Made by a program: the position numbers and the translations under genes
In this document: in pieces, positions 1 through 64,000 of the stretch
Layout: every line of letters begins with the position of its first letter
How positions within the stretch are numbered: the first letter of the stretch is position 1
The notes under the pieces: generated by a model
What the model saw: only the letters and a program-made list of their open reading frames with translations
What the model was told of the DNA's origin: nothing
Databases searched by the model: none
NCBI GenBank assembly: GCA_964354655.1
Contig: CAYHAL010000003.1
Location: forward strand, 3,670-67,669
DNA length: 64,000 bases
From: an uncultured Dehalococcoidales bacterium
GTDB taxonomy: Bacteria > Chloroflexota > Dehalococcoidia > Dehalococcoidales > E44-bin46
Reading direction: 5' to 3'

Positions 1-217
1 AGAGCCCTATACATCCTGCTCTCAATATGGCAACATCTGATAGATTGTGTAACTCCACCTCCCTGGTAAAAGCATCTAAAATCTTATTTGCTCCTGAAGC
101 AATGCCACACGTTCCTAGATGTACCTTGACTTGAACCTTCATTTCCTGCTTTGCTAGCCTAGCTTGAGCTTGTTCTCTTAAATTCTTTAACTCTTCTACC
201 GAGCTGAGCGGCTTCAT
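1..217 (-). CDS. NuoF/HymB-like flavoprotein subunit, N-terminal fragment (runs off the window)
   Basis: ATG at 217 (revcomp), 15 nt downstream of the NuoE-like stop. My translation is MKPLSSVEELKNLREQAQARLAKQEMKVQVKVHLGTCGIASGANKILDAF...RAGCIGL. This looks like the thioredoxin-like 2Fe-2S N-domain found on NuoF/HydB-type subunits. Confidence 0.5.
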   Translation of the reverse strand, partial: MKPLSSVEELKNLREQAQARLAKQEMKVQVKVHLGTCGIASGANKILDAFTREVELHNLSDVAILRAGCIGL

Positions 218-231
218 TCTGTGCACCTTCC

Positions 232-744
232 TTAACGGTAAGAATTTAGAACGTCTTTTAGCTGGCTAGGTTTGACCTTTCGGTGAACATCTTCACCAAT
301 AGCCATTACCGGGGATAGCCCACAGCAACCCAGGCAGCGGACGGTTTCCAGAGAGAACCTGCCATCAGCGGTAATCCTTCCAGGCTCCAGTTTCCATTCC
401 TTCCTTAACGCATCCAGAATCCGCTGTCCCCCCTTGACATAGCAACTGGTACCCAGACAGACTTGAATCACATACTTACCCTTGGGCACCATAGAAAAGA
501 AGTGGTAAAAACTGATAATCCCATATAACTCGCTGAGGGGAACCTTTAAATCCCTGGAGATAGTCTTTATTACCGGCGCCGGAAGATAGCCAATTAGTCC
601 CTGTGCCTGCTGTAGAACCCGAATAATGCCGCCAGCTTGCCCGCCAGTGTTATCAATCATTTCCTGAACCTGCTTGAAAATCCTCCCCGTATACCCAATA
701 CTAATTTCCTCTTTTGGGCGTGCCTCAGCATCAATCGGTTCCAT
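232..744 (-). CDS. NuoE/HoxE-type thioredoxin-like [2Fe-2S] ferredoxin (24 kDa subunit family)
   Basis: 170-aa ORF with the Cys pattern CLGTSC...CLGCCG and overall NuoE-like sequence (SELYGIISFYHFF). Confidence 0.8.
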   Translation of the reverse strand: MEPIDAEARPKEEISIGYTGRIFKQVQEMIDNTGGQAGGIIRVLQQAQGLIGYLPAPVIKTISRDLKVPLSELYGIISFYHFFSMVPKGKYVIQVCLGTSCYVKGGQRILDALRKEWKLEPGRITADGRFSLETVRCLGCCGLSPVMAIGEDVHRKVKPSQLKDVLNSYR

Positions 745-963
745 CGTTTACCTCCTGCTGTGACTAATACGGGGTGGCAATAGTGGTAATAGTTAGTAGT
801 CGCTTGGTCAAGTTGAGCTTTCCCAGCGGGGAATTGTAACACAAAGAGGGCATAAACGCAAGCAGTGAAAATATACTTACTTGCGATTCACGCCCTCAAA
901 GTGGCTACTATTAGACAACCGGGTGTTATCGTTACTAGCTGGTGCCAGCCTTAATCTTCTAGT

Positions 964-1605
964 TCACTTGGTAACTGCTATCCCGGTATTGAACCCTTTG
1001 CCACGGAGCTTTATCTCTATCGGCTCACCATGACCATATCTCTTGTAAACTCGACATACCTGACAGATGTCAGTGCTATCACCCCTTTGTCCATAATCGC
1101 ACAGCTTAGAGTAAGTACCTTCAATCTGCCAACACGGCAGAGTCCGATACTTAAATGCCGGACACTCATTTTTCATTGGCTCCGGACAACGAAACATCTC
1201 CCAGCAGGGTGTCTTTCCTTCCCAGAAGCCCAGACCTGGCTCTGCCAGAACCTTCCCTTTCACTTCGTTAATGACCCGCTCTACCTCGGCAATCTCCTCT
1301 ACCGTGGTAACGCCCCTCAGGAGCTCTTCCACCTGTTCAGCCACTTTCGTCTTCACTCTCTCTGCCCCCTCCTTCGTAGCGCTTATCTCCAGCGCCTCAT
1401 ACGCTTTAGGCAGCATCTCCACCTCATTATATTGGAAGCCATAAATCTTGCCCTTACGCTCGCCAGAGGTCATCTTAACCCATAACGGATATACGGCATA
1501 TTTATCGAGCTCTTGGATTTGCATACCTACTATCTCAGCACTTTCGCCTATCACCTGTGGTATTGAATCACATCCCTTAATCTTGACCATATCACCTATT
1601 TTCAT
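964..1605 (-). CDS. Hypothetical protein with a Cys-rich C-terminal module (two CW motifs)
   Basis: 213-aa ORF. The C-terminus reads TPCWEMFRCPEPMKNECPAFKYRTLPCWQIEGTYSKLCDYGQRGDSTDICQVCRVY, with 9 Cys. The overlapping + strand ORFs 1030..1485 and 1448..1651 look like antisense artefacts. Confidence 0.5.
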   Translation of the reverse strand: MKIGDMVKIKGCDSIPQVIGESAEIVGMQIQELDKYAVYPLWVKMTSGERKGKIYGFQYNEVEMLPKAYEALEISATKEGAERVKTKVAEQVEELLRGVTTVEEIAEVERVINEVKGKVLAEPGLGFWEGKTPCWEMFRCPEPMKNECPAFKYRTLPCWQIEGTYSKLCDYGQRGDSTDICQVCRVYKRYGHGEPIEIKLRGKGFNTGIAVTK

Positions 1606-1850
1606 TATCCTTCCCTCCTTTTCTACTACTGTTCATCATTCTTTGCTCTAGCTATATTTAACAATATTAGAAAGCTAACGCCATCCGCCTTAGTGCCTAT
1701 TTCTCGCTTTGCCTTAGCGCAAACATCCCGCCAAAATTAGGCATTTTTGCCTAGGCATCTCCACCTAGCTGATTGCTTTATAACATCCCTATCACTGCGG
1801 TTGAAGATGCTACGGAAACGGCTTATACTGATAGTAGAGAAAGAGCGGCT

Positions 1851-2516
1851 ATGAACACTATCCGGATTCTACTGGCTGAAGACCACGTAGTGGTACGGCA
1901 AGGTACGCGCCAACTCCTAGAGCGGGAGAAAGATTTTGAAATTGTCGGTGAGGCTGGGGATGGTGAGGAGGCTGTCCGAGTAGCCAGCCAACTCAAGCCC
2001 GATGTGGTCATTATGGATGTGGCTATGCCCAAACTTAGTGGCATCGAGGCTACCAAGCAAATCAAGGCTATCTTACCGGCAACCATAGTGCTTGTCCTCA
2101 CCGGCTATGATTATGATGAATATATTTTCAGCATGCTGGAAGCCGGTGCTGCCGGTTATCTACTAAAGAATATAACTGGTGACGAGTTGATTAGCGCTGT
2201 CCGAGCCGTCTATGCTGGTGAGCCGATGATTCACCCGACCGTCCTTCGCAAGTTGATGACCCGGTTCAAAACCCCGGCGGCCAAGCCAGCGCCGGCTCGA
2301 CCATCTCAACCATTGAGTGAACGTGAGATGGAGGTACTCAAGATAGCAGCCAAAGGTATGACCAATAGGGATATCGGCGACAAGCTTTTTATCAGCGAGC
2401 GCACTGTTCAAGCCCATATGAGGAGCATCTTCAACAAGCTGGGGGTGGGTTCACGCTCTGAAGCAATACTTTATGGCTTAAAACGGGGTTGGTTTGCCAT
2501 CGAAGACCTCCCGTGA
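1851..2516 (+). CDS. Two-component response regulator, NarL/LuxR family (REC + HTH_LuxR)
   Basis: The REC domain starts [12 protein letters not shown]...[14 protein letters not shown]. The C-terminal LuxR HTH reads [36 protein letters not shown] chose the ATG at 1851 rather than the track start at 1773. Confidence 0.85.
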
Positions 2517-2542
2517 GAAGCCAGCATTTTTGGGTTGCACCA

Positions 2543-4516
2543 ATGAGGCTTATACGAAACCGTAGTTTTTGGTTTATCGTAGTCTTTTTTATACTTTGTA
2601 GCATACTTCACTACATCGAGCCATTGGGTATCACCGGCACGCCACCCAGCCTTCACTTCGGCTTGACCCGACACACCGTTGACCGCATCCTTTTCCTGGT
2701 GCCCATAATCTATGCCAGTTTCACCTTCAGGCTAAAGGGGGGCTTAATTACCTCTTTTGTCGCTTTAGCGATTATGCTACCCAGAGCCATCCTTATCTCG
2801 CCGGTTCCTAGAGACGCCCTTCTTGAGACCGGAGGCACCCTGACTATAGCTATACTGGCTTCATGGGGGATTTCGACACGAGCTGAAGAAAGGGATAAAA
2901 CCAAAGCCGCTTTAGCCAAACTGCAGTCGGCGCATGAGATTCTGCAACATTATGTTCAGTCGGCGAGGAAGAATGAAAAACGCCAGACTATACTTAATAC
3001 CATCTCTACCCTGCTAAGCGAATCTCTGGAGCTTGATAAAATATTAGACAAAGCCACCCATATGGTATCAGAGCTAATGGAAGCAGAGGTCTCTCTGATA
3101 TTTTCCCTAGATGAAGAAAGCCAAAAATTGAGGCTTGTTGCCTATGAAGGTATATCCGATGAATTTGCCCGAGCGGTAGATGGGATAAAGATTGGCGACG
3201 GCATTTATGGAGAGGTAGCCAAGACGTGCCAACCTATGGTAGCCGACGATACCGCTTATGACCCCAGGCTAGCCATGCCTGAGGTCGGTAAGATGCGAAT
3301 CCAAATCCAGCTTATTGTACCCATGGTTCTTAGAGGCCAAATTAGGGGGATACTTTGCGTAGCTATGCGCCGCCCCAGGCAATTTTCTGTCGAGGATATG
3401 GAACTGCTCACCGCCATTGGCGCTCAAATAGCCACTGCCATGGAAAATGCTCGCCTCTATGAGAAAGAGCGCCTTGTGGCACAACGACTGGCTATCTCAG
3501 AAAGAAACTATCGGCAGCTATTTGAAAATGCCAGTGACGCTATCTGGGTTAATGACTTGGAAGGTAATATTACCGCTGCCAACGAAGCCGCGGCCAGACT
3601 CGTCGGATATAACCTAGAAGAACTGAAAAGGATGAACGTAAGGGAGTTCCTCTCATCGGAAAGCCTTGATTTAACTGGCAAAATTCGTCAGAAACTATTG
3701 GAGAAGGAACCGGTGGAACAGCCCTACGAGCAACATATGGTGAGAAAAGATGGCTCGGGGGTGATTCTGCTATTGTCCACTAATCTAGTTACCGAGGATG
3801 GGAAACCCACCGGTTTTCAGTATATAGCCAGAGATATAACCGAGCAGAGGCGGATGCAGGATAGTCTGCGCTACTACCTCAGCCAGATTACTAAGGCTCA
3901 GGAAGAGGAACGCAAGCGTATTGCTCGCGACCTTCATGATGACACCAGCCAAGCCCTCTATGCCCTTTCTCGCCAGGTAGATAACTTCACCCGCGATAAT
4001 GTGGAGCTGGCACCAAACCAGGCTACATTCCTAAAGGAACTGCGCCAGCAGTTGAACAACACATTGGAGGGGATACGTCGTTTTACCCAGGAATTGCGCC
4101 CACCCATGTTAGATGATTTAGGCCTGTTGGCGGCGCTACGATGGGAGGTTAGCGACCTAGAAAAACGAGCCGGGATAGAAACAGAATTAACCGTGTCTGA
4201 TACTGAGCGACGCTACTCGGCAGAAGTGGAACTAATAATTTTCCGTATCGTTCAAGAGGCATTAAGAAATGTCGAGAAGCATGCCCAAGCTTCAAAAGTG
4301 GCGGTGACGATAGAGTTTACCGAAGGCAAAACAAAGGTATCCGTCTGTGATAATGGTAAAGGGTTTGAACTAAGGGGAGGTTTGTCAGATTTACCTCGTA
4401 CCGGCAAGCTGGGGCTGGCTGGAATGGAAGAGAGGGTGCACCTGCTAAATGGCAGTATGAGAATTGAATCTAAACCAGGTAAAGGCACCAGGGTGATAAT
4501 AGAAGCACCAATATAG
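2543..4516 (+). CDS. Membrane sensor histidine kinase (TM region, GAF, PAS, HisKA_3, HATPase_c)
   Basis: H-box IARDLHDDTSQAL is of the NarX/DegS type, and the ATPase motifs are DNGKGF and GLAGMEERV. GAF-like and PAS-like segments are present. The gene overlaps the regulator's stop and ends in TAG. Confidence 0.85.
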   Translation: MRLIRNRSFWFIVVFFILCSILHYIEPLGITGTPPSLHFGLTRHTVDRILFLVPIIYASFTFRLKGGLITSFVALAIMLPRAILISPVPRDALLETGGTLTIAILASWGISTRAEERDKTKAALAKLQSAHEILQHYVQSARKNEKRQTILNTISTLLSESLELDKILDKATHMVSELMEAEVSLIFSLDEESQKLRLVAYEGISDEFARAVDGIKIGDGIYGEVAKTCQPMVADDTAYDPRLAMPEVGKMRIQIQLIVPMVLRGQIRGILCVAMRRPRQFSVEDMELLTAIGAQIATAMENARLYEKERLVAQRLAISERNYRQLFENASDAIWVNDLEGNITAANEAAARLVGYNLEELKRMNVREFLSSESLDLTGKIRQKLLEKEPVEQPYEQHMVRKDGSGVILLLSTNLVTEDGKPTGFQYIARDITEQRRMQDSLRYYLSQITKAQEEERKRIARDLHDDTSQALYALSRQVDNFTRDNVELAPNQATFLKELRQQLNNTLEGIRRFTQELRPPMLDDLGLLAALRWEVSDLEKRAGIETELTVSDTERRYSAEVELIIFRIVQEALRNVEKHAQASKVAVTIEFTEGKTKVSVCDNGKGFELRGGLSDLPRTGKLGLAGMEERVHLLNGSMRIESKPGKGTRVIIEAPI

Positions 4517-4553
4517 CTATTGAATACTTACTTGGAGCAAGGAAACAGCAATC

Positions 4554-5807
4554 GTGGGTAAGACATTAGCCGAAAAAATACTGAGCGCCAAGTCGGGGGG
4601 TGAAGCCAAGGCTGGAGATATTGTTATTGCTAAGGTAGATTTGGCCTTCGTTCAGGATACTACCGGACCACTAGCGGTGAGGCAATTCCAAGCCATAGGA
4701 TTTGACCACCCAGCCAATTCCCTGAAGGTTGCCCTCTTCCTTGACCATGCCGCCCCCAGTCCAAGTCAGGAGCTGTCTAATGACCACGTGCTCCTGCGGG
4801 ACTTTGCCCGGAAAACTGGCAGTTTGCTTTACGATGTTGCCGAGGGTGTCTGCCACCAAATGGTGGCTGAATCTCTGGCTAAGCCAGGCGATTTAATTGT
4901 TGGCGCTGACTCCCATACGGTAACCGCTGGCGGGCTAGGCGCTTTTGCCACCGGGATGGGCTCCACCGACATAGCTGTTGCCCTCGGACTGGGCAAAACT
5001 TGGTTCCGGATACCGGAAAGTATTAAGGTAGCGCTCTCAGGCAGGTTCTCAAATGGTGTCTACGCCAAAGACCTTATTCTTCACCTGATTGGGCGGATTG
5101 GGGCTGATGGTGCTACCTATAAAGCCCTTGAATTCAGCGGTGATGCCATAAGCACTATGAGTATCCCAGAACGCCTTACCGTAGCCAACATGACAGTTGA
5201 AGCTGGGGCTAAGGTGGGACTTTTCCCCGCTGATAAGGTAACACAGGACTATCTGTCAGCCCAAGGGAGGAGGGCAGATTACCAGCCACTTTCCCCTGAT
5301 GACGGCGCCATCTATGAACAAACCATTAATATTAGTCTGGCTGAGCTTGAGCCGACAGTAGCCAAACCCCACGCTGTGGATAATATCGCCCTGGCTAGAG
5401 AACTCAAGGGGACTAAAATCCACCAGGTATTTATCGGTACTTGCACTAATGGTCGTCTGGACGACCTAGCCGCAGCGGCTAGGATTCTAAAGGGGAAGAA
5501 GATTCACCCCAAGACTAGGCTAATAATCGCCCCGGCATCACGAGGGGTACTGATGGCAGCTATAAGGGCAGGCTATATCCAGACCCTGGTTGAAGCTGGA
5601 GCTGTTATCTTGCCACCAGGGTGCGGACCCTGCCTTGGGCTGCACCAGGGAGTGCTTGGGGCTGGAGAGGCCTGCCTGTCAACAGCTAATCGTAATTTCA
5701 GGGGTAGAATGGGTAATCCCGAGGCATTTATATATCTGGGCAGCCCGGCGACGGCGGCGGCTACTGCCATCAATGGCGAAATCACTGACCCGAGAGAGGT
5801 AATATAG
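4554..5807 (+). CDS. leuC: Aconitase-superfamily dehydratase large subunit (3-isopropylmalate / homoaconitate type)
   Basis: 417 aa with the cluster-ligand context GTCTNGR and PGCGPCLG. GTG start. The TAG stop is directly followed in frame by the small-subunit start. Confidence 0.85.
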   Translation: MGKTLAEKILSAKSGGEAKAGDIVIAKVDLAFVQDTTGPLAVRQFQAIGFDHPANSLKVALFLDHAAPSPSQELSNDHVLLRDFARKTGSLLYDVAEGVCHQMVAESLAKPGDLIVGADSHTVTAGGLGAFATGMGSTDIAVALGLGKTWFRIPESIKVALSGRFSNGVYAKDLILHLIGRIGADGATYKALEFSGDAISTMSIPERLTVANMTVEAGAKVGLFPADKVTQDYLSAQGRRADYQPLSPDDGAIYEQTINISLAELEPTVAKPHAVDNIALARELKGTKIHQVFIGTCTNGRLDDLAAAARILKGKKIHPKTRLIIAPASRGVLMAAIRAGYIQTLVEAGAVILPPGCGPCLGLHQGVLGAGEACLSTANRNFRGRMGNPEAFIYLGSPATAAATAINGEITDPREVI

Positions 5808-6302
5808 GTGCTCACCGGCAGAGCCTTTAAGTTTGGCGATAGCATCTCTACTGACCACATCATACCGGGCAGGTTTGCTCATCTAAGAAGTAATCTCTCT
5901 GAGCTAGCCAAGCACGTTATGGAGGACGTTGACCCCACTTTCGCCCCTAGAGTAAAACCAGGGGATTTTATAGTTGCTGGCACTAACTTCGGGCTTGGCT
6001 CCAGTCGGGAGCATGCACCACTGGTAATCAAGATGGCCGGGGTGAGTGCCATATTGGCTAAGTCGGTAGCCAGGATATTCTTCCGTAACGCCATTAACCT
6101 TGGACTTCCAGTGCTTTTATGCGAGACCGATAATATTAATGATGGTGATGAACTAAAGGTAGACCTTAAAGCCGGTACCATCTGGGATATGACCAATGGT
6201 AATCGGCTGAGGTTTAGCCCAATCCCCGAAATAATGCTCCGTATTCTTGATGACGGCGGGCTTTTGCCTTACATCCAGAAGCACGGTGATTTCAAATTAT
6301 GA
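5808..6302 (+). CDS. leuD: Aconitase-superfamily dehydratase small subunit
   Basis: 164 aa with the GxNFGxGSSREHA motif (GTNFGLGSSREHAP). Confidence 0.85.
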   Translation: MLTGRAFKFGDSISTDHIIPGRFAHLRSNLSELAKHVMEDVDPTFAPRVKPGDFIVAGTNFGLGSSREHAPLVIKMAGVSAILAKSVARIFFRNAINLGLPVLLCETDNINDGDELKVDLKAGTIWDMTNGNRLRFSPIPEIMLRILDDGGLLPYIQKHGDFKL

Positions 6303-6344
6303 CCACTATTAAATAAAGGGAAGGCTAAAAGGAGATTTATCTAA

Positions 6345-7427
6345 ATGGCTTACCGAATTACTCTTATCCCCGGTGACGGTGTCGGGCCTGAGGTGACCGA
6401 AGCCACCAGAAGAGTCCTGGAAGCGACCGGTGTTAGTTTTCACTGGGACTTAGCCTATATCGGGAGCAGTGCTCAGAACACCCTAGGCACACCACTTCCT
6501 GAATCCGTACTTGAATCCATTAGAAGAAACAAGGTCGCTCTCAAAGGTCCAGTTACCACACCGGTAGGCTCGGGCTTTAGAAGCGTTAATGTCGCCCTGC
6601 GTAAGGAATTGGGACTTTACGCCGGTCTGCGTCCATGTAAGACCTACCCGGGGGCTCCCTCACTTTATAAAGACGTAGACATCGTTATTGTCAGGGAGAA
6701 TATGGAGGACCTCTATTGCGGTATTGAGTTTGAACGGGGGACCCCTGAGGCAGCAAGATTAATAGAGCTTATCTCAGAAACTAAAGGTGAGACGGTAAGG
6801 GAGGACTCCGGACTAAGCATAAAGCTAATCTCTGACATGGGCAGCAGAAGAATCGTCAAATTTGCCTTTGAATATGCCCGGAGCCACCACCGAAAAAAAG
6901 TAACCGCAGTGCACAAAGCCAACATTATGAAATTCTCCGACGGAATATTTCTATCGGCAGCCCGAGAAGTAGCCAAAAAATACCCTGATATTGAATTTGA
7001 GGATAGAATTGTGGATAACATGAGTATGCAGTTGGTGCGCAAGCCAAACCAATTTGATGTAGTGGTAGCACCTAACCTTTACGGTGACCTGCTTTCTGAT
7101 TTGTGTGCCGGACTAATCGGGGGGTTGGGACTAGCCCCCGGAACAAACCTGAGCGACGAAGTAGCTGTGTTTGAAGCGGTGCATGGCAGCGCCCCCAAAT
7201 ATGCTGGGCTGAACAGAGTTAACCCTATGGCTATGATGCTCTGTGGAGTAATGATGCTCCGCCACCTTGGTGAAGAAAAAAGTGCCGATAGATTAGAAAA
7301 GGCGATTGCCGAGGTTATTGCCGAAGGTAAAAATGTTACCTATGACCTCAAACCAGAGGCACCAGATACCGCAGTTGGCACCTCGCAGGTGGCTGACGCT
7401 GTAATTGAAAGGCTTAGCCGCCGCTAG
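6345..7427 (+). CDS. Isocitrate / 3-isopropylmalate dehydrogenase family enzyme
   Basis: 360 aa with family-typical segments LRKELGLYAGLRPC, IVRENMEDLY and NLYGDLLSDL. Substrate cannot be assigned from sequence alone. Confidence 0.8.
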   Translation: MAYRITLIPGDGVGPEVTEATRRVLEATGVSFHWDLAYIGSSAQNTLGTPLPESVLESIRRNKVALKGPVTTPVGSGFRSVNVALRKELGLYAGLRPCKTYPGAPSLYKDVDIVIVRENMEDLYCGIEFERGTPEAARLIELISETKGETVREDSGLSIKLISDMGSRRIVKFAFEYARSHHRKKVTAVHKANIMKFSDGIFLSAAREVAKKYPDIEFEDRIVDNMSMQLVRKPNQFDVVVAPNLYGDLLSDLCAGLIGGLGLAPGTNLSDEVAVFEAVHGSAPKYAGLNRVNPMAMMLCGVMMLRHLGEEKSADRLEKAIAEVIAEGKNVTYDLKPEAPDTAVGTSQVADAVIERLSRR

Positions 7428-7548
7428 TTCATATCTAACCACTACCTAATATGCCTTTTAACTATAGACTAACATTATGCTATAATAAGCTAATTTGGCT
7501 TAACAATTATTCGTGTTTTTAGCACGGTAAGTAGAGCGGAGAAGGTTA

Positions 7549-8799
7549 ATGGGTAAAATATATTTCATCGATGTAACCAATCGAGATGGGGTGCAAACCG
7601 CCAAGCTTGGTTTGTCCAAACTGGAAAAGACGTTAATAAACATTTACCTAAATGAGATGGGTGTTTTTCAGTCTGAGTTTGGCTTTCCTACTACCCACCA
7701 CGAGTCGCTTTACCTACAGGCTAATCTTGAATTAGCCCGGATGGGAGTGTTGTACCCCATTCGTTTGGAAGGTTGGATAAGAGCCGTGGCCGAGGATGTG
7801 GAAACCGCTTTCAGGTTGGTCCCGGATATCAAGCACCTTAATCTTTCTATTTCCACATCAGACCAGATGATCTACGGCAAATTTTTGGGCAAAAAAACTA
7901 GACAAGATATACTAATGATGATGGTAGAAGCTGTTGATGCCGCTAAGTCACACCGGGCTGAAAGTATAGGGGTAAATGCTGAGGACTCTTCACGTACAGA
8001 CCCAGATTTCCTTATTAAATTCGGTTTAGCCGCTAAAGAACACGGGGCTGACCGACTAAGATACTGCGACACCCTGGGCTATGATAATCCGTTTACCATT
8101 TATGAAACGGTGAAAAAGCTGGCTGGGAACACAGGGATGCCAATCGAGCTTCACTGCCACGGTGACCTGGGCATGGCGGTAGCCAATTCAATTGCCGGGG
8201 CTAAAGCAGCTATAGATGCTGGGCAAGACGCCTACATCAATACTACCATCAATGGGATTGGTGAAAGGGCTGGCAATGCTGACCTGCTGGCAGTCATTCT
8301 GGCAGCCACCAAATCAAAAGGCTTTGCCCAAGAATATCAACTTGGGAATAAGATTGATTTATCAAAATCGTGGAAGATAGCCAAGTTTGCCGAATACGCA
8401 TTTAAAGTCGACATTCCCATAAACCAGCCGGGCGTTGGGGCTAACGCCTTCGCCCACTCTTCCGGTATCCACGCTGATGGAGTAATAAAGGATCCAGAGA
8501 CCTATGAGCTATATGGCTATCAAGAATTGGGTCGAGGCGAACCAGTAAAAGTTGAAACCGGTAGAGAAATTACTACTGGACAATATAGTGGTATATCCGG
8601 TTTTAGGCATGTTATGGGTCAGATAATGGGCGATGTGGCATTACTGTTCCATGATGATAAAGAAGCCCGGGAGGTTCTGGAACTGGTGAGATATGCTAAT
8701 GTAGAAGCCCAGAAGCCGCTTGTCGAGGAAGAGCTAATCTTTATCGCCAAATACCCAGCAATCGCCAAAAAACTCCTAACCCTAAGGCCTCTAGAGTAA
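7549..8799 (+). CDS. 2-isopropylmalate / homocitrate / Re-citrate synthase family (DRE-TIM HMGL-like), short form
   Basis: 416 aa with DVTNRDGVQ at the N-terminus and HCHGDLGMAVANS. It lacks the long LeuA C-terminal regulatory domain. Confidence 0.75.
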   Translation: MGKIYFIDVTNRDGVQTAKLGLSKLEKTLINIYLNEMGVFQSEFGFPTTHHESLYLQANLELARMGVLYPIRLEGWIRAVAEDVETAFRLVPDIKHLNLSISTSDQMIYGKFLGKKTRQDILMMMVEAVDAAKSHRAESIGVNAEDSSRTDPDFLIKFGLAAKEHGADRLRYCDTLGYDNPFTIYETVKKLAGNTGMPIELHCHGDLGMAVANSIAGAKAAIDAGQDAYINTTINGIGERAGNADLLAVILAATKSKGFAQEYQLGNKIDLSKSWKIAKFAEYAFKVDIPINQPGVGANAFAHSSGIHADGVIKDPETYELYGYQELGRGEPVKVETGREITTGQYSGISGFRHVMGQIMGDVALLFHDDKEAREVLELVRYANVEAQKPLVEEELIFIAKYPAIAKKLLTLRPLE

Positions 8800-8846
8800 T
8801 AAAACTGACAGGACTTAGCCACCAACCAAAGGTAGCCCCAGAAGCT

Positions 8847-9302
8847 ATGGAAATCGGCATAATCTCAGATACCCACGTGAAGACGGTTAATGAGCTCCCA
8901 GCCACAATTGTTACCGCTCTAGCCGGGGTAGACCTGATTGTCCATGCCGGGGATTTCACCGAAAGGCCGGTTCTGGAGGGGCTCAGGCGACTAGGCACGG
9001 TAAAAGCTGTCTGTGGCAACATGGACTCGGGTGAACTTAAGAGAATCCTACCCCAGAAAGAGCTATTTGTTGTTGGCAGAAAGAAAGTTGGACTTATACA
9101 CGGTTGGGGTAACCCTTGGGGAATAGCCAACAGAGTAAGAGAAATGTTCAGTGACGTAGATATTATCATCTTTGGTCACTCGCACCAACCTTGTAATGAA
9201 TACATTAGTGGAAGCCTTTTATTCAACCCTGGCCGAGCCAGCGACTCCTTTGGGCTGTTAACTATCGACGATGAGGTAAGGGCTGAGATAATAAAGGTCT
9301 GA
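8847..9302 (+). CDS. YfcE/MJ0936-type metallophosphoesterase
   Basis: 151 aa with the motifs ISDTH, HAGD and GHSH. Confidence 0.75.
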   Translation: MEIGIISDTHVKTVNELPATIVTALAGVDLIVHAGDFTERPVLEGLRRLGTVKAVCGNMDSGELKRILPQKELFVVGRKKVGLIHGWGNPWGIANRVREMFSDVDIIIFGHSHQPCNEYISGSLLFNPGRASDSFGLLTIDDEVRAEIIKV

Positions 9303-9337
9303 CGGCAAGATAGGAAGATAGTAGGCAAATGTATGGA

Positions 9338-10162
9338 TTACAAAACGTTGGTAAAATGGCTGGCGCGCAGCCGGGATAACCCGAAGGAAATGAGTAACAC
9401 GGTTCCGCCGAAGAGGATGATAGTGGCTCCAGAAGGCAACCCGAGCTCAAAGGATAACCACAGCCCCCCAAAGGTGAACAGGGCACCAAAAAGAGTGGCA
9501 AATAGCATCATCTTTTTCATGTTGTGAGTGCACTGCCGCGCCAGCGCCGCCGGAAAGGTAAGCAGGGCAATCACCAGAATCATCCCCACTACCCTGATAA
9601 GCACCACCACGGTAAGGGCAATCATGCAGAGCAAAAGAAGATAGAGCCTATCAACTGGCACGCCGACGACTGTGCCGAACTCTTCGTCAAAGGACAGGAG
9701 CAAGAACTCCTTGTACAAAGCAGCGACAATCCCGATGATAACCCCATCCAGTATGAGCATCATAAGGATGTCACTAAAGGGAACGACCAGGATATTGCCG
9801 AAGAGGTAGCTCATCAGGTCCGGGGCATAGCCCGGGGTCAGGTTGATGAAAATAATTCCCAGGGCCATACCCATAGCCCAGAGGATGCCGATGGCTGTGT
9901 CTTCGGGGAGCCTGGTCTTGCGGGTGATACCTCCGATTGCCAGACCTGAACCTAGGGAGAAGAACATAGCTCCGATTACGGGGTTTATCCCCAAAAAGTA
10001 GCCGAGGCCGATGCCACCGAAGGAGGCGTGGGCAATGCCGCCGCTAATAAACACCACTTTCTTCACCACCACATAGACACCAACGATGCCGCAGGCGACT
10101 GATGCCAGCAGCCCTGCCAGCAGTGCATTCTGCATGAATTCGTAATGCAGTGCTTCCAGCAT
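9338..10162 (-). CDS. Metal (Zn/Mn) ABC transporter permease, ABC-3 family
   Basis: 274-aa polytopic membrane protein, last gene of the SBP-ATPase-permease operon. Confidence 0.8.
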
Positions 10163-10165
10163 ACT

Positions 10166-10924
10166 CTAGTGCTCCTTGAGCACCCGGTGTGGCACCGGCC
10201 CATGAGCAATCAGCTGCACCGGGCACTGATAGGTGGCTTCAAGCACCTCTGGCGTGATTTCCTTAGAGCCGTGATAAAAGAGCTGGCGGTTCAGACAGGC
10301 AATCTTATCCACGTAGACGGAAACGGCACCAATATCATGAGACACCATCACGATGGCCAGGCTCTGCTTCAGGTCCTGAAGCATCTCGTAGAACTGGGTC
10401 TGCATCGCTGGGTCAATACTAGCCGTCGGTTCATCCAGTAGCAGCAACTTCGGCTCGGCGACCAGCGCCCGGGCAATAAAAACCCTCTGCTGCTGGCCCC
10501 CAGAAAGCCTGCCTATCTGTTCATTACGGTAATCCAGCATGCCCACCTTGATAAGGGACTTCTCCACCGCCGCCCTATCGCTATGGCTGTAGCGCCGGAA
10601 GAGACCGGTTTTGCCGTAGCGGCCCATCATCACTACTTCCCAAACACTCACCGGGAAGTCACGGTCAAAGGCGTAACGCTGGGAAACATAGCCAATCTGG
10701 CTCCGGCTTTGCTCGGGAGGCTGCCCGAAGACGGACACAGAGCCACGGAACGGTTTTACCAGACCCAGAATCACCTTAAGGAGGGTGCTCTTACCGCCGC
10801 CATTGGGTCCGATGATACCTAGGAAGTCATGCTGAAAGACAGAAAGGGCAATGCTTTCCAGCACACTCACATCGTTATACTTTACCCAGATGTCCTTCAG
10901 CCCGACAATCTCTAACTCAGCCAT
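10166..10924 (-). CDS. Metal (Zn/Mn) ABC transporter ATP-binding protein
   Basis: Walker A GPNGGGKST, signature LSGGQQQR, Walker B LLLLDEP. Confidence 0.85.
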   Translation of the reverse strand: MAELEIVGLKDIWVKYNDVSVLESIALSVFQHDFLGIIGPNGGGKSTLLKVILGLVKPFRGSVSVFGQPPEQSRSQIGYVSQRYAFDRDFPVSVWEVVMMGRYGKTGLFRRYSHSDRAAVEKSLIKVGMLDYRNEQIGRLSGGQQQRVFIARALVAEPKLLLLDEPTASIDPAMQTQFYEMLQDLKQSLAIVMVSHDIGAVSVYVDKIACLNRQLFYHGSKEITPEVLEATYQCPVQLIAHGPVPHRVLKEH

Positions 10925-10926
10925 AG

Positions 10927-11874
10927 CTACTGCACCGCCTGTCGCATGGCTAACCCTATAATACGCATATTACCGATGAAGTCCTTAGCCAGCGGGTCAA
11001 TAATGACTACTTTGCCACCTATTTCCTTGGCAATCACCTCAGCGCTTTTGGTGCTGAACTGTGCGGAGACAAAAATGACCCCGACATCGTGCTCCTTAGC
11101 TTCTTCAATCAAGCGGACAATATAGTCGGCGGTTGGCTCCTTGCCAGCCTGCTCAACGGCAAGCTGTCTCAGGTTGTAATCACGAGCGAAATAGCCAAAA
11201 GCCGGGTGAAACACCATGAAACAACGGTTACTCACACCGGCCAGCCACGCCGTGAGGTCGCTATCAAGCTGGTTTAGTTTCTGGAGGTAGATATCGCGGT
11301 TCGCTTCGAAATATGCCTGGTGGGCCGAGTCAACCTGCACCAGCCCCACGCAGATGTTCGCTACCATGACCTCGGCATTCTTCACCGAAAGCCAGATGTG
11401 CGGGTCCAGCCCTTCGTATTCATGATTATCTTCACCAGTCATCTCCATAAGCTCAATGCCCCGCGCGCAATCAACAACTAGTATCGTTTTATTAGCGGCC
11501 ACAAGCTTGTCCATCCAGGCAAGCTCGAACCCCATGCCAGAACCCAGCTTGGCATACATCTTCGCCTGTGACAGCTTAGCCATCTGGTCCGGTTTGAGCT
11601 CATAGGTATGGGGGTCGGCACCGGGCGGCACCATGACAATAGATTCAACCTGGTCACCCCCTACGGCTTCAACAAAGTCAGCCTGGGGCAGGATGGTGAC
11701 CGCCACTAATATCTTACCGGTATCCGCCTCCTCCGGTGCGCAGGAGGTTACCGAAACCACTGCAAGAGCAGTCAACACGACGAGACCTACTACCAGCAAA
11801 AAGAGCCAGTTGAACATCAGTCTCCTCACCTTTCTATCTCTTGACCGCCAAGGCAGATTATTTACTATCACCAT
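10927..11874 (-). CDS. Metal (Zn/Mn) ABC transporter substrate-binding protein (TroA/ZnuA-like)
   Basis: 315 aa with an N-terminal TM/signal segment and DPHIW / DPH metal-site motifs. It is adjacent to the ATPase and permease genes. Confidence 0.8.
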   Translation of the reverse strand: MVIVNNLPWRSRDRKVRRLMFNWLFLLVVGLVVLTALAVVSVTSCAPEEADTGKILVAVTILPQADFVEAVGGDQVESIVMVPPGADPHTYELKPDQMAKLSQAKMYAKLGSGMGFELAWMDKLVAANKTILVVDCARGIELMEMTGEDNHEYEGLDPHIWLSVKNAEVMVANICVGLVQVDSAHQAYFEANRDIYLQKLNQLDSDLTAWLAGVSNRCFMVFHPAFGYFARDYNLRQLAVEQAGKEPTADYIVRLIEEAKEHDVGVIFVSAQFSTKSAEVIAKEIGGKVVIIDPLAKDFIGNMRIIGLAMRQAVQ

Positions 11875-11943
11875 CGTTATTTGATATATATTTTCAATTG
11901 CAAGGCAAAATTACCTCGGCACCGTAATCTTCTTTATAAGAAC

Positions 11944-12423
11944 CTAGAGCGTGGTGGCGACGCGGCAGTCATAGCAAAGCCCATAGAACTCAAGCAGGTG
12001 TCCCTTGATGTCAAATCTTGCCTCCCCGGACAGCCTTTTCTCCAAGTCAGCCAGCCCGCAATCGGCAAAATCCACGACCCGGCCACAACCGGAGCAAATC
12101 AGGTGATGGTGATGCTCCGTAGGTCTTCTCATCATGTAGCTCCGGCACCCGCCTCCGGCATGCACCCGACACACAAGCTTGAGTTCATTGAGCAGGTCAA
12201 GAGTGCGGTAAACAGTAACCCGCCCGATATCAAGATTCTCCAGCCGGGCTCTCTCATATATTGCCCCCGGGGTGAGATGGTCATGGCTGGCAGCGATGAC
12301 TTTCAGCACAGCGTGGCGCTGTGGCGTTAGCTTATATCCGTGCTCCCTCAGGATGCCGGCTATCTTATTTGCCGTTAGACGCATGTAACGCTCCAAATGA
12401 TAATTAGTTTCATTTAACGCCAA
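11944..12423 (-). CDS. Fur-family metalloregulator (Zur/Fur-like)
   Basis: 159 aa with TPQR..., HHHHLIC..C and a C-terminal CxxC (CYDC). It lies immediately upstream of the metal ABC operon on the same strand. Confidence 0.8.
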   Translation of the reverse strand: MALNETNYHLERYMRLTANKIAGILREHGYKLTPQRHAVLKVIAASHDHLTPGAIYERARLENLDIGRVTVYRTLDLLNELKLVCRVHAGGGCRSYMMRRPTEHHHHLICSGCGRVVDFADCGLADLEKRLSGEARFDIKGHLLEFYGLCYDCRVATTL

Positions 12424-12516
12424 TTATAGCAGGGTTTGTAGTACCTGTCAATTAGCTACCAGAGGAGGTTAGCAAAATGTTTGCAAAAGAGGATGAGCCA
12501 GATACGCGCCTAAGGT

Positions 12517-12717
12517 CTGTTTTGCGCCATAGCCCTTGCCATAGCAGGACTGCTGTTGCTATGTGGGCATAAGATTCCGTTTCTGGGAAGGCTCCCCGGC
12601 GATATCTTGGTACAAAAGGAAAACCCCTGCTTCTTTCTTCCTCTCGCTACCTGTCTGCTTATCAGTGCTGGGGGCACTACTATCCTCAACCTAGTTCTCA
12701 GGCTCTTCGGCAAGTAG
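12517..12717 (+). CDS. DUF2905-like small membrane protein (start codon unresolved)
   Basis: My translation is ...AIALAIAGLLLLCGHKIPFLGRLPGDILVQKENPCFFLPLATCLLISAGGTTILNLVLRLFGK*, which matches the remembered DUF2905 pattern (K-IP-LGRLPGDI...F-FPL-TC). There is no ATG/GTG/TTG after the upstream in-frame TAA (12511); CTG at 12517 is the first candidate. Confidence 0.4.
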   Translation: MFCAIALAIAGLLLLCGHKIPFLGRLPGDILVQKENPCFFLPLATCLLISAGGTTILNLVLRLFGK

Positions 12718-12779
12718 AAAGACTTGGACGAGAACCTTGAGGAAGTCCCTGACACTTGAGATATTTTTAAAAAAAGGGC

Positions 12780-12807
12780 TTGACATCTGTGGAGAAATCT
12801 GTAATAC
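12780..12807 (+). promoter_or_regulatory. Candidate sigma70-type promoter for ABC importer unit 1
   Basis: TTGACA (12780-12785), 16-nt spacer, TAATAC (12802-12807). It lies about 320 nt upstream of the SBP start. Confidence 0.35.
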
Positions 12808-12906
12808 TAACTCCAACAAATTTTAACGACCACCTTTATGGCATACGGCAACCGATTGCCATAACTTATGAGAAATATGTGGTAGCTTTTCAAGAGGGCT
12901 TACTAT

Positions 12907-12980
12907 GACGTAATGGAACACTAGGAGGGGTGAATAGAACAGAGAAGAGGTAGTGTTCCACTACGTTTATTAGTTTTTTA
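12907..12980 (+). promoter_or_regulatory. Long leader hairpin followed by a T-rich tract (candidate attenuator / cis-regulatory RNA)
   Basis: 12910-12923 GTAATGGAACACTA pairs with 12951-12964 TAGTGTTCCACTAC, with one A:C mismatch. The stem is extendable by 3 bp. The 27-nt purine-rich loop contains GGAGGGG, and the stem is followed by TTTATTAGTTTTTT. Confidence 0.3.
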
Positions 12981-13127
12981 GGCTTTCTGATAAAAACAGA
13001 TGATATTGTGGGATAAGTACTATATTAGCGAAGGGGGGTGATAGATCGAGTAGAGACAGGTTATACCCGGTTTTCTAGTGGTATGGTTAAGATTAAACAG
13101 GCCAGAACTTAGAAAGGAGGTTTTTGG

Positions 13128-14639
13128 GTGAAGAAGAAAGGGTTCTTAAGACTAATGTTACCTATCTCGTTGATAGTAGCGATGGCAGTAGTGGTACCGT
13201 TCTTCACTGGCTGTCAAGCTGGGACACCAGCCGCTACTCCACCGCCAGTAACACCCGGTACTCCACCAGTAACACCTGGAACTCCAGCGCTACCCGCAGG
13301 GCTTTCGGTAGATGAGGTAGCCGTACTAGGCCACCTACCCGACCAACAGATAGGGGTAGAGTACCCCATAGGGGAGACGATTAATGTTGGCTTCCTCTGC
13401 GCGCTGTCGGGGCCGGACTCCGGATGGGGACTCCCCGGAATCTGCGGAATGAACATCTTTATTGATGCGGTGAATAAGACCGGCGGTCTCCTCGTTGGTG
13501 GGACGAGATACCCGCTGAAGATGTATGAATTCGACGACGAGGCTGTTGCCAGTAAGGCGCTTCAGGGTGCCAGGCAATTGGTGCTGGAAAATGATGTTAA
13601 ATATATCGCCGCCATCGGCGGCAACCCTGCTGACGCTGTGCATCCCTTCCTCACCGAGCACGGGGTGGTCTATGCCTCCCTGATATCCACCGATATCATG
13701 CCCGACAGACCATATTGTATTGCCGGCGGGGATGTTACCCCCAGAATTGACATGCTACGACCGCTGGTGGTCAAAAACTTTCTGCCCAGACCTGAGGAGC
13801 TGGGGAGGAAATTGAGGTGGGCGGTAACCTCCCAGGATGACACCCTCGGCCGCACCTGCCAGGCATGGGAGGTAGGCTGCGCTGTCGCCGAGGGCTGGGA
13901 GATAGTCTATGACAAGCACTTCTCCCTGGAGACTACCGACTTCGCACCGGTAGCAACTGCCATGATGGCGACCAATCCTGATGCCATCAGCCTCAACCTC
14001 TGCTACCCCACATTCCAAACCTTGCTCTGGGAGCAGCTTTACCTGCAGGGCTGGGAGGGCCCAATCTCGCTGAACTACATTGACTGGGAAGCCAACCTGC
14101 AGAAGGTCCCTCCAGAGTATGCTGCCAAATGCTTGGGCATAGACAGCTTCCCCGTCATGGAGGACCCGTGGTGGGGTGAGCCCTCGTGGAACCACTCATT
14201 TACTAGGATATGGAACGCCAGATATGGTCCGGGAGCTCCTGAGGACGTTCACCGCCACATGACCGGGATTGACTTTGACCACATTGTAGCCTTCCTCCCG
14301 TGGTGTGAGTGGGCACAGTACTGGGGCATGGACAATCCAGGCGCTGGACGGTTCCCCAACAACGATGAGATACTTGAGACCGCCAGGGCACTACCCTCTT
14401 TCCCCACTATCCTCGGTCCAGCATACATGTATGGCAAGGACATGTGGGGTATAGACAACATGATTTCGCCGCCTGTTCCGATAGATAAGTTTGATATCGG
14501 GGCCGTGAGCGCAGCTGGTGCTTATGGGGAGAAGCGCATCATGTACGAAATGAGGTTCGAGGACTGGTTCGAGAACATTAAGGACATAGTAATCCCAGTC
14601 GTTGAAGCCCACGGGGCGATGTATTACCAGCGCAAATAA
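13128..14639 (+). CDS. Liv-type (Peripla_BP_6-like) ABC substrate-binding lipoprotein, extended 503-aa form, unit 1
   Basis: GTG start with RBS GAAAGGAGG. Signal peptide plus lipobox FFTGC. Pro/Thr linker TPPPVTPGTPPVTPGTP. It is followed by livH/livM-type permease genes and is paralogous to 33628..35100. Confidence 0.8.
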   Translation: MKKKGFLRLMLPISLIVAMAVVVPFFTGCQAGTPAATPPPVTPGTPPVTPGTPALPAGLSVDEVAVLGHLPDQQIGVEYPIGETINVGFLCALSGPDSGWGLPGICGMNIFIDAVNKTGGLLVGGTRYPLKMYEFDDEAVASKALQGARQLVLENDVKYIAAIGGNPADAVHPFLTEHGVVYASLISTDIMPDRPYCIAGGDVTPRIDMLRPLVVKNFLPRPEELGRKLRWAVTSQDDTLGRTCQAWEVGCAVAEGWEIVYDKHFSLETTDFAPVATAMMATNPDAISLNLCYPTFQTLLWEQLYLQGWEGPISLNYIDWEANLQKVPPEYAAKCLGIDSFPVMEDPWWGEPSWNHSFTRIWNARYGPGAPEDVHRHMTGIDFDHIVAFLPWCEWAQYWGMDNPGAGRFPNNDEILETARALPSFPTILGPAYMYGKDMWGIDNMISPPVPIDKFDIGAVSAAGAYGEKRIMYEMRFEDWFENIKDIVIPVVEAHGAMYYQRK

Positions 14640-14655
14640 GCGCTAAAAAATTATT

Positions 14656-14682
14656 GGGGGCGGTATTTAAAATACCGCCCCC
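14656..14682 (+). terminator. GC-rich intercistronic hairpin (partial terminator / mRNA stabiliser) after the SBP gene
   Basis: GGGGGCGGTATT (14656-14667) pairs with AATACCGCCCCC (14671-14682). There is no T-tract on the + strand, so probably not a full terminator. Confidence 0.4.
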
Positions 14683-14722
14683 AAAAGCAATCCAAGTTTT
14701 AGATCCGAGGTTGAACTAAGAT

Positions 14723-15592
14723 ATGGATTTACAAACTGCGATACAGACAGCGGCTAATGCGGGAGCAGCTAGCTGTATGCTAATGATGATAGCTGTGGGG
14801 CTATCTCTGGCCTTCGGCGTAATGCAAATGGCAAATTACGCTCATGGGGAATTCTTCATGGCGGGCGCTTATACGGTATATGCCCTCTACGCCCTGGGTG
14901 GTGTGCCATTCTGGGTAGCAATAGGAGCGGGAGCCGGGGTAGTATGTGTCATTGGTCTAGCTGTAGAGCGAGTAATTTTCAGGCCAACGCGGGGGAATGT
15001 GCTCGCTGGTTTTATGGCAACCTGCGGCTTTGCTTTTATCGTCCAGGTTTTCTGCGGTGAAGTGTGGGGGTGGGGATTGATGAAGTATCTCCCCAAGCCC
15101 TACATGATTCCCTTTAATGTCATGGGTGCCTCAGTAGACTTCGCCAGAATGCTGATAATACCCTTTGCCATTGCTGGCATAGGAGGGCTCATCTTCTTCA
15201 TGCGCCGGTTTAAGCTGGGGCAAGCACTGCGTGCCGTGGCTCAGGACCCAGAGGCTGCCTCTTTACAGGGGATAAGCATCAATAAAATTACAGCGCTGGC
15301 TATGGGCATCTCCGGTGCTCTTGCTGGCCTAGCCGGTGGATTAATGTCAGTAATATATGCCGTAACTCCCACGCTGGGGCACCAAGTTATCTTGCCCGCC
15401 TTCATCGTAGTTATTGTAGGAGGGATGGGAAGCGTGGAGGGTGCCGTTATCACCTCCATTATCTTCGGCTTTACCCACACCTTCGTCACTACGATATTCG
15501 ACGCCGTTGTCGCCCAGATGGTTATTGTAGCCGTTATGGCTGGCGTACTAATAATGAGACCACAGGGGTTAATGGGCCGTGTTGCAATTTAA
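14723..15592 (+). CDS. livH: Branched-chain-amino-acid-type ABC permease (LivH family), unit 1
   Basis: 289-aa polytopic protein with RAVAQDPEAASLQGI, typical of LivH. Confidence 0.85.
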   Translation: MDLQTAIQTAANAGAASCMLMMIAVGLSLAFGVMQMANYAHGEFFMAGAYTVYALYALGGVPFWVAIGAGAGVVCVIGLAVERVIFRPTRGNVLAGFMATCGFAFIVQVFCGEVWGWGLMKYLPKPYMIPFNVMGASVDFARMLIIPFAIAGIGGLIFFMRRFKLGQALRAVAQDPEAASLQGISINKITALAMGISGALAGLAGGLMSVIYAVTPTLGHQVILPAFIVVIVGGMGSVEGAVITSIIFGFTHTFVTTIFDAVVAQMVIVAVMAGVLIMRPQGLMGRVAI

Positions 15593-16556
15593 TATACGAA
15601 GGTTCAGGATGGGGGCACTACCGGCCTTAATCATAGGGCTCTCTATTATGCCCTTCTTCGCCAGGGAATACGTCGTTGAGGTCGCTATCCTATTTTTTAT
15701 CTACATAATCCTGGCTCAAAGCTACCGCCTGGTAACTACTACACATGACTGGACACTGTGCCATGTTGTGTTGTACGGTGTCGGTGCCTACACCAGTGGC
15801 TTAATAGCCAAGTATTTCGGTATCCCCGTTTGGGTATGCATCCCCATCGGAGGGGTGATGGCAAGCCTAGTAGGCGTAGGGGTCATTCAGCCTTTGCTGA
15901 GAACCGTCGGCTTCGGTTTCTTTATCGCCTCCTATGCTCTGGGGGAATTGATAAGGCTGATCTGGGTCAAGGTTCACACCCCCTTCGGAGGTCCCCGGGG
16001 TATTATAGACATCCCCTACCCTCCGGTAGTAGCCGGGATAGACTTTAGTAAACCTATCCCCTACTACTTCATGTGCCTTGTGGCAATGCTGGTATGCCTA
16101 TACCTTATGTACCGCGTAGACAAGTCGCGTATAGGGGATGCCTTTAAGTCTATCTCCATCCATCCCCTATTGGCGGAATCCATAGGGATAAGCGTTCCCA
16201 AATACAGAACACTAGCCATGGCAATCGGTGCCTTCTTTGCCGGCATCGCCGGTGCCCTTCTGGTTCACCGCCTCGGCGCTGTGGACCCGAGGGTGTTCGA
16301 CATCATCACCATGGTATATCTCGTCATCTGGGTGGTGGTAGGCGGCACCAATACCTTCTTGGGTCCCATAATCGGGGTTGTTGTGATGCAAGCCATCTTC
16401 GAATTCACACGCCCCTTCTTGGAAATGAGACCCATGTTTTTCGGCATCATCTTGATACTGTTCCTAGTCTTCCTGCCCGGCGGCATTGAGAGTATCATCG
16501 CTAAGGCTATGGCCCGATTCCGAGCACGACGACGTGTAGTAGCGAAAACAGGTTAA
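15579..16556 (+). CDS. livM: Branched-chain-amino-acid-type ABC permease (LivM family), unit 1
   Basis: 325-aa polytopic protein that overlaps the livH stop. The start is uncertain; an alternative ATG lies at 15609. Confidence 0.85.
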   Translation: MLQFNIRRFRMGALPALIIGLSIMPFFAREYVVEVAILFFIYIILAQSYRLVTTTHDWTLCHVVLYGVGAYTSGLIAKYFGIPVWVCIPIGGVMASLVGVGVIQPLLRTVGFGFFIASYALGELIRLIWVKVHTPFGGPRGIIDIPYPPVVAGIDFSKPIPYYFMCLVAMLVCLYLMYRVDKSRIGDAFKSISIHPLLAESIGISVPKYRTLAMAIGAFFAGIAGALLVHRLGAVDPRVFDIITMVYLVIWVVVGGTNTFLGPIIGVVVMQAIFEFTRPFLEMRPMFFGIILILFLVFLPGGIESIIAKAMARFRARRRVVAKTG

Positions 16557-16585
16557 GATTGCTCCCGCCAAGCTGGTTATTAAAA

Positions 16586-16630
16586 AATAACCCGAGTAAG
16601 TAGGTCATTACTCGGGTTATTTTTATTTTT
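16586..16630. terminator. Bidirectional Rho-independent terminator between convergent livM and livG
   Basis: AATAACCCGAGTAA (16586-16599) pairs with TTACTCGGGTTATT (16608-16621). An A-tract precedes it and TTTTATTTTT follows. Confidence 0.7.
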
Positions 16631-16671
16631 GTCGTTAAAATAGCCGTTACCGAGCTATAGGTAAGTTGATA

Positions 16672-17442
16672 TTAACCAAGAAGCTCTGCTCTTCCCAGGT
16701 AGGCTTCGATAACCTCTTCATTCGACTGTATTTCCTTGGGTTTGCCTTCAGCAAGCTTCCTCCCGAAACTGAGCACGGTTATGTAGTCGCACACTCCCAT
16801 GACCGTCTTCATATCGTGCTCTACCAGTAGCACGGTTATCCCCTCTTTCCGTATCCTCTTAATTATGCTTAACATATGTGCCTTTTCCGTAGGGTTCATA
16901 CCGGTAACCGGTTCATCTAGCATGAGCAGTTTTGGCTCTGCCGCCAGAGCAACACTAACCCCCAATGCCCGCATATAGCCGTGAGGAAGGTTTATAGCCA
17001 GTTCATCCTTGATGTGCGTCATCTCCATAAAGTCAACTATCTCCTCGGCCTTCTTCAGGGCTTCCCTTTCCACCCTTCTGGTGCTAGGAGTACTACCCAT
17101 CACCCCAAAAACATTTTCCCCGGCATGCAGGTGACGCCCAACGGATATATTTTGCAGCACAGTGAAATTCATAAACAACGCAGTCTGCTGGAAGGTCCGG
17201 ATGAGGCCCCTTCTGGCTACTTTACTTGGCGGGAGGATAGTTATATCCTCGCCCTGATACCATATAGTCCCCGTCGTTGGTAGATAGACCCCACTGATAA
17301 CATTATACAGGGTTGTCTTTCCCGAACCATTAGGGCCAATGAGCCCTCTGATTTCCCCTTCGTTCACCTCCATATCAAAATCGCTTAGAGCAGCCAAACC
17401 GCCGAAATACTTACTCACCCCTTTGACTTCAAGTAGAGCCAT
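16672..17442 (-). CDS. livG: Liv-type ABC ATP-binding protein (LivG family), unit 1
   Basis: Walker A GPNGSGKTT, Walker B LLMLDEP, and the LivG-type C-terminus VIEAYLG. I chose the ATG at 17442, which is preceded by GGAAAGGAGGG. Confidence 0.85.
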   Translation of the reverse strand: MALLEVKGVSKYFGGLAALSDFDMEVNEGEIRGLIGPNGSGKTTLYNVISGVYLPTTGTIWYQGEDITILPPSKVARRGLIRTFQQTALFMNFTVLQNISVGRHLHAGENVFGVMGSTPSTRRVEREALKKAEEIVDFMEMTHIKDELAINLPHGYMRALGVSVALAAEPKLLMLDEPVTGMNPTEKAHMLSIIKRIRKEGITVLLVEHDMKTVMGVCDYITVLSFGRKLAEGKPKEIQSNEEVIEAYLGRAELLG

Positions 17443-17836
17443 AAACCAGCCCTCCTTTCCTACCATGGTATGAATAAAAAGCAGAGCTACTGGTGTGAAT
17501 TTAGCATAGGTGGCTTAGTTTGTCAATAGAGTGTGGGTGGTGGTTCTGTTCGGCTGACGTTGATAACCCTAGAATAGATTAAGCAATTATCACCTTCAAA
17601 AGGCCTCATTAGCTGTCGGCAAAGCTTGTGCCTGTGGGATTTTATCAGCTTACGCCGCTCTTCATCCTCGCTAATGGTCCCCTCCTTCCACTTCTCGGCA
17701 ACAATGCTTGACACGAGGGCAGGCGTGTGCTACACTTCCCGCCGTAAGCTGGTAGTGGGCTGAAAAATAGCCGGCTTTTAAGCGTAACCACAATCGTTTA
17801 TTTTTGCTGCTCTAACAATAGCCAGAATTTTTATTT

Positions 17837-18673
17837 ATGATGTCTATTACATTAACAGAAACTCAAAAACAACGCCTGCGAGAATTGGATGCTGATACAA
17901 ACTTGGTAGAAAAGGTATTCAGCAATGCCCAAGAGAGGGACGCAAGTTTCAAGATGATAGAGAAAAGGTTGATTGGAGAGGAAAAACAGCGTTTACAAAA
18001 CCTCCGCAACTATCATCGCTACCCCATGATTTGCCAAGTAGAGAGGACCCTTGTAGATAAGCTTACAGAAGAAGGTTTTGTACAAGTCATTACTCCGATA
18101 ATAATAACTAAAAGGTTTTTAGAAAAGATGTCTATCACCGCCAACAATCCCCTGATAAATCAGGTTTTTTGGCTCAGTAAGAATAAATGTTTACGGCCTA
18201 TGCTGGCACCGAATCTTTATCATCTCTTAAGACGGCTTGTTCGCTTATGGGAAAAACCTATTCGTATTTTTGAAATAGGCCCATGCTTTCGCAAAGACTC
18301 TAAAGGGAGTGAGCATCTAAATGAGTTTACCATGTTAAACCTTGTTGAGTTGGGCTTATCCCAAGAAAGCAGACTTGAGCGGTTAAAAGAGTTGATTTCC
18401 CTCTTAATGGAGGCTGTAGGTATAAATGAGTACCAATTGGTTTCGAAGCCGTGTGAAGTCTATGGGGAAACAGTGGACATCATGGCTGGTACCGAACTCT
18501 GTTCGGCAGTCGTGGGTCCCCATCCATTAGATGACGCCTGGGGAATAGTCGACCCGTGGGTGGGATTAGGGTTTGGTTTGGAGAGGCTGGTGATGGTGAG
18601 ACAGGGATATCAAAATATTCAGAGAGTGGGACGCAGCCTCATATATCTTGATGGAATTAGACTGAACATTTAA
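17837..18673 (+). CDS. pylSc: Pyrrolysyl-tRNA synthetase, catalytic C-terminal protein (bacterial split form)
   Basis: 278 aa of class II aaRS core with PylRS-like segments: RPMLAPNLY, EIGPCFRKDSKGSEHLNEFTMLN and GLGFGLERL. It is followed by pylB and pylC. Confidence 0.9.
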   Translation: MMSITLTETQKQRLRELDADTNLVEKVFSNAQERDASFKMIEKRLIGEEKQRLQNLRNYHRYPMICQVERTLVDKLTEEGFVQVITPIIITKRFLEKMSITANNPLINQVFWLSKNKCLRPMLAPNLYHLLRRLVRLWEKPIRIFEIGPCFRKDSKGSEHLNEFTMLNLVELGLSQESRLERLKELISLLMEAVGINEYQLVSKPCEVYGETVDIMAGTELCSAVVGPHPLDDAWGIVDPWVGLGFGLERLVMVRQGYQNIQRVGRSLIYLDGIRLNI

Positions 18674-18715
18674 GTAATCTGATAAGTAATCTGATAAGAA
18701 GTTGATATTAAGATT

Positions 18716-19831
18716 GTGATAAGAAACAATAGCTGTTTTTTGATAGAGGAAATATTAGATAAAGCACTCTGCGAGGAGCCTCTAAGCAGGGGGGAGATTC
18801 TTTATCTACTTAGATTAAATAAAGCTGAAGAAGTAAACAAACTTTTTACAGTAGCACAAAGATTAAGACGTCGATACTTTGGTAATAACATTTTTCTTTA
18901 TGGGTTCTTGTACTTCTCCACGTGGTGTCGCAATAACTGCGCTTTCTGCTGTTATCGCGCCTCCAATAGATTATGCCAGCGGTATCGAAAGACTGACCGC
19001 CAAATAATTGAGGTAGCCCTCGACATGGCAGCATCCGGTGTTCACTTGCTCGATTTAACCATGGGGGAGGACCCTTTTTATTACGAAAAAGAGGATGGTT
19101 TTGAACCACTGTTGCATTTGATAAAAGAAGTTAAAAGGGAAACATCTTTACCTATAATGATTTCCTTTGGAGCTATTCCCGACGAAGTTTTAAAGGAACT
19201 ATTTGAGACAGGGGCGGAATGGTATGCTTGCTATCAGGAAACCCATAATGAAAAACTCTTCTATCAGCTTCGGTTGGGCCAGAGTTACAGTGATAGGCTT
19301 AACAAAAAATATAAGGCGGCTAGGTTGGGCCTACTCATAGAGGAGGGGATATTGAGTGGGGTGGGGGAATCATTAGATGATGTAGCTGACTCCATGGAAG
19401 AGATGCGGAAGATGGGGGCTCATCAGGTACGGGTTATGAATTTTATTCCTCAACAGGGAACCCCCATGCAGGATTTCCCACCGCCCCCCAAAATGCGTGA
19501 GCTGCTGATTATTGCTGTTCTGCGTCTACTATTTCCCCGTAGGTTGATACCTGCCTCTCTCGATGTATATGGCATTGATGGGCTCAAGGGAAAGCTAGAA
19601 GCCGGAGCTAATGTAGTGACTTCATTGATTCTTCCCCATTCGGAAATGGTGGGTGTAGCCCAAAGTACTTTGGATATCTGTGAAGGTTATCGAACGGTAA
19701 AAGGAATAACCCCTATACTCAATGAATTGGGATTAACCAAGGCAGAGCTTCATGATTATGTCTCATGGATTGAGAATGAAAGGAAAAGCTATATAAACAC
19801 ATACCGCTTCAGGGAAAAGGTGTTATTGTGA
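18716..19831 (+). CDS. pylB: Radical SAM methylornithine synthase
   Basis: 371 aa with the radical SAM motif CRNNCAFC. It sits between pylSc and pylC. GTG start. Confidence 0.9.
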   Translation: MIRNNSCFLIEEILDKALCEEPLSRGEILYLLRLNKAEEVNKLFTVAQRLRRRYFGNNIFLYGFLYFSTWCRNNCAFCCYRASNRLCQRYRKTDRQIIEVALDMAASGVHLLDLTMGEDPFYYEKEDGFEPLLHLIKEVKRETSLPIMISFGAIPDEVLKELFETGAEWYACYQETHNEKLFYQLRLGQSYSDRLNKKYKAARLGLLIEEGILSGVGESLDDVADSMEEMRKMGAHQVRVMNFIPQQGTPMQDFPPPPKMRELLIIAVLRLLFPRRLIPASLDVYGIDGLKGKLEAGANVVTSLILPHSEMVGVAQSTLDICEGYRTVKGITPILNELGLTKAELHDYVSWIENERKSYINTYRFREKVLL

Positions 19832-21009
19832 GAGTAGCCATTGTTGGGGGGAAACTGCAGGGAGTTGAAGCGGCTTTCCTAGCTCGTGAAGCAGGGTGGG
19901 AAGTAATTCTTATCGATAGGAAACAGAGCCCACCAGCAGCCAGATTATGCCAATCTTTTTATCACTGTGATGTTGTTAGAGATGTTTCATCTTTACCTCG
20001 GTTATTAGAAAAAGTTGATTTGATTATCCCGGCAGTTGAGGATGTTATTGCCCTTAGAGCTTTACAGAAATGTGCTGCCGAGATAAACATCCCTTTAGCT
20101 TATGATGCCAAAGCATATTTTATCAGCCATTCCAAGAAGCGTTCTAACCGCCTATTTGAAAAATTGGGCATTCCCTTGCCCCAAAGTTGGCCCCAGTGTG
20201 GACTGCCACTTATAGTAAAACCATCTGCCTCAAGCGGGAGTCATGGAGTATCCAAGCTATGCACTGAACAGGAACTGGGTGATTTTATTAAACGGGTAGG
20301 TTCAGGGCTGAAACACTGGATTTTACAGGAATATGTGGAGGGTCCGTCCTATTCTATCGAGGTCTTGGGTTTAGTTGGACGTTACGTAGCTCTCCAGGTC
20401 ACCGAGCTCGAGATGGATGGCGACTATGACTGTGAACGGGTTCTCGCCCCTGCCGAAATTCCAGAGTCTTTAGATAGGCAAATTAAAGAAATTGCCCTCA
20501 CTATTGCCAAGAGCCTTCGTTTGAAAGGAATTATGGATGTTGAGGTTATCCTTGACCATGGTGGTGTTCCTAGGGTGTTAGAAATTGATGCCCGACTTCC
20601 AAGTCAGACTCCTACCGCAGTTTATGAGTCCACAGGGATTAATATGTTGGAACTATTAGGGCACATATTTGTCACAGATACGATGCCTGTAATCCCTGAA
20701 ATAAAAGCATTAAGAGGAGTTGTCTACGAGCATATTAAGGTTTCCCAAAATGGTTTAGAATTTCTGGGAGAACATATTATAGGAGAAGTCGATTCCCTTG
20801 AAATTGTCCACGATTTTTTTGGAGCCGACGTAAGTCTGACAAACTTTAATTCATCGTCATTTCCTTGGGTAGCTACGTTGATTACTACCGGAGAAAGCCG
20901 AGAACAAGCGTGGCTTAAACGTCAGCAAGTTATTGAAAATATTAAAAGTTATCTTGGAAGACCCACTCGCTTCCAAAGCCAGCCTGAAGAGATGGTAAAA
21001 ACGGGTTAA
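19828..21009 (+). CDS. pylC: ATP-grasp 3-methylornithine--L-lysine ligase
   Basis: 393-aa ATP-grasp fold protein that overlaps the pylB stop by 4 nt. Its last 6 codons lie inside the pylT-derived repeat. Confidence 0.85.
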   Translation: MRVAIVGGKLQGVEAAFLAREAGWEVILIDRKQSPPAARLCQSFYHCDVVRDVSSLPRLLEKVDLIIPAVEDVIALRALQKCAAEINIPLAYDAKAYFISHSKKRSNRLFEKLGIPLPQSWPQCGLPLIVKPSASSGSHGVSKLCTEQELGDFIKRVGSGLKHWILQEYVEGPSYSIEVLGLVGRYVALQVTELEMDGDYDCERVLAPAEIPESLDRQIKEIALTIAKSLRLKGIMDVEVILDHGGVPRVLEIDARLPSQTPTAVYESTGINMLELLGHIFVTDTMPVIPEIKALRGVVYEHIKVSQNGLEFLGEHIIGEVDSLEIVHDFFGADVSLTNFNSSSFPWVATLITTGESREQAWLKRQQVIENIKSYLGRPTRFQSQPEEMVKTG

Positions 21010-21067
21010 TCGGGAAGATCACGCAGACTCTAAATTTGTGTAGCCGAGTGTAACTCTTGCCCCGCCA
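21003..21067 (+). pseudogene. Degenerate pylT copy (tRNA-Pyl-like; acceptor and T stems disrupted)
   Basis: The sequence is GGGTTAATCGGGAAGATCACGCAGACTCTAAATTTGTGTAGCCGAGTGTAACTCTTGCCCCGCCA. The D arm, the 6-bp anticodon stem, the CUA anticodon loop and the T loop are all retained. The 5' acceptor is shortened (GGG versus GGGGGG), and 4 nt are missing from the 3' T-stem/acceptor region relative to 29854..29925. Confidence 0.55.
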
Positions 21068-21071
21068 TGAC

Positions 21072-21099
21072 TTGACTAGAATAACAGGGGAGGTATAAT
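21072..21099 (+). promoter_or_regulatory. Candidate sigma70-type promoter for the mtbC-mtbB pair
   Basis: TTGACT (21072-21077), 16-nt spacer, TATAAT (21094-21099). Confidence 0.5.
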
Positions 21100-21266
21100 A
21101 ATTTAATAATTGGATAAGAGACAAGGGAAGATTCAGTGTGGTAGGTGGGTTGCGTTTAACACTGGGCTGATGAGTTGATTTCAAAGTAGTGAAAGGGGGT
21201 TAAAATGTTTTAATACGTGAGTGTTGTTACCAGCAGGCATTTTATCCAATAAAGGAGGTCGATACT

Positions 21267-21920
21267 ATGGGAAAAGAGCAACAAGAATTATTAAAAGAGG
21301 CAAAAAATTCAATTATTAATTTCGATGTAGATAAGGCTAAGGAAACAGCCAAGAAAGGCTTGGCGCTTGGGATTACGCCGGCTGTAATAATAAGTGAGGG
21401 ATTTGTTCCTGGGATAACTGAGGTCGGTGATCTTTTTGATAGGGGACAATTATTCTTGCCGGAGTTGATATTGGCGGCCGAAGCCATGAAAGCCGGAACA
21501 ACTATATGTGAGGCTGCACTCCCCAAAAGTGAACTTAAGGCGAAGAAGAAGGTTGTAATAGGGACTGTAGAAGGAGATATTCACGACATTGGAAAATCAA
21601 TTGTCGTATCCTTCTTAATGGCCAACGGCTTTGAAGTCTATGATATAGGTAGAGATGCCCCAATTGAGAATTTTATTAATAAGGCTCGTGAGGTAAACGC
21701 AGATGTGATTGGAAGCAGTGCTTTATTGACGACAACTATGGAGGGGCAGAAGAAGATAGAGGAGGAGCTAAGGGAAGCCGGGTTGCGAGATAAAGTCAAG
21801 ACAATTGTGGGTGGAGCGCCGTGCAGCCAGGGATGGGCTGATCGGATAGGAGCCGATGCCTATGCTGAAAATGCTGTGGATGCAGTAATAAAGATAAAAG
21901 AATTAACCGGTTTAAGTTAA
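21267..21920 (+). CDS. mtbC: Methylamine-specific corrinoid protein (B12-binding, MtbC/MttC family)
   Basis: 217 aa with the B12-binding motif GDIHDIGK (DxHxxG) and ...GGAP. It lies directly upstream of mtbB and is a close paralogue of 32716..33366. Confidence 0.85.
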   Translation: MGKEQQELLKEAKNSIINFDVDKAKETAKKGLALGITPAVIISEGFVPGITEVGDLFDRGQLFLPELILAAEAMKAGTTICEAALPKSELKAKKKVVIGTVEGDIHDIGKSIVVSFLMANGFEVYDIGRDAPIENFINKAREVNADVIGSSALLTTTMEGQKKIEEELREAGLRDKVKTIVGGAPCSQGWADRIGADAYAENAVDAVIKIKELTGLS

Positions 21921-21944
21921 AAATATGTAGAAAGGAGGTGATTG

Positions 21945-23363
21945 ATGATGGCAAAGACGCTACAGCGCATGGGAGATGGTCGTATGGTGGAGATGACCGA
22001 GGCTGAGGTGAGGAAAGACATAGAAGAGGGGACTAAAGATGCTGCTAGCAGAGCCAAGGTTCCCCCGCTTTCTGAAGATGAGATAAAGCATATATTGGAT
22101 ATTTACACTCGGCCAGAAAGGGTTGTCAGCGTAGAGCCGGGGAACGAAGTTGTTCTATCCCATGATGAGGGTACCGTTAAAATAAATGCTGGTGTGTGTG
22201 GTGGAGCCGGATTAGGGATAGATTGCGGCAGGACGGTTGCCTCTGAGCTTTACGAGAGGGCGCTAGGTGCTGATATTATAGAATACGGCCATATTGACTA
22301 CAGCTTTAAGCCAATAAGGCCTATTTTGGCTGATGAGCGAATATTGGTGGAGCGAGCCTTATTGGTTACTACTGCCCCCTTCCTTTACGGGGCGATGCCC
22401 AACTTAGGCTTATATACTCAACCTGAAGGGCCCTTCCCCAATCCAACAGAACTGTTAAACAAGGGCCTTATAAAAGAAGCCAGGGAAAGCGGTGAAAGGA
22501 TGGTCGAGCAGGCGACTAACGATATGGTTTATATAGCCAGTGGTATCTATGAAGCTGGAGCCGATGCAATCAACTTTGATACTACAGGAGCGTTTGGAGA
22601 TCTAGACTTTGCCGCCGCTTTGACAGCAACTGAGCGCCTTAAGAAAAAGTATCCTGATATGTGTATAGAGATGGGGATGGCAGGGGAGTTTGTTCTAGGA
22701 ATACACGGAACGATAACCTATGATGGGGTGCGTTTGGCAGGTTTATACCCTCATCAACAGGTTAAATTAGCCGAGAAAGCTGGGGTTACTATTTTCGGAC
22801 CGGTGTGCAATATCGTCACTTCTAGGTCGTGTGCCTGGAATATAGCCCGTGTCATTACCTTCACCAAAGCCTGTGCTAAAGCTTCAAAGATACCAATCCA
22901 CAATAATATGGGAATGGGGGTTGGTGGCATTCCCTTGAATGATACCCCACCGGTAGATGCTGTAACCAGGGCGTCAAAAGCAGCTGTGGAAATCTGCCAG
23001 TTAGATGGGGTGTAGGTAGGCATTGGAGACATTCATGGCATGCTCGAAGCTCACGCCATGGCCTCAGGTATGGGTGGAATGCGTACCGCCGGAGATCTGG
23101 TGGCACGTATGGAAATGGCCAGAGGCATGAGAATTAAAGAAGCGAAAGAGTATGTCGCCAGCAAATTGAAGGTCTCGTTGAGGGAGCTCTCTGACCCGAT
23201 AGTCATGGGTGAGGTGAGAGATGAGCTTAAGCTAGGCCTCATTGCCCAGATGCCTAATCGTCCTAAGGGGATAGAGGCCAAGTTCCGTATTGCTGAACTA
23301 TTAGGAATCGAAATTAACTCGGTGAATAGATTCAAAGAAAAAGCCGGGCTTCCTGTTCGTTAA
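21945..23363 (+). CDS. mtbB: Dimethylamine:corrinoid methyltransferase with an in-frame UAG (pyrrolysine) codon at 23013-23015
   Basis: Track ORFs 21942..23015 and 23040..23363 share one frame and are separated by only a TAG. The joined product is about 472 aa and matches my recollection of Methanosarcina MtbB throughout (GHIDYSFKP, LYGAMPNLGLY, GMGVGGIP, DAVTRASKA, then TAG, then MRTAGDLVARME...KEAKEYVA). Confidence 0.88.
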
Positions 23364-23388
23364 ACCGAATAACTAATAGTGGGGGTGG

Positions 23389-23427
23389 AAAAAGACATCC
23401 ACCACCCCATATGGGGTGGTGGATGTC
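23389..23427. terminator. Perfect 15-bp hairpin between convergent mtbB and mtmB (terminator, T-tract on the - strand side)
   Basis: GACATCCACCACCCC (23394-23408), loop ATAT, GGGGTGGTGGATGTC (23413-23427). GGAAAAA precedes it, giving a U-tract for the minus-strand transcript. Confidence 0.7.
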
Positions 23428-23446
23428 TAGTGAGTTAAGCAACCTT

Positions 23447-24847
23447 TTACAGCTTAAACTCGAACCCAATTTTCTCCATGGTTTTCATTGCCTGCCCCAG
23501 CACTTGTAGATGCTCATCGGTGGGCTTCAGAGTGATAACGTTGTAGCACTCCTGGAAGGTCTTTCCTAAGGGTGCCGTGTTGAAGTTCCTCTTTGGCCCT
23601 GTCCCCTCGTAGTGGGTCACCAGCTTATCAAGTAAGTAGTTCACCTTTTCTGTCTCCATGCCGGCTACAGCTCGGGCGGCATAAGCCATCATGCGTGCTT
23701 CTATTGGGGTGGTGTAGTCTAGTCTCGTGCCTTTGGCCGAGGCGCAACCGCTCATAATCTCACGACCGCTAGCAGTATCGGTAATAGCCTGCCCAGCCGC
23801 CTCCAGCAAGCACATCTCAGTGCATGGTCCAGCGGCAGTATAATACTGGTTACCGGTGATAAAGTGTGAGTGGCGCTCAATAGCCATATTGGCATGCCCA
23901 GCGATCAACAACGTCTCCCTAGCCGTTGTGATTCCCCAGCGCACATGAGTTGGTCCATCCAGATGCCAGTCTGCTCCCACCAGTACGGGAGAGTTTAGAT
24001 GAGTGGCGGTGCAAACGATGGTGGTCTCTTCGAGCCCTCCGGCCCAGCCTCCCATGATAGGCATCTGCTCACACATAACAATATCGCCGTTCATCCTGTA
24101 ATGAGCAACAAAGGTAAGCGCCTCGAGATCAATCTTGAGCTCGCATAGCTGACTTACCTCATGATTATCACATGGTCTCATTCCTTCAGGAAAATCGGCA
24201 GCGATAACTCCCGCCGTGGTAAGCGGAGTCTCAGGGCCCTAGAAGCCCATCCCGGGGCGACCAGCTCGCCGTACTGCTTCACGAAGCGCCATTGCTTCTG
24301 CTTTAGCCGCCAAAATATCCCATGGGGTATTGGATGCCAAGGGGTGTCCATAGATAGTATTCCAAACCCCGTTGACGATGCAGTCTACCAAGGGCTCCCT
24401 GGCGAATGCTTCATGCGTCTCAATAAAGATATCCTCACTGACTGGGGCTCCAGTCGGCCCACCTTGGCACAGGGGTGGGCAGGGGTCATCAAAACTTCGG
24501 CCAGTCACACGCCGGGCATCCCGTCCCTCACCGATGACGATCTCACGAGGGACACCAGCCATAGTGTTCAGTATCTCCTCTTCGGTGTACTTGATGACAC
24601 GGCCGGTATCGATGCATAAAGTCCCACAGGTGACCAGCATCTCAAGGCCGGCCTGGAATAGGCGGTCTATCATATCCATATCAGTGGGGATAATCTTGGT
24701 CTTGTCGAACTTAAGATTATACTTTTCCTTTAATTTCCTTGCTGTTTCGGGGATGATTTTTCGATCCCATTCCGCCTCATCTACTTTGGGACCGGTAAGT
24801 GCCCGATCATAACTCTCGAACACATCACCCCTCTCTTTAACTACCAT
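23447..24847 (-). CDS. mtmB: Monomethylamine:corrinoid methyltransferase with an in-frame UAG (pyrrolysine) codon at 24241-24239
   Basis: Track ORFs 24239..24847 (202 aa) and 23447..24181 are in frame, and only a TAG interrupts them. The context is GRPGMG-TAG-GPET. Downstream segments NHEVSQLCELKIDL, WHLDGP, AAGPCTEMCLLEA, ITDTASGREI and GKTFQECY match remembered MtmB. Confidence 0.88.
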
Positions 24848-24962
24848 TTTCGCCTCCTTTATTTTGATTAAATCTTAGTTCATCACAGCTAAAAACTAAC
24901 CTGATATACCACCTCCTTTCTCTTAATTTGACAACACTATCTCACCGTATAAAGTTATAGTA

Positions 24963-24991
24963 TATTAAGTTAAGTATCATCGGCTTGTCAA
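24963..24991 (-). promoter_or_regulatory. Candidate promoter for mtmB
   Basis: On the minus strand: TTGACA (24991-24986), 17-nt spacer, TTAATA (24968-24963). Confidence 0.3.
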
Positions 24992-25149
24992 ATAAATGTT
25001 ATGGCTCATTAATCTTTGGTGATAACTTCTGGAGGCGATAGAGCTATTGAGGCGGCAAGAACCGTAAGTATTCCATAGAGGAGGAGATAAGGAAGGATAG
25101 TATTGGACGGGCATTGGAATTATACTTGATTGGACTATCAAAATGGCTA

Positions 25150-25857
25150 TTAGCCACCTAAATAGGCTTTCTTCACCTGTTCGTTTTCACGTAAGTCTTT
25201 GGCATCGCCCTTTAAGACAATGCTACCTGTCTCTAAGACATAGGCCTTTCGAGCCAGACTGAGAGCGAGGCGGGCATTCTGCTCCACTAAAACAATAGTT
25301 TTGCCCCCTTGGCTAATATCCTTTATGATTTTGGCGATCTCCATGACTAATATAGGCGACAAGCCCAGCGAGGGTTCATCCAAAAGGAGCAATTTAGGAT
25401 TGGACATCAGGCCACGCCCCATAGCCAGCATCTGCTGCTCACCACCGCTTAAGGTGCCGGCATATTGCTTCTGCCTTTCCTTTAGAACAGGAAAATGCCT
25501 AAAAACTTCTTCCAGGTCTCGGTTTACCCCGTCTTTATCTTCCCGCAGAAAGGCCCCCATGTAGAGGTTCTCCATCACCGTCATTTGGGGGAAGACCCTT
25601 CTTCCTTCGGGAACCTGAGCAATCCCCAGCTTATTGATTTTTTCGGGTGCTAATCTATCTATTCTCTGGCCTTCAAACCAGATTTCCCCCGAGGTGGGGT
25701 GCTTTAAGCCGGAGATAGCCCTCAAGGTGGTGGTTTTGCCTGCCCCATTGGAACCGATAAGGGTAACAATACTACCCTCTTCCACCTCCATGGAGACATC
25801 CCTAACGGCGGCTACCTTGTGATAATAAACCGTAACGTCCTTTACATTAAGCAACAC
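25150..25857 (-). CDS. livF: Liv-type ABC ATP-binding protein (LivF family), the only livF in the window
   Basis: Walker A GSNGAGKTT, signature LSGGEQQM, Walker B LLLLDEP. GTG start. It is preceded in frame by a 12-codon relic of a LivG C-terminus (EDAIEVYLGAEE, 25858-25893). Confidence 0.85.
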   Translation of the reverse strand: MLLNVKDVTVYYHKVAAVRDVSMEVEEGSIVTLIGSNGAGKTTTLRAISGLKHPTSGEIWFEGQRIDRLAPEKINKLGIAQVPEGRRVFPQMTVMENLYMGAFLREDKDGVNRDLEEVFRHFPVLKERQKQYAGTLSGGEQQMLAMGRGLMSNPKLLLLDEPSLGLSPILVMEIAKIIKDISQGGKTIVLVEQNARLALSLARKAYVLETGSIVLKGDAKDLRENEQVKKAYLGG

Positions 25858-25967
25858 TTCTTCTGCTCCTAAGTAGACTTCGATAGCATCTTCTCATTGA
25901 TGCCACTTTAGTAGTTAGGATACTACAAAATTATCTTCTTGTCAATATAGCCGAAGGAGGAACGAGG

Positions 25968-27800
25968 TTACTCCAAATGGGGATGCCTAGGGAAGTGCAT
26001 ACTCTCTATGAAGACCCGGCTGAAGTCCTTTAGATAGGAAAGCTCGAAGTATTCCACCTGCTCCGTCAGTCTTTGAATCTCTTCCCACTTCCCTCGATTT
26101 AGAAGGCAGAGCTTCGCTCCCTGTCCCGCCGTATTACCCACTGGCTTAATCTTGTTTAAGGGGAACTCGGGTAGCATTCCGATCCGAAGGACACTCTCCT
26201 TACTGACATAATTTCCAAAAGCCCCTGCCAAGTAGACCTTCTCCACCTCATTCAGGGTCACTCCCAACTCCCGCAACGCGATCTCTACCCCTGAGCGAAT
26301 AGCTCCCTTGGCCAACTGTAGCTCTCTCACATCCTGCTGGGTCAGGTAAATGGGTTTACTCCCATCACTCACCAGGAACTGAAGTTGGCCTTTCTCCCCC
26401 CGATGGATGCGATCACTGATGGGGAGGTTCGTCCGTTTCCCAAAGTTTCCCTTCTCATTGATTAACCCTACTTTGCAGAGCTCCCCCCCCAAGTCTATCA
26501 GTCCCGAACCACAGATCCCTTTTGGGACCCCATCCCCAATTATTTCCAGCCTTAAATCCTTGTCGTCTAGGAAAACGTGAGCCACTGCTCCAGGAAAAGC
26601 ACCCATTCCATACTTGATCCGTGCCCCCTCAAATGCTGGCCCCGCTGGTGTGGAGCATGCCAGTAAACGGTCTTTGTTTCCTAAAACAATTTCAGCGTTA
26701 GTTCCTATATCCACAAAGAGCTGGATACCTTTAGCTTGGTGAAGCCTGGTATAGAGAATACCGGCTGTGATGTCTGCTCCCACATAGCCTGAGATGCTGG
26801 GTAGGATGTGCACTTGCCCTTCTGGGTTCATGTCCAAGCCCAGCTCTAGCGCTGGCAGTATTAAGTTATCCCTCAGCACCGGGATGAAGGGGCTATGGTC
26901 AATGTTGGAGGGGTCTATGCCCGTGAAGAGGTGAATCATAGTGGGGTTCCCTGCCACAGTGGCTTTGTAGATATGGACAGGGCTCACCCTAGCTGCTTGA
27001 CACAACTGCTTAATCACCATGTTGATCCCTGAAGTTACCGCCATTTGCAGCTCCCTTAAACCCTCTTCTCCCTGCTCATGGACTTTTTTGATTCGACTGA
27101 TGACATCGTCCCCAAAGCTTCGCTGGGGGTTCATCCGGGAACGTACTGCAAGCTCCACACCTGTGTTTAGGCTTAAGAGATAGCCAGCTAGGGTTGTCGT
27201 CCCAATGTCTATAGCCACACCATACTGGGCTTCGGTTGTGTCCCCTGGTTCCAGGTCTAATACATGGTTTGCTGCCCAGGTTACCGTAAATTTAAAATCC
27301 CCTTCCCTAAGGAGGTTTGGGGCTTTCCTCAGAACTTGTAGGGGGAAAGTCAGTTGACCTTCCCCGAGTTCTTCTTGGAAACGAACGGTATCCGGGCGTT
27401 GGTCCTCTTGGCTTGGCGTGGGAAGCTCTAAATAAGCCTTTTTAACTCCGCTGTCCAAGGGGATACGAAGTACCTTGTTTAGTAGTTCCTTGGCGCGGAC
27501 AAGCTCTTCTACTTCAGGAATCTCCAGAACCAAATCCCGGTCAATATGCTGGATACAGGAAAGACGCCAGCCGGCTTCAAGCTCTGCCTCTGTCAGGTGC
27601 ACTCGCTCTGATTCAGCAGGCGCTCTAGCCCCCTTTGTGAAGAGGGCTCGACACTTCCCGCAGGTTCCCATCCCTCCACAAGCACTTGGCACGGAATAAC
27701 CCTGCCTGACAAGAAAGTGGAAAAGGTTCTCCCCTTCTTTAGCTTTTAACCTTTTCTTCTGGGGAAGGATGACGATGTTATATGTCTTTTCCTTCATCAT
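25968..27800 (-). CDS. RamA-like reductive activase of corrinoid enzymes (N-terminal 2Fe-2S ferredoxin + ASKHA/DUF4445 domain)
   Basis: 610 aa. The N-terminus has the plant-type ferredoxin motif CGGMGTCGKCR...C, followed by a long ASKHA-like region (DIGTTT, DIGTNAE). Confidence 0.75.
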   Translation of the reverse strand: MMKEKTYNIVILPQKKRLKAKEGENLFHFLVRQGYSVPSACGGMGTCGKCRALFTKGARAPAESERVHLTEAELEAGWRLSCIQHIDRDLVLEIPEVEELVRAKELLNKVLRIPLDSGVKKAYLELPTPSQEDQRPDTVRFQEELGEGQLTFPLQVLRKAPNLLREGDFKFTVTWAANHVLDLEPGDTTEAQYGVAIDIGTTTLAGYLLSLNTGVELAVRSRMNPQRSFGDDVISRIKKVHEQGEEGLRELQMAVTSGINMVIKQLCQAARVSPVHIYKATVAGNPTMIHLFTGIDPSNIDHSPFIPVLRDNLILPALELGLDMNPEGQVHILPSISGYVGADITAGILYTRLHQAKGIQLFVDIGTNAEIVLGNKDRLLACSTPAGPAFEGARIKYGMGAFPGAVAHVFLDDKDLRLEIIGDGVPKGICGSGLIDLGGELCKVGLINEKGNFGKRTNLPISDRIHRGEKGQLQFLVSDGSKPIYLTQQDVRELQLAKGAIRSGVEIALRELGVTLNEVEKVYLAGAFGNYVSKESVLRIGMLPEFPLNKIKPVGNTAGQGAKLCLLNRGKWEEIQRLTEQVEYFELSYLKDFSRVFIESMHFPRHPHLE

Positions 27801-27812
27801 TTGTTGGGTGGC

Positions 27813-28565
27813 TTATCTAGCCTTAAGACCCCGCTGGATCCATTCCCTTTCCCCCTCAACGCACTTTTGGGTTGACTTCTCTCGCACCGTGCCAAGGGGC
27901 ATAGCACAGGCATAAGACTTCCGCGGGTCCATCATGCACGACTCAGTGAGGTGCACTCCGATGTGGCTTCCGTCGACAACGGTGAATAACTTCTTCTGTT
28001 CCCGCGTGTCCCAATCTCCGTAACCAGGACTCCACCAGTAGACTACTACCCCACCGCAATCTCTATATGCCGGACACTTCTTGCCGATACAGATGCCGTG
28101 GGTGATTGCTTGATAGCCCTCGGGGCGGACATGGTCTTGGATTATCTCCCTCACCTTATAGGCCATGATATCCACAGCCGCTGAGCCAAACATATCCAAA
28201 ATATATCCCAGAACAGAATCCCCACCCTGGATAAGCTTCATAGCCTCCTCCTCCACACGCGGTCCAATGGTGATTATAAAAGCGGCTAGCTCTTTTGCCT
28301 CACGATGGCGAAGCGCCAAATCCCGGCTGTCAAATGAAACACCACCCTCGACCTCTACAGAAGAAGAGGTTACTCTCCCTATTTGGGAAATACCGTAACA
28401 CGCTACCGGCTCTAGTAGGGTCGGCCCAATCTCCATTGCCTGGTGAAAGACTTTTTGAATAGCCGGTGATGCTTGACTCGAGTTAGGATAGCCCAAATAA
28501 CGCCACACCTCATCTGAGCTTACCTCCACGTTTGAGAACTCAGCCTCAGGTACTATCTGAAGCAT
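27813..28565 (-). CDS. MetH activation-domain-like protein (vitamin B12-dependent methionine synthase activation region family)
   Basis: 250 aa with EVWRYLGY near the N-terminus and SPGYGDW...LF...IGVHLTESCMMDPRKS near the C-terminus. Both resemble the Met_synt_B12 domain, as recalled from memory. Confidence 0.5.
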   Translation of the reverse strand: MLQIVPEAEFSNVEVSSDEVWRYLGYPNSSQASPAIQKVFHQAMEIGPTLLEPVACYGISQIGRVTSSSVEVEGGVSFDSRDLALRHREAKELAAFIITIGPRVEEEAMKLIQGGDSVLGYILDMFGSAAVDIMAYKVREIIQDHVRPEGYQAITHGICIGKKCPAYRDCGGVVVYWWSPGYGDWDTREQKKLFTVVDGSHIGVHLTESCMMDPRKSYACAMPLGTVREKSTQKCVEGEREWIQRGLKAR

Positions 28566-28586
28566 AGCCCCCTCCTTTATCTCACT

Positions 28587-29390
28587 TTAACTCATTTTGC
28601 TTCTTACATACCGAACATATTGAAGACAGTGGGCATCAATCCCTAATAGAGCTTCTGAGGCTCGCAGGATGTTTTTCATTTCTTCATCCTTGGGATTAAT
28701 AACAGCCATATCCAATCCTGCCTCAAGAAGCATGGCTAAAAAGGCTTGGTTGAGCAGGGTGCGGCTGGGTAATCCAAAGGAGACATTGGATAACCCTGTT
28801 GTTGTCTTCACCCCTCGGCTCCCATAGCACCTCTTGATCTCCCGTATGGTATTGATGACAACACGGGCTTGGTCTGGATTACTCCCGATGGACATCACTA
28901 AAGGGTCTATGAACAACCGCTGCAGACTTACTCCGGCTTCTTCTAGAGTATTAATTAGCTGTTCGACTTCCTGAAGGCGCTCCTCCACGGTGTTAGGCAT
29001 CCCCGTCTTTCCCCCCATGGTCAGACCGATAATATCGGCATCGTACCCTTTAACAATGGGGATGAGCCCCTGTTGTAGTCTAGGGTCATTATTGATGGAG
29101 TTGATAACAGGGCGGGCTCGACAAAGCTTTAGTCCTGCTGCCATAGCCTCAGGTTTAGGGGTGTCGATGGCTAGGCGTACCTCTCCCACCTCATCATAAA
29201 TAAGCCCAATCACCCACTTCATGTCATCAATCTCCTGCTCCATGCTGGTAGCAGTATTAATATCAAGAATGTCAGCCCCAGCCTCTACCTGCTCTCGGGC
29301 AAGACGCCGGATAGTAGCTTCATCCTTGGCTTGAAGAGCCTCCTTGACCGCTTTTCGCGTCGAGTTCAATAATTCTCCAATAATTAACAC
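28587..29390 (-). CDS. Pterin-binding methyltetrahydrofolate:corrinoid methyltransferase (MeTr/MtgA/AcsE-like)
   Basis: 267 aa of DHPS-like pterin-binding barrel: IIGELLNSTRK, GADILDINT and TTGLSNVSFGLP. Confidence 0.75.
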   Translation of the reverse strand: MLIIGELLNSTRKAVKEALQAKDEATIRRLAREQVEAGADILDINTATSMEQEIDDMKWVIGLIYDEVGEVRLAIDTPKPEAMAAGLKLCRARPVINSINNDPRLQQGLIPIVKGYDADIIGLTMGGKTGMPNTVEERLQEVEQLINTLEEAGVSLQRLFIDPLVMSIGSNPDQARVVINTIREIKRCYGSRGVKTTTGLSNVSFGLPSRTLLNQAFLAMLLEAGLDMAVINPKDEEMKNILRASEALLGIDAHCLQYVRYVRSKMS

Positions 29391-29461
29391 TTCGTCCCTC
29401 CTTTAATCGGTATCGGCTATTTTACTCTCTCTCCGTTTTCCTATTCCTCGTCCTCATTATC

Positions 29462-29824
29462 TTAATCCTTAGCCCCCACCTCTCGTGTCTTTCCCCCCAA
29501 ATTGTCTAAATAGGCAATCCGGCGACGCTTAAAAACTGTTGCCGAATATTTTTCAATCTTCCATTTAGGAATTCCACATTTCTCGCATGTCCTAGAAAAC
29601 CATTTATTACGAAGCCATCGGGCAGCACGACTATTTCTAGAATCGTGTATCACCATCTGTTTATTACAATGAGTAACCACATAAGCATAAGAATCACTGG
29701 TAATTTCAAAGGTTTTGATTCCATGGAGAACTCCCCGCCGGGAAGGCCATAGTTTTATCTTTTCTACCAATTTAAAAAGGGGGACTCGTCTCCAATAGAT
29801 TTTTTTTCGTGTCTTACCCGACAA
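29462..29824 (-). CDS. pylSn: Pyrrolysyl-tRNA synthetase N-terminal tRNA-binding protein (bacterial split form)
   Basis: 120 aa with a TTG start behind GGGGGAGAGAG. Segments KLWPSRRGVLHGIK..., NSRNSRAARWLRNKWFSRTCEKCG resemble the PylRS N-domain (zinc-binding, basic). It lies immediately downstream of pylT. Confidence 0.8.
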   Translation of the reverse strand: MSGKTRKKIYWRRVPLFKLVEKIKLWPSRRGVLHGIKTFEITSDSYAYVVTHCNKQMVIHDSRNSRAARWLRNKWFSRTCEKCGIPKWKIEKYSATVFKRRRIAYLDNLGGKTREVGAKD

Positions 29825-29853
29825 CTCTCTCCCCCATTATTTTGATCAAATTG

Positions 29854-29925
29854 TGGCGGGGGGTCCGAGAGTTACACTCGGCTACACAAATTTAGAGTCT
29901 GTGTGATCTTTCCGATTAACCCCCC
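29854..29925 (-). tRNA. pylT: tRNA-Pyl (anticodon CUA), CCA encoded
   Basis: The minus-strand sequence is GGGGGGT-T-AATC-GGAAA-GATC-A-CACAGA-CTCTAAA-TTTGTG-TAG-CCGAG-TGTAACT-CTCGG-ACCCCCC-G-CCA. It has a 7-bp acceptor, one nucleotide between acceptor and D stem, a 5-nt D loop without GG, a 6-bp anticodon stem, a 3-nt variable loop and a non-canonical T loop. These are the published hallmarks of tRNA-Pyl. Confidence 0.9.
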
Positions 29926-29940
29926 GTTTTTACCATGCCT

Positions 29941-30771
29941 TCACTGAACACAACTGGCATGAACAAACATGGTAGCCACACCAATCTCCAGCACATCATG
30001 AATCAAACGCTCTTTGACCAAGAAATAAGCCTCTTCACTTAATCCCAGCGGTATCCCGGGAGCAGCAATAAAAGTTTCTGGCTTGATATGTCTTGCCTGT
30101 ATAATATTAGCCGAAGGTGAAGCATCAAAAAATACTGTATATCGCCTAAGTGCCTCTTCTAGATTCCTTTCCACTGTAATTTCATGCCCTTTAACCAGTG
30201 ACTCCATTCTATCTTGATTAGGGTCAAAAGCTGCTACCTTCGCTCCCTTCTTTTTAAGAGATAAAACTGCATTCCAGCCCACCCGACCTGCTCCCCCAAT
30301 CACTAACACCTGGCGCTGGCTTAAATCTCCTGCCATGGCTTCTAATGCCGAAACATATCCTTTTGCTGTTGCCTCTACATTATCAATAATCCTCCTTAAG
30401 GGAAAGTTCAGGGCAATAAACCGGTTATCATCAGCCAAAAAAACAATGTCTGCGCCTTTCTCAATCCCTTCCGCCAGTCCAGCTATATCGCTATCCCTTG
30501 TTTTAAAAGCATTAACTCCAATGTGAATCAAAATTCCTTCAACCGCCTCAACAAAGTTTTCAATAACTCCTTGTCCCGAGGTTATGGGAACCACAGCTAC
30601 CGTATGGGAACCGATGGCAGCTCTTACCTTTTCTTCGCTGTCTTCTATAGAGCGACTGGCAATCTCTTTGAGTGACAAACCTGTTTTTCGAACTAACTCA
30701 GCCTCATAGGCAGGAAGTTTCTGTATTATATCCATTATATCTTCTTTTTTCAGGCGCGTCACCTCATTCAC
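29941..30771 (-). CDS. pylD: Pyrrolysine synthase (NAD-dependent dehydrogenase)
   Basis: 276 aa with the Rossmann motif VLVIGGAGRVGWNA. It is adjacent to pylT/pylSn and completes the pylBCD set. Confidence 0.85.
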   Translation of the reverse strand: MNEVTRLKKEDIMDIIQKLPAYEAELVRKTGLSLKEIASRSIEDSEEKVRAAIGSHTVAVVPITSGQGVIENFVEAVEGILIHIGVNAFKTRDSDIAGLAEGIEKGADIVFLADDNRFIALNFPLRRIIDNVEATAKGYVSALEAMAGDLSQRQVLVIGGAGRVGWNAVLSLKKKGAKVAAFDPNQDRMESLVKGHEITVERNLEEALRRYTVFFDASPSANIIQARHIKPETFIAAPGIPLGLSEEAYFLVKERLIHDVLEIGVATMFVHASCVQ

Positions 30772-30966
30772 CCTCTGGACGATGAAAATATACCAGCAAG
30801 ACCCACCCCTTCAGACTGGCTTTGGAAGCAGTGGGTCTTCCAAGGTAACTCTATCTTGAAACTTGCATCCCTTTCTTGGCTATCGAAAATTCTAACATAC
30901 CCCGCTCGCTCCTTGTCAAGCGCAGTAGCTTTCCCCCCTGATTCAACTCCTAGCTTTCTGAAGAGT

Positions 30967-30997
30967 TTGACAAAATCGATTCTAACGGTGTTATAAT
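30967..30997 (+). promoter_or_regulatory. Candidate promoter for mttB-mttC (extended -10)
   Basis: TTGACA (30967-30972), then TGTTATAAT ending at 30997. The spacer is 19 nt, which is long, so confidence is low. Confidence 0.3.
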
Positions 30998-31205
30998 GAA
31001 GCCAAACTGGTTAGTATTCCCTTCCTTTATAAGCCTGGTGCTGCGCTAGCACTGGGGAAATTTATAGCATAATCGGTCTTGCTGACGCTAGTGTAAAGGC
31101 AAAAGAGTGGATCCCAAAATGGTGAAAGGAGGTGAGAAATTAGGGTTAGGATTAATTTAGTTTCAAAATAGTGAGGTTAAAAAAATTAAAGGAAGGAGGG
31201 GAAAA

Positions 31206-32678
31206 ATGATTAGAGGAACGAGAGCCTCATATACACAACTTTCAGGCTGTGGTCTCAATATGTTTACCGATGATGAATTAGCTGAGCTGCATAGAGCCAC
31301 ACTGGATGTTCTAGAAGATGGCGGCATCATGGTGCTCAATGATGAAGCGCAGGAGATTTTCTACTCCCACGGCTGTAAAGTCGATAAGAAAACTAACATC
31401 GTCAAGATACCCCCTTACCTCGTCAATGAGGCAATAAATTCAGCTCCATCAAAGGTACTGCTTGCCGGTCGAAATCCCAAGTATGACATCGTCTTGGAAG
31501 GCACCAGGGTGGCAAACACCACCTTTGGTGTAGGCATAAAGGTGCTTGATTTAGACACGGGCAAACACAGAAACTCGACAAACAAAGATCTGGCTGAATC
31601 CGCAATATTAGCCGATGCTATTGAGGGAGTAGATGTTTTTACCCAGTCAGTGGTCCCCAGAGATGCACCTAGTCAGGTGGAAGACCTTATTGCTGCCGAG
31701 ACATGTCTTAGCAATTGTAGCAAACACTTCCACCATGTTGATATATTGTCTACCGAGAGTGTCAGAAGGTATTTTGACATGGGTGCTGCCATAGCCGGAA
31801 GCGCTGAGGAGATGAGGCGGCGACCGGTTTGTTCTATTCTAATCTGCCCGGTCAGCCCGTTGCAGCTTAGTCCTGAAGCCTGCGAGGTTATTATTGAATC
31901 GGCAAGGTTAGGCATACCCTGTAACATTTTGTCAATGGCGCTATCTGGGGGTACTGCCCCAGTCACCAATGCAGGAACACTGATAGTCCATAATGCCGAG
32001 GTGCTGGGGGGCATAACTTTAAGCCAGCTTACTAAGAAGGGAGCACCGGTAATCTATGGCAGCTCCACCACCATGTTCGATCTAGCCCTGGCCATCGCAC
32101 CGGTGGGAGCACCGGAAATGGGCATGATAAGCGCAGCGGTAGCCAAGCTTGGCCAGTATTACAACCTGCCGACTTATGTCTCCGGGACCTAGGCAGATTC
32201 TAAGGTACCTGATGCGCAGGCAGCTCACGAAAAAACGATAACAAATCTGCTGCCGGCCATCGCTGGGGCTAATCTGATTTATGGCATGGGTATGTTAGAA
32301 TCAGGACAGACTTGGAGTCATGAGCAACTGGTAATTGATAACGACATTGTAACTATGGTTAAACGGGTGATTCAGGGGATCGACGTTACCGATGATACAA
32401 TGGCCGTTGACATCGTAAAGCAGGCTCATAAGATAAAAGACTTCTTACATCAGAAACACACCATTCAGTTTATGAGAAGTCAATCAAGACCAAAATTGAT
32501 TGACCGCACTACCCGGGGAACTTGGGAGGCTAAGGGAGGCAAAGATTTAACCCAGAGGGCAAAAGAAGAAGCACGCAGGATCATAAAGACCCATCAACCT
32601 GAGCCTTTAAGCGATGATGTAAAGAAGACGCTACGCGAAATTGTTGACAGTGCTAGAAAAGAACTTGTACCTGATTGA
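31206..32678 (+). CDS. mttB: Trimethylamine:corrinoid methyltransferase with an in-frame UAG (pyrrolysine) codon at 32190-32192
   Basis: Track ORFs 31206..32192 and 32286..32678 share one frame. The only interruption is the TAG in ...YVSGT-TAG-ADSKVPDAQAAHEKT.... The joined product of about 490 aa has an MttB-family sequence (LNDEAQEI, ANLIYGMGMLESG). Confidence 0.9.
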
Positions 32679-32715
32679 TAACTTTCTAATAACCAGAAGA
32701 AAGGAGAGCACTACT

Positions 32716-33366
32716 GTGGCAAAAGCACAAGAGATATTAGCAGCGGCAAAAAAAGCCATTATTGACTACGATGTGGTTAAGGCTGAGGAGGTTGCCAGGG
32801 AGGCTTTGGCTAGTGGTGTTGATCCGGTGGCACTGATAGAAAAGGGGTTTACTGCTGGAATAGCTGAGGTTGGTGACCGTTTTGATAAGGGGGAGGCATA
32901 CTTGCCAGAATTAATATTGGCGGCTGATGCCATGAAAGCAGGAACAGCAGTATGTGAGGCGGCACTCCCTAAAGGAACAATTAAGGAAAAGAAGAAGGTA
33001 GTAATAGGGACGGTGGAAGGAGATATTCACGACATCGGGAAGTCAATTGTTGCTTCCTTTTTAGCCGCCAACGGATTTGAGGTTCACGACATCGGTAGAG
33101 ATGCTCCTGCTGAGAAATTTGTGGAAACAGCTCGTGAGGTAAAAGCAGATGTGGTTGGGGCTAGCGCTCTATTGACAACAACTATGGAGCAGCAGAAGAA
33201 GATAGTGGAAGCGCTGAAAGAAGCCGGGCTGCGAGATAAAGTTAAAATAATTGTCGGTGGAGCACCAACCAGCCAGGAATGGGCTGAACAGATCGGAGCC
33301 GATGCCTATGCTGAAAATGCTGCGGAGGCAGTAGCTAAGGTAAAGCAATTAACCGGTTTGCAATAA
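32716..33366 (+). CDS. mttC: Trimethylamine-specific corrinoid protein (B12-binding)
   Basis: GTG at 32716 behind AAGGAGAG. The GDIHDIGK motif is present. It is highly similar to 21267..21920. The track start at 32641 overlaps mttB and is unlikely. Confidence 0.85.
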   Translation: MAKAQEILAAAKKAIIDYDVVKAEEVAREALASGVDPVALIEKGFTAGIAEVGDRFDKGEAYLPELILAADAMKAGTAVCEAALPKGTIKEKKKVVIGTVEGDIHDIGKSIVASFLAANGFEVHDIGRDAPAEKFVETAREVKADVVGASALLTTTMEQQKKIVEALKEAGLRDKVKIIVGGAPTSQEWAEQIGADAYAENAAEAVAKVKQLTGLQ

Positions 33367-33513
33367 GGAAATCTTAGTTAAAGCACTCTGTGAGAGAATG
33401 GAGGGATTGCTATAGGCTTTAAGGCTGGCTAATTTGGGCTGGCCAGAAGCTATGAGGTCCGAAGAGGTCTTCCCATGATTAACAGCCTATAAATTTGTTG
33501 AATGGCTCGTGGA

Positions 33514-33541
33514 TTGACATTTTATAATAATATGGTATTAT
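33514..33541 (+). promoter_or_regulatory. Candidate sigma70-type promoter for ABC importer unit 2
   Basis: TTGACA (33514-33519), 16-nt spacer, TATTAT (33536-33541). Confidence 0.4.
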
Positions 33542-33627
33542 GAGAGGAATTATAAACGGAGGGAATGCCTATGATGGAATGAATAATATTGGGGTGTTGA
33601 GGATAGAAATTTTAGAGGAGGTTTTAG

Positions 33628-35100
33628 GTGAAAAGAAGAGAAACATTGAGACAAATGATTGTTGTTTCTTTGGTAGCAGCGGTGGCAATAATAATGATAA
33701 CTGGTTGTATGCCAACAGCAGCGCCAGTAACTCCACCGCCAGTAACTCCACCACCAGTAACTCCACCACCAGTAACTCCACCACCAGTAACTCCACCAGA
33801 GAAGGTAATCACAGCCAAGATAGGCTTCCTCGCCCCACTCACCGGACCAGTTGCCGGGTGGGGTCTCCCTGGACTTTACGGCGACTATATCTGGTGTGAA
33901 CAACTCAATGCGCAGGGTGGTATTGAACTCTCTGACGGTACCCATGTTTTGGTCGAGATGGTCCCCTACGATGATGAGTATGTCACAGAAAAGGCGGTAA
34001 CCGGTGGCAAGAAGCTGGTTCTTGAGGACAAGGCAGTCTTGGTTCAGATGCTGGGCGGAGCTGACGCTGCTGCCATTGTCCCCTGGTTTACCGACCAGAT
34101 GATGCTGTCTACTACGCTACTGCCCAGCGACCTTACCCCAGCCACACTCTACCACCTCGCTCCGATTGAGGTCTGTCCGTTCTACAATGCGGGCCATGTT
34201 GAGTGGCTGGCCGAGCATCTCCACGAATTTCGCCCTGACCTAACGGCAGATGGCATAACATTTGCCCAGGTGGCTCAGGACGACGAGCTGGGGCGACCGG
34301 GCATGGCGACGATGAACGCCGCTGCCGAGGCTGCCGGTATGGAGATTGTCTACTGGGAGCTGTTTGACCCCGAGACCACCGATTTCGCCCCCATCGTGAG
34401 CGAGATGATAGCCTCAGGGGCTGACATCCTCGACTGGGGCATCTCTTATCCCGACTATGTCAACCTGCTGACCCTACAGGCTTACCAGCAGGGCTTTACG
34501 GGACAGCTCGCATCGTGCACCCTTGATTTCTACGACGCTATCATTGAGAAGACCAGCGTCGAGTTCATGGAGAACTTTATCTGGCAGTTCCCCGACCTCG
34601 ACGACCCCATGCTGAATCCAAACCCCAACCCCTACGCCTTGATGAAGAACGAGGACTTCTGGGATGAATACCAGACGAAATATCCCGGCACTTGGAGCGC
34701 GGTGTCATATGAGTACATGTGCCAACTAGATGAGTGGATGCAGGCGGTAAAAGCGGCTGATTCCATTGACCCCATGGACGTATTCAAGGCTTGGAAGCAC
34801 CCAGAGGAAAACAACATCTACCACGTATTTGGTCGCCCAGCTACCTGGTGGGGCAAGCCCTTCTGGGGGATAGACAATGCCTTTATGGCTCCCTGGCCTG
34901 TGGTCCGGATGACAAATGGCAAGTCTCGCATCGTGGAATACCGCGACCAGCTTGACTGGTGGGAGAGAAACAAAGAGGTCATGGTAAAGTGGAACATGGA
35001 CCTTGGCGAAATGTGGTGGCAACGTATGGGCATCGACATGAAGGCAGGCATAAAGCTGTGGGGGCTGGAGGACGAATTCGACTGGCTGCTAGAGGAATAA
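33628..35100 (+). CDS. Liv-type ABC substrate-binding lipoprotein, extended 490-aa form, unit 2
   Basis: GTG start behind AGAGGAGG. Lipobox ITGC. The linker is (PVTPP)x5. It is paralogous to 13128..14639, including the Trp-rich C-terminal extension (WWGKPFWGIDN versus MWGIDN). Confidence 0.8.
   Translation: MKRRETLRQMIVVSLVAAVAIIMITGCMPTAAPVTPPPVTPPPVTPPPVTPPPVTPPEKVITAKIGFLAPLTGPVAGWGLPGLYGDYIWCEQLNAQGGIELSDGTHVLVEMVPYDDEYVTEKAVTGGKKLVLEDKAVLVQMLGGADAAAIVPWFTDQMMLSTTLLPSDLTPATLYHLAPIEVCPFYNAGHVEWLAEHLHEFRPDLTADGITFAQVAQDDELGRPGMATMNAAAEAAGMEIVYWELFDPETTDFAPIVSEMIASGADILDWGISYPDYVNLLTLQAYQQGFTGQLASCTLDFYDAIIEKTSVEFMENFIWQFPDLDDPMLNPNPNPYALMKNEDFWDEYQTKYPGTWSAVSYEYMCQLDEWMQAVKAADSIDPMDVFKAWKHPEENNIYHVFGRPATWWGKPFWGIDNAFMAPWPVVRMTNGKSRIVEYRDQLDWWERNKEVMVKWNMDLGEMWWQRMGIDMKAGIKLWGLEDEFDWLLEE
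33724..33798 (+). repeat. Coding tandem repeat, 15 bp x 5 (CCAGTAACTCCACCR), encoding (PVTPP)5
   Basis: Read directly from the sequence. Five head-to-tail units differ only at the last base of the first unit. The repeat creates the spurious antisense ORFs 33550..33945, 33569..33796 and 33624..33842. Confidence 0.95.
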
Positions 35101-35186
35101 GCCAGGTATAAGCTAGACAGAGCAGTACCTAGCCGGGGTGACAGGGATTAGTTACCAGCCCCGGCTAGGTTTGATAGGAAGTTTAT

Positions 35187-36062
35187 ATGGAACTTGCTCT
35201 ACAACAAGCACTAAATGGTGCGCTCCTCAGTGTTTTTTACGCCCTGATGGCGGTAGGGTTTACCCTCATCTTCGGCGTTATGGGCATAGTGAATCTAGCC
35301 CATGGCGAGCTCTATATGATCGGGGCTTATGTGGTATGGCTTACCTACGCCCAGGGCATCTTACCCTTCCCAGTAGCAATACTAGCCGGCGCTGGCATCG
35401 TCGCTGGCATCGGGATGGGCATGGAGCGCGCCCTGTTTAGACCGATGCGAGGGAAAGTGCTGATGGGCGCTATGCTGTCGGTAGGGATGATATTTATCCT
35501 GCAGGTATTTGTAGCCACCACCTGGCACGTTGGCTTGATGAAGAACATTCCCCCGGCGATAAAAGGGTCAGTTACTATTTTAGGTGCTATAGCTCCGTGG
35601 CAGAGGCTGATAGTAATCCCGGCGGCTGTTGCCTTGATTGGAGGGCTTTGGTTCTTCCTGAGACGGACCAAGCAAGGGCGGTCACTCCGCGCTGTCGCTC
35701 AGGACCCGGAAGCAGCCGCCTTACAGGGGATAAGCATAGACAGGGTAGGGCTTATTGCCATGGCAATAGCAGCGGCTCTTGCCGGAACGGCTGGTGGTCT
35801 GATGGGACCAATAATGAGGGTAGACCCCTATATGGGGCATACTGCCCTTATCATGGCTCTTTTTGTAACCATTGTCGGGGGACTGGGCAGCATTGAAGGA
35901 GCCGCGATTGCTTCCTTCATCTACGGCTTTATGATTGCTTTCATCACCGCCTACTTTCCTCCAGAAATTTGCAGCCCGGCAACCATGGCCATCATAGCCG
36001 GCGCCCTGTTTATGTTCACCATGCTAGCAGTCAGACCAAGGGGGATACTGGGCCGTGGCTAA
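35187..36062 (+). CDS. livH: LivH-family ABC permease, unit 2
   Basis: 291-aa polytopic protein with RAVAQDPEAAALQGI. Paralogue of 14723..15592. Confidence 0.85.
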   Translation: MELALQQALNGALLSVFYALMAVGFTLIFGVMGIVNLAHGELYMIGAYVVWLTYAQGILPFPVAILAGAGIVAGIGMGMERALFRPMRGKVLMGAMLSVGMIFILQVFVATTWHVGLMKNIPPAIKGSVTILGAIAPWQRLIVIPAAVALIGGLWFFLRRTKQGRSLRAVAQDPEAAALQGISIDRVGLIAMAIAAALAGTAGGLMGPIMRVDPYMGHTALIMALFVTIVGGLGSIEGAAIASFIYGFMIAFITAYFPPEICSPATMAIIAGALFMFTMLAVRPRGILGRG

Positions 36063-37023
36063 AATCAGAGGCGGTTATCTTGGCTTGGCTATCCTCTTTG
36101 CGGTGATGGCAGCAATGCCCTTTGCCCTCGCTGAATACCGACTTACCACTATGCTGATGATGCTAATCTGGATTATTGTCGCCGTAAGCTACCGCCTCCT
36201 GGCAACTACCGGGGAATTCTCCCTGGGACACGTAGTGGTTATGGGTATCGGAGCTTACTCCAGTGGCATAATGGGGCGCCAAATGGGCATACCCTTCTGG
36301 GTTAGCGCGCCCCTGGGAGGCTTGATCGCAGCTGGCTTCGCTGCGGCAACAGCACGTCCCCTGTTTAGAATGAAGGGATTCTACTTCCTCCTCGGCTCCT
36401 TTGCTCTGGGAGAAGCGGTACGGTTATGCTTCAGAGGGTTTAAGTTTCCCTTCGGAGGTGAAGGCGGGTATTGGTATATCCCCACTCCCTCAATAGGGTC
36501 ATTCACCTTTCATAGCACCTTTTCCTATTTCTACCTAACGTTAGGGGTAGCAGCGGCGTGTCTCTTGGTTATGTATCTAATAGACCAGAGCCGCATCGGC
36601 AAGGCTATGGTGGCTATCCATTCCCAAGACTTATTATGTGAAAGCCTAGGGATAAACATCCTGGGATACAAAACCCTGGCTTATATCGTCGCCTCCTTCT
36701 TCGCCGGCATCGCTGGCGCTCTGCTAGCCCACTACATGACGACGGCGAGCCCACCTCAGTTCGCTATAGGCAACATGTTACTTGTTCTGGTCTGGGTAGT
36801 CGTGGGCGGAGTGAACACCTTCTGGGGGCCAATAGCCGGAGTCTTCACCCTGTATTCCATCCAGGAGCAGTTACGTGGCGTCTTGATAGAATATATGCCC
36901 ATGTTCTATGGCATTGTCCTGATAGCAATGGTATTCGCCCTGCCTGGTGGTCTGGAGAGTTTGCCAGCTAGGATTACTGAATGGCGAAGAGCCAGGAGGG
37001 AAAGGCTAGGAACGGTTGGGTAA
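36055..37023 (+). CDS. livM: LivM-family ABC permease, unit 2
   Basis: 322-aa polytopic protein that overlaps the livH stop. Paralogue of 15579..16556. Confidence 0.85.
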   Translation: MAKIRGGYLGLAILFAVMAAMPFALAEYRLTTMLMMLIWIIVAVSYRLLATTGEFSLGHVVVMGIGAYSSGIMGRQMGIPFWVSAPLGGLIAAGFAAATARPLFRMKGFYFLLGSFALGEAVRLCFRGFKFPFGGEGGYWYIPTPSIGSFTFHSTFSYFYLTLGVAAACLLVMYLIDQSRIGKAMVAIHSQDLLCESLGINILGYKTLAYIVASFFAGIAGALLAHYMTTASPPQFAIGNMLLVLVWVVVGGVNTFWGPIAGVFTLYSIQEQLRGVLIEYMPMFYGIVLIAMVFALPGGLESLPARITEWRRARRERLGTVG

Positions 37024-37056
37024 GAGAAATCCACACTAAATCAACACTGAGGAATA

Positions 37057-37095
37057 GAAAAAGCCTGAGTAATTATAATTACTCAGGCTTTTTCT
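37057..37095. terminator. Bidirectional Rho-independent terminator between convergent livM and livG (unit 2)
   Basis: AAGCCTGAGTAATT (37061-37074) pairs with AATTACTCAGGCTT (37077-37090), flanked by an A-tract and a T-tract. Confidence 0.75.
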
Positions 37096-37125
37096 AAACT
37101 GGTACCGTAAAAGTCTATTACCTAA

Positions 37126-37893
37126 TTAAACTGCAAGTTCGCCTGCACCTAAGTAAGCTTCAATAACACGCTCATCCCGTGAAATCTCTTTCGGTGTGCC
37201 TTCAGCAATCTTCTTGCCAAAGTCGAGCACAGTTATCTGGTCTGATATACCCATAACCGCCCTCATATCATGCTCCACCAGTAACACGGTTACCCCTTGG
37301 TCGCGTATCTTCCTTATCAACCCCATAAAATGATCAGTTTCTACCGGGTTCATCCCCGTAACCGGCTCATCTAGACACAGCAGTTTGGGCTCAGTAGCTA
37401 CAGCCAAGGAAACCCCCAACGCTCTCTGATAGCCATGAGGGAGATTCATCGCCAGTTCATCCTTGAATTTGGCCAGTCCAAAGAAGTCAATTAACTCTAG
37501 GCATTTCCTCTTGTTCTCCGCCTCTATCTTCCCAGCAGTACCCATGAGCTTAGTGATAAAGTTCATCCCCGCGTGCAAATGGCGTGCCACCATCATCCCT
37601 TGTAGCACGGTATGGTCGGCAAAGAGGACACTGGTGGCTTGAAAAGTCCGCACCAGACCCCTTTCGGCTATTTCATGTGGTGTAAGACCAGTTATATCCT
37701 CCCCATCATACCTAATCTTTCCTGCTGTTACCGGGTAAACCCCGGTGATAAGGTTATACATGGTTGTTTTACCAGCACCGTTGGGACCGATAAGCGCCCT
37801 AATCTCCCCCTTTTCAACATCCATATCAACATCACTTACCGCTGCCAAACCACCAAAGTACTTAGTTACCCCTCTTAATTCAAGTAAAGCCAT
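37126..37893 (-). CDS. livG: LivG-family ABC ATP-binding protein, unit 2
   Basis: Walker [10 protein letters not shown], Walker B LLCLDEP, C-terminus VIEAYLG. Paralogue of 16672..17442. Confidence 0.85.
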
Positions 37894-38000
37894 AAACCTC
37901 CTCCAGCCAAAGATAAACGGGAATTTTTATAGGAGAAAAGGCAATTTTATTGAATTAACCTAACATAGCTGCCCAAGGTTGTCAAGTTCTTTTGATTTTC

Positions 38001-38046
38001 GGCGGTGGCATAGCGGGGATAACTTCAGCATTAGAATTAGCCAATA
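38001..38046 (+). repeat. 46-bp perfect duplicate of the 5' coding end of the HdrA-like gene (FAD-binding GGGIAGITSALELAN segment); the second copy is at 38583..38628
   Basis: GGCGGTGGCATAGCGGGGATAACTTCAGCATTAGAATTAGCCAATA occurs identically at both positions in the same orientation. The upstream copy sits in a short dead-end ORF (...VLLIFGGGIAGITSALELANIGNSWLLLGIRGKQE*, stop at 38091). Confidence 0.9.
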
Positions 38047-38552
38047 TAGGAAATTCTTGGTTGCTTTTGGGAATTCGAGGTAAACAGGAATGATATTAGC
38101 GAACGTGGTTCTGCACAGGTGTCCAATGTGTCTAAGGGTGTGCGTCTTAACAGCTCCGAACCAGGCCCACATCAGATGCATACTCGAGTCAGGGTGTCTT
38201 GACAGATCGCGTAGTAAAGCTCTGATATCGGAGACCAGTTGAGTTCTATCAGCCATCAAAGAATAGAAGCTCAACACCCGGGCTTACCCTTGCACTTGCA
38301 AACTTATAGTGATAGGACGGTGGTAGCAAACAAACCGATGTTTTGCTGGCAAGAAAGTGATATAATAGCCCTCTGGGAGACAAGACTTTTGACTCTGAAG
38401 CATTCATCTATTTCCGGCCTAAAATGTCACCATTTTGCTGATTACATACAGAGTAATACTGAGAAGATGGCTGATTTAACAGAACCCGGTGTTTCGCAAA
38501 GGTCTCTCACCCCTAGCGATATTACCATCAAATATGATAGTATCTATAGAAT

Positions 38553-39806
38553 ATGAAAGCAGATAGGTCTATTGTAGTTATTGGCGGTGGCATAGCGGGG
38601 ATAACTTCAGCATTAGAATTAGCCAATAGTGGTTTCACAGTATACTTAATAGAGAAGGAGGCACGAATTGGAGGGCAAGCAGCCTCCTTCTGTTGCAAAG
38701 CCACGGAAGTTTGCTCTAAATGCTCCGCCTGCCTCCTCCCTCAAAGGATTAGTGAGATAGCAAGTTATCCCCAAATCTCAATCCTGACTAATTCAACGGT
38801 GGTGGGGGTAAATGGCGAACTGGGCAACTTTCAGGTGGAGGTTTGCCAAAAGCCCCAATATATCTCCCCTAAAAAATGCATCGCCTGTGGAATGTGCATC
38901 GGGGTTTGCCCCACCACGCCTAAGGCAATCCAGTCCCCTCCCCCCGAGGCAGTTCCTTATTCCTATTCCATTAGTGAATCCCAGTGCCTCTACCTCAAAA
39001 GGGAGGAGTGCAACCTCTGCCGGGAAATATGCCCCACCAACGCTATAATCTTTGGGCAAAAACCCGAAAGGCAAAAACTGAATAATGTGGGGGCAATCAT
39101 TGTGGCCACCGGCTTTGACGTCTTTAATGCTCGAGAACTTGGCTGCCTGGGTTATGGCAGATACCCTAATGTTTTAACTGGTTTTGACCTGGAGAAGATT
39201 TTCAGAAATCAGGGCTCTCTTAAGCTTCCCTCAAATGCAAAGGAACCGAAGAAGGTCGCCTTTATCCAATGTGTCGGCTCAAGGGACGAAAATCATGGCT
39301 ATTGCTCCCAAGTATGCTGCAAATATGCCATGAGACTGGCTCGACTTATCACATATCAAAATCCTGATGCTGAAGTTACTATCTTTTACATTGATCTTCA
39401 AACCGCGGGAAAGGGCTTTGCCCAGTTTTATAAGGAATATCAGGAAAGTATCCGATTTATCCGGGGCGTGCCAATCGAAATCTCAGAGGCTCCCTCTGAT
39501 GAAGTTGAGGTGAAATTTGAGAATATTGCAGAAGGAAGGGTTGAGCGAGAAAACTTTGACCTTGTAACTCTTTCAGTAGGTATCGCCCCCAGAAAAGACT
39601 CTTGGGAGCTGGCCAAAGTTTTGGGAATAAATCTAGAAGATGATGGCTTCTTCGACATCAAGGGGCCGCTCAATACCACAGAAACCAACGTTGACGGGGT
39701 CTTCCTTGCCGGAGCTTGTCAGAGTCCCAAGGATATCCCTGATTCAATCGCTCACGGAATCTCGGCAGCAGAAAGAGCGATGGAGGTTTTACAGAGATGC
39801 AAGTAA
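38553..39806 (+). CDS. HdrA-like FAD-dependent oxidoreductase with an inserted 2x[4Fe-4S] ferredoxin domain (short form)
   Basis: 417 aa with the FAD motif VIGGGIAGITSALELANSG, the clusters CIACGMCIGVCP and CNLCREICP, and the HdrA-typical IQCVGSRDENHGYCSQVCC. Confidence 0.75.
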   Translation: MKADRSIVVIGGGIAGITSALELANSGFTVYLIEKEARIGGQAASFCCKATEVCSKCSACLLPQRISEIASYPQISILTNSTVVGVNGELGNFQVEVCQKPQYISPKKCIACGMCIGVCPTTPKAIQSPPPEAVPYSYSISESQCLYLKREECNLCREICPTNAIIFGQKPERQKLNNVGAIIVATGFDVFNARELGCLGYGRYPNVLTGFDLEKIFRNQGSLKLPSNAKEPKKVAFIQCVGSRDENHGYCSQVCCKYAMRLARLITYQNPDAEVTIFYIDLQTAGKGFAQFYKEYQESIRFIRGVPIEISEAPSDEVEVKFENIAEGRVERENFDLVTLSVGIAPRKDSWELAKVLGINLEDDGFFDIKGPLNTTETNVDGVFLAGACQSPKDIPDSIAHGISAAERAMEVLQRCK

Positions 39807-41428
39807 AGATGGGCGTTTTTCTCTGCGACTGTGGGGGGAGTTTAAAGAACATAGATTTCCCTAAAGTTAGGGAGAATTTAGAGGACCTTGAAGACGTCGC
39901 CTTTGTAGACATAAGCCATAATCTGTGCCTTGAAGAAGGGGAAAAAGCGATAACTTCAAGGACCCTGACTGAGAACATCGATAGAGTGGTAATCGCTGCT
40001 TGCTCACCAGAGTTCTGTGAGCGTAATTTTGCCAGGCTTCTAGAAAAGCTTAGGCTTAACCCCAATCTTCTTTCCCTGGCAAATATCAGAGAGCAATGTT
40101 CATGGGCTCATGAAGGAGATGTCACTAGGAAGGCGCTGGAACTGATAATGATGGCCGTGGATAAAGCTCGGCTGCTTCAGCCAGTGGAGAGAAAGGAAGT
40201 TGCGGTAAACAAAGAGGTCCTAGTGGTAGGTGGAGGATTCTGCGGGATGAAATCCTCTCTTGAGCTTTCCCAGCTTGGGATTAGGACTACTCTAGTGGAA
40301 AGAGAGCCGACCTTGGGGGGAAAGCTTAAGGAGCTTGAAGGATTTTATGGCTCCCAAAGAGAGGCGATGATAAAAGCAGTAGAAAAAGAGGAAAACATTG
40401 AGATTCTCACCTCTGCTGAAGTGATAGGGGTAGAAGGGAAGATAGGGGATTTCAGGGTAAGGATAAGGAGGGAGACAAAGGAAATCTTGCGAACTTTTGG
40501 AGCCATAGTTTTCGCCACTGGGTATAAAACCGAGATCACTGCTGGGGACTTCCCGCTTAAGCCGGGCATTAACATCATTTCGCAAAAGAGACTGGCCCAG
40601 ATGCTTCAAACTCCAACTCTAGAAGCAAGCCCCGAAACCATAGGTTTTATATTTGACCTCTCCGACGAGAACTCTCGTTTCCCAACACTGGCCACCTTAA
40701 ATAATGCCTTAGCAGTTAAACAGAGGTGGGGCAGCGAAGTTTATGTCTTCTGCAAGAACGTCAAAGTGGATAGCGAAGGAGTGGAAAAACTGTACCGGGA
40801 GGCAAGAGAGAAGGGAGTGATGTTCTTAAAGTTTGACAAGAATCCCAAGATTTCAGCAGATGACAGCCGAGTGAGAATCGATGCGGGAGATACTCTACTC
40901 GGGGAAGAGATAGCACTAACCTGCGACCTTGTGGTTGCCGAGGAGAAATTGTTGCCTGCCGAAGGTACTGAAGGTTTAAGCTCCGTGCTAAAGATAAGAA
41001 CCGACTCCCAGGGTTTTTACCAGGAGGAAAATGTGCACCTTTATCCTGTTTCCTCAGAGAGGAAAGGGATATTCTTTGTTGGAAATTGTCGAGGGGATTT
41101 AGACCTTGGCCGAGTGTTAGCAGATATTTCCAGCGTTGTTGCCATAGTCCACGAACTGTTATCTCTGGGGAAGATTATGGTGGAGGTAGAGCGGGTTAAG
41201 GCAGATCCCCAAAAGTGTGTGGCATGCCTCACTTGCATCCGTGCCTGCCCGCACCGTGCCGTCCAACTGGTTCACATAGATAGCGAGAAAGTGGCGGCTG
41301 AAATTTCCCAGCTTGCCTGTGATAAATGCGGTATTTGCGCTGCTATTTGCCCGGCCAAGGCTATAAAATTTGAGGGCTATAGTGATGACCAAATCTTGGC
41401 TCAAATTGAAGCAATAGGGGTATCATGA
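39797..41428 (+). CDS. HdrA-like flavoprotein, second unit (N-terminal CxCGG domain, FAD domain, C-terminal 2x[4Fe-4S])
   Basis: 543 aa with GVFLCDCGGSL, REQCSWAH and VVGGGFCGMKSSLELSQLG. The C-terminal clusters are CVACLTCIRACP and CDKCGICAAICP. The internal CVGSRD...CC cysteines are replaced by FDLSDENSRF. It overlaps the upstream gene by 10 nt. Confidence 0.7.
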   Translation: MQVKMGVFLCDCGGSLKNIDFPKVRENLEDLEDVAFVDISHNLCLEEGEKAITSRTLTENIDRVVIAACSPEFCERNFARLLEKLRLNPNLLSLANIREQCSWAHEGDVTRKALELIMMAVDKARLLQPVERKEVAVNKEVLVVGGGFCGMKSSLELSQLGIRTTLVEREPTLGGKLKELEGFYGSQREAMIKAVEKEENIEILTSAEVIGVEGKIGDFRVRIRRETKEILRTFGAIVFATGYKTEITAGDFPLKPGINIISQKRLAQMLQTPTLEASPETIGFIFDLSDENSRFPTLATLNNALAVKQRWGSEVYVFCKNVKVDSEGVEKLYREAREKGVMFLKFDKNPKISADDSRVRIDAGDTLLGEEIALTCDLVVAEEKLLPAEGTEGLSSVLKIRTDSQGFYQEENVHLYPVSSERKGIFFVGNCRGDLDLGRVLADISSVVAIVHELLSLGKIMVEVERVKADPQKCVACLTCIRACPHRAVQLVHIDSEKVAAEISQLACDKCGICAAICPAKAIKFEGYSDDQILAQIEAIGVS

Positions 41429-41811
41429 ACGGGGAAATTATAGCTTTCTGTTGTGAACATTCCGCCTATGCTGCTGCTGATGCGGCGGGGAAGCAAGGAC
41501 TTCACTACCCAGAAAACCTGCGAGTTATCCGGGTTCCCTGTGCTGGGAGGGTGGATATAATCCATATGCTGAAGGCCTTAGAGGAAGGCGCTGCAGCGGT
41601 ACTAGTGCTCGGCTGTGAAGATGGACTTTGCCAACATCTAACCGGAAATGTAAGGGCAAAGGAGAGGGTAAAATATTCCGAGACGCTATTGAAAGAGGTC
41701 GGGATAGATGGCGGGCGTGTGGAAATGTTCAACCTTGCCGCCAATGCCCCTCATAAGTTCATCAAGATAATAAATGAAATGAATGAAAGAATAAAGGAGC
41801 GGGAGAGGTAA
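41425..41811 (+). CDS. mvhD: MvhD-like [2Fe-2S] electron-transfer protein
   Basis: 128 aa with IIAFCCEHSAY...IRVPCAGRVD...GCEDGLCQH, typical of the FlpD/MvhD family. Confidence 0.8.
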   Translation: MNGEIIAFCCEHSAYAAADAAGKQGLHYPENLRVIRVPCAGRVDIIHMLKALEEGAAAVLVLGCEDGLCQHLTGNVRAKERVKYSETLLKEVGIDGGRVEMFNLAANAPHKFIKIINEMNERIKERER

Positions 41812-41812
41812 A

Positions 41813-42472
41813 ATGATAATCGCTGAAAGAAAACCTATGGAAGAAATCCTCCAGATGATAGCCCCCTATAAGAAGGTACTTCTGGCCGGTTGTGGGACAT
41901 GTGTTGCCATCTGCTGGACGGGAGGAGAAAAGGAGGTCGGAATACTGGCTTCACAACTTCGGCTTGCCCGAGGTAAGGAGGGGGACAAGACCAATACTGT
42001 TGAAGCTACGGTTGAGAGGCAGTGTGAAAAGGAGATGGTAGAAGAGCTTAGAGACAAAGCCGAGGGAGTTGAAGCAGTTCTTTCTCTAGCCTGTGGGGCT
42101 GGGATACAAACCCTGGCTGAGGTATTTGAGGACAAGCCAGTTTTTCCAGCCGTGAATACCACCTTCCTCGGCAGTCCTGAAGGAGAGGGGGTGTGGCTGG
42201 AGAATTGTGGCGCCTGCGGGGATTGCTTCCTTGACCGAACCGGGGGTATCTGCCCCATGGTTCGCTGCGCCAAAGGGATTCTCAACGGTCCCTGTGGGGG
42301 CACAAGGAAGGGAGGGAAGTGTGAGATAGACCCAGATAAAGACTGTGGTTGGGTTCTCATCTACCGTAGGCTGGAGAAACAGGGAAGGCTTGACCTAATG
42401 CGGAAATATTATCCACCGAAAAACTTCCGGGCGGTGAAGAGACCGGGCAAGATGAAGGCGATAAAAGCTTAG
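41813..42472 (+). CDS. metV: Methylene-THF reductase accessory zinc-ribbon/FeS subunit
   Basis: 219 aa with CPMVRCAKGILNGPCGGTRKGGKCEIDPDKDCGW (MTHFR_C-like). It lies directly upstream of metF and ends in TAG. Confidence 0.8.
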   Translation: MIIAERKPMEEILQMIAPYKKVLLAGCGTCVAICWTGGEKEVGILASQLRLARGKEGDKTNTVEATVERQCEKEMVEELRDKAEGVEAVLSLACGAGIQTLAEVFEDKPVFPAVNTTFLGSPEGEGVWLENCGACGDCFLDRTGGICPMVRCAKGILNGPCGGTRKGGKCEIDPDKDCGWVLIYRRLEKQGRLDLMRKYYPPKNFRAVKRPGKMKAIKA

Positions 42473-42482
42473 GAGGCGAAGG

Positions 42483-43376
42483 ATGGCAAGGGATTTTAGA
42501 GAAACACTCAAAACAAAAGACTTTGTCGTAACTGCTGAGGCAGCTCCGACCAAAGGCTCTAGTGTAGAGAGGTCGCTGGAGCATATCGAGCTTCTCAAGG
42601 ATAAGGTAGATGCTCTCAATGTGACTGACAACCAGAGCTCGGTAATGCGCTATCCCTCTGTAGGCATCTGCCTTTTAATCAAAGAACACGGCGGGGAGGC
42701 AGTGCTTCAGGTCACCTGCCGGGACCGAAATCGCCTGGCAATTCAAGCGGATCTCCTCTTCGCCTGGTCTCGAGGGGTACGCAACGTCCTCTGTCTTACC
42801 GGTGATTCTATAGACGTTGGCGACCATAAGGAAGCAAAACCGGTCTTTGATCTCGAATCAGTGCAGCTTATCCACCTTGTCCATGCCTTGAACTCGGGCA
42901 AGGACATGGCGGGTAACGAGCTCAACGGAGGCACTGACTTCTGTATTGGGACTACTGCCACCCCTTCAGCCGACCCCATCGAGCCCCAGCTGGTTAAAGT
43001 GCAGAAGAAGCTGGAAGCCGGGGTAGACTTCATTCAAACACAGGCAGTTTACGACCTTGACGAGCTTAAGAGATTTGTGGAATTTGTGCGCAAACACGAC
43101 CAAAAGGTCAAAGTCCTATTGGGAATAGTGCCTGTTATTGGAGCAAAGATGGCACAATATATGAATGAGAACGTTCCCGGCATTTTTGTCCCTCAATATA
43201 TTATTGACGAACTGGCCCAAGCTCCGAAAGGCACAGGCATTAATAAAGGAATAGAGATAGCCGCCAGGTTAATAAGGAAAGCTAAGGAAGACAAACTATG
43301 CGATGGAACCCATATCATGTTCATTGGGAAAGAGGAGAGGGTTCCTGAGATTCTGGAAGCTGCCGGACTACTGTAA
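42483..43376 (+). CDS. metF: 5,10-methylenetetrahydrofolate reductase
   Basis: 297-aa MTHFR TIM-barrel sequence (VTAEAAPTKG, LQVTCRDRNR, LCLTGD, QTQAVYD). Confidence 0.85.
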   Translation: MARDFRETLKTKDFVVTAEAAPTKGSSVERSLEHIELLKDKVDALNVTDNQSSVMRYPSVGICLLIKEHGGEAVLQVTCRDRNRLAIQADLLFAWSRGVRNVLCLTGDSIDVGDHKEAKPVFDLESVQLIHLVHALNSGKDMAGNELNGGTDFCIGTTATPSADPIEPQLVKVQKKLEAGVDFIQTQAVYDLDELKRFVEFVRKHDQKVKVLLGIVPVIGAKMAQYMNENVPGIFVPQYIIDELAQAPKGTGINKGIEIAARLIRKAKEDKLCDGTHIMFIGKEERVPEILEAAGLL

Positions 43377-43399
43377 AAGAGTTAGCAAGGAGGGGAAAG

Positions 43400-43879
43400 A
43401 TGACCATAGTACTGAATGAACTAGATACCAAATTCAAATATGATATTGCTGCTGAACCGGGAGGGGAAAATATTAAGCTCTGCTTTGCTTGCGGGCTATG
43501 CACTGCTAGTTGCCCCGTTGCTGATATCGACCCTGAATTTAATCCACGGAGGATAATCCGCATGGTGCTTTTGGGGATGAGAAAGGAGGTTCTCTCCTCT
43601 TACGTTCCTTGGCTTTGCATCCAGTGTCATACCTGTCAGGCGCACTGCCCCCAGAATGTTAATTTCGCCGACCTGATGAAACCGCTAAGGAATATGGCAG
43701 TAAGGGAAGGGTATATCCACCCTTCCTTCGCCAAGAAGATAAAGGAGATTGATGCCTTCTCTCAGCGGCTGCGCAACCAAATGGTACGATCCATTGTAGA
43801 CAAGAAATCCGAGGAAACAAAAGTAGATGTGGCAAGACTTGCTGAGGAGACGCTGGGAAAAGAGAAGGCGAAGATTTAA
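43400..43879 (+). CDS. HdrC-like 2x[4Fe-4S] ferredoxin
   Basis: 159 aa with CFACGLCTASCP and CIQCHTCQAHCP, spaced as in HdrC/4Fe-4S dicluster proteins. Confidence 0.6.
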   Translation: MTIVLNELDTKFKYDIAAEPGGENIKLCFACGLCTASCPVADIDPEFNPRRIIRMVLLGMRKEVLSSYVPWLCIQCHTCQAHCPQNVNFADLMKPLRNMAVREGYIHPSFAKKIKEIDAFSQRLRNQMVRSIVDKKSEETKVDVARLAEETLGKEKAKI

Positions 43880-43893
43880 ATAAGGATTTAAAG

Positions 43894-46800
43894 ATGGCAG
43901 AATGTGTAGAGAGGTCTAAAGATAAGCATGTAGGAGCAGTGATGGTAGTGGGGGGAGGAATTGGTGGAATTCAAGCCTCACTTGACCTAGCTGAGTCTGG
44001 GTACAAGGTCTATTTGGTGGAGAAAACTCCAGCTATAGGTGGGGTTATGGCTCAGCTGGATAAGACCTTCCCCACTTTAGACTGTTCCATGTGTATACTC
44101 TCTCCAAAACTGATTGAATGTGGAAGACACCCTAATATTGAGCTACTTACCTGTTCAGAGCTTCTAGAGGTTGACGGAGAGCCAGGAAATTTCACCGCTA
44201 AGGTTTTACGGCATCCGAGATTTGTCGATATTAGTAAGTGCACTGGGTGTGGAGAGTGTGCTCCAGTTTGCCCCATAGCATGTGCCAGTGAATTTGAAGG
44301 GGGCTTGATAGAAAGAAAAGCGATATTTAGACCATTTGCTCAAGCCTATCCCAATGCTTTCGCTATCGATAAGAGACAGAGGGCCCCGTGTGTGTTGACT
44401 TGCCCTGCGGGGACCAACGTTCAGGGATATGTAGCTTTATGTGCCGAGGGCAAGTATGAAGAGGCACTCTCAGTAATAAAGGAAAAACTCCCTATCCCCA
44501 GGGTACTAGGAAGAATCTGCCCTGCCCCCTGTGAAGAGAAATGCAATCGCCGACTTTTAGAAGAGCCTCTTGCTATTCGAGCGATAAAGAGGTTCGTCGC
44601 TGATACCGCCAAAGGTAAGGCTTCATTGCCTGAAATAAAGGAGAAAGAGGAAAAGGTAGCCATCATTGGCTCAGGGCCAGCAGGACTTAGCTGTGCCTAC
44701 TGGCTGCGACTTGAGGGATATAAGGTTACCATATTTGAGGCGCTCCCTGTAACTGGAGGGATGCTTCATGTTGGCATTCCTGGATACCGTTTGCCCAAGG
44801 ACGTCGTTGAGGAAGAGATAAAAGAGATCGAAGCCTTAGGAGTGGAGATAAAGACCAACACTCCTATCGGCAAGCAGCTAACCCTCGATGACCTGCTACA
44901 GCAGGGATATAAAGCTGTGTTTATCGGTGTAGGAGCCCACCGAAGTCAGCAACTTGGTGTTCCCGGGGAGGATGCCACGGGAGTAATTCATGGTGTCGAT
45001 CTGCTCAGGGATATTAATCTAGGGAAAGAGGTGAAGACCAAAGGAAAGGTGGTGGTAATAGGTGGCGGAGATGTTGCTATAGATTCAGCCCGCTCCGCTC
45101 TCCGCTCACGCGCCGATGAAGTTAGCATTCTTTATCGCAGAACAAGGGTGGAAATGCCTGCCAGAGAGGAGGAGGTGCAGGCAGCCGAAACTGAGGGGAT
45201 AAAAATAGAATTTTTGGTAGCCCCTGTAGAAATTCTAACCAAAAATGGGAAGGTTAGTGGAATAAGGTGTATTCGCATGGAACTTGGTGAGCCAGATGCC
45301 AGCGGAAGAAGGCGCCCCATTCCTATCAGGGACTCCGAGTTCGATTTGAAGGTCGACGTGGTGATTCCAGCAATTGGGCAGGCCCCTGACCTATCGCCAT
45401 TAGAAAGTAGCGGGATAAATATTACCAGACGAGGCACCATTGAAGTTGACGCGGTAACCTTGGAAACATCCCGAAAAGGAATCTTTGCTGGCGGGGATTG
45501 CCAGACTGGCCCCTCCATTGCTGTTGAGGCTGTAGCCGCCGGTGCCCGGGCAGCAGAATCAATTATCAGATACCTGAACCATCAGGATATTAAAGAAGGA
45601 AGGCTACCTCCCCAAAGGGAGCCCTCCGATGTCACTTTTATTCCTTTGGGTCAAGCCAGAGAGCCGAGACAGAAGATGCCTACTATCCCTATAGAAGAAA
45701 GAACTTCTGGGTTTAAAGAGATAGAACTCGGCTTCCCTGAGGAACTGGCAACCAGGGAGGCGAGTCGCTGCCTGGCTTGTGGAATCTGCTCTGAGTGCAT
45801 GCAGTGTGTTGCCGCTTGTAAAGCCAATGCTATCGTTCACTCTATGAAGGAAGAGGTTACAGAATTAAAAGTGGGCTCGGTAATCCTCAGCCCTGGCTTT
45901 GATGAATTTGACCCACGTCCTCTCTTCCACTACGGATACAGGAGGTACCCCAACGTGGTAACCAGCATAGAATTTGAAAGGATGCTCTCAGCTTCAGGAC
46001 CATACCAGGGTAAGCTGGTAAGACCCTCGGATAGGAAACCACCTCAAAGAATCGCCTGGATTCAATGTGTTGGCTCTAGGGATGAAAGTTTGAATCGTGG
46101 ATATTGCTCTTCTGTCTGTTGCACTTACGCTATCAAAGAAGCTATTATCGCCAAAGAGCATACTCCCTTTGAATTGGAAGAAACTATCTTCTACATGGAT
46201 ATAAGAACTCATGGGAAGGATTTTGATAAGTTCTATGAACGGGGAAAGGCAGCAGGGATAGAGTTTATAAGAGCGAAGGTGTATGGAGTTGAGGAGGTAG
46301 ATGGCACAGGGAACTTGCTCCTCAAGTATCTTAGCGAGGATGACAAGCCGAGCACCCGTGAGTTTGATCTAGTTGCCCTGTCGGTAGGACTTGAGCCTTC
46401 CCCAGCAAGTGTTACTCTGGCAAAGAGACTTGGCATCCAAGTTAATAAATATGGATTTTGCCACACCAATGTCTTCTCCCCGTTGGAAACTTCTAGGCCC
46501 GGAATCTACGTCTGTGGGGCCTTTCAAGGCCCAAAGGACATCCCTGAGACAGTGATGCAGGCAAGTGGAGCAGCCGGAAGCGCATCTGCTTTGCTTGCTC
46601 CAGCACGAAATACCCTTATCACCAAAAAGGAATACCCACCGGAGAAAGATGTCACCGAGGAAGAGCCCAGAGTTGGTGTGTTTATCTGCCACTGTGGCAT
46701 CAATATCGGGGGATATGTGGACGTACCTCGAGTTACTGAATATGCGAAGACCCTTCCCAATGTAGTTTATGCCGAAAATAACCTCTACACTTGCTCTCAG

Positions 46801-48351
46801 GACACCCAGGAGAGAATAAAGGCTACCATCAAGGAACACAGTCTAAACCGTGTTATAGTTGCTTCATGCACGCCAAGAACCCATGAGCCCTTGTTCCAAG
46901 AAACTATGAGAGAAGCAGGCTTGAACAAATACCTCTTTGAAATGGCCAACATCCGTGACCAGTGCTCTTGGGTTCATATGCATGAGCCGGAGAAAGCCAC
47001 TGAGAAAGCGAAGGATTTGATTAGCATGGCAGTGGCAAAGGCAAGGCTTAAGGAGCCACTAAAGCCTCTGCTTATCCCAGTTAATCACTCCGCTTTGGTC
47101 ATCGGGGGAGGAGTGGCCGGGATGGTGAGCGGTTTAAACTTAGCGGAGCAGGGTTTCAAAGTCCATCTTATCGAAAGGACTGGCGACCTCGGTGGAATAG
47201 CGAGGAGGATGCACTATACCCTCGGTAGTGATGGCGTTCAAACCTTCCTTGCTGATTTGATTAATAGGGTTAAAGAACACCCTAACATTAAGGTCTACTG
47301 CGATACCGGGATTGTAGACGCCTACGGATATGTAGGGAACTTCACCACCGAGATAATGAGATATCCAGGTATGACCATAGAGAAGATAGACCACGGCGTC
47401 ACTATCATCGCTTGTGGGGCTGAGGAGTATAAACCGGAGGAATACTTCTACGGCAGGTACCCCAGGGTGCTCACTCAGCTCGAGCTTGAGGAGAAGATAG
47501 TCAAGGGAGAACCAGACATCATCAACTGCGACAACTTGGTTATGATCCAGTGTGTAGGCTGCCGAAATGATGAGCGACCCTATTGTGGCCGCGTATGCTG
47601 CAATGAGGCAATCAACAATGCCCTCAAGCTTAAAGAGGCAAAGCCCGATATGAATATCTATGTCTTCTATCGAGATATGAGGACCTATGGATTCTATGAG
47701 GACTACTATCACGAGGCAAGACGAAAAGGGGTTATATTCCTGTGCTACGACCCAGAAAATAAACCTAAAGTGAGCCAAGTGAGAAAGGATTCACGGTATC
47801 TAATAAGGGTTGAGGGTAAAGACCCAGTCATTGGGGAGAAAGTAGCTATTGATGCCGATATCGTTACCCTATCTGTGTCCATGATTCCTACGGAAGAAGC
47901 AAGAGAACTAGCAAAGTTCTACAAAGTGCCCTTAAACGAAGATGGCTTCTTCCTGGAAGCACATGTAAAGCTTCGGCCAGTGGACTTTGCCACAGATGGG
48001 GTCTTCATCTGTGGGCTTGCCCATGCTCCAAAGTCAATCGAGGAGATAATTGCGCAGGCTAGTGCTGCTGCTTCTCGGGCCACCACAGTATTGTCCAAGG
48101 AAACTATCATGGCTGAGGGCATCGTCGCCTCAGTAAACGAGGATATTTGCTCAGGTTGTGGCACCTGCGAAACGGTATGTCCTTACGGTGCTATTGCTGT
48201 GAATAAGCAAAAGGGAGTGGCTGAGGTTAACGAAACTTTGTGTAAGGGCTGTGGCACCTGCTGCGCTGCTTGTCCTTCAGGGGCTGCCCAACAGAGAGGC
48301 TTCACCACAAGGCAAATCTCAGCCATGGTGAGAGCTAGTTTGGGGGTTTGA
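43894..48351 (+). CDS. Giant HdrA-like / NAD(P)H-oxidoreductase (GltD/NfnB-like) / HdrA-like fusion flavoprotein (HdrL-like)
   Basis: 1485 aa. The N-terminus is an HdrA FAD domain (VVGGGIGGIQASLDLAESG, CSMC, CTGCGECAPVCP). Residues ~165-590 are GltD-like (CPAGTNVQGY..., CPAPCEEKC, VAIIGSGPAGLSCAYWL, VVVIGGGDVAIDSA). An HdrA core follows (CLACGICSECMQC, IQCVGSRDESLNRGYCSSVCC). A second complete HdrA unit comes next (GVFICHCGINIGG, RDQCSWVH, VIGGGVAGMVSGLNLAEQG, IQCVGCRNDERPYCGRVCC). The protein ends in 2x[4Fe-4S]. Confidence 0.75.
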   Translation: MAECVERSKDKHVGAVMVVGGGIGGIQASLDLAESGYKVYLVEKTPAIGGVMAQLDKTFPTLDCSMCILSPKLIECGRHPNIELLTCSELLEVDGEPGNFTAKVLRHPRFVDISKCTGCGECAPVCPIACASEFEGGLIERKAIFRPFAQAYPNAFAIDKRQRAPCVLTCPAGTNVQGYVALCAEGKYEEALSVIKEKLPIPRVLGRICPAPCEEKCNRRLLEEPLAIRAIKRFVADTAKGKASLPEIKEKEEKVAIIGSGPAGLSCAYWLRLEGYKVTIFEALPVTGGMLHVGIPGYRLPKDVVEEEIKEIEALGVEIKTNTPIGKQLTLDDLLQQGYKAVFIGVGAHRSQQLGVPGEDATGVIHGVDLLRDINLGKEVKTKGKVVVIGGGDVAIDSARSALRSRADEVSILYRRTRVEMPAREEEVQAAETEGIKIEFLVAPVEILTKNGKVSGIRCIRMELGEPDASGRRRPIPIRDSEFDLKVDVVIPAIGQAPDLSPLESSGINITRRGTIEVDAVTLETSRKGIFAGGDCQTGPSIAVEAVAAGARAAESIIRYLNHQDIKEGRLPPQREPSDVTFIPLGQAREPRQKMPTIPIEERTSGFKEIELGFPEELATREASRCLACGICSECMQCVAACKANAIVHSMKEEVTELKVGSVILSPGFDEFDPRPLFHYGYRRYPNVVTSIEFERMLSASGPYQGKLVRPSDRKPPQRIAWIQCVGSRDESLNRGYCSSVCCTYAIKEAIIAKEHTPFELEETIFYMDIRTHGKDFDKFYERGKAAGIEFIRAKVYGVEEVDGTGNLLLKYLSEDDKPSTREFDLVALSVGLEPSPASVTLAKRLGIQVNKYGFCHTNVFSPLETSRPGIYVCGAFQGPKDIPETVMQASGAAGSASALLAPARNTLITKKEYPPEKDVTEEEPRVGVFICHCGINIGGYVDVPRVTEYAKTLPNVVYAENNLYTCSQDTQERIKATIKEHSLNRVIVASCTPRTHEPLFQETMREAGLNKYLFEMANIRDQCSWVHMHEPEKATEKAKDLISMAVAKARLKEPLKPLLIPVNHSALVIGGGVAGMVSGLNLAEQGFKVHLIERTGDLGGIARRMHYTLGSDGVQTFLADLINRVKEHPNIKVYCDTGIVDAYGYVGNFTTEIMRYPGMTIEKIDHGVTIIACGAEEYKPEEYFYGRYPRVLTQLELEEKIVKGEPDIINCDNLVMIQCVGCRNDERPYCGRVCCNEAINNALKLKEAKPDMNIYVFYRDMRTYGFYEDYYHEARRKGVIFLCYDPENKPKVSQVRKDSRYLIRVEGKDPVIGEKVAIDADIVTLSVSMIPTEEARELAKFYKVPLNEDGFFLEAHVKLRPVDFATDGVFICGLAHAPKSIEEIIAQASAAASRATTVLSKETIMAEGIVASVNEDICSGCGTCETVCPYGAIAVNKQKGVAEVNETLCKGCGTCCAACPSGAAQQRGFTTRQISAMVRASLGV

Positions 48352-48352
48352 A

Positions 48353-48781
48353 ATGGCTGAAAAAAAGAATTTTGAGCCAAAAATAATAGGATTTTGTTGC
48401 AACTGGTGCTCCTATGCTGGTGCTGACCTTGCCGGTGTTTCACGGCTTCAATATCCCCCCAATTTAAGGATGATAAGAGTGATGTGTTCTGGGTCAGTAA
48501 ATCCAGAGCACATCCTTGAATCCTTTCGCCAAGGCGCTGACGGAGTATTTATAGGAGGGTGTCACCCCGGAGATTGTCACTACATATCGGGAAACTATAA
48601 GATGCGGAGGAGGGTTTCGCTCTTAAAGAAGCTTCTGTCACAGTTTGGGCTGGAACCTGAAAGACTGAGACTTGATTGGGTCTCCGCCGCGGAGGGACAG
48701 AGGTTTGCCCAGATAATGACTGATTTTACCGAAGAAATTAAGAAATTAGGGCCGATTACCGCTACCTCCCTACCATGCTGA
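48353..48781 (+). CDS. mvhD: MvhD-like [2Fe-2S] electron-transfer protein (second copy)
   Basis: 142 aa with IIGFCCNWCSYAGADLAG...IRVMCSGSV...GCHPGDCHY. Confidence 0.8.
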   Translation: MAEKKNFEPKIIGFCCNWCSYAGADLAGVSRLQYPPNLRMIRVMCSGSVNPEHILESFRQGADGVFIGGCHPGDCHYISGNYKMRRRVSLLKKLLSQFGLEPERLRLDWVSAAEGQRFAQIMTDFTEEIKKLGPITATSLPC

Positions 48782-48840
48782 TTGGTGCTTTGCACTGTGC
48801 CTAGGCTCACTACATGATTTGTGAGCTACAAAGCCGTCGC

Positions 48841-48913
48841 CTGAACGCTTTGGTAAGTTCCTTAAGCCCTGGCTGAGTGAGAAGGATGTTGGCAACAGGG
48901 GAAGATTCAGATA
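48841..48913 (+). pseudogene. Relic of a tyrosine-integrase 3' end (older integration scar)
   Basis: CTGAACGCTTTGGTAAGTTCCTTAAGCCCTGGCTGAGTGA... aligns with the 3' end of the integrase fragment at 55547-55620 (peptide ERFGKFLKPWL versus ERFDKLLKPWL). Confidence 0.5.
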
Positions 48914-48956
48914 CGCGCCTAGAGGGATTCGAACCCACGACCCTCGATTCCGAAGA
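48914..48956 (-). repeat. Partial tRNA-Arg 3' half (att-like direct repeat of 55631..55673)
   Basis: GCGCCTAGAGGGATTCGAACCCACGACCCTCGATTCCGAAGA matches the acceptor 3' strand, T arm, variable region and anticodon loop of the intact tRNA-Arg, with one mismatch. It diverges inside the anticodon stem. Confidence 0.75.
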
Positions 48957-49382
48957 TGAAAGTGATATGTAATCCCCGGTGTCATTGAGTGCTAGAGAGT
49001 GTCCTCTGGATAGGTATCAAGATGCAATTCGTATCTGACAGTGACACTACATGCCGTTGGGTGCTAAGCAGTTTGTCGGCAAAAACAAGCCTAATCCAAA
49101 CTGGTTAGGGGCTTCTTCAAGTTAGAGGCCTGCACCTTCCGATGTTTTGTTCATTCAAACCACAGTAGGCTTTTAATTTATGTAGAAGGCCGTACTTCCA
49201 GTAAAACACCACTCAGGTACACGCTTATCCGAATAGTCAGGCAGAATGTAATCTCTTGACATGAAATAAAGCCTTGTATGATTTACCCATAAATACGATA
49301 AGGCCAGGTCAGACCAACCTTCCAGCTTTGGTAATGGAGCGGGTAACAAGAACTCAAATTGTGTCCCATTTTCGCTGACGAT

Positions 49383-49490
49383 TCACACTACTTTAGAGCC
49401 AAGAGATGACAGCTTGAGGGTAATAGCTTTGCCAATGCCTCTATAGGCAACGGTTACTAGTGATACCTTGCCCTCTAGCTCAGAAGATGT
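49383..49490 (-). pseudogene. N-terminal fragment of a FabG-like short-chain dehydrogenase
   Basis: My translation is SSELEGKVSLVTVAYRGIGKAITLKLSSLGSKVV*. It resembles the SDR cofactor motif (GKVALVTGASRGIGKAIA), but the Gly/Ser are replaced, no start codon is present, and the frame stops after 35 codons. Confidence 0.4.
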
Positions 49491-49491
49491 C

Positions 49492-50730
49492 TTATTTTTC
49501 ATCCTTAAATCGTTTGAAAACGAGGCAGCAGTTCTGTCCACCAAGCCCGAAGCTATTTTTCAGGCAGACGTTTACCTCGGCTTTACGAGCCACATTGGGT
49601 ACATAGTCTAGATCGCATTCTGGATCAGGGGTCTCATAATGTATGGTTGGTGGGATAATCCCGTTCATTAGGGTTAGTACCGCACCAATAGACTCCGCAG
49701 CACCACTCGCGGTTATCATGTGCCCGTACATAGATTTATGGGCGCTTATCGGGATTTGGTATGCCCTGTCCCCAAAGACCATCTTGATAGCTCTGGTCTC
49801 GGTGACATCGTTCAGCTTAGTGCTGGTGCCGTGGGCGTTGATATAGTCAACCTCTTCTGGCTTCACCCCGGCATTTTCAAGGGCGGTTCTCATCGCTACC
49901 GCCTCTGTTTCCGCCTGGGGAGCGGTGGCATCATAGGCATCAAACGTCCAGGCGGCTCCAGCCACCTCAGCTAGAATGGGGGCTCCTCGTTTCTTGGCGT
50001 GCTCGTAGCTCTCCAGTATCATTGCCCCAGACCCTTCCCCGTAGACAAAACCGTTTCGGTTGAGGTCAAAGGGTCGGCAAGCTTTATCGGGGTCTGGCTC
50101 TGTGGATAGAGCCCCCACCCTGGCCATAGCTGCTATGGTCATGGCATCCATTGAGGCATCGGTGGGAGCAGCTATCATGACATCAGCATAGCCTAGGTGG
50201 ATAAAGTTCAGACAAGTCCCTATGGCATCAGCACCGCTGGCACAGAGGCTATTGACGCTGGTGTTGGGTCCTCTTGCCCCCAGTAACATCCCCACGCGCT
50301 GGGATACGATACTGGGTGCCGACTTAGCAAAGAACAGCGGGTCTATCCTTCTTGGGCCTCGTTTCTGGAGCGTCTCCCACCCTTCTGCGATAGGTGCGCA
50401 TTCTGTCATGTGGCTGGTTACAACTCCTATCCGCTCCGCCTTCTCCTTGCTCATATCTAAGCCAGCTGCTTCCGTCGCTTGCTTAGCTGTTGCTATAGCG
50501 AAGTGGGTGGACCTCTGCGTGCGCTCCACCGTTTTTAGATCCATATATTTTGTCGGGTCAAAGCCATCTACCATAGCGGCTACCTTCACTGTGTAGTTGC
50601 TGGTATCAAAACGGGTGATAAGACTGACGCCTGATTTCCCTGCCTGCAAACTCGCCCAGAACTCCTCTATGTTTAAGCCTATAGGGCAAACAATGCCCAT
50701 GCCGGTAACTACTACTCGCTGTTTATTCAA
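49492..50730 (-). CDS. fabF: Beta-ketoacyl-ACP synthase II-like ketosynthase
   Basis: 412 aa with a TTG start. The active-site context is SLCASGADAIG (Cys), HGTSTKLND (His) and KSMYGHMITASG (His). Confidence 0.85.
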   Translation of the reverse strand: MNKQRVVVTGMGIVCPIGLNIEEFWASLQAGKSGVSLITRFDTSNYTVKVAAMVDGFDPTKYMDLKTVERTQRSTHFAIATAKQATEAAGLDMSKEKAERIGVVTSHMTECAPIAEGWETLQKRGPRRIDPLFFAKSAPSIVSQRVGMLLGARGPNTSVNSLCASGADAIGTCLNFIHLGYADVMIAAPTDASMDAMTIAAMARVGALSTEPDPDKACRPFDLNRNGFVYGEGSGAMILESYEHAKKRGAPILAEVAGAAWTFDAYDATAPQAETEAVAMRTALENAGVKPEEVDYINAHGTSTKLNDVTETRAIKMVFGDRAYQIPISAHKSMYGHMITASGAAESIGAVLTLMNGIIPPTIHYETPDPECDLDYVPNVARKAEVNVCLKNSFGLGGQNCCLVFKRFKDEK

Positions 50731-50742
50731 CGTCCTCCTCCT

Positions 50743-50907
50743 TTATCCTCCCTTATTTGTAAAACTAAAAGGTACTAGGGTAGTACCTCCATCAGTAGTG
50801 ATTATCTGTCTTCTTATCATAAAAGCCTCCTCACTACACAGAAAAGCTACTACATTGGCTATATCTTCAGGGATTACTAATCTACCTGCCGGTGTCGGTT
50901 GCGCTAC
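50743..50907 (-). pseudogene. C-terminal fragment of an SDR (FabG-like) upstream of fabF
   Basis: My translation is ...GRLVIPEDIANVVAFLCSEEAFMIRRQIITTDGGTTLV..*. It matches the SDR C-terminal consensus (PEEIANAVAFLASD.ASYITGQ...VDGG). An in-frame TGA at 50910-50908 cuts it off. Confidence 0.4.
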
Positions 50908-51074
50908 TCAGGCTCTCTCAGCGAGCATAGTTAGTATAGTAGAGGACATAATAACTGTCAATAAAGACTAATTAGAATAGAGAGCACTAGTTAATGCGCC
51001 GGCATCTATTGCTTGACTACCCTAAAGTTTTTAATGTAGGCTAACTTGATACCGGTGTGTCGCTTTGGTAGAGA

Positions 51075-52121
51075 TTGGAGGTTGTTGTTTCATTGCTTGC
51101 TACTAAAAGATCGAAGGAGATTCAGGAGGTTATCTCCGATTTGGAGTCATTAAGGCATGACCCCGAATACAAGGAGGCGGCGGAGATCAATATCCAGTTC
51201 TTTAAGGCTGCCCGTTCCATATTCAGCTTTATCCATTGGCTGACCTTTACCGCCCCTAAACTCAGAAAGAGGCGGGATGAGCTGCTTGAGCTGGGGGATC
51301 TGCCGCTAGAGAAGTGGCAGCAACGTGCCTACCAGGCACTTGCTGGCGTGGAGAGGCACAGCTTCGGCAGGAGGGTATCAGGCGGATTTACTCTGGAGCT
51401 TTCTCGGGCAATCCTAAGAGTCAAAAGGATTAAGGATAGCGGTGAGGCTATGGTTTTGCTTGATGTGGGCTTTGGTGGTGGGGAATTGGGGTATCGGGTT
51501 GTTGAGCGGCTTCACCGTGTCCCCCTGGTCTATATAGGGCTTGATAGCACCCCGGCCAACATAGGGGTGGCTCAGGAGGTTTTCCGACCTCTGTATGAGG
51601 CAGGGGAGATTATCTTCCGTGAGGTCCCGACATTGAACGATGAGGTCATAGATTTCCTTCGCCGGGAAGCCAGCGATACCTCCAAGAAGGTGGTGGCGGT
51701 GTGTCTGGGGGATATCTTTGACCTGGATAAGCATGTCTCGCCAGGGAAGATAGACCTTATCTGCCACTCCAGGGTCCTCCATCATATCAAGGCTGCCCTC
51801 AGGCCTCGCCTTGAAGATATCTGCCGCAGGCTGTCCCCGGTAACCTTGGAGATGGATGACCGTTACTGTTTTGGCTTCATGTTCTGGTCTATAGTGGGCA
51901 CCTGGATAATCTATCCCAGCGTCACTCTGCTCAATGGGGGTATTATAAGCTGGCTTAGGGACCCGGCTGAGGAGGAGTTGACCGGGTATTACAAGCTGGA
52001 GTCGCCCTTCTGCTATGCCCGCTTAATCCTAGGCCAGGATGCCTTTTTCCAAGAGGCGAAGTGGAAGACGGCAGCAAGGACGTTGACCCGGGGTTTCTCA
52101 TTCAGGGAGGGCTTAGGTTAG
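51075..52121 (+). CDS. Class I SAM-dependent methyltransferase-like protein
   Basis: 348 aa with a motif I-like VLLDVGFGGGELG and motif-like VVAVCLGDIFD. TTG start; the true start is uncertain. Ends in TAG. Confidence 0.45.
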   Translation: MEVVVSLLATKRSKEIQEVISDLESLRHDPEYKEAAEINIQFFKAARSIFSFIHWLTFTAPKLRKRRDELLELGDLPLEKWQQRAYQALAGVERHSFGRRVSGGFTLELSRAILRVKRIKDSGEAMVLLDVGFGGGELGYRVVERLHRVPLVYIGLDSTPANIGVAQEVFRPLYEAGEIIFREVPTLNDEVIDFLRREASDTSKKVVAVCLGDIFDLDKHVSPGKIDLICHSRVLHHIKAALRPRLEDICRRLSPVTLEMDDRYCFGFMFWSIVGTWIIYPSVTLLNGGIISWLRDPAEEELTGYYKLESPFCYARLILGQDAFFQEAKWKTAARTLTRGFSFREGLG

Positions 52122-52131
52122 CCCCTTTCGC

Positions 52132-53622
52132 CTATAGATTGGAGTGCGTGAGCTGGCAGCGGTTGATCTTCCCTGAGCCGGTCTTAGGGATACTGACCAA
52201 GAACTGGTATCTCTTGGGCAGTTTAAAGTCAGCCAGGTTCTGACGGCAAAAGTTGGCTATATCTTCGGTGGCAGTTCTCTGCCCCTCTTTGAGCGCGATG
52301 AAGGCGGTAGGTACCGCTGTGCCGTCTGCTTCCTTAACTCCCACATAGGCTGCTTCGGCAACAGCGGGATGCCTTAAGAGCACCTCCTCGACCTCCCAAG
52401 GAGAAATTTTTAGCCCTGAGGTGGTGACTATGATGAACGACTTCTTTTCCATATACTCAAGGTAACCATCTTTATCCATCCTGACCAAGTCCCCGGTATG
52501 AAACCAGCCGTCTCTGATGACCTGAGCGGTGAGTTCGGGGGCCTTGTAGTATTCCTTCATCATCCAGGGCGGTTTGAACAAAGCCTCGCCTATCTCGCCC
52601 ACAGCCACCTCGCCGCCGTTGTCATCCGCTATTTTGAAGTCGCAAATGGGCTTGCCCACTGTCCCCAGCCTCTGGTCCTTGATAGTGCTCATGGAGACTA
52701 CTGAGAGCTCGGAGAGACCATATGTCTCACAAAGGGTTATATTGAACTTGTCCTCCAGTGTCTTCATCAGGCGGACTGAGGTCTTGGCCCCGGCGGTAGA
52801 GGCTACACGAAATGACTTGAGGTCATAGTCCTTAATAATCTCCTCTCGAAGCATGGCTAGAGAGTTGTGGATTGCCGGAACCCCGAAGAGGATGCTTCCC
52901 CTCTCCCTCTCTATAGTTTCCAGAGTAACCCTGGGAGTGAATTGGGGGATTATCACCACCGTGGCTCCTTTCATGATGGAGCCGAACAGAACCTCGCCCA
53001 ATCCAAAAAGGTAGAAGAAAGGAACGGTATCCATAACTACATCGTCTCTACCCCGTCCTATGCCCTCGGAGACTATGTTGGGAGTCCCCAGAAGGGAGGC
53101 GTGGGTATGCACCACTCCCTTCTGCCTCCCCAGCACACCCGAGGTGTAGATGATGGTAGCGTTGTCCTTATCATTTATATCAATATTGGGGCAGAGTGTG
53201 GAGCTGTCCGCCAGCATTGTCTTGTAGGAATCTCCGTTGACCTCCAGAACCTGCTCCAGCAGGGGGATGTCAGGCATGAGGGGGGTGAGCATCTGGGGGA
53301 AGTCCCCTTCCGTTATGAGAAATTTGGCATCGGAATCGCGTAAGAGGGGAGCAAGCTCGGGCGCTTTGAGCTTGGAGCTGAGGAGAACGGCAACGCCACC
53401 AGCCTTGATAACCCCGAAGTAATTTATCACCCACTCAGGGCTGGGGGACATTAAGATGGTGGCATGGTCACCATATTCTAATCCCAGCCCTAGTAGGGCA
53501 TTTGCCACTCGGTTCGAGGCTTGGTCTAGCTCGCTGTAGGTAACCCGCTGGGGTCCGAGAACCAGGACGGTCTTCTCTGGCACCTCGCTGGCAGTTATCT
53601 CCAGAATCTGCCTTAGGTTCAT
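52132..53622 (-). CDS. AMP-dependent acyl-CoA synthetase/ligase (ANL family)
   Basis: 496 aa with IIYTSGVLGRQKGVVHTH (A3), ETYGLSE, WFHTGDL and the C-terminal PKTGSGKI. Confidence 0.8.
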   Translation of the reverse strand: MNLRQILEITASEVPEKTVLVLGPQRVTYSELDQASNRVANALLGLGLEYGDHATILMSPSPEWVINYFGVIKAGGVAVLLSSKLKAPELAPLLRDSDAKFLITEGDFPQMLTPLMPDIPLLEQVLEVNGDSYKTMLADSSTLCPNIDINDKDNATIIYTSGVLGRQKGVVHTHASLLGTPNIVSEGIGRGRDDVVMDTVPFFYLFGLGEVLFGSIMKGATVVIIPQFTPRVTLETIERERGSILFGVPAIHNSLAMLREEIIKDYDLKSFRVASTAGAKTSVRLMKTLEDKFNITLCETYGLSELSVVSMSTIKDQRLGTVGKPICDFKIADDNGGEVAVGEIGEALFKPPWMMKEYYKAPELTAQVIRDGWFHTGDLVRMDKDGYLEYMEKKSFIIVTTSGLKISPWEVEEVLLRHPAVAEAAYVGVKEADGTAVPTAFIALKEGQRTATEDIANFCRQNLADFKLPKRYQFLVSIPKTGSGKINRCQLTHSNL

Positions 53623-53672
53623 ATTACCTCATCGTAAGAAAAGGGGAATGGGGAGATTCCCCCTTTTATCTA

Positions 53673-53701
53673 TTGACAAATTCGCTGAGTCCATATAGTA
53701 T
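53673..53701 (+). promoter_or_regulatory. Candidate sigma70-type promoter in the divergent ligase / U32-like intergenic region
   Basis: TTGACA (53673-53678), 17-nt spacer, TAGTAT (53696-53701). Confidence 0.35.
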
Positions 53702-53926
53702 ATCACAAGGCTTAGTGTTAAGCATAAGTAATCTTTGAGTTCCAGCCGGTACCAGCCTCAAAGTTGATATATTTTTGTTGGGTAATTAAAGGCTACATGC
53801 GAGCTACAGCACTATATCTTGGTCGAGCTTAAGCAGTAGCTATAACTATATAAAAAGAATTCTAGGGCTCGACTAATCGGTGTACCGCTTCGGTATATTG
53901 AGGTCTAGCCAGAAAGTGAAATAAAT

Positions 53927-55063
53927 ATGCATTTATTAGTGCCCGCGAACTGGGATAGGGAACTTATATCTCCTCTAAGCCAGATTAAGGCAGATATCGA
54001 AGTATATGGCGTTTTACCCATCTCCATGATGGGTAGCGGAGGCTCAGGGCCGAATATCCCCCAGATGACACCAGAGCAGGCGGAGGAATACATCAACATG
54101 GTTCATTCCGCAGGCTTAACCTTTAATTACCTTCTTAATGCTCCATGCATGAATAACATGGAGTGGCAGGAGGATACTAATCGGGAATTAGTCCAACATC
54201 TGGAGTGGCTCAGCAATGCCAAGGTGGACAGCGTCATTGTGGCTATCCCATACTTGCTAGAGCTTATAAAGACTCAGTTTCCTCATCTTAGAGTAGAGGT
54301 ATCAACCATAGCTCACGTAGAGAGCGTAGCCCGGGCTAAGTTTTTTGAATCTCTGGGAGCTGACTCCATTAACCTGCACTCCAACATAAACCGGGATTTC
54401 AAACTACTCAAGGCTATTAGAAGTGCGGTAAACTGTGAGCTCGGTGTACTGACAAACACCAGCTGTCTCTATCAGTGCCCTTACGAGTACTATCACAACA
54501 ATACCCTGGGGCATGCTAGTCAAAGCTACAACCCGCTTAATGGCTTCTATATGGACTACTGTGTACTTCACTGTGCTTTGAGCAGTATCAGTGATACCTC
54601 TCAATTTATTAAATCTCGTTGGATAAGACCTGAAGACATACATATTTATCAAGAAATGGGCATTGATTTCTTCAAAATCGGCGGTAGAGCAATGCCTACG
54701 AAGTGGATTATAAATGTTGCTACGGCATATTCCTCACTTCGTTACCAAGGAAACCTGCATGATATTTTAAACAACTTTAGCCCGAAGACCAGTAACGCAA
54801 AATCAAATCTATCCAGCACACAAATCACTACAATGGCTTCGCCGCCCAGTGTTTATTTTGACAACCAGGCTCTGGAAGGTTTTATCGATTTCTTTAAGAC
54901 AAAGGATTGCCTATCTGGGTGCAGTAATTGCCATTACTGCCAAGAGGTAGCTGATAAGGTGGTCAAGTTCGACCGCCATGAGATAGATAAATACATGTCT
55001 GCGCTCAAAAAGTTCCTAGATGACCTCGTCAGTAGCAGGATATTCCACCCGGTCTCAGCATAA
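53927..55063 (+). CDS. U32-peptidase-family-like protein (function unknown)
   Basis: 378 aa. The N-terminal half (LLVPANWD..., DSVIVAIPYLLELIK, LRVEVSTIAH, INLHSNINRDFKLLKAI) resembles the U32 TIM-barrel region as I remember it. The canonical ExFxHGAxCxxxSGxC motif was not seen. Confidence 0.35.
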   Translation: MHLLVPANWDRELISPLSQIKADIEVYGVLPISMMGSGGSGPNIPQMTPEQAEEYINMVHSAGLTFNYLLNAPCMNNMEWQEDTNRELVQHLEWLSNAKVDSVIVAIPYLLELIKTQFPHLRVEVSTIAHVESVARAKFFESLGADSINLHSNINRDFKLLKAIRSAVNCELGVLTNTSCLYQCPYEYYHNNTLGHASQSYNPLNGFYMDYCVLHCALSSISDTSQFIKSRWIRPEDIHIYQEMGIDFFKIGGRAMPTKWIINVATAYSSLRYQGNLHDILNNFSPKTSNAKSNLSSTQITTMASPPSVYFDNQALEGFIDFFKTKDCLSGCSNCHYCQEVADKVVKFDRHEIDKYMSALKKFLDDLVSSRIFHPVSA

Positions 55064-55138
55064 TTGAACATTAGCTTGAATCCTTACCTCATTGCACGAT
55101 TTAATCTTTTGTTATATGTGATAACCTAGCTAGATAAT

Positions 55139-55166
55139 CCTCCCTCCCCCACTGGGAGGCATTTTT
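55139..55166 (+). terminator. Rho-independent terminator after the U32-like gene
   Basis: CCTCCC (55139-55144) pairs with GGGAGG (55154-55159), followed by CATTTTT. Confidence 0.45.
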
Positions 55167-55171
55167 CAGGT

Positions 55172-55203
55172 AAAAGAAAAAGCCCCGCCATGAAAGCGGG
55201 GCT
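55172..55203 (-). terminator. Rho-independent terminator on the minus strand (downstream of the tRNA pair / integrase relic)
   Basis: AGCCCCGC (55181-55188) pairs with GCGGGGCT (55196-55203). On the minus strand the stem is followed by TTTTCTTTT. Confidence 0.45.
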
Positions 55204-55272
55204 GCTAATGAGAGGGGTAGCGACAAAGAAACAGTTTGAATCGGACGTTATGCCGGTCTTGTCCTGCGACTT

Positions 55273-55620
55273 TTGTTAGACAAGCTTTTAACCGACAACG
55301 ATTTTGTATTTGCCCATCCTGATGGCACTCCTTTAGATCCAAGTAGTATTACTCATGTGTTTATCAAAGTGATCCGTGAAGCCGGGTTAAAGTTGAGGTT
55401 GCACGATTTGCGGCACAGCTATGCCTCCATCATGCTGGCGGCAGGGGTAAATGTGAAGGCAATCAGTGAGAGCTTGGGGCATGCAAACATCGGGATTACG
55501 CTTGATATTTATAGCCATCTTTTGCCTGGTGTGGGTAGGACAGCGGCTGAACGCTTTGATAAACTCCTTAAGCCCTGGCTGGGTGACATAGATGTCGGCA
55601 AAATGTCGGCAAAGGGCGAC
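55273..55620 (+). pseudogene. Truncated tyrosine recombinase (phage-type integrase), C-terminal catalytic part only
   Basis: Only about 110 aa of the catalytic domain remain: LHDLRHSYAS (HxxR) and LGHANIGITLDIYSH (catalytic Tyr). No N-terminal domains are present. The ORF reads on into the tRNA-Arg gene without its own stop. Confidence 0.7.
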
Positions 55621-55630
55621 GATTTAGGTG

Positions 55631-55703
55631 CGCGCCTAGAGGGATTCGAACCCACGACCCTCGGTTCCGAAGACCGATGCTCTATCCGCTGAGCTATAGG
55701 CGC
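55631..55703 (-). tRNA. tRNA-Arg (anticodon UCG)
   Basis: The minus-strand sequence is GCGCCTA-TA-GCTC-AGCGGATA-GAGC-A-TCGGT-CTTCGGA-ACCGA-GGGTC-GTGGG-TTCGAAT-CCCTC-TAGGCGC-G. It forms a cloverleaf by hand folding, with one U:U pair in the T stem. CCA is not encoded. Confidence 0.85.
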
Positions 55704-55711
55704 TAGATTAT

Positions 55712-55789
55712 TGGGGTGGGTGGAGGGATTCGAACCCACGCTCTCCAGGGCCACAACCTGGCGCCTTAAACCACTAGGCGACACCCACC
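55712..55789 (-). tRNA. tRNA-His (anticodon GUG) with G-1 and encoded CCA
   Basis: The minus-strand sequence is G-GTGGGTG-TC-GCCT-AGTGGTTTA-AGGC-G-CCAGG-TTGTGGC-CCTGG-AGAGC-GTGGG-TTCGAAT-CCCTC-CACCCAC-C-CCA. The extra 5' G pairs with C73. Confidence 0.85.
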
Positions 55790-55869
55790 ACAAAGTATAA
55801 ACATTATAGCTAAAAAACCTTATCCTGGCAATGTGTTGGGGGTTGTTTGTTAACCTATTACCAGACCAG

Positions 55870-56160
55870 TCACAACCTTCGAACTAGCTCTACCACAGTA
55901 ACCCCGGCTCCTCCCTCCCCATATTCACCAGCTCGGAATGATTTGACTAGAGGGTGTTTGGCAAGCTGTTCCCTGATTACTTGGCGTAGAGTGCCCGTCC
56001 CCTTACCATGGATTACCCTTACTTGGTATAAACCAGCCATAAAGGCATCGTTTAGATATTTATCTAATTTGGGCAGGGCTTCATCCACCGTCAGCCGACG
56101 AAGGTGTATCTCGCCTATTATCGGTGTTACATTGCCCCCAGATGTGCTCTTGTTTGCCAT
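55870..56160 (-). CDS. Smr-domain protein
   Basis: 96 aa with LHGLTVDEA-like LRRLTVDEAL and VIHGKGTGTLR (the Smr signature). Confidence 0.75.
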   Translation of the reverse strand: MANKSTSGGNVTPIIGEIHLRRLTVDEALPKLDKYLNDAFMAGLYQVRVIHGKGTGTLRQVIREQLAKHPLVKSFRAGEYGEGGAGVTVVELVRRL

Positions 56161-56246
56161 GGCTTATACCCTCTGGCTGATTTCAAAATCAGGCCCATAC
56201 CCCGCCAAAACTTCCTGAGTTTCGGCAGATGATAGAGGTTGAGCAT

Positions 56247-56927
56247 TTAACTGATAGAGATCAAGCCCTGCTTTATAGCCAGAACCACCGCCTCAGTGCG
56301 AGCATTGGCATTCAGTTTACGCAAGATGGAAGTAACGTGATTCTTAATAGTTTGCTCGCTAATGCCAAGTTTAACTGCAATCTGCTTATTAAGGTAGCCC
56401 TGAGCCATGTAATTGAGGATTTCTGTCTCCCTTAGGGTTAGCGGAGAGATGAAGGCTTCGGCTTCGTATCGCTGAGACAGCTCATGAAACTGTTGTAACA
56501 CTTGTTCAGCTACTTTTGGTCGGGTAACCAGGCCTTCATTAATAGGGTGCTCGCCACAAGCCACACGCCTGATGGTATCGACTAGCTGGTCAGCAGTAAT
56601 TTCCTTCTCCAAGTAGGCTGCAGCTTGGGCTTTGAGTGCCAGAAAGAGTTGGGCATCACTGGCGTTGGAAGTAAGCACAATTACGCCGATGCTGGGCGAG
56701 TGTTGTTTTATCTTGCGCGCCAAGGCTAAGCCGTTGTCAGTAGGACCATCAATATCCACTAGGGCTACGTCAGGCGGTAGGTTGCCTATGGTTGATAGCA
56801 CTCCGCTATCGAGCTCAGCAGCACCTGAAATTTCTATATCTTCCACAGAGGAGAGTGAATGCTCTATTCCCTGCCGAAGCAAGAATTGCTGACTAAGTAT
56901 AAAGACCTGTATTTTATTTTTCTTCAA
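56247..56927 (-). CDS. Response regulator, LuxR family (REC + HTH_LuxR)
   Basis: 226 aa with a REC acidic pocket (DVALVDID) and the C-terminal HTH LTLRETEILNYMAQGYLNKQIAVKLGISEQTIKNH. It overlaps the upstream sensor gene by 14 nt. Confidence 0.8.
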   Translation of the reverse strand: MKKNKIQVFILSQQFLLRQGIEHSLSSVEDIEISGAAELDSGVLSTIGNLPPDVALVDIDGPTDNGLALARKIKQHSPSIGVIVLTSNASDAQLFLALKAQAAAYLEKEITADQLVDTIRRVACGEHPINEGLVTRPKVAEQVLQQFHELSQRYEAEAFISPLTLRETEILNYMAQGYLNKQIAVKLGISEQTIKNHVTSILRKLNANARTEAVVLAIKQGLISIS

Positions 56928-59900
56928 AGGGGTTCACCTCCTCATATTCTGCCTTGCGATAAGGAGGGGTAGTAATTTTTGCCAGATGCAGAAAAACCTC
57001 AACTAGGTCAGGGTCAAATTGCGTGCCAGCACCCCGTTTTATTTCCTCCCGTGCTTGCTCGTAGGATAAGGTATCAGAGTATCGTCGTTCGGAAGTCATA
57101 GCGGCGAAGGCATCAGCTATAGCCAAAATTCGGGCTTCTAGTGGAATATCTTTGCCCTTCAGCCCTTTGGGATAGCCACTCCCATCGTACTTCTCATGGT
57201 GGTGCAGGATACCAGGGACACAAGGGGCTAACTCACGAACACGCCTAACAATAGTTGCTCCCAGTTGAGGATGATTCTTGATCGCTTCCCATTCCTCATC
57301 GGTCAGCTTGCCCGGCTTATTAAGTATCCCGTCAGTGATGCCAATCTTGCCAATATCATGCAGCAAGGCACAGGTACTCAGCCGAGTTATTTCCAGCGGC
57401 TCCAGATTAAGAGCTTCAGCTAGAGCCACAGCATACTGATTAACCTTCCCGGAGTGGCTACGAGTATAGTGATCCCTAGCATCTACAGTAGCTGCCAGGG
57501 CATAGATGGTGCTTAAGGCTTCGCTGCCTCCATTACTGCCAAAACCAACCATGGCTTCATCTAGAGTAAGCAAAGTCCCAGAGGCACGATAACTCCGATT
57601 ACCGCCGCTGCGTTTAGCCTCATAAAGCGCAGCGTCAGCAGCAGCGATAATCTCATTCGGTCCTATACCATCAGCCGGCCAACTAGCCAAACCGAAACTG
57701 GCGGTGATTGGGATATAGCCTGCTTTCACTTCCAAAGCGATGCATTGGCGGACTCGTTCCGCTACTTGGTAGGCAGCATCAATAGTCGTCTGGGGCAAAA
57801 GAATAGCAAACTCATCCCCGCCATAGCGAAACGGCTGGTCAGCATTCCTTATCGCCCCTTTTATAATACCACCGATTTGCCTCAGCATTTTATCACCGGC
57901 TAAATGCCCATAGTTATCGTTATAGACCTTAAACGTGTCAAGGTCAAGGATGATTATTGAGAATATGCCGCCATAGCGAGAGTGCCGCCCAATTTCACTG
58001 GCAACAAGTTCATCTAGAGAACGGCGGTTTAGTAATCCGGTAAGTTCATCAATGCGCGCCCTATGCTCTGCTTCAGCATAAAGCCGAGAATTTTCGACAG
58101 ATGCCGTAATCCGCGAAGCCAGCTCCTCAAGAAGTTCTATGTGCCTTTTGCGGTACGCATTGGGGTGACAGCTAGCCACAATTAGACTGCCAATAGCTTC
58201 ATCACGCGCTATTAACGGAAAGTAAGCAATCGAGCGCACCCCCTGCCCAAGATGGTATTTCCCAGTAACAAACTTGCATTCCTGGGCTAGGTCAGACTCA
58301 ATCATGGGCTTCTTGTGGCTGACTACCCATTCTGTAGCTGTACCCTTGATTGGTATTCGCTCCCCCGCCTGCCAGGCTGAACCAATATCAGAGGATAGCG
58401 CCAGAAAGCAAAGCTCGTTCTCTTCAATCAGAACAATCGCCGCCCAACTAACATCGACCGCTTTCTTTAGCTCGGTTATAAAGCTATCGTACGTTCTCTG
58501 AATATCCAGACTGGAGGTGATAATGGCGCTTGAGCGATTGATTATTGATAGCTCCTCTTGACGCTCTCTGAGTTGCTCACGAAGGTATTCCTTCTCCATA
58601 CTTACCGCTACCTGCTTGGCAACATCCTCAAGAAGACGCAAATCTCCGAGTAAGTATCTTCCTAATTGCTTTTTGTCCAGCACCAGAATGCCTATTAACC
58701 TATCACGGCTTACCAACGGGATAAATAACTCTATGCCCATTGACTCAATTTCCTTCTTTTCTGACCCCCATAGACTGAGAAATTCGGGTAGAATAGCTAA
58801 ATTCTGTCTAGTCAATGGCTTACGTTCCCGTCTCAGATACTCCGCAATGGGATTGGCTTTTTGCAATTGCAGATTAGATAAGGGATTGTCTTCCGAGTTA
58901 GGCTCAACAAACTGGGCAGTGAAATCTCCATTGCCAGCCTCAGGGAACAGCAGGCATGCCTTACTACAGCCCATGGCTTTAGTGGCCAGCGTTAGCAGCT
59001 CTCCACCCTGTTCTCTAAAGCTGAAAACATTATGGATTCTGCTGGCAAAATTAGACAATTCCTGGCGGTAATCGTAGCTTCGCCCATAAAAAAATTTACT
59101 TAACTTCTCAAAGAGACGCCTGGCAAAGAGAAAGCCGCGCAGGTTATAGATAAATATGGCAACCAAAACAGCAAGCGTAGTAGCTATGAAGGTGGCGGTA
59201 AAATCAATCTCAAAGTGGAGCAAAGTATGAAGGGCAACCAGCAAAAGCCAGTAGCTAGCAGCACCAATAGTCCCCAGGGTTGCCCATACCAGCGTTCGCC
59301 GTAAAACAGACCTGATATCAAGCAACTGATGCTGAATAATGGCATAACTCAGAACGAAGGCACAAATTAGGTTACCAAAATGGCTTACCGGGTATTCTTT
59401 CCACGGGAGGAAGACGCCAGCGAAGGTAAAAACAGCCAAAACAAAGATACTAAGCAGCAGGGAAATGATTTGATTGTGCAATACCGGGTTATCTAAAATC
59501 CTCAGTCTCCTCCAGAAGACATAAACAGTCCTAACCAGCAAGGTCAGGAGGGGAATGGCTATGAACACCCATCCTTCACCATATACAGGATAAAGCTTGT
59601 CACCATTAACAATAACATCTTTGGGAACATAACCCAGCACTACTAGAGCGATGACAAATGCCAGTGAACCATAAGCAGCCGGTAGCCAGCGCCCCCTACC
59701 TGGCGGGTAGAAGGCAGAAGCAAAGCAATAGAATTGCACTATCACCAAGGTGAATACAATGACAATGATTTGAAATAAAAGGAAATTATGCTGCGGGAAG
59801 AAGTTGCTACGGAAGAGGAAATCAACAAGACTCCACATCATAGCAACACTTAGGAACACGGTGAAGAGCCTGTGCTCCACCCGCCACGGACGGCTCCTAG

Positions 59901-59991
59901 TAGTGGTGATGAATAGCGGGATATAAGCAATGGTAGCAATTAAAGGAAATAGAGCATAAATACTTATATGAGGAATGTTCATACGAGGCAA
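56914..59991 (-). CDS. Membrane sensor with 7TM-like N-domain, two GAF domains, GGDEF diguanylate cyclase and HD-GYP phosphodiesterase domains
   Basis: 1025 aa with about 8 N-terminal hydrophobic helices. An intact GGDEF is present (FRYGGDEFAILL). The HD-GYP region reads ALLHDIGK...HHEKYDGSGYPKGL. Confidence 0.85.
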   Translation of the reverse strand: MPRMNIPHISIYALFPLIATIAYIPLFITTTRSRPWRVEHRLFTVFLSVAMMWSLVDFLFRSNFFPQHNFLLFQIIVIVFTLVIVQFYCFASAFYPPGRGRWLPAAYGSLAFVIALVVLGYVPKDVIVNGDKLYPVYGEGWVFIAIPLLTLLVRTVYVFWRRLRILDNPVLHNQIISLLLSIFVLAVFTFAGVFLPWKEYPVSHFGNLICAFVLSYAIIQHQLLDIRSVLRRTLVWATLGTIGAASYWLLLVALHTLLHFEIDFTATFIATTLAVLVAIFIYNLRGFLFARRLFEKLSKFFYGRSYDYRQELSNFASRIHNVFSFREQGGELLTLATKAMGCSKACLLFPEAGNGDFTAQFVEPNSEDNPLSNLQLQKANPIAEYLRRERKPLTRQNLAILPEFLSLWGSEKKEIESMGIELFIPLVSRDRLIGILVLDKKQLGRYLLGDLRLLEDVAKQVAVSMEKEYLREQLRERQEELSIINRSSAIITSSLDIQRTYDSFITELKKAVDVSWAAIVLIEENELCFLALSSDIGSAWQAGERIPIKGTATEWVVSHKKPMIESDLAQECKFVTGKYHLGQGVRSIAYFPLIARDEAIGSLIVASCHPNAYRKRHIELLEELASRITASVENSRLYAEAEHRARIDELTGLLNRRSLDELVASEIGRHSRYGGIFSIIILDLDTFKVYNDNYGHLAGDKMLRQIGGIIKGAIRNADQPFRYGGDEFAILLPQTTIDAAYQVAERVRQCIALEVKAGYIPITASFGLASWPADGIGPNEIIAAADAALYEAKRSGGNRSYRASGTLLTLDEAMVGFGSNGGSEALSTIYALAATVDARDHYTRSHSGKVNQYAVALAEALNLEPLEITRLSTCALLHDIGKIGITDGILNKPGKLTDEEWEAIKNHPQLGATIVRRVRELAPCVPGILHHHEKYDGSGYPKGLKGKDIPLEARILAIADAFAAMTSERRYSDTLSYEQAREEIKRGAGTQFDPDLVEVFLHLAKITTPPYRKAEYEEVNPFEEK

Positions 59992-60062
59992 TTATTACCT
60001 CAAATAGGAAGGCTGTCAAGTGAAACTAAAGTAGGTAACCTAAAGTACGGCAGACTAAAGTA

Positions 60063-61721
60063 CTAGTGGATAGCTGCGGCTTCAGCCGCTACCTTAACCT
60101 CCGGTACAGCTTCTGGCTTAGCTAGCAGGAGCGAAAGCACTTTGTCTGAGGGATTAATATGGGATGGTTTCAGGTGAGCTAAGTCAGCGCCTTCGGCTTG
60201 CCTTTGAGAGGTGTAATTAGCAAAAGCACCACAAGGCAGCAAATTAGCCTCTACCCTAAAATTAATCATGTCAGTTAAATCATCGTGAACCGCTGATGCG
60301 GTATAACTATCATTATCTGAGTTTAGAATCTGTCCACACACCGCTGCGGCTATATCCGTCTCACTGGCTTGGTATCCATCTTTAAGCTCAACAAAGAGCT
60401 GCAACACTGGCTCTCCGACTTTCTTACGGGCTGTCCAATCCTTATAAGCGATGCCAGCATTCTCTATTGCCTGCCAGATTGACTTTTCCGACAGCCGAAG
60501 GGTGACAAAATCGAGAAGGTCATCAGCCCGCCTCTCAAAAACCATTTGCGGGATACTAATGCCCAGCTTCTCATTCCGTAGCGAGGTTATCTTGACCATA
60601 TCGCCAATCCTATACCTGACCATAGCCCCGCCATGAAAGTTGGTGAGAACTACCTCATAATTCTTCCCAGCCTCAACCTCATCAAGTAAAACTGTCTTTG
60701 GCTGGTAACTATGGTCTAACTGCCATTTCCAATGTTCCGCTTCAGGTATAAACTCCAGGAAGTTAAGGCTAGGGACGAAGGTCATGCCATCATAGTCCCA
60801 GGTCTGGGTAGCGATGACGCCGCCTTCAGTACTGGAATAGATATCCAAAGGACACTTCCCCCAAAGCTCGTTTATTCTATCTTTGTAAACCATGCTATCA
60901 AGGCCACTGCTTATAATTCCCTTTACCGACCACAGGTCTTTAGGTAACAGATGGCGCCTAGCTAATTTGCTCTTAACCAGCCCCTTAGTCAAACGAAGTA
61001 GTGCTTTAGGCTGGGAGAGGAAGGGACGAATATCTACCTTATTTGAGGACTGGCTAAACTTGTCCCCAACGGCAGCTAGAACCAGAGACAGACCAAAAAA
61101 GTAATCGAGCCCTTGGGATAGAGCTTGCTGAAAACCAAGTTTAACCCTTTCCTCAAAAGGCAGGCCTTCGGCTTCGTCCAAGGGCGGTAAATAATCTGCG
61201 GTGACTTGTTCCTGCAACAAACTGGCAAGGGCACCTGAAATGTAGGGTCTGGGGGCTACGGTATAGACAATCTTGGGGTGGTCGTGGAGCGCAGAGATAT
61301 CACCCCACCCTTTACAACCGGAGAATATTGCCAGACCACACATTACTTCGGTCAATACGTGAGCATACTCTGGGGTTATCGGCACCCACTTACAGGGGTA
61401 TTCGCCAGACCTGCCCGAAGTGTGCACCCACAAGGCGGGCTTCCTCGGTAATATGTCCTCTCTCTTCTCTGCCAGCTCAGGGCAATAATCAGCATAGGTG
61501 GTTAACGGCACCTGCTGCCTAAACTGTTCTATGGTCTCCGGCCGCGCCCCACGCATAATCTTATTGCCGAAGGTACAGTGGTTCAATAGTTCTATCTGTT
61601 CCAACAGCAGCCGTTCCTGGATAGACATGAATTGCTCAGTATTAAGGCTGATGAAGCCACAACCCAACTGCCATAGCTCTTCATTCCTGCCCTGCTGCAA
61701 AAGCTCAATCGCTGTTGGCAT
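60063..61721 (-). CDS. GH3-family (acyl-acid amido synthetase-like) adenylating enzyme
   Basis: 552 aa with an HTSGRSGEYPCKWVP P-loop-like motif and YSSTEGG. The length and layout resemble bacterial GH3 (PF03321) proteins as recalled from memory. Confidence 0.5.
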   Translation of the reverse strand: MPTAIELLQQGRNEELWQLGCGFISLNTEQFMSIQERLLLEQIELLNHCTFGNKIMRGARPETIEQFRQQVPLTTYADYCPELAEKREDILPRKPALWVHTSGRSGEYPCKWVPITPEYAHVLTEVMCGLAIFSGCKGWGDISALHDHPKIVYTVAPRPYISGALASLLQEQVTADYLPPLDEAEGLPFEERVKLGFQQALSQGLDYFFGLSLVLAAVGDKFSQSSNKVDIRPFLSQPKALLRLTKGLVKSKLARRHLLPKDLWSVKGIISSGLDSMVYKDRINELWGKCPLDIYSSTEGGVIATQTWDYDGMTFVPSLNFLEFIPEAEHWKWQLDHSYQPKTVLLDEVEAGKNYEVVLTNFHGGAMVRYRIGDMVKITSLRNEKLGISIPQMVFERRADDLLDFVTLRLSEKSIWQAIENAGIAYKDWTARKKVGEPVLQLFVELKDGYQASETDIAAAVCGQILNSDNDSYTASAVHDDLTDMINFRVEANLLPCGAFANYTSQRQAEGADLAHLKPSHINPSDKVLSLLLAKPEAVPEVKVAAEAAAIH

Positions 61722-61858
61722 ATATCACCCCAAACTAACCTTTGTGGAAATACTATGGCAGGCATAGGTTAGCCTGGGAAGTGATTGTGTTCTAGAAGAT
61801 AGTTCTATTTAATAATTGGGGCTTAAAAGAGGGGAATGGTGGGGTGCTAAGAGGGCAC

Positions 61859-62173
61859 TTAGCGTTTCTTGGCTTTGCTATCCAGAGCTTGTAGCTTCTG
61901 GCTCAGTTCCTCAAAAGCCTTGTCTTTAGGTTGCTTGCCTAGCTCCAGTCCATAGCTGAGAAAGAATTCGAGGAAATTGCGTAGCAGTTCCCTTATTCCC
62001 TGGGCAAATTGGTAGAATTCTTCCTTATCTACATAGTTTTCACGCCCGGTATCTTCTTTCAACGGGCTATCAATAAGAAAGTTGAGAAATTCGGAGCGGC
62101 TCATGTCACCACGATTTTCATCTATTTTCCTGACCAGTTCGGCATCAACGATTAACATCCTTTTATCTGCCAT
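61859..62173 (-). CDS. Hypothetical small protein (possible ribbon-helix-helix N-terminus)
   Basis: 104-aa ORF. The N-terminus MADKRMLIVDAELVRKIDENRGDMSRSEFLNFLI has a beta-alpha-alpha pattern. There is no further support. Confidence 0.3.
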   Translation of the reverse strand: MADKRMLIVDAELVRKIDENRGDMSRSEFLNFLIDSPLKEDTGRENYVDKEEFYQFAQGIRELLRNFLEFFLSYGLELGKQPKDKAFEELSQKLQALDSKAKKR

Positions 62174-62268
62174 GCCACTCCCTTCGGTAATTCCTGATTC
62201 AAAATAAAGAATAACCTGAAGACTATATTGCCCTCAGGTTACTCTTCACACTAGCCGTCCATAAACGG

Positions 62269-62547
62269 TCAAAATTCGTCATCATTTAGACCGAGCATTT
62301 CTATTACGCTATTTATACTGTTGAGTAACCTTAGACCACTCTCTGTCACCCGATAGGTCACCGATGGATTACCTACCTCCGGCTTGTTAATAAAGCCTTG
62401 ACTAATTAAGTAACCAAGATACTTCTGTATCTGACTATAGCTAAGATTGGCGTTGTACATTATCTTAGTCTTGCCAGCGCCGTTTTCGCCTACCTTCAGC
62501 ATCTCGGCGATTATCTCAATGTTGGAACGCCGCTGATTTACTTTCAT
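62269..62547 (-). CDS. Small winged-helix DNA-binding protein
   Basis: 92 aa. RSNIEIIAEML...GKTKIMYNANLSYSQIQKYLGYLISQGFI resembles archaeal-type wHTH regulators. Confidence 0.45.
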   Translation of the reverse strand: MKVNQRRSNIEIIAEMLKVGENGAGKTKIMYNANLSYSQIQKYLGYLISQGFINKPEVGNPSVTYRVTESGLRLLNSINSVIEMLGLNDDEF

Positions 62548-62650
62548 TGGCTAAACTCACCCCCATATTATCTAGGACTATAGTACTATCTATTAGACAA
62601 GTTGTCAATAGGTAGCCAACATTTTACACAAAAAAGGCACAGCTAGAAGA

Positions 62651-63478
62651 CTACAATAATCCCAGGTGCCAAAATCCCAGGTACCAACTGAGGATGTTAT
62701 TCCCCCATAGCAGGGTGGCTATGGTTGCCACTGCCAGAAAAGGACCAAACGGGATAGGCTCTTTCCGTGTCTTTTTTCTAAGTAGGAGAAGAATTCCAGC
62801 CACCAACCCACCGACAATTACTCCCATAAGCAAAGCGACAAATACCAAGGGGAAGCCGGTAACCAGCCCTATCAGTCCCGCCATTTTAACATCCCCCCAC
62901 CCCATTCCACCCCGGTAGACAAGGGCGGGAATTAACAGCAAGACGAAGCCAACGGCGCCGCCGATAACACCGTCAACAGCCTCCGGCCAAGGGAGGGGGA
63001 TAATCCTTGACTGGGGTAAGAAGATACTGATAATCAGGGCTACTACCATTGCCGGATAGACTATCTTGTTCAGGATGAGTTTGTGTTCTAGGTCGATAAC
63101 CATAATCACAATGAAGAGGTAGCAATAACCGGCGGTAACTGCAAAATCAACGCTAAAACCATATCGCCAGTAGACAAAGGCAAGCAGCAGTCCGCTACCA
63201 AGCTCCACCCAGAATAGACGCCAGGGAATAGTTGCCTGGCAATACCGACAGTGGCGACGTAGCCGTATGAAGCTAAATACCGGGACATTGTCTTTCACCG
63301 CCAGGCGATGATCACAGGCATCGCAGTGAGACGGTGGCTTGACCAGCGATTTTCCAGCCGGGATGCGGTCAATACAGACGTTTAGGAAACTGCCAATAGC
63401 AGCACCGAGTAAGCCAAAGACAACCATTAATACAACTTCCATTTGAGACATTTTGCCTGTTTTTGAAATGAACGTCAA
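62651..63478 (-). CDS. pilD: Prepilin peptidase (A24 family)
   Basis: 275 aa with the zinc-ribbon-like CDACDHRL...CRYCQ and the conserved GWGDVK and PFGPFL motifs. Confidence 0.85.
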   Translation of the reverse strand: MTFISKTGKMSQMEVVLMVVFGLLGAAIGSFLNVCIDRIPAGKSLVKPPSHCDACDHRLAVKDNVPVFSFIRLRRHCRYCQATIPWRLFWVELGSGLLLAFVYWRYGFSVDFAVTAGYCYLFIVIMVIDLEHKLILNKIVYPAMVVALIISIFLPQSRIIPLPWPEAVDGVIGGAVGFVLLLIPALVYRGGMGWGDVKMAGLIGLVTGFPLVFVALLMGVIVGGLVAGILLLLRKKTRKEPIPFGPFLAVATIATLLWGNNILSWYLGFWHLGLL

Positions 63479-63625
63479 TAGCTCTAGCTTTGAAGCAGCA
63501 CTACTCCTTCAATCTACACAGGACTTTCTTCTCATGCTAAAGGGTTACTAATAACCCATTGTAGTCTATAGACCTGAGATTTTAAATAGAAGTACAGCCT
63601 AAATAAGGACGAAAGGAGGTGAGAA

Positions 63626-64000
63626 ATGGTGAAAAAATTCCTCAAGCATTTCCGCTATGGGCAGAAGGGCTTTACTCTGATTGAGTTGCTGGTGGTAATC
63701 GGTATCCTCGGTGCTATCGCGGCTATCGTTGTCCCCAATGTCGGCAAGTACATCGGTCGAGGCAAGACTGAATCTTATGAGACTGAACTGCACAATATCC
63801 AGACATCAACGATGGCAATGATGGTCGATAGCCTAACCGGTAAATTGGATGCGGCAGTAGGTCCTACTTCGGACATGAGCACTGTACTGGCCACTAGTTT
63901 AGGTGGCACAGCAGGGGATTTGCAACTAAGCGATTACTGTACTGGACTCGGGGATGACCCAACCACGCCTCTACCAGAGACGACATGTGTCAAGACTGGC
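63626..64000 (+). CDS. Type IV pilin / pseudopilin with prepilin N-terminal cleavage-methylation motif (3' end beyond the window)
   Basis: ATG at 63626 behind GAAAGGAGGTGAG. My translation is MVKKFLKHFRYGQKGFTLIELLVVIGILGAIAAIVVPN.... The frame stays open to the end of the window, so it is absent from the ORF track. Confidence 0.8.
   Translation, partial: MVKKFLKHFRYGQKGFTLIELLVVIGILGAIAAIVVPNVGKYIGRGKTESYETELHNIQTSTMAMMVDSLTGKLDAAVGPTSDMSTVLATSLGGTAGDLQLSDYCTGLGDDPTTPLPETTCVKTG

Follow-up and report, generated by a model that had tools for sequence, protein, structure and literature searches.

A methyltransferase, a stand-alone MetH-activation-domain-like protein and a RACo-type activase encoded beside the pyl genes of an uncultured Dehalococcoidales bacterium

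The stretch of DNA considered here (64,000 nucleotides, referred to as the window) comes from an uncultured sediment Dehalococcoidales bacterium and carries, on the minus strand and next to pyl genes, three genes encoding a methyltransferase of the MeTr type (267 aa), a 250-aa protein resembling the activation domain of MetH and a 610-aa RACo-type activase. These open reading frames directly follow pylD, pylT and pylSn on the same strand, as an earlier sequence-only reading of the window had proposed (Table 1). The gaps measure 71 nt between pylSn and the methyltransferase gene, 21 nt between the latter and the gene for the 250-aa protein, and 12 nt between this gene and that of the activase. 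The tRNA-Pyl gene was called neither by ARAGORN nor by Rfam. A metV-metF/hdrA/mvhD cluster occupies positions 38553-48351, 9.2 kb away in window coordinates, close to the 9 kb previously proposed; however, it lies on the opposite strand, and is therefore located beyond the 5' side of the module rather than downstream in the direction of transcription.

Table 1. Genes and other features of the window discussed in the text, in order of position
Feature	Coordinates	Strand	Remarks
MtbC-type corrinoid protein	21267..21920	+	DxHxxG motif; TIGR02370, 248 bits
mtbB, dimethylamine MT1	21942..23363	+	In-frame TAG; PF09505 both halves; PYLIS_2, 65 bits
mtmB, monomethylamine MT1	23447..24847	-	In-frame TAG; PF05369 both halves; last gene of same-strand string
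LivF-type ABC transporter ATPase	25150..25857	-	PF00005, 116 bits; LivF model 258 bits, under equivalog cut-off
RACo/RamQ-type ATP-dependent reductive activase of corrinoid proteins	25968..27800	-	610 aa; PF00111, PF17650, PF17651, PF14574
Stand-alone MetH-activation-domain-like protein (TM0269-like)	27813..28565	-	250 aa; PF02965, 1J6R profile and fold matches
Methyl-corrinoid:tetrahydrofolate methyltransferase (MT2, MtgA/MtqA/MeTr type)	28587..29390	-	267 aa, GTG start; PF00809, PRK07535
pylSn	29462..29824	-	TIGR03912, 127 bits; 71 nt upstream of methyltransferase gene
pylT (tRNA-Pyl)	29854..29925	-	CUA anticodon at 29895-29893; read by eye from sequence
pylD	29941..30771	-	TIGR03911, 267 bits; PF21455; first gene of same-strand string
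mttB, trimethylamine:corrinoid methyltransferase (MT1)	31206..32678	+	In-frame TAG (Pyl); PF06253 both halves; PYLIS_3, 93 bits
MttC-type corrinoid protein	32641..33366	+	TIGR02370, 250 bits
metV-metF, methylene-THF reductase	41813..43376	+	PF12225 and PF02219

The 267-aa protein had been described as a pterin-binding methyl-THF:corrinoid methyltransferase, and profile searches bear this out: it scores 98 bits against PF00809 (Pterin_bind; cut-off 25.5) and 279 bits against the NCBIfam model PRK07535 (methyl-THF:corrinoid methyltransferase; cut-off 259), with 149 bits against the AcsE model (cut-off 370). Its top PDB matches are 4O0Q (167 bits), an entry entitled 'Dihydropteroate synthase DHPS' that we take to be the O-demethylase MT2 of D. 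hafniense, and MeTr 2E7F (157 bits). All five pterin-site residues of MeTr are retained, D76, N97, D162, N202 and R210 being aligned with D75, N96, D160, N199 and R207 of that enzyme, and the protein falls outside the URO-D/CoM-methylase family. A CoM methylase is indeed absent from the window, as previously claimed: PF01208 (MtaA/MtbA family) has no match on the window's contig, and a genome-wide search returned a single distant URO-D relative, on contig C8. With a pterin-binding enzyme in place and no rival acceptor enzyme found, the methyl groups are predicted to enter the folate pool. MtbA/MtaA and RamA of Methanosarcina fill the equivalent slots of the pathway (an MT2 unloading the methyl-corrinoid and an ATP-dependent activase), but MtbA is a zinc enzyme with a URO-D fold and a thiol acceptor, whereas the 267-aa protein binds a pterin and has a TIM-barrel fold. 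A folate enzyme is thus found instead of the archaeal CoM methylase, but this is a known bacterial pattern and not a novelty, the use of THF as methyl acceptor being an established solution exemplified by MtgA of Desulfitobacterium hafniense and MtqA/RamQ of Eubacterium limosum (PMC8604678).

The 610-aa protein consists, in order, of an N-terminal 2Fe-2S domain (Fer2), RACo_linker, Raco_middle and RACo_C_ter (ASKHA; 268 bits). It is a reductive activase with the domains that the sequence-only reading had listed, but the likeness to RamA did not hold: assignment to archaeal RamA was rejected on the basis of the N-terminal 2Fe-2S domain and a score of 148 bits against TIGR04270 (cut-off 500), and the activase belongs with the bacterial RACo/RamQ proteins (AcsV model: 455 bits, cut-off 800). 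RamA bears C-terminal 4Fe-4S ferredoxin motifs. A second RACo paralog is encoded beside the acs genes on contig C34, where a second MeTr/AcsE-like gene adjoins acsC; given these second copies, those of the window are dedicated paralogs. The genome carries ACS on contig C34 and FTHFS on contig C30.

In E. limosum, the genes for MtqA and RamQ are neighbours within a cluster for methyl-THF oxidation, and methyl transfer to THF has been reconstituted in vitro from MtqA, RamQ, MtqC and an MttB-family enzyme (PMC8604678). The window resembles this system (with MtqC and MtpB/MtcB/MtyB) and MtgA/MtgC/MtgB in having a pterin-binding MT2 gene beside a RACo-type activase gene, near methyl-THF oxidation genes, and it resembles E. 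limosum in that several MttB-family MT1 enzymes would be served via shared corrinoid proteins (PMC8604678). The combination of a methyl-corrinoid:THF methyltransferase and an ATP-dependent activase is an already characterised bacterial design, not new in kind. Unlike the quaternary-amine enzymes of E. limosum and D. hafniense, which are non-Pyl, the MT1 enzymes here are the pyrrolysine-dependent MttB, MtbB and MtmB, and the module is joined to the pyl operon. No component of the reconstituted E. limosum system corresponds to the activation-domain protein, whose gene is located here between those of methyltransferase and activase, and that system runs in vitro without it (PMC8604678); the 250-aa protein is, therefore, no general requirement.

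This protein had been likened to the MetH activation domain. Its match to PF02965 is marginal (25.6 bits for a cut-off of 25), and the resemblance is confirmed by profile and fold: its family profile matches PDB 1J6R (TM0269) with an E value of 1e-11, and a Foldseek search with its AlphaFold2 model (pLDDT 82) ranks 1J6R first, ahead of MetH reactivation domains (E 2.6e-12 and TM 0.80 over the target for 1J6R), while hhalign gives a probability of 94% for residues 897-1227 of E. coli MetH. The best match on both counts, TM0269, is a stand-alone protein of Thermotoga maritima that reactivates the short MetH TM0268. Both are separate polypeptides of about 200-250 aa with the P-G-Y and PRK(S/T) motifs, but the 250-aa protein differs in having a tryptophan, W177, a three-Cys insert of about 22 aa and a C-terminal tail that contains a single conserved Cys. 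TM0269 reportedly supports SAM-dependent reactivation, a result ascribed to Huang et al. in 2007, and it serves a methionine synthase, whereas no MetH homocysteine module was found in the genome considered here. The activation domain of E. coli MetH (897-1227; 1MSK, 1K7Y, 3IVA) has the same fold (Foldseek E 1e-7 to 1e-9), equivalents of its Y1130 and Y1139 are present, and the predicted partner is, here too, a DxHxxG corrinoid domain. However, the 250-aa protein lacks a fused B12 domain, falls about 80 residues short of the MetH domain in length and has four conserved cysteines: C159, C164 and C170 in the insert, plus C235. The family is large (about 2000 representative clusters), and in this subfamily the internal insert replaces the usual C-terminal Cys motif. 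The four cysteines probably bind metal, as an Fe-S cluster or Zn, and may form a single site, the stretches that carry them (residues 156-173 and 231-250) being modelled at pLDDT <50.

W177 occupies the Arg position of the MetH SAM motif RxxxGY, equivalent by hhalign to R1134 of E. coli MetH, which is listed as a SAM ribose contact (PMC1282579). This position is Trp in 57/61 close relatives and Arg in 106/139 distant ones. The protein could act like TM0269 and the MetH domain, binding SAM, methylating Co(I) and pulling Co(II) reduction, beside or instead of the activase. Its fold and family are consistent with such a role, as are the invariant P-G-Y of the motif and the alignment of Y151 and Y182 with the MetH SAM contacts Y1130 and Y1139 (residue roles: PMC1282579). 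In Bacillota-type loci, relatives are paired with a homocysteine methyltransferase and a corrinoid protein, with no RACo within 8 kb, and a MetH-like SAM mechanism is, therefore, the natural reading there. MetH-like SAM-dependent reactivation nevertheless seems doubtful for this subfamily, because the Arg has been lost from its motif; D946 and the Y1189/Y1190 region of MetH are not alignable to the 250-aa protein (hhalign), and a second, SAM-consuming route would be redundant beside the dedicated ATP-dependent activase, whose gene lies 12 nt downstream. This mode of action is possible but somewhat unlikely.

The order pylSc-mtbC-pylB-pylC-pylD-pylSn-MeTr-AD-RACo (AD, activation-domain protein) is complete at two loci (L019 and L024) and partial at four others (L018, L020, L021 and L035), and at L022 the AD gene immediately precedes pylSc; L018-L022, L024 and L035 are from Dehalococcoidales or Dehalococcoidia MAGs. 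In different MAGs, the activase slot is held by two types of RACo paralog (92% and about 36% identical to the window's RACo), an indication that this position requires an activase. The sequence-only reading had called the activation-domain protein an unusual partner; it is present, but less unusual than supposed, stand-alone activation proteins often being encoded next to an MttB-family gene in the genomes examined (Bacillota-type, Aminicenantes and Chloroflexota). Distant relatives are so placed at five Aminicenantes loci, two Eubacteriales loci and in two other Chloroflexota genomes, in the order RACo-mttC-mttB-AD at the five Aminicenantes loci and one of the two Eubacteriales loci (L029). 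In the phylum to which an Eubacteriales MAG belongs, 13 of the 20 top-scoring loci had an MttB-family neighbour (neighbour Pfam tally: MTTB 10, B12-binding 7, S-methyl_trans 6), and an MttB-family gene is present in all six checked genomes carrying the subfamily. Among 201 sampled Chloroflexota genomes, 24 of the 28 carrying MttB had no match to the 250-aa protein and four of the eight with a match had no MttB; the association is, therefore, common without being obligatory.

The 250-aa protein might also have nothing to do with methyl transfer, as a degenerate, SAM-blind remnant or a servant of another B12 enzyme brought here by operon drift. The loss of the SAM-motif Arg would fit, as would the dispensability of such a protein in E. 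limosum (PMC8604678) and the position of the subfamily gene among housekeeping genes (ThiF, MnmA, HPPK, PTPS), away from methyltransferase genes, at two of about nine independent loci. This is improbable, given the strong conservation of the subfamily (across 22 sequences that are 50-82% identical to the window's copy, 33 columns are invariant and mean column identity is 67%), neighbours 21 and 12 nt away in an order retained at at least six loci, and the recurrence of MttB-family and corrinoid genes next to distant relatives in other phyla.

The trio is likely to form the common back end of a bacterial system for pyrrolysine-dependent methyl transfer from methylamines to tetrahydrofolate, with the 250-aa protein as a helper in reactivation. 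The identities of the genes, their folds and their conserved order are observed; from them we infer the catalytic steps, and the partner and cofactors of the helper, as follows. MttB, MtbB and MtmB (one in-frame TAG each) would methylate Co(I) of MttC and MtbC, and THF would then receive the methyl group of methyl-Co(III) through the 267-aa enzyme; the resulting methyl-THF would be oxidised by the nearby MetFV-Hdr-type reductase or consumed by ACS/CoFeSP encoded elsewhere in the genome. When a corrinoid lapses to inactive Co(II), the activase would restore Co(I) at the expense of ATP. Like the activation domain in MetH, the 250-aa protein would most likely dock on the corrinoid protein in its Co(II) state, at the B12-binding domain, and aid reactivation, either by trapping Co(I) or by keeping the carrier in an open form for the activase. 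MtbC, whose D104, H106 and G109 are invariant in an alignment, is the probable methyl carrier and substrate of both the activase and the 250-aa protein. A complex predicted for MtbC and the 250-aa protein scored 0.53 (best control, 0.02), with at least 78% of contacts shared between runs and a partner pLDDT of at least 77. The pass mark was reached by 58/80 solved complexes and 2/110 mismatched pairs, but at scores of 0.60 or less just 7/80 solved complexes passed, together with both passing mismatches. Solved MetH fragments containing the B12 and reactivation domains exist, so the pass may reflect only that likeness, and the model weakly supports the pairing.

Clusters combining stand-alone activation proteins with MttB-family genes have been mentioned in passing (Williams et al., 2022; PMC9324843). 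[quoted passage not shown] Methionine-making has been proposed for such clusters (PMC9324843), which were also found in this analysis, and the trio could accordingly be seen as a split methionine synthase, in which MeTr would load the corrinoid from methyl-THF, the 250-aa module would reactivate it and the remaining component would be a homocysteine methylase that has escaped recognition. The genome has no other recognisable methionine synthase, and the arrangement resembles the dual-use MtgC/MtgD system of marine Roseobacters, Ruegeria pomeroyi using a pterin-binding MT2 and a shared corrinoid protein bidirectionally (PMC12478193). This is, however, very improbable: the 95%-complete genome has no homocysteine-binding module (PF02574, PF01717), the trio is embedded in a pyl/methylamine cluster in several MAGs, and the nearby MetFV-Hdr cluster is better explained by a catabolic role.

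For the preferred methylamine:tetrahydrofolate system, the new elements are the retention of the order MeTr, activation-domain protein, RACo in or beside the pyl cluster of several Dehalococcoidales metagenome genomes, and the distinct form of the subfamily, with Trp for the Arg of RxxxGY and an internal insert in place of the C-terminal Cys motif. The putative helper is a little-studied protein added, in a lineage-specific form, to the usual bacterial design. The range first assigned to the module begins at 25150 and therefore also covers the LivF-type gene, left unmentioned by the sequence-only reading, which belongs to flanking Liv-type transporters and has no part in the methyl-transfer chemistry. 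No other LivF-like gene was found in the window ORFs that were scanned, two SBP/permease/LivG sets being among these ORFs.

The methylamine genes of this genome (G000; 1.375 Mb in 46 contigs, estimated completeness 95%; the window is G000:C3:3670-67669) include a conserved three-gene module joined to the Dehalococcoidales pyl operon, and this module contains a lineage-specific form of an unstudied helper family. These two features are new, whereas neither the THF route nor the activase is out of the ordinary in bacteria. Pyl systems have been described in Chloroflexi (Mukai et al., 2017), and the closest relatives of the genes studied here come from Dehalococcoidales or Dehalococcoidia MAGs, closed genomes of 1.4–1.9 Mb being present among the sampled genomes of the same order. 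An ORF listing and family scans delineated the pyl and methylamine island (see the table). The sequence-only reading had placed a pterin-binding methyltransferase (267 aa), a protein resembling the activation domain of MetH (250 aa, hereafter AD) and a reductive activase (610 aa) on the strand of pylD-pylT-pylSn, and this map proved right in every particular; its interpretation of the three genes is also supported. The range that it gave for the module, from 25150, does enclose the three genes, but it also includes a LivF-like gene, and the metFV-hdr cluster, said to lie downstream, does so in window coordinates but not by transcription, since it is on the other strand. The pylT gene was read by eye, with no call by ARAGORN or Rfam. 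A promoter and terminator scan of 23000-31300 gave the same counts as shuffled sequences, making it uninformative on operon limits, and found no terminator-like site between genes.

Features of the pyl and methylamine island (window coordinates), and activase genes occupying the slot after AD in related loci (locus coordinates)
Feature	Position	Strand	Remark
pylSc	17837-18673	+	
pylB	18716-19831	+	
pylC	19828-21009	+	
mtbC	21267-21920	+	
mtbB	21942-23363	+	in-frame TAG, PYLIS_2 match
mtmB	24847-23447	-	in-frame TAG; last of minus-strand series
LivF-type ABC ATPase	25857-25150	-	
610-aa activase	27800-25968	-	
250-aa protein (AD)	28565-27813	-	
267-aa pterin-binding methyltransferase	29390-28587	-	
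pylSn	29824-29462	-	
pylT	29925-29854	-	
pylD	30771-29941	-	first in transcription order
mttB	31206-32678	+	in-frame TAG, PYLIS_3 match
mttC	32641-33366	+	
Liv-type ABC transporter	between mttC and hdrA-like cluster	+	
hdrA-like/mvhD/metV/metF cluster	38553-48351	+	
RACo after AD, L019	8833-10743		
RACo after AD, L020	1501-3411		
RACo after AD, L024	8799-10688		
RACo after AD, L035	207-2090		
RACo after AD, L021	8767-10590		

The pterin-binding character claimed for the 267-aa protein was borne out. The protein matches PF00809 with 98 bits (cut-off 25.5) over profile positions 2–243 of 244, and the NCBIfam model PRK07535 (methyl-THF:corrinoid methyltransferase) with 279 bits (cut-off 259). Among solved structures it is closest to 4O0Q (167 bits), a DHPS-family entry by its deposition that we take to be the MT2 (methyl-corrinoid unloading enzyme) of a Desulfitobacterium hafniense O-demethylase, and to the Moorella MeTr (157 bits). 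In a phmmer alignment to 2E7F, residues D76, N97, D162, N202 and R210 correspond to D75, N96, D160, N199 and R207 of MeTr, presumably its pterin-site residues (roles according to Doukov et al.), all five of which are thus retained. A second PF00809 paralog, scoring 207 bits on the AcsE model, adjoins acsC on contig C34, which also carries ACS and a second RACo gene; FTHFS is found on C30. Given that the genome has this AcsE-like paralog of its own and that the 267-aa protein fails the AcsE model NF040758 (149 bits, cut-off 370), the copy in the pyl island is a dedicated paralog, a predicted MT2, rather than the Wood–Ljungdahl AcsE. On the best reading, the 267-aa protein would move methyl groups between THF and the methyl-Co(III) form of a corrinoid protein. 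A CoM methylase (URO-D, PF01208) was considered as the acceptor enzyme and rejected: in agreement with the sequence-only reading, there is no MtbA/MtaA-like match on the window's contig, and the whole genome contains one distant match, a 428-aa protein on C8 scoring 23–30 bits on the MtaA/MtbA models (cut-offs 235–600). This protein (790-2076 of locus L001, G000:C8:18564-22124) belongs to a second small corrinoid system, in which a corrinoid protein (165-797) overlaps its start; its C-terminal half is a distant URO-D/MtaA-family domain, and an ORF (2599-3093) resembling sulfopyruvate or phosphonopyruvate decarboxylase, below the cut-off of that model, follows.

The 610-aa protein has the domain order PF00111 (31.8 bits), PF17650 (73.5 bits), PF17651 (198 bits) and PF14574 (268 bits), corresponding to an N-terminal 2Fe-2S domain, a linker, a middle domain and a C-terminal ASKHA ATPase domain. 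The 2Fe-2S/ASKHA layout previously noted therefore stands, but the protein is not an archaeal RamA: it reaches 148 bits on the RamA model (TIGR04270; cut-off 500), with the ASKHA part only covered, and its iron–sulfur domain is of the N-terminal 2Fe-2S type, as opposed to the C-terminal 4Fe-4S motifs of RamA. An AcsV/RACo ortholog serving CoFeSP was also rejected (455 bits against a cut-off of 800, NF040756), and the RACo paralog on the acs contig C34 is 35% identical to this activase. The protein is of the bacterial RACo/RamQ type.

The 250-aa protein has the predicted similarity to the MetH activation domain, marginally in its PF02965 score (25.6 bits, cut-off 25) and also in its fold. A profile built from 22 relatives retrieved one solved protein only, TM0269 of Thermotoga maritima (1J6R, E 1e-11), and 1J6R is also the top Foldseek match (E 2.6e-12, TM 0.80 over the target) of the AlphaFold2 model (pLDDT 82, pTM 0.80), the matches after it being MetH reactivation domains only, 17 entries at E < 1e-6, the last at E 5e-7. 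The family, which hhalign aligned with E. coli MetH 897–1227 at a probability of 94%, comprises 2035 representative proteins at E <= 0.001, nearly all of them stand-alone and 200–260 aa long, and the 250-aa protein is the sole PF02965 match in G000. In MetH, R1134 of the RxxxGY motif (R1134...G1138-Y1139) contacts the ribose of SAM, the other SAM contacts being D946, E1101, Y1130 and Y1189/Y1190 (PMC1282579). The 250-aa protein retains the Gly and Tyr of this motif (G181 and Y182), and has W177 in place of the Arg, this position being occupied by Trp in 57 of 61 close relatives and by Arg in 106 of 139 distant ones. In the hhalign alignment, Y1130 of MetH corresponds to Y151, and E1101 to Y136, within a helix of uncertain register; the D946 and Y1189/Y1190 regions lie outside the match. 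It is possible, but rather doubtful, that the protein still uses SAM, given the loss of the motif Arg and the presence of an ATP-driven activase encoded directly behind it. That the trio represents a split methionine synthase is very improbable, as PF02574 (the MetH/BHMT module) and PF01717 (MetE and core methionine synthases), the homocysteine modules searched for, have no match in G000 at its 95% completeness. No recognisable methionine synthase was found in this genome, and the neighbours of the 250-aa gene are pyl and methylamine methyltransferase genes.

The subfamily formed by the 250-aa protein and its close relatives differs from the rest of the family in three linked ways: the Arg is lost, the usual cysteines are missing and new ones are present. 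Among the 139 distant relatives, 66 have a Cys directly after P-G-Y and 93 a C-terminal CxxCx2-8C motif; 62 have both, so that a set of four cysteines is common among distant relatives. In the subfamily, P-G-Y is followed by Gly, and C235 is the only conserved Cys at the C-terminus; C159, C164 and C170, all invariant, lie on an insert some 22 residues long that none of the 139 distant relatives has. Comparison of P0067-P0214, relatives of the 250-aa protein, resolves the stand-alone family into three cysteine layouts: one without these motifs, as in TM0269 (42/139), one with Cys after P-G-Y and the C-terminal CxxCx2-8C, and one, confined to the Dehalococcoidales subfamily, with an internal Cx4Cx5C insert and one tail Cys. 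Because the number of cysteines stays at four while their positions differ, these residues suggest a metal site in the 250-aa protein; AlphaFold2 confidence at 156–173 and 231–250 is too low to judge whether the four cysteines meet.

The loci of relatives were collected by a scan of one genome per species, which yielded 18 loci, followed by tblastn with the proteins of the window. The full series pylSc-mtbC-pylB-pylC-pylD-pylSn-MeTr-AD-RACo is present in two Dehalococcoidales MAGs (L019 and L024), and parts of it, broken by contig ends, are found at four further loci (L018, L020, L021 and L035). At L022 (37-5024), AD is the immediate upstream neighbour of pylSc (AD-pylSc-mtbC-pylB-pylC...pylSn) and no methyltransferase gene separates the two, an arrangement that links the helper with the pyl cluster proper. 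The RACo gene that follows AD shares 92% identity with that of the window in L021 and about 36% in L019, L020, L024 and L035, indicating that two RACo paralog types or lineages occupy one operon position. At L023 and at L025/L026 (one gene split over two contigs), AD is found among housekeeping genes; these genomes carry MttB-family genes all the same.

Distant AD relatives (25–38% identity) adjoin MttB-family genes in two further genomes of Chloroflexota and at seven MAG loci, five from Aminicenantes and two from Eubacteriales. The order RACo-mttC-mttB-AD is common to the five Aminicenantes loci and one of the Eubacteriales loci (L029), the other (L030) having mttB-AD only. In the phylum of the Eubacteriales MAG, the AD family profile matches 215 of 301 sampled genomes, a tally that includes the unpublished G357, G229 and G254, on none of which the locus-level claims rest; about 70 of these matches are strong stand-alone hits, and the weaker ones are full-length MetH. 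An MttB-family gene lies within about 600 nt of AD at 13 of the 20 best-scoring loci of that phylum, and three more have a corrinoid protein within about 3 kb, two of them together with a pterin-binding gene. The sample is not unbiased, since the profile used to rank the loci is centred on the 250-aa protein. The Pfam tally of neighbours at the 20 loci is MTTB 10, B12-binding 7, homocysteine S-methyltransferase 6 and Pterin_bind 2. Among 201 Chloroflexota genomes, MttB was found in 4 of the 8 with a hit to the 250-aa protein and 24 of the 193 without, small counts from related, non-independent genomes and a single-protein query from which no statistical argument is drawn. Open frames of 640–770 aa were listed as candidate AD–MttB fusions, of which none was established; at the two loci checked, L087 and L089, frame arithmetic on tblastn coordinates puts AD and MttB in different frames.

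In E. limosum, MtqA and RamQ are encoded by adjacent genes inside a methyl-THF oxidation cluster, and the two proteins, combined with MtqC and enzymes of the MttB family, reconstitute the transfer of methyl groups to THF (PMC8604678). This system needs no activation-domain protein (PMC8604678), whereas the module in the window includes one. In diverse bacteria, an MttB/MtgB homologue and a corrinoid protein have been described as encoded in clusters together with a homocysteine methyltransferase and an activation protein, with a proposed route to methionine (Williams et al., 2022; PMC9324843); this was the only publication found on activation domains together with corrinoid proteins or MttB. 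Genetic data have shown that RamA-like proteins reactivate B12 for forms of MetH without PF02965 (Price et al., 2018; PMC5764234). The literature search found no paper on the Cys motifs, and none that places a stand-alone protein of the activation-domain type in a system that is THF-directed or depends on Pyl. The best reading of the module is a standard three-component scheme, in which MT1 (MttB, MtbB or MtmB) would methylate a Co(I) corrinoid protein, MT2 (the 267-aa enzyme) would hand the methyl group to THF, and MetFV-Hdr and the remaining Wood–Ljungdahl genes would take methyl-THF onward, the RACo-type activase repairing Co(II) with ATP. The 250-aa protein would, as in MetH, dock on the B12 domain of a carrier, here MtbC or MttC, both of which have the DxHxxG motif. 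Complex prediction for MtbC and the 250-aa protein gave a score of 0.53 (best control, 0.02). Of 80 solved complexes, 58 reach the pass mark, as do 2 of 110 mismatched pairs, but passes at scores of 0.60 or less comprise only seven of the solved complexes and include both mismatches; agreement between runs is at least 78% of contacts, with a partner pLDDT of at least 77. Fragments of MetH comprising the B12 and reactivation domains have already been solved, so the predicted complex may reflect likeness only, and it lends weak support to the proposed docking on MtbC.

The cysteines also allow a more speculative proposal, which we consider unlikely: the 250-aa protein may carry a metal (Fe-S or Zn) and serve the RACo activase as a subunit for docking or electron relay, rather than being a SAM-dependent methylase, the two forming an undescribed reactivation machine for MttB-family systems. 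Such a subunit would keep the corrinoid protein, in its Co(II) state, open or relay the electron, and the same machine, with a different Cys layout, would occur in many Bacillota and Aminicenantes. The cysteines lie in an internal insert where other family members have them in the C-terminal tail, yet there are four in either case; on this proposal, what is conserved as a function would be the metal site and not the binding of SAM.

Among the major one-carbon compounds of saline and wetland sediments are the methylamines, whose anaerobic use is usually attributed to methanogens. The gene set predicts that small-genome Dehalococcoidales use them too, competing for trimethylamine, dimethylamine and monomethylamine and directing the methyl groups into the folate pathway rather than to methane. 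Metagenomes of wetland, marsh and mangrove and of marine and freshwater sediment, from 17 studies in all, contain closely similar DNA, a distribution consistent with a role in methylamine turnover in these environments; no RNA data set was listed as containing 25968-29390. These findings also point to a widespread, unstudied family of stand-alone activation-domain proteins travelling with MttB-family methyltransferases, and the role of this family, be it SAM binding, metal binding or that of a chaperone, could fill a gap in our understanding of the upkeep of B12 carriers outside methionine synthase.

Two sets of Liv-type ABC transporter genes border the island (13128-17466 and 33628-37893, plus 25150-25857), each with two permeases, a substrate-binding protein of unusual length (503 and 490 aa) and, on the opposite strand, a LivG-like ATPase; they are candidates for methylamine uptake. 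The only LivF-like ATPase gene among the ORFs scanned is positioned after the activase gene, and its product may serve both sets. Upstream of the island, 1773-4516 encodes a GAF/PAS histidine kinase along with a LuxR-type response regulator; then come, at 4554-8799, aconitase-family, isopropylmalate/isocitrate dehydrogenase and homocitrate/isopropylmalate synthase-like genes and, at 9338-11874, a ZnuA/ABC-3 metal transporter. Elsewhere in the genome, a second MttB-family frame (G000:C1:164620-166029) contains one in-frame TAA; an assembly error may account for this, or the gene may be broken, or the frame may hold two genes.

Follow-up and report, generated by a model that had tools for sequence, protein, structure and literature searches.

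A TAG-interrupted mttB gene, very probably encoding a pyrrolysine-type trimethylamine methyltransferase, in an uncultured Dehalococcoidales bacterium

Genes and features at the locus

The stretch of DNA analysed here (64,000 nucleotides from an uncultured Dehalococcoidales bacterium, Chloroflexota; hereafter the window) carries at positions 31206-32678 a gene that begins with ATG at 31206, preceded by AAGGAAGGAGG, and that is interrupted by a TAG triplet at codon 329 (Table 1). The open reading frames 31206..32192 and 32286..32678 lie in a common frame, their offset of 1080 nucleotides being 360 x 3. An earlier reading of the same DNA, made from its letters only (the sequence-only reading), had given this TAG position and this shared frame, and its coordinates are confirmed. 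Past the TAG the frame meets no other stop until TGA at 32676-32678, which is followed at once by TAA, and the second open reading frame is merely the one that starts at the first ATG downstream in the continuing frame. Across the interruption the peptide reads ...LPTYVSGT-(TAG)-ADSKVPDAQAAHEKT.... The TAG interruption with its continuing frame is far beyond chance. With the TAG entered as X, the product gives one unbroken match to Pfam MTTB (PF06253) over residues 17-486 of 490 (329.8 bits) and a single match to NCBIfam, the Pyl-type equivalog TIGR02369, with 723.7 bits; the curated cutoff, which divides Pyl-type MttB from the remaining superfamily, is 525.

All six components for making and decoding pyrrolysine are found in the window, namely pylSc, pylSn, pylB, pylC, pylD and pylT(CUA), in agreement with the full pyl cassette that the sequence-only reading had assumed. 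The cassette is split over two strands about 9 kb apart, with pylSc-pylB-pylC on one and pylD-pylT-pylSn on the other. The tRNA gene was located using ARAGORN under relaxed settings together with a scan for the motif CTCTAAA; default ARAGORN did not report it, nor did Rfam, either at the gathering threshold or at an E-value threshold over 29800-29980. Its D-loop measures 5 nt, the anticodon stem is long, the variable region is very short and the T-loop lacks the T-psi-C consensus; the discriminator base is G and CCA is encoded. Such compact features are expected of tRNA-Pyl. The sequence folds as a cloverleaf (MFE -27.2 kcal/mol, z = -3.05), and the same tRNA-Pyl occupies the same place in the closest related locus, L001. 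Upstream of pylSc (17400-17900) no tRNA-Pyl was found. Just after pylC lies a decayed second pylT, which has lost 3 nt from the 5' acceptor strand and 4 nt where the T-stem meets the 3' acceptor strand, and which forms no cloverleaf (z = -0.08). The sequences flanking this pseudo-tRNA show homology to the pylD 3' end and to the spacer that follows the functional pylT, a sign that the cassette was rearranged in the past.

Directly after mttB follows mttC, whose product has its best PDB match in chain M of 7XCN, the MttC of Methanosarcina barkeri (E = 6e-68). The segment egDiHdiGk is aligned between the two, and with it the DxH cobalt-ligand motif (D103 and H105). The mtmB gene on the opposite strand, on which the sequence-only reading of mttB is silent, is likewise interrupted by TAG in frame; this triplet (24239-24241, codon 203) is aligned to Pyl202 of M. 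barkeri MtmB1. Both mtbB and mtmB thus have TAG at their respective Pyl sites. The transporter at 33628-37893, beside mttBC, would take up methylamines, and the cluster of MetF, MetV, HdrA-like and MvhD genes (a methylene-THF reductase complex) probably provides the onward route of the methyl groups. A scan of 29400-33700 for promoters and terminators gave nothing better than shuffled sequences.

As a side observation, TAG terminates none of the 22 genes in 13128-37893, in comparison with 11 of the 27 outside this region (Fisher p = 0.0005, with boundaries picked post hoc). A foreign base composition was considered as the cause of the missing TAG terminators and dismissed, since the GC content of the island, 0.485, equals that of the sequence around it.

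Table 1. Features of the window and what identifies them.
Feature	Position	Strand	Evidence or remark
Paralogous Liv/Urt-type transporter set	13128-17466		
pylSc	17837-18673	+	TIGR02367 360 bits, above cutoff
pylB	18716-19831	+	TIGR03910 482.5 bits, above cutoff
pylC	19828-21009	+	TIGR03909 433.2 bits, above cutoff
Decayed second pylT (pseudo-tRNA)	21003..21067	+	Alignment to pylT
mtbC	21267-21920	+	Dimethylamine branch
mtbB	21942-23363	+	In-frame TAG 23013-23015 (codon 358); TIGR02368 on both halves; PYLIS_2 at 23013-23112
mtmB, monomethylamine methyltransferase	23447..24847	-	Pfam MtmB 658 bits; 1TV2/1L2Q E = 2.4e-160
LivF-like ATPase	25150-25857	-	
RACo-type reductive activase of corrinoid proteins	25968-27800	-	RACo_C_ter, Raco_middle, Fer2
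Small protein resembling MetH activation domain	27813-28565	-	
Methyl-THF:corrinoid methyltransferase	28587-29390	-	Pterin_bind; NF005719 279 bits, cutoff 259
pylSn, small N-terminal PylRS subunit	29462..29824	-	TIGR03912 127 bits, cutoff 51
pylT, tRNA-Pyl(CUA), between pylD and pylSn	29854..29925	-	ARAGORN relaxed (-ps) only
pylD, divergent from mttB	29941..30771	-	PylD_N; TIGR03911 266.6 bits, cutoff 150
mttB, putative Pyl-type trimethylamine:corrinoid methyltransferase	31206..32678	+	490 sense codons including UAG; Pfam MTTB, TIGR02369, 7XCL
In-frame TAG of mttB, putative pyrrolysine codon	32190..32192	+	Codon 329; homologous to M. barkeri Pyl334
PYLIS_3 (Rfam RF02510) match, 'pyrrolysine insertion sequence' of mttB	32190..32289	+	93 bits, gathering 38
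mttC, cognate corrinoid protein	32716..33366	+	TIGR02370 251 bits; GTG start after AAAGGAGAG ribosome-binding site
Liv/Urt-type ABC transporter, binding protein	33628-35100	+	
Liv/Urt-type ABC transporter, permeases	35187-36062, 36055-37023	+	
Liv/Urt-type ABC transporter, ATPase	37126-37893	-	
HdrA-like, MvhD, MetV, MetF and ferredoxin-type genes	38553..48781	+	Pfam MTHFR, DUF5981/MetV, FlpD, Pyr_redox_2, Fer4

Decoding of the in-frame TAG

Homologues of mttB were collected by scanning one genome per GTDB species with an alignment of N-terminal fragments as query, which gave 80 loci. Of these, 77 extend as far as the site, and all 77 have TAG as the homologous codon, with [A/G/T]D[S/A]K and a further 155-175 in-frame codons behind it; these 77 loci span Methanococcoides, Methanomassiliicoccus and bacteria of at least five phyla. 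Pairwise Nei-Gojobori comparisons of the window mttB with ten Dehalococcoidales homologues gave dN/dS values of 0.07-0.13 before the TAG and 0.06-0.22 after it. The part of mttB downstream of the TAG is under purifying selection, and in the same ten homologues the TAG itself is retained though synonymous sites are near saturation. Codons 330-360, the 31 codons from the TAG to the next ATG, share 74% identity with M. barkeri MttB, compared with 52% for the protein overall, and form its best conserved stretch. Their conservation, though they could not be translated if the TAG were a stop, argues that the TAG is translated. Three independent lines of comparative evidence (conservation of the TAG, dN/dS and the 31 conserved codons) agree in pointing to translation of this codon, and the part behind it, whose register the sequence-only reading had left to be checked, is in register and conserved. 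The amino acid inserted at codon 329 would be pyrrolysine.

A real stop at this position, leaving mttB either as a pseudogene or as a pair of genes for a 328-residue N-terminal and a 130-residue C-terminal protein (from ATG 32286), has hardly any probability. It is the picture that standard ORF calling gives, with two ORFs, and public gene callers annotate likewise; the database entries of relatives are 328-residue fragments (among the matches listed, such truncations make up nearly all of the 120 closest), and TAG does terminate genes in this window. A dead or divided gene is nevertheless hard to combine with a TAG at the same codon in every homologue that reaches it, bacterial and archaeal alike, with a best conserved segment that lies exactly between the TAG and ATG 32286, with the dN/dS values found downstream, with the D-S-K and Tyr359 active-site region lying behind the TAG and with the whole Pyl machinery encoded within 14 kb.

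The translated TAG, which we prefer, is not a codon set aside for one purpose. Of the 49 genes annotated in the window, 11 end in TAG, so that UAG is ambiguous in this organism and not reserved for pyrrolysine. Some truncated 328-residue MttB product is likely, and with UAG also serving as a terminator, read-through must be incomplete, under regulation or tolerated by the cell.

The Rfam model of a pyrrolysine insertion sequence (PYLIS_3) matches the region from the TAG onwards with a high covariance-model score, but the region folds no better than shuffled sequences (z = -0.69). The match may reflect conservation of the coding sequence and not a stable RNA structure. On these grounds no functional cis-element is claimed for the read-through of mttB.

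Relationship to solved enzymes and to the MttB superfamily

The best PDB sequence match of the window protein is M. barkeri MttB (7XCL/7XCM; 498 bits, E = 1.9e-148), with 52% identity across 477 aligned residues, and x329 is aligned exactly onto X334 (Pyl334) of 7XCL_A. The alignment with Methanosarcina and non-Pyl homologues proposed in the sequence-only reading thus shows no offset from the Pyl column. In contrast, MtgB of D. hafniense (2QNE), a glycine betaine enzyme without Pyl that belongs to the same TIM-barrel superfamily PF06253 and likewise works with a corrinoid protein, reaches just 200 bits and 29% identity. Leu stands in its sequence at the column of the window TAG, and in other non-Pyl relatives this column is occupied by A, V, M, H, F, W or Y. 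Membership in the non-Pyl, MtgB-like group is not supported by our data, as the column is TAG and the protein is closer to Pyl-MttB.

In the M. barkeri enzyme Gly110, Met249 and Tyr364 position and activate Pyl334, and Gly110 gives its carbonyl via a cis peptide bond to Thr111 (PMC9842639). The catalytic surroundings are kept in the window protein, where G108, M244 and Y359 correspond to Gly110, Met249 and Tyr364 in the 7XCL alignment. Thr111 is replaced by Val109; only the backbone of Thr111 is implicated. Conserved active-site residues and homology support a trimethylamine methyltransferase activity of this protein. The earlier suggestion of a genuine, Pyl-type trimethylamine methyltransferase is upheld, with the TIGR02369 cutoff passed by about 200 bits and the TAG at the Pyl334 column. 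Very probably, then, the gene at 31206-32678 encodes MttB, a trimethylamine methyltransferase, within a pyrrolysine-dependent methylamine-utilisation island of an uncultured member of the Dehalococcoidales.

A neighbor-joining tree was calculated from 61 MttB-superfamily sequences (Kimura distances, 100 bootstraps, MtgB as outgroup) after removal of the Pyl column. The window protein stands beside L001 (100%) inside a Dehalococcoidales clade (100%) made up of 11 genes with TAG and two derived paralogues without Pyl; all members of its immediate 10-member subclade carry TAG. Deep nodes of the tree are weak (27-62%). The phylogeny named in the sequence-only reading as a second check accordingly places the gene in a TAG-bearing clade with a bootstrap of 100 and shows no clustering with non-Pyl members. 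The closest mttB loci all come from Dehalococcoidales or Dehalococcoidia MAGs, with identities from 94% down to 58%, and the Logan assemblies of ERR4334734-6 contain an exact fragment of the window MttB.

The top full-length database matches, P0001 and P0002, might suggest a non-Pyl protein. This assignment was rejected, as they are 72% and 69% identical to the window protein compared with 94% for TAG-truncated relatives. Nor can they serve as kin proving a non-Pyl nature, being a derived pair that branches inside the TAG-bearing clade. Their active site is remodelled (Gly-to-Ala, Ser-Met-to-Pro-Glu, and at the Pyl site Tyr with one inserted residue).

Some observations on these paralogues stand apart from the question of the window gene. 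The changes in P0001 and P0002 hit the equivalents of Gly110 and Met249, and non-Pyl paralogues arise inside Pyl clades. Paralogues with Trp (TGG) adjoin TAG-bearing mttB genes; P0021, a paralogue of this kind, shares 92% identity with the gene beside it, and P0037 also has Trp in place of Pyl. An artefact of gene calling was considered as the source of the W that some database proteins show at this column and was discarded, the codons being genuinely TGG.

The gene neighbourhood is conserved as well. In L001 the genes for MeTHF-MT, pylSn, pylT and pylD face mttB-mttC. The Dehalococcoidales loci L002, L005 and L007 have mtbB, mtmB, mttB, mttC, SBP and permease genes in their neighbourhoods, with the order mttB-mttC-SBP-permease kept.

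Proposed pathway, substrate and place among known systems

The most economical reading of the island is a bacterial, tetrahydrofolate-linked demethylation of trimethylamine via dimethylamine to monomethylamine, with C1 flow in the direction that we infer here. Two lysines would be converted to pyrrolysine by PylB, PylC and PylD, and tRNA-Pyl(CUA) would be charged by the split synthetase PylSc + PylSn. Reading UAG codon 329 of the mttB mRNA, this tRNA would yield the 490-residue enzyme and not the 328-residue fragment. The pyrroline imine of Pyl329 would bind and activate trimethylamine, presumably assisted by Tyr359 and the backbone of Gly108, as by Tyr364 and Gly110 in M. barkeri. One methyl group would pass to Co(I) of MttC, from which the pterin-binding methyltransferase (28587-29390) would move it to tetrahydrofolate, while corrinoid inactivated as Co(II) would be re-reduced by RACo. 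The remaining methyl groups would be taken from dimethylamine via MtbB/MtbC and from monomethylamine via MtmB, and methyl-THF would be joined to the methyl branch of the Wood-Ljungdahl pathway by the MetF/MetV/Hdr/Mvh genes.

This scheme can be compared with the M. barkeri system (7XCL/7XCM/7XCN; Li et al. 2023, PMC9842639), whose MttB is of the same family and architecture. Both have UAG at the Pyl334 column, the residues Gly110, Met249 and Tyr364, and an adjoining mttC with the DxH motif. Unlike in M. barkeri, the host here is a bacterium of the Dehalococcoidales, and after MttC the methyl group would go by way of the pterin-binding methyltransferase to tetrahydrofloate instead of through MtbA to coenzyme M. 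Further differences are a PylRS split into PylSc and PylSn, an activase of the RACo type and an ABC transporter beside the operon.

A pyrrolysine-containing enzyme of the MttB family need not act on trimethylamine, and the substrate might be another methylated (tertiary or quaternary) amine, the paralogues then reflecting substrate diversification. Two to three divergent TAG-bearing paralogues occur per MAG, with 58-88% identity to the window protein (L002 and L004 share one MAG, and L005, L009 and L011 share another), non-Pyl derivatives whose active sites are remodelled (P0001/P0002) have emerged from the clade, and the only enzyme with a biochemical characterisation that was used for comparison here, M. 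barkeri MttB, is just 52% identical to the window protein. We regard a different substrate as highly unlikely for the window protein itself, which exceeds the equivalog cutoff of TIGR02369 by some 200 bits, keeps Gly110, Met249, Pyl334 and Tyr364 alike and is encoded together with mtbB and mtmB, whose substrates exactly fit the products of trimethylamine demethylation. Given several mttB paralogues per Dehalococcoidales MAG and non-Pyl derivatives among them, substrate specificity within the clade may vary.

The gene joins a known family. Bacterial Pyl-MttB systems are established and have been discussed for Acetohalobium arabaticum, for human-gut Bilophila-type bacteria and for marine Deltaproteobacteria (PMC7593587 and PMC8318568), and Mukai et al. 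2017 (PMC5424206) found PylRS genes of the Chloroflexi/Dehalococcoides lineage in metagenomes. In view of these established systems and of the report by Mukai et al., the window mttB ranks as a regular family member: it is an ordinary new addition to the known Pyl-MttB family and leaves the knowledge of pyrrolysine or of MttB unchanged. Common to the bacterial Pyl-type systems and the window are a split pylSc/pylSn, pylBCD and pylT clustered with mtxB/mtxC, and an in-frame TAG that makes automatic annotation truncate or misname the gene. The window differs from other bacterial Pyl systems in its cassette on two strands, in its decayed second pylT and in having all three methylamine methyltransferases in one island.

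A broader reading treats the island as a conditionally expressed module of genetic-code expansion that has been purged of TAG terminators, with the multiple Pyl-MttB paralogues of the lineage, including those that recently changed from Pyl to Tyr or Pyl to Trp, as signs of ongoing gain and loss of pyrrolysine dependence or of a spread to substrates other than trimethylamine. We mention it as a tentative and rather unlikely idea.

The practical worth of the finding lies in the correction of annotation. One relative, P0005, is labelled 'glycine betaine methyltransferase' in the database, and with the TAG read correctly two "fragment" ORFs become one functional enzyme. With mttB, mtbB and mtmB in hand, this uncultured Dehalococcoidales bacterium can probably remove all three methyl groups of trimethylamine and pass them into a tetrahydrofolate-linked C1 metabolism. 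Such stripping of trimethylamine would bear on methylamine cycling and on the competition with methylotrophic methanogens in anoxic sediments.

MttB paralogues with tyrosine or tryptophan at the Pyl site

Two database relatives of the read-through MttB of the window, P0001 and P0002, are full-length non-Pyl paralogues with 72% and 69% identity to it, respectively, and both are placed within the TAG clade of the Dehalococcoidales. At the Pyl site both read GLGM-Y-GK, with a tyrosine codon (TAT) and one extra residue, and the equivalents of Gly110 and Met249 of M. barkeri MttB are altered as well. Identity to the window protein reaches 85-88% at the termini but just 52-68% in the barrel core. 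The pattern suggests that pyrrolysine was lost recently, together with a change of substrate.

In its own locus (L084), the P0002 gene adjoins genes for a PALP enzyme and an ornithine cyclodeaminase/mu-crystallin homologue. The latter is broken by an in-frame TGA (ITAV-TGA-TGAVSGVATKHLA) at a position where the family motif would have a conserved arginine; the gene may be decayed (a pseudogene), the TGA may stem from an error in the sequence, or it may be recoded.

A second group of paralogues carries a genuine TGG (tryptophan) in the Pyl column and has a TAG-bearing mttB nearby on the same contig. The Trp and TAG copies at locus L085, which are neighbours, share 92% identity. The single-base change from TAG to TGG appears to have recurred in several lineages (P0021, P0037/38/47, P0085/86 and P0089).

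Further TAG-bearing genes and the split pyl cassette

The window holds a third Pyl gene, mtmB, to which the sequence-only reading of mttB makes no reference. Its TAG codon pairs in the alignment with Pyl202 of M. barkeri MtmB1, and the product read through the TAG matches the Pfam MtmB model with 658 bits; neither mtmB half-ORF had a match in NCBIfam. In mtbB, an Rfam PYLIS_2 match (23013-23112) begins at the TAG.

The pyl cassette lies in two parts about 9 kb apart, pylSc-B-C on the forward and pylD-pylT-pylSn on the reverse strand, and this split suggests a past duplication or inversion. Directly 3' of pylC lies a decayed second copy of pylT, the acceptor and T stems of which were destroyed by deletions of 3 and 4 nt. 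The sequences that flank this copy show homology to the 3' end of pylD and to the spacer that follows pylT.

Features in the window and at the loci of relatives
Feature	Location	Strand	Remark
Liv/Urt-type ABC transporter sets (two)	13128-17466; 33628-37893		flank pyl and methyltransferase genes
pylT duplicate, decayed	21003-21067	+	compared with pylT 29854-29925 (-)
mtbC, corrinoid partner of mtbB	21267-21920
mtbB, dimethylamine methyltransferase	21942-23363	+	TAG 23013-23015, codon 358
mtmB, monomethylamine methyltransferase	23447-24847	-	TAG 24239-24241, codon 203
LivF-like ATPase, single	25150-25857		between both Liv/Urt sets
MetF/MetV cluster, large	38553-48781	+	directly downstream of island
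mttB paralogue (P0002), non-Pyl	L084 637-2115
Ornithine cyclodeaminase/mu-crystallin	L084 3259-4239
MttB paralogues, Trp and TAG types	L085 2521-3999; 6496-7974
MttB paralogues, Trp and TAG types	L086 1598-3100; 3227-4696

Gene neighbourhood and stop codon usage of the methylamine island

The two Liv/Urt-type sets are paralogous; in each, two permeases and a LivG-like ATPase accompany a binding protein that is about 490-500 residues long. The gene order mttB-mttC-SBP-permease is kept in other Dehalococcoidales MAGs, and the transporters are candidate methylamine importers. The MetF/MetV cluster encodes HdrA-like proteins, two copies of MvhD and an HdrA/GltD-like fusion protein of 1485 residues. 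Similar electron-bifurcating methylene-THF reductase complexes occur in acetogens.

TAG is the terminator of 11 of the 27 genes that flank the methylamine/pyl island (13128-37893), but of none of the 22 within it (Fisher p = 0.0005, with island boundaries set after the data had been seen). GC content is 0.485 in the island and in the rest of the window alike. The absence of TAG terminators from the island may reflect selection against read-through of genes that are co-expressed with tRNA-Pyl.

Follow-up and report, generated by a model that had tools for sequence, protein, structure and literature searches.

Known relatives of the locus examined here include the Hdr-type, or type IV, methylene-tetrahydrofolate (methylene-THF) reductases (MTHFRs), exemplified by the MetFV-HdrABC-MvhD complex of Moorella thermoacetica (Mock 2014, described in PMC9430772; Buckel & Thauer 2018, PMC5861303). 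The Moorella HdrA has 1487 aa and carries a GltD insert, and that of Sporomusa ovata (942 aa) combines an extra TrxR-like module, in which the E/K pair is conserved, with an HdrA module that has neither E/K nor GltD (Kremp et al. 2022, PMC9430772). The inserted ferredoxin domain, with its Cys motifs, is given as the ferredoxin-binding site in methanogen HdrA and as missing from the C-terminal module of acetogen HdrAs (Kremp 2022, PMC9430772). In Acetothermia, metVF-hdrA-mvhD clusters with hdrBC encoded elsewhere have already been reported (Colman 2022, PMC9586279), and in ANME-1 HdrA-NfnB fusions an NfnB-like domain of ~500 aa interrupts the HdrA inserted ferredoxin domain (Chadwick 2022, PMC9012536). 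HdrL, the name used here for the large HdrA, is also that of a protein of Desulfobacterium autotrophicum HRM2 (Strittmatter 2009, PMC2702500).

The window, that is, the whole 64-kb stretch of DNA analysed, has eight genes of this kind. On balance we favor the view that they form one operon for an Hdr-type (Moorella-type) MetVF methylene-THF reductase, in a form derived within a Dehalococcoidia-type clade and working by the mechanism proposed below. The locus is a lineage-specific variant of an already known enzyme type, not a new type.

Gene content and domain structure

The eight genes lie on the + strand at 38553-48781 in the order HdrA1, HdrA2, MvhD1, MetV, MetF, short HdrC, large HdrA and MvhD2, and every ORF is present with exactly the length and coordinates given in an earlier note on this DNA. 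The tight packing described there also holds, with junctions of -10, -4, +1, +10, +23, +14 and +1 nt in gene order, but the gap range of 1-20 nt does not, one gap being 23 nt. The features are as follows.

17837..33366, strand (.): pyrrolysine/methylamine island; context, outside the enzyme
37989..38216, + strand: degenerate pseudogene fragment resembling HdrA1; upstream of the operon
38553..39806, + strand: HdrA1, 417 aa; TrxR-type HdrA-like flavoprotein module
39797..41428, + strand: HdrA2, 543 aa; HdrA-like, paralogous to the large HdrA's C-terminal module
41425..41811, + strand: MvhD1, 128 aa; MvhD/FlpD-type [2Fe-2S] protein
41813..42472, + strand: MetV, 219 aa; small Fe-S subunit of MetVF-type methylene-THF reductase
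42483..43376, + strand: MetF, 297 aa; catalytic flavin subunit of methylene-THF reductase
43400..43879, + strand: short HdrC-like protein, 159 aa; 2x[4Fe-4S], without HdrB partner
43894..48351, + strand: large HdrA (HdrL, Moorella-type), 1485 aa; HdrA/GltD fusion
43894-44379 and 45784-46608, + strand: N-module of the large HdrA (aa 1-162 and 631-905)
44380-45783, + strand: GltD/NfnB-like insert of the large HdrA (aa 163-630), inside the inserted ferredoxin domain
46660-48348, + strand: C-module of the large HdrA (aa 923-1485)
48353..48781, + strand: MvhD2, 142 aa; MvhD/FlpD-type [2Fe-2S] protein, 1 nt after the large HdrA

That a MetVF methylene-THF reductase is embedded among HdrA/MvhD/HdrC-like genes is borne out by the domain matches. 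In Pfam searches, MetV matched PF12225 (E 3.1e-35), residues 5-295 of MetF matched positions 2-287 of the 287 in PF02219 (E 5e-38), and both MvhD proteins, which are 38% identical to each other, matched PF02662 (MvhD1 over its full length, E 2.7e-43; MvhD2, E 2.4e-60). A PDB search found no solved homolog of MetV, and only distant matches to MTHFRs were found for MetF. The metV stop codon is TAG. The short HdrC, which carries two CxxCxxCxxxC motifs, has TIGR03290 HdrC as its best family (E 3e-24), covering only model positions 1-88 of 144 and scoring 85.6, below the cut-off of 160. Its best PDB matches are HdrC chains (8RVV_C, E 1e-21), and it aligns to residues 29-111 only of 5ODC_C, i.e. the ferredoxin core of solved HdrC.

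In the large HdrA two TrxR-like flavin modules stand in tandem, and the ferredoxin domain of the first is interrupted by a GltD/NfnB-like NAD(P)H-FAD-[4Fe-4S] domain. The protein matches both the NCBIfam model HdrA2 (1000 bits) and PDB 5ODC_A in four stretches. Residues 157-660 match GltD/NfnB-type families (PRK12771, 554 bits, above the cut-off of 516) and solved NfnB (4YLF_B, E 8e-94; 5JCA_L, E 3e-89), and the alignment of the insert with NfnB runs its whole length and takes in the Cys ligands, GxGxxG/GxGxxA and the YRRT..EMPA motif. The GltD/NfnB-like module proposed earlier is thus an intact NAD(P)H/FAD/[4Fe-4S] domain, but the accompanying idea that it is present instead of HdrB has to be given up: the published Moorella HdrA has the same insert, and a feature common to that protein is therefore no replacement for HdrB. 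Judged from the published description and numbering, the two proteins are nearly colinear (E695/K748, C-module start at 923 and E1199 here; E696/K750, 922 and E1204 in Moorella).

Genes 1-3, whose relationship the earlier note missed, correspond to a paralog of the large HdrA that is split and has no GltD part, plus an MvhD. HdrA1 matches positions 137-562 of the NCBIfam HdrA2 model and residues 146-563 of PDB 5ODC_A (E 3e-93). Its BLAST alignment with the N-module of the 1485-aa protein passes over the GltD insert, pairing aa 17-144 with 26-162 (36%) and aa 152-399 with 634-887 (42%). The inserted two-cluster ferredoxin domain of HdrA1 is intact, with both Cys motifs kept; the E356 equivalent is conserved and that of K409 is Arg, the pair being E plus R/K among the HdrA1 sequences compared. 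HdrA2, which also matches HdrA models, can be aligned over its full extent with the 1485-aa protein, at aa 926-1481 (29%, E 3e-71). It keeps GxGxxG and lacks the E356/K409 equivalents and Cys 386, 399, 403 and 404, four of the five conserved Cys checked; the fifth, C197, is absent from HdrA2 and from the large protein's own C-module. HdrA2 looks degenerate on these residues. Its homologs form more than 120 clusters at >=62% identity in metagenomes, some of them fused to MvhD. In the N-module of the large HdrA the E356/K409 bifurcation signature is complete (6/6 sequences compared), and the C-module keeps the E with Asn at the K409 position, where relatives mostly have Lys.

Absence of HdrB from the cluster and conservation of the arrangement

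The earlier note reported no CCG-domain ORF or hdrB in the cluster, and we found none anywhere in the 64-kb window, which leaves the genome beyond as a possible site. An HdrB HMM built from 25 HdrL-linked CCG proteins (the three source proteins checked all match PF02754) gave no match at E<=10 in a six-frame translation of the whole window, and Pfam detected no CCG/HdrB domain on about 50 window ORFs. The HMM likewise had no match in any of seven other complete loci, and PF02754 was not found within +-10 kb in six of them, those with Pfam tables. Every clade member examined lacks hdrB in the cluster and keeps the short HdrC, which has 155-169 aa in variant loci versus mostly 175-200 aa in HdrB-containing ones. 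Where HdrB is present in large-HdrA-linked loci, a same-strand HdrC-like gene lies within 300 bp in 24/25 cases; because of this adjacency, the occurrence of HdrC without HdrB in 11/11 variant loci, complete and partial, looks like real loss. Since the hdrBC of Acetothermia are encoded elsewhere, "lacks HdrB" applies to the locus, not demonstrably to the genome.

The arrangement is a conserved, clade-specific form in Dehalococcoidia-type MAGs, a point that the earlier note also missed. Its eight-gene form recurs in seven other complete loci (L002, L003/L007, L004, L006, L012, L090 and L092/L093), with a fusion of MvhD1 to HdrA2 reducing the number to seven in L006 and L090, and in partial ones; this recurrence of gene set and order puts it far beyond chance. 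The complete loci with names are Dehalococcoidia or Dehalococcoidales. Most genes in the variant loci are joined by 0-15 nt junctions or overlaps, and over a range of 63-100% identity the loci keep the interleaved order HdrA2-MvhD1-MetV-MetF-HdrC-HdrL with its junctions or overlaps of 1-4 nt. Among variant loci MetV is 68-81% and MetF 76-83% identical, and the MetF studied here is 64% identical to that of L015, an HdrB-containing Dehalococcoidia locus. In a quick HdrL tree the variant forms one clade, and MetVF+HdrB loci with the Moorella order hdrC-hdrB-hdrA-mvhD-metVF lie on deeper branches. Homologs of the large HdrA with 49-61% identity occur in Thermodesulfobacteriota MAGs, and HdrL-MvhD-short HdrC modules are also found without MetVF in the Thermodesulfobacteriota-type loci L005 and L009.

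The neighbors of the cluster vary among relatives. In L003, L006 and L092/L093 the MvhD2 ortholog is directly followed by MvhG/MvhA, the NiFe-hydrogenase small and large subunit genes, and in L002 the cluster adjoins fhs, folD, RACo, cdhD and CODH. Upstream of the present operon, Pfam identified in the island pylS-like, pylB, pylC and pylD genes, two corrinoid proteins, a RACo/RamA-like activase and a pterin-binding methyltransferase; the island also encodes MtbB, MtmB and MttB, all three with a TAG in frame, and has Rfam matches to PYLIS_3 (93 bits), PYLIS_2 (64.8 bits) and PYLIS_1 (43.8 bits, below its cut-off of 70). The island is real and the link once drawn to oxidation of methylamine-derived methyl-THF is plausible, but the adjacency is specific to this genome: in relatives, regulators, Wood-Ljungdahl genes or hydrogenase genes adjoin the cluster, and adjacency to a methylamine island is not conserved. 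The pseudogene fragment holds a 46-nt exact copy (38001-38046; blastn 100%) of hdrA1 nt 31-76 (38583-38628), and HdrA1 aa 7-83 align to it at 34% identity, with stops (tblastn). Logan unitigs break 30 nt into each 46-nt copy. Its appearance is that of a scar left by rearrangement at the operon's 5' boundary.

Proposed mechanism and alternatives

The operon most likely encodes a methylene-THF reductase that is reversible, linked to NAD(P)H and probably coupled to ferredoxin, with MetFV in HdrB's place as the high-potential site. The entry point for NAD(P)H would be the GltD insert in the large HdrA (relatives may also take in H2, by way of MvhAG and MvhD), and electrons would pass to an HdrA flavin with the bifurcation signature. 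The high-potential branch would run from HdrC through MetV and the MetF flavin to methylene-THF (E0' -200 mV); HdrB would be dispensable because MetFV occupies the place held by HdrB and the heterodisulfide in methanogens. For the low-potential branch the most plausible acceptor would be ferredoxin, reached by way of the inserted ferredoxin domain that HdrA1 keeps intact. Overall, the reaction would be 2 NAD(P)H + Fd_ox + CH2-THF <-> 2 NAD(P)+ + Fd_red + CH3-THF, which would lie near equilibrium and therefore could also run backwards here, oxidising methyl-THF in a methylamine-using host with the help of reduced ferredoxin. Several points count against this scheme: of the four flavin modules a single one has the full E/K signature, an hdrB may lie elsewhere in the genome as in type I Acetothermia, the methylamine island is not a conserved neighbor, and even the Moorella and Sporomusa enzymes offer no settled precedent for a second electron partner or for what HdrB does, S. 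ovata MetVF having come without Hdr proteins and used ferredoxin alone (PMC9430772).

Another possibility is that the locus is only a rearranged operon of an ordinary Moorella-type MetFV-HdrABC-MvhD, whose HdrB is encoded elsewhere and joins in trans. Type I Acetothermia, with metVF-hdrA-mvhD co-localised and hdrBC and mvhAG elsewhere (Colman 2022, PMC9586279), offer a precedent, and the range inspected spanned 64 kb here and +-10 kb in relatives. We nevertheless regard this as unlikely, given that HdrC stays behind without HdrB in all 11 variant loci although HdrB nearly always has an HdrC-like neighbor in this protein family, that it is short and aligns to the ferredoxin core of solved HdrC only, and that the clade's added HdrA/MvhD set suggests a changed architecture. 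Quite doubtful, too, is that two enzymes are merely co-transcribed, MetVF acting alone in a ferredoxin-dependent way (type II) and the Hdr-like proteins forming an independent NAD(P)H (or H2):ferredoxin oxidoreductase, as a source or sink of reduced ferredoxin. When purified without Hdr proteins, S. ovata MetVF did reduce methylene-THF with ferredoxin alone, but it interacts physically with HdrA and MvhD in pull-downs (Kremp 2022, PMC9430772). The MetVF-less modules of L005 and L009, and the NfnB-like domain, by itself a bifurcating unit in Nfn, would suit such a division; metVF's conserved interleaving among the Hdr-like genes and the lack of an NfnA-like partner speak against it.

A non-bifurcating NAD(P)H-dependent MTHFR seems very improbable. 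The large HdrA would then provide only NAD(P)H input and an electron wire, as RnfC2 does in the type III enzyme of A. woodii, with a structural or regulatory role for the additional HdrA-like proteins. Non-bifurcating HdrA homologs exist (Kremp 2022, PMC9430772), the signature is incomplete in three of the four flavin modules and the cluster ligands are gone from HdrA2, but the N-module signature is strictly conserved, hydrogenase genes adjoin the cluster in relatives, and ~2600 residues of Fe-S flavoprotein plus two MvhD seem unlikely for a simple hydride relay.

Comparison with known systems

The nearest solved homologs of HdrA, HdrC and MvhD belong to the methanogen MvhADG-HdrABC complex (PDB 5ODC, 8RVU). 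The clusters of relatives share with it MvhG/MvhA, directly downstream, whereas the window has no hydrogenase genes; MetFV is present here instead of HdrB and a heterodisulfide site, and the HdrA modules are duplicated, one with an NfnB-like insert. The insertion point in the large HdrA is that of the ANME-1 HdrA-NfnB fusions, but these are archaeal, have a single-module HdrA and are not in one operon with metVF. HdrL-type loci of Desulfobacterium autotrophicum and Thermodesulfobacteriota have links with dsr, fdh, AOR or hdrCB rather than with metVF, and some of their HdrL are selenoproteins, unlike any protein here.

By description, type I Acetothermia (PMC9586279) share the co-localisation of MetVF with HdrA and MvhD in a cluster without hdrB; hdrBC and mvhAG are reported elsewhere there, and the description mentions neither a second HdrA set nor an hdrC within the cluster. 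The HdrA of the S. ovata HdrCBA-MvhD-MetVF system has the same layout as HdrA1+HdrA2, as judged by published description, not alignment. Here, however, that layout is split over two genes, HdrA1 keeps the inserted ferredoxin domain, and the pair coexists with a Moorella-type HdrA in the absence of HdrB. The M. thermoacetica complex, compared by its published description, has in common with the present one MetV, MetF, MvhD, HdrC and an HdrA of ~1486 aa in which TrxR-like modules stand in tandem and a GltD NAD(P)H/FAD/[4Fe-4S] domain is inserted. Its order is hdrC-hdrB-hdrA-mvhD-metV-metF, whereas the order here is metV-metF-hdrC-hdrA-mvhD, without HdrB, with a shorter HdrC, and with an additional HdrA pair, split and lacking GltD, and another MvhD.

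The eight genes and the absence of HdrB

The eight open reading frames described in the earlier note lie on the + strand at exactly the coordinates claimed there, and annotation with Pfam and NCBIfam models upheld every gene assignment. In gene order, over window positions 38553-48781 (+), they are:

HdrA1, 417 aa: HdrA-like flavoprotein
HdrA2, 543 aa: HdrA-like flavoprotein
MvhD1, 128 aa: PF02662, E 3e-43 (Pfam)
MetV, 219 aa: PF12225, E 3e-35 (Pfam)
MetF, 297 aa: PF02219 over the full length, E 5e-38 (Pfam)
HdrC-like protein, 159 aa: two-cluster ferredoxin
Large HdrA (HdrL), 1485 aa: the third of the HdrA-like flavoproteins (n=3, Pfam/NCBIfam)
MvhD2, 142 aa: PF02662, E 2e-60 (Pfam)

The junctions between these genes are -10, -4, +1, +10, +23, +14 and +1 nt, so that metV and metF are 10 nt apart. 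The metV-metF pair lies directly upstream of hdrC, and MvhD is encoded beside HdrA. A promoter and terminator scan for operon boundaries gave counts at or under the shuffle expectation. The HdrC-like protein has two CxxCxxCxxxC motifs and its best PDB matches are HdrC; its best family, TIGR03290, scores under the cut-off and aligns only through the ferredoxin core (model positions 1-88 of 144). Of the features of Hdr-type (Moorella-type, type IV) methylene-THF reductases (MTHFR), the cluster has MetF with MetV, a large HdrA combining two TrxR-like flavin modules with a GltD NAD(P)H/FAD/[4Fe-4S] insert, MvhD and an HdrC for two [4Fe-4S] clusters, and lacks HdrB. MetF/MetV is the sole high-potential site that it encodes.

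That no hdrB is found in the cluster was borne out, and the statement extends to the whole 64-kb window. Pfam found no CCG domain (PF02754) in the ~50 ORFs covering the window, and an HdrB HMM searched against the six-frame translation of all 64 kb gave no match even at E<=10. This profile was built from 25 CCG proteins encoded beside large-HdrA homologs (the three checked are two-domain PF02754 proteins) and gives 346-475 bits in 25 other loci. Among the loci in other genomes that share the eight-gene form without HdrB (hereafter the variant), PF02754 is absent within +-10 kb in the six complete ones having Pfam tables, and the HMM had no match in any of the seven complete or the partial ones. 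Where HdrB is present, a same-strand HdrC-like gene lies within 300 bp in 24 of 25 cases, and the single HdrB without such a neighbor sits at a contig edge. Since the two are paired elsewhere, yet the variant consistently keeps HdrC alone, the module looks, on gene content, to have genuinely lost HdrB. The variant HdrC is 155-169 aa long vs mostly 175-200 aa in HdrB-containing loci; this is a trend and not a clean marker of HdrB loss, as the ranges overlap at 162 and 170 aa.

The HdrA modules and the NAD(P)H-binding domain

In the 1485-aa protein, residues 157-660 score above the curated cut-off of GltD/NfnB-type families. The insert aligns over its full length with solved NfnB (4YLF_B, E 8e-94, residues 45-460 of 468; 5JCA_L, 3e-89), and the alignment takes in the cysteines of the clusters, the two dinucleotide motifs and the YRRT..EMPA segment. 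The GltD-like NAD(P)H domain claimed for the large protein is thus present. The NfnB-like subunit, with 2x[4Fe-4S], FAD and an NADPH site, occurs as a domain only, and Pfam detected no domain of its NfnA partner (the FNR-like FAD/[2Fe-2S] subunit) in any window ORF scanned.

The further claim, that this module is present instead of HdrB, did not hold. In the hdrCBA-mvhD-metVF cluster of Moorella thermoacetica, HdrA is a protein of 1487 aa and 162.8 kDa with signature residues E696/K750 and E1204/K1246, whose residues 922-1487, at the C-terminal end, form a canonical HdrA that lacks the inserted ferredoxin domain (Kremp 2022, PMC9430772). It carries the same GltD insert, and its landmarks are near-identical when compared through the published numbering rather than the Moorella sequence itself: E695/K748, a C-module start at 923, E1199 and 1485 aa in the window correspond to E696/K750, 922, E1204 and 1487 aa. 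Because of this correspondence, the GltD module is a common feature of the known enzyme, and its role as a stand-in for HdrB is ruled out.

BLAST within the cluster aligned HdrA1 with large-HdrA residues 26-162 and 634-887, which is the N-module with the GltD insert skipped exactly, and HdrA2 over its full length with the C-module (residues 926-1481); MvhD1 and MvhD2 are 38% identical. On these alignments, genes 1-3 are a split, GltD-less paralog of genes 7-8. Each module was then compared for the residues of the bifurcation signature.

Signature residues and cysteines of the HdrA modules, mapped by position to HdrA of 5ODC, whose sequence was taken from HMMER alignments (5ODC numbering)
Large HdrA N-module: E356 equivalent E; K409 equivalent K; all Cys ligands checked present; conserved in six clade members
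HdrA1: E356 equivalent E; K409 equivalent R (K in one relative); inserted ferredoxin domain keeps its two four-Cys motifs
Large HdrA C-module: E356 equivalent E; K409 equivalent N in the window, K in 4/6 clade members; inserted ferredoxin domain absent
HdrA2: E356 and K409 equivalents lost; four conserved Cys missing (386/399/403/404); GxGxxG kept

HdrA1 is the only module of the cluster with a free inserted ferredoxin domain; an exact look-up of its protein sequence matched no record. At the K409 equivalent of the C-terminal flavin module (HdrL residue 1241, window 47614-47616), the window has Asn, the variant locus L002 Ala and four other clade members Lys, so that the "bifurcation signature" of this module varies within the clade.

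Distribution and genomic surroundings

Homologs of the large HdrA number in the thousands, at ~1480-1490 aa. Full-length ones were located in 80 genome loci, in Dehalococcoidales, Thermodesulfobacteriota (Smithella, Syntrophales, Desulfobacterales), Acidobacteriota, Planctomycetota, Asgard archaea and other groups, the closest being from uncultured Dehalococcoidales MAGs (78-90%), which makes this order the most probable origin of the window. The survey of gene order called for in the earlier note covered 90 loci, using Pfam-annotated neighborhoods together with ORF and BLAST searches. The order HdrA1-HdrA2-MvhD-MetV-MetF-HdrC-HdrL-MvhD recurs in seven other complete loci (L002, L003/L007, L004, L006, L012, L090, L092/L093) and in part in L008, L017 and L091, with HdrL identities from 60-63% upward; in two variant loci MvhD1 is fused to HdrA2. 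Metagenomes contain >120 clusters (90% identity) of HdrA2, the hallmark subunit of the variant, at >=62% identity. Also widespread is a second arrangement, HdrC-HdrB-HdrL-MvhD-MetV-MetF (the Moorella order), which has HdrL identities of 49-59% and occurs in Dehalococcoidia A509, another Dehalococcoidales MAG, Poribacteria, Spirochaetes, Planctomycetaceae and Acidobacteria. In a quick neighbor-joining tree of 77 HdrL proteins, which carries no support values, the variant loci form one clade and the loci with MetVF and HdrB fall on deeper branches.

Two other arrangements are without MetVF. Smithella and Syntrophales have HdrL-MvhD-HdrC-HdrB; in a Thermodesulfobacteriota type, HdrL-MvhD is accompanied by a short HdrC, and both HdrB and MetVF are missing. 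In loci of the latter type (L005 10001-22875; also L009, L010 and L073), which likewise lack both, the short HdrC is 53-57% identical to that of the window. These loci also encode a 1015-aa protein, a 254-aa protein without a Pfam match and a GltD-like protein, and have aldehyde:ferredoxin oxidoreductase genes on their flanks; it looks as though this electron module is joined there to some catalytic partner. In Acidobacteriota loci (L032, L037, L042 and others), a ~390-aa HdrC-like protein precedes HdrL-MvhD. The one checked with Pfam, from L037, has matches to the ferredoxin core only and no CCG domain, and these loci may be another HdrB-less form.

Two further observations concern the neighborhoods of individual variant loci. 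A second MetF paralog of 307 aa, absent from the window, lies near the cluster in L003 (1582-2505), L004 (1565-2488), L012 (991-1914) and L092 (21511 onward), with 36-38% identity where measured (L003, L004, L012); in L003 and L004 it adjoins a formate-dehydrogenase-like molybdopterin protein. In L008, where no MvhD belonging to the large HdrA follows it directly, a convergent operon (5916-14206, -) beside the cluster encodes NuoF-like, NuoG-like (Fer2_4) and HdrA C-module-like proteins, MvhD, MvhG, MvhA and NifU. By its domains this operon encodes a NiFe hydrogenase linked to NuoF and HdrA; its reading as a hydrogenase with a split HdrA pair was ruled out, as Pfam shows one HdrA only.

Hydrogenase genes also adjoin the variant itself. 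In L003, L006 and L092/L093, genes for the small and large subunits of a NiFe hydrogenase follow MvhD2 directly:

L003 14869-16639: MvhG/MvhA-like genes
L006 14877-17317: MvhG/MvhA-like genes
L092 19012-21488: MvhG/MvhA-like genes

This gene order points to a form of the complex linked to H2 in L003, L006 and L092. No MvhA or MvhG [NiFe] hydrogenase subunit was found by Pfam in the ~50 ORFs of the window, where a FabF-like gene on the opposite strand takes the position after MvhD2.

On the upstream side, the window departs from its relatives, most of which have a cNMP-sensor kinase and response regulators there (in L002, the downstream side holds fhs, RACo, folD, cdhD and a CODH gene). The features upstream of and at the start of the cluster are:

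17837-33366: methylamine island
37989-38216: degenerate HdrA1-like fragment, in place of the usual regulators
38001-38046: first copy of a 46-nt exact direct repeat, in this pseudogene fragment, ~580 bp before hdrA1
38583-38628: second copy, nt 31-76 of hdrA1

The island has an apparently complete pyrrolysine system (pylS-like, pylB, pylC, pylD), in-frame TAG codons in MtbB (codon 358), MtmB (codon 203) and MttB (codon 329), and Rfam PYLIS matches; pylT was not detected in the window by ARAGORN or Rfam. Pyl systems in Chloroflexi were reported earlier (Mukai 2017). TAG is an ordinary stop in 11 of 50 predicted window genes of an organism that reads it as pyrrolysine in three methyltransferases; one of the 11 is metV (42470-42472), where read-through would add only 8 codons. 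The island also holds two corrinoid proteins, a RACo/RamA-like activase and a pterin-binding methyltransferase, which provides a route to methyl-THF. The methylamine island noted beside the cluster is real, but none was seen beside the cluster in relatives; the adjacency is a lineage-specific rearrangement and not a conserved functional linkage. The missing regulators likewise suggest that the 5' boundary of the operon is rearranged. An assembly chimera at the repeat, joining the methylamine/ABC region to the operon, was considered because an independent Logan contig begins inside the repeat. It was set aside as less likely: the two copies are separated by unique sequence, and the breaks of independent Logan unitigs from several runs fall exactly 30 nt inside each copy, as k=31 predicts. 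The repeat is thus real and the window order the only consistent path.

Proposed mechanism and comparison with known systems

In the methanogen MvhADG-HdrABC complex, HdrC wires the HdrA flavin to HdrB, the site of high-potential acceptor reduction, and ferredoxin is handled by the ferredoxin domain inserted in HdrA (Kremp 2022, PMC9430772). The simplest reading of the cluster is an Hdr-MetFV enzyme free of HdrB in this clade, which we propose tentatively and, taken with all its parts, at low confidence. MetFV would replace HdrB as the exergonic acceptor site, reducing methylene-THF (E0' -200 mV). NAD(P)H would enter at the NfnB-like insert of the large HdrA, with H2 as an additional input through MvhAGD in relatives that have MvhGA. 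The endergonic branch would exit to ferredoxin through HdrA1, proposed because it alone has a free inserted ferredoxin domain. Overall, such a reaction would lie near equilibrium and could run either way.

HdrB might instead be supplied in trans, for which type I Acetothermia provide a precedent: there, metVF-hdrA-mvhD stands apart from hdrBC and mvhAG, which are encoded elsewhere (Colman 2022, PMC9586279). We consider this unlikely here. It is rather doubtful that the cluster encodes two independent enzymes that are merely co-transcribed; MetVF of Sporomusa ovata was purified alone and worked with ferredoxin (Kremp 2022, PMC9430772), whereas the gene context here argues for partner subunits over a MetVF-only (type II) ferredoxin-dependent MTHFR. 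A non-bifurcating NAD(P)H relay seems improbable.

If the HdrB-free reading is true, HdrB would be dispensable, ferredoxin would be the long-sought second partner of Hdr-type methylene-THF reductases, and methylamine-using Dehalococcoidia would possess a methyl-THF dehydrogenase that is reversible and confurcating. The role of HdrB and the second electron partner of these enzymes have been an open point in acetogen bioenergetics since 2014, and by the potentials quoted, methyl-THF oxidation with NAD+ alone is uphill (Kremp 2022, PMC9430772). The variant is a widespread natural form in which MetVF, HdrC, MvhD and an HdrA that binds NAD(P)H are retained, HdrB is lost and a flavoprotein bearing a ferredoxin-type domain is gained. 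It thereby offers a comparative handle, based on gene context in uncultured organisms, on whether the enzyme works without HdrB and whether ferredoxin is the partner. It also bears on how the Wood-Ljungdahl pathway runs, in one direction or the other, in uncultured sediment Dehalococcoidia, for example in the oxidation of methylamine methyl groups.

The components, the enzyme type, HdrA-NfnB/GltD fusions and MetVF-HdrA-MvhD clusters without adjacent hdrB are already known. In the literature searched, which took in few subscription journals, we found no description of the eight-gene form with its duplicated, split HdrA system, nor of its consistent lack of HdrB and frequent MvhGA link. In the methanogen complex, MvhA and MvhG are encoded with MvhD; the window is without both, and L003, L006 and L092/L093 have both. 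The 942-aa HdrA of S. ovata resembles the layout of genes 1-3, a likeness drawn from its published description and not from a sequence alignment (Kremp 2022, PMC9430772). The large protein corresponds to HdrL, named in Desulfobacterium autotrophicum in 2009 as a "heterodisulfide reductase/glutamate synthase fusion" with mvhD always next (Strittmatter 2009, PMC2702500), in that it joins HdrA to a GltD-like NAD(P)H domain and has mvhD after it. The HdrA-NfnB fusions of ANME-1 carry their insert at the same place, within the inserted ferredoxin domain (Chadwick 2022, PMC9012536).
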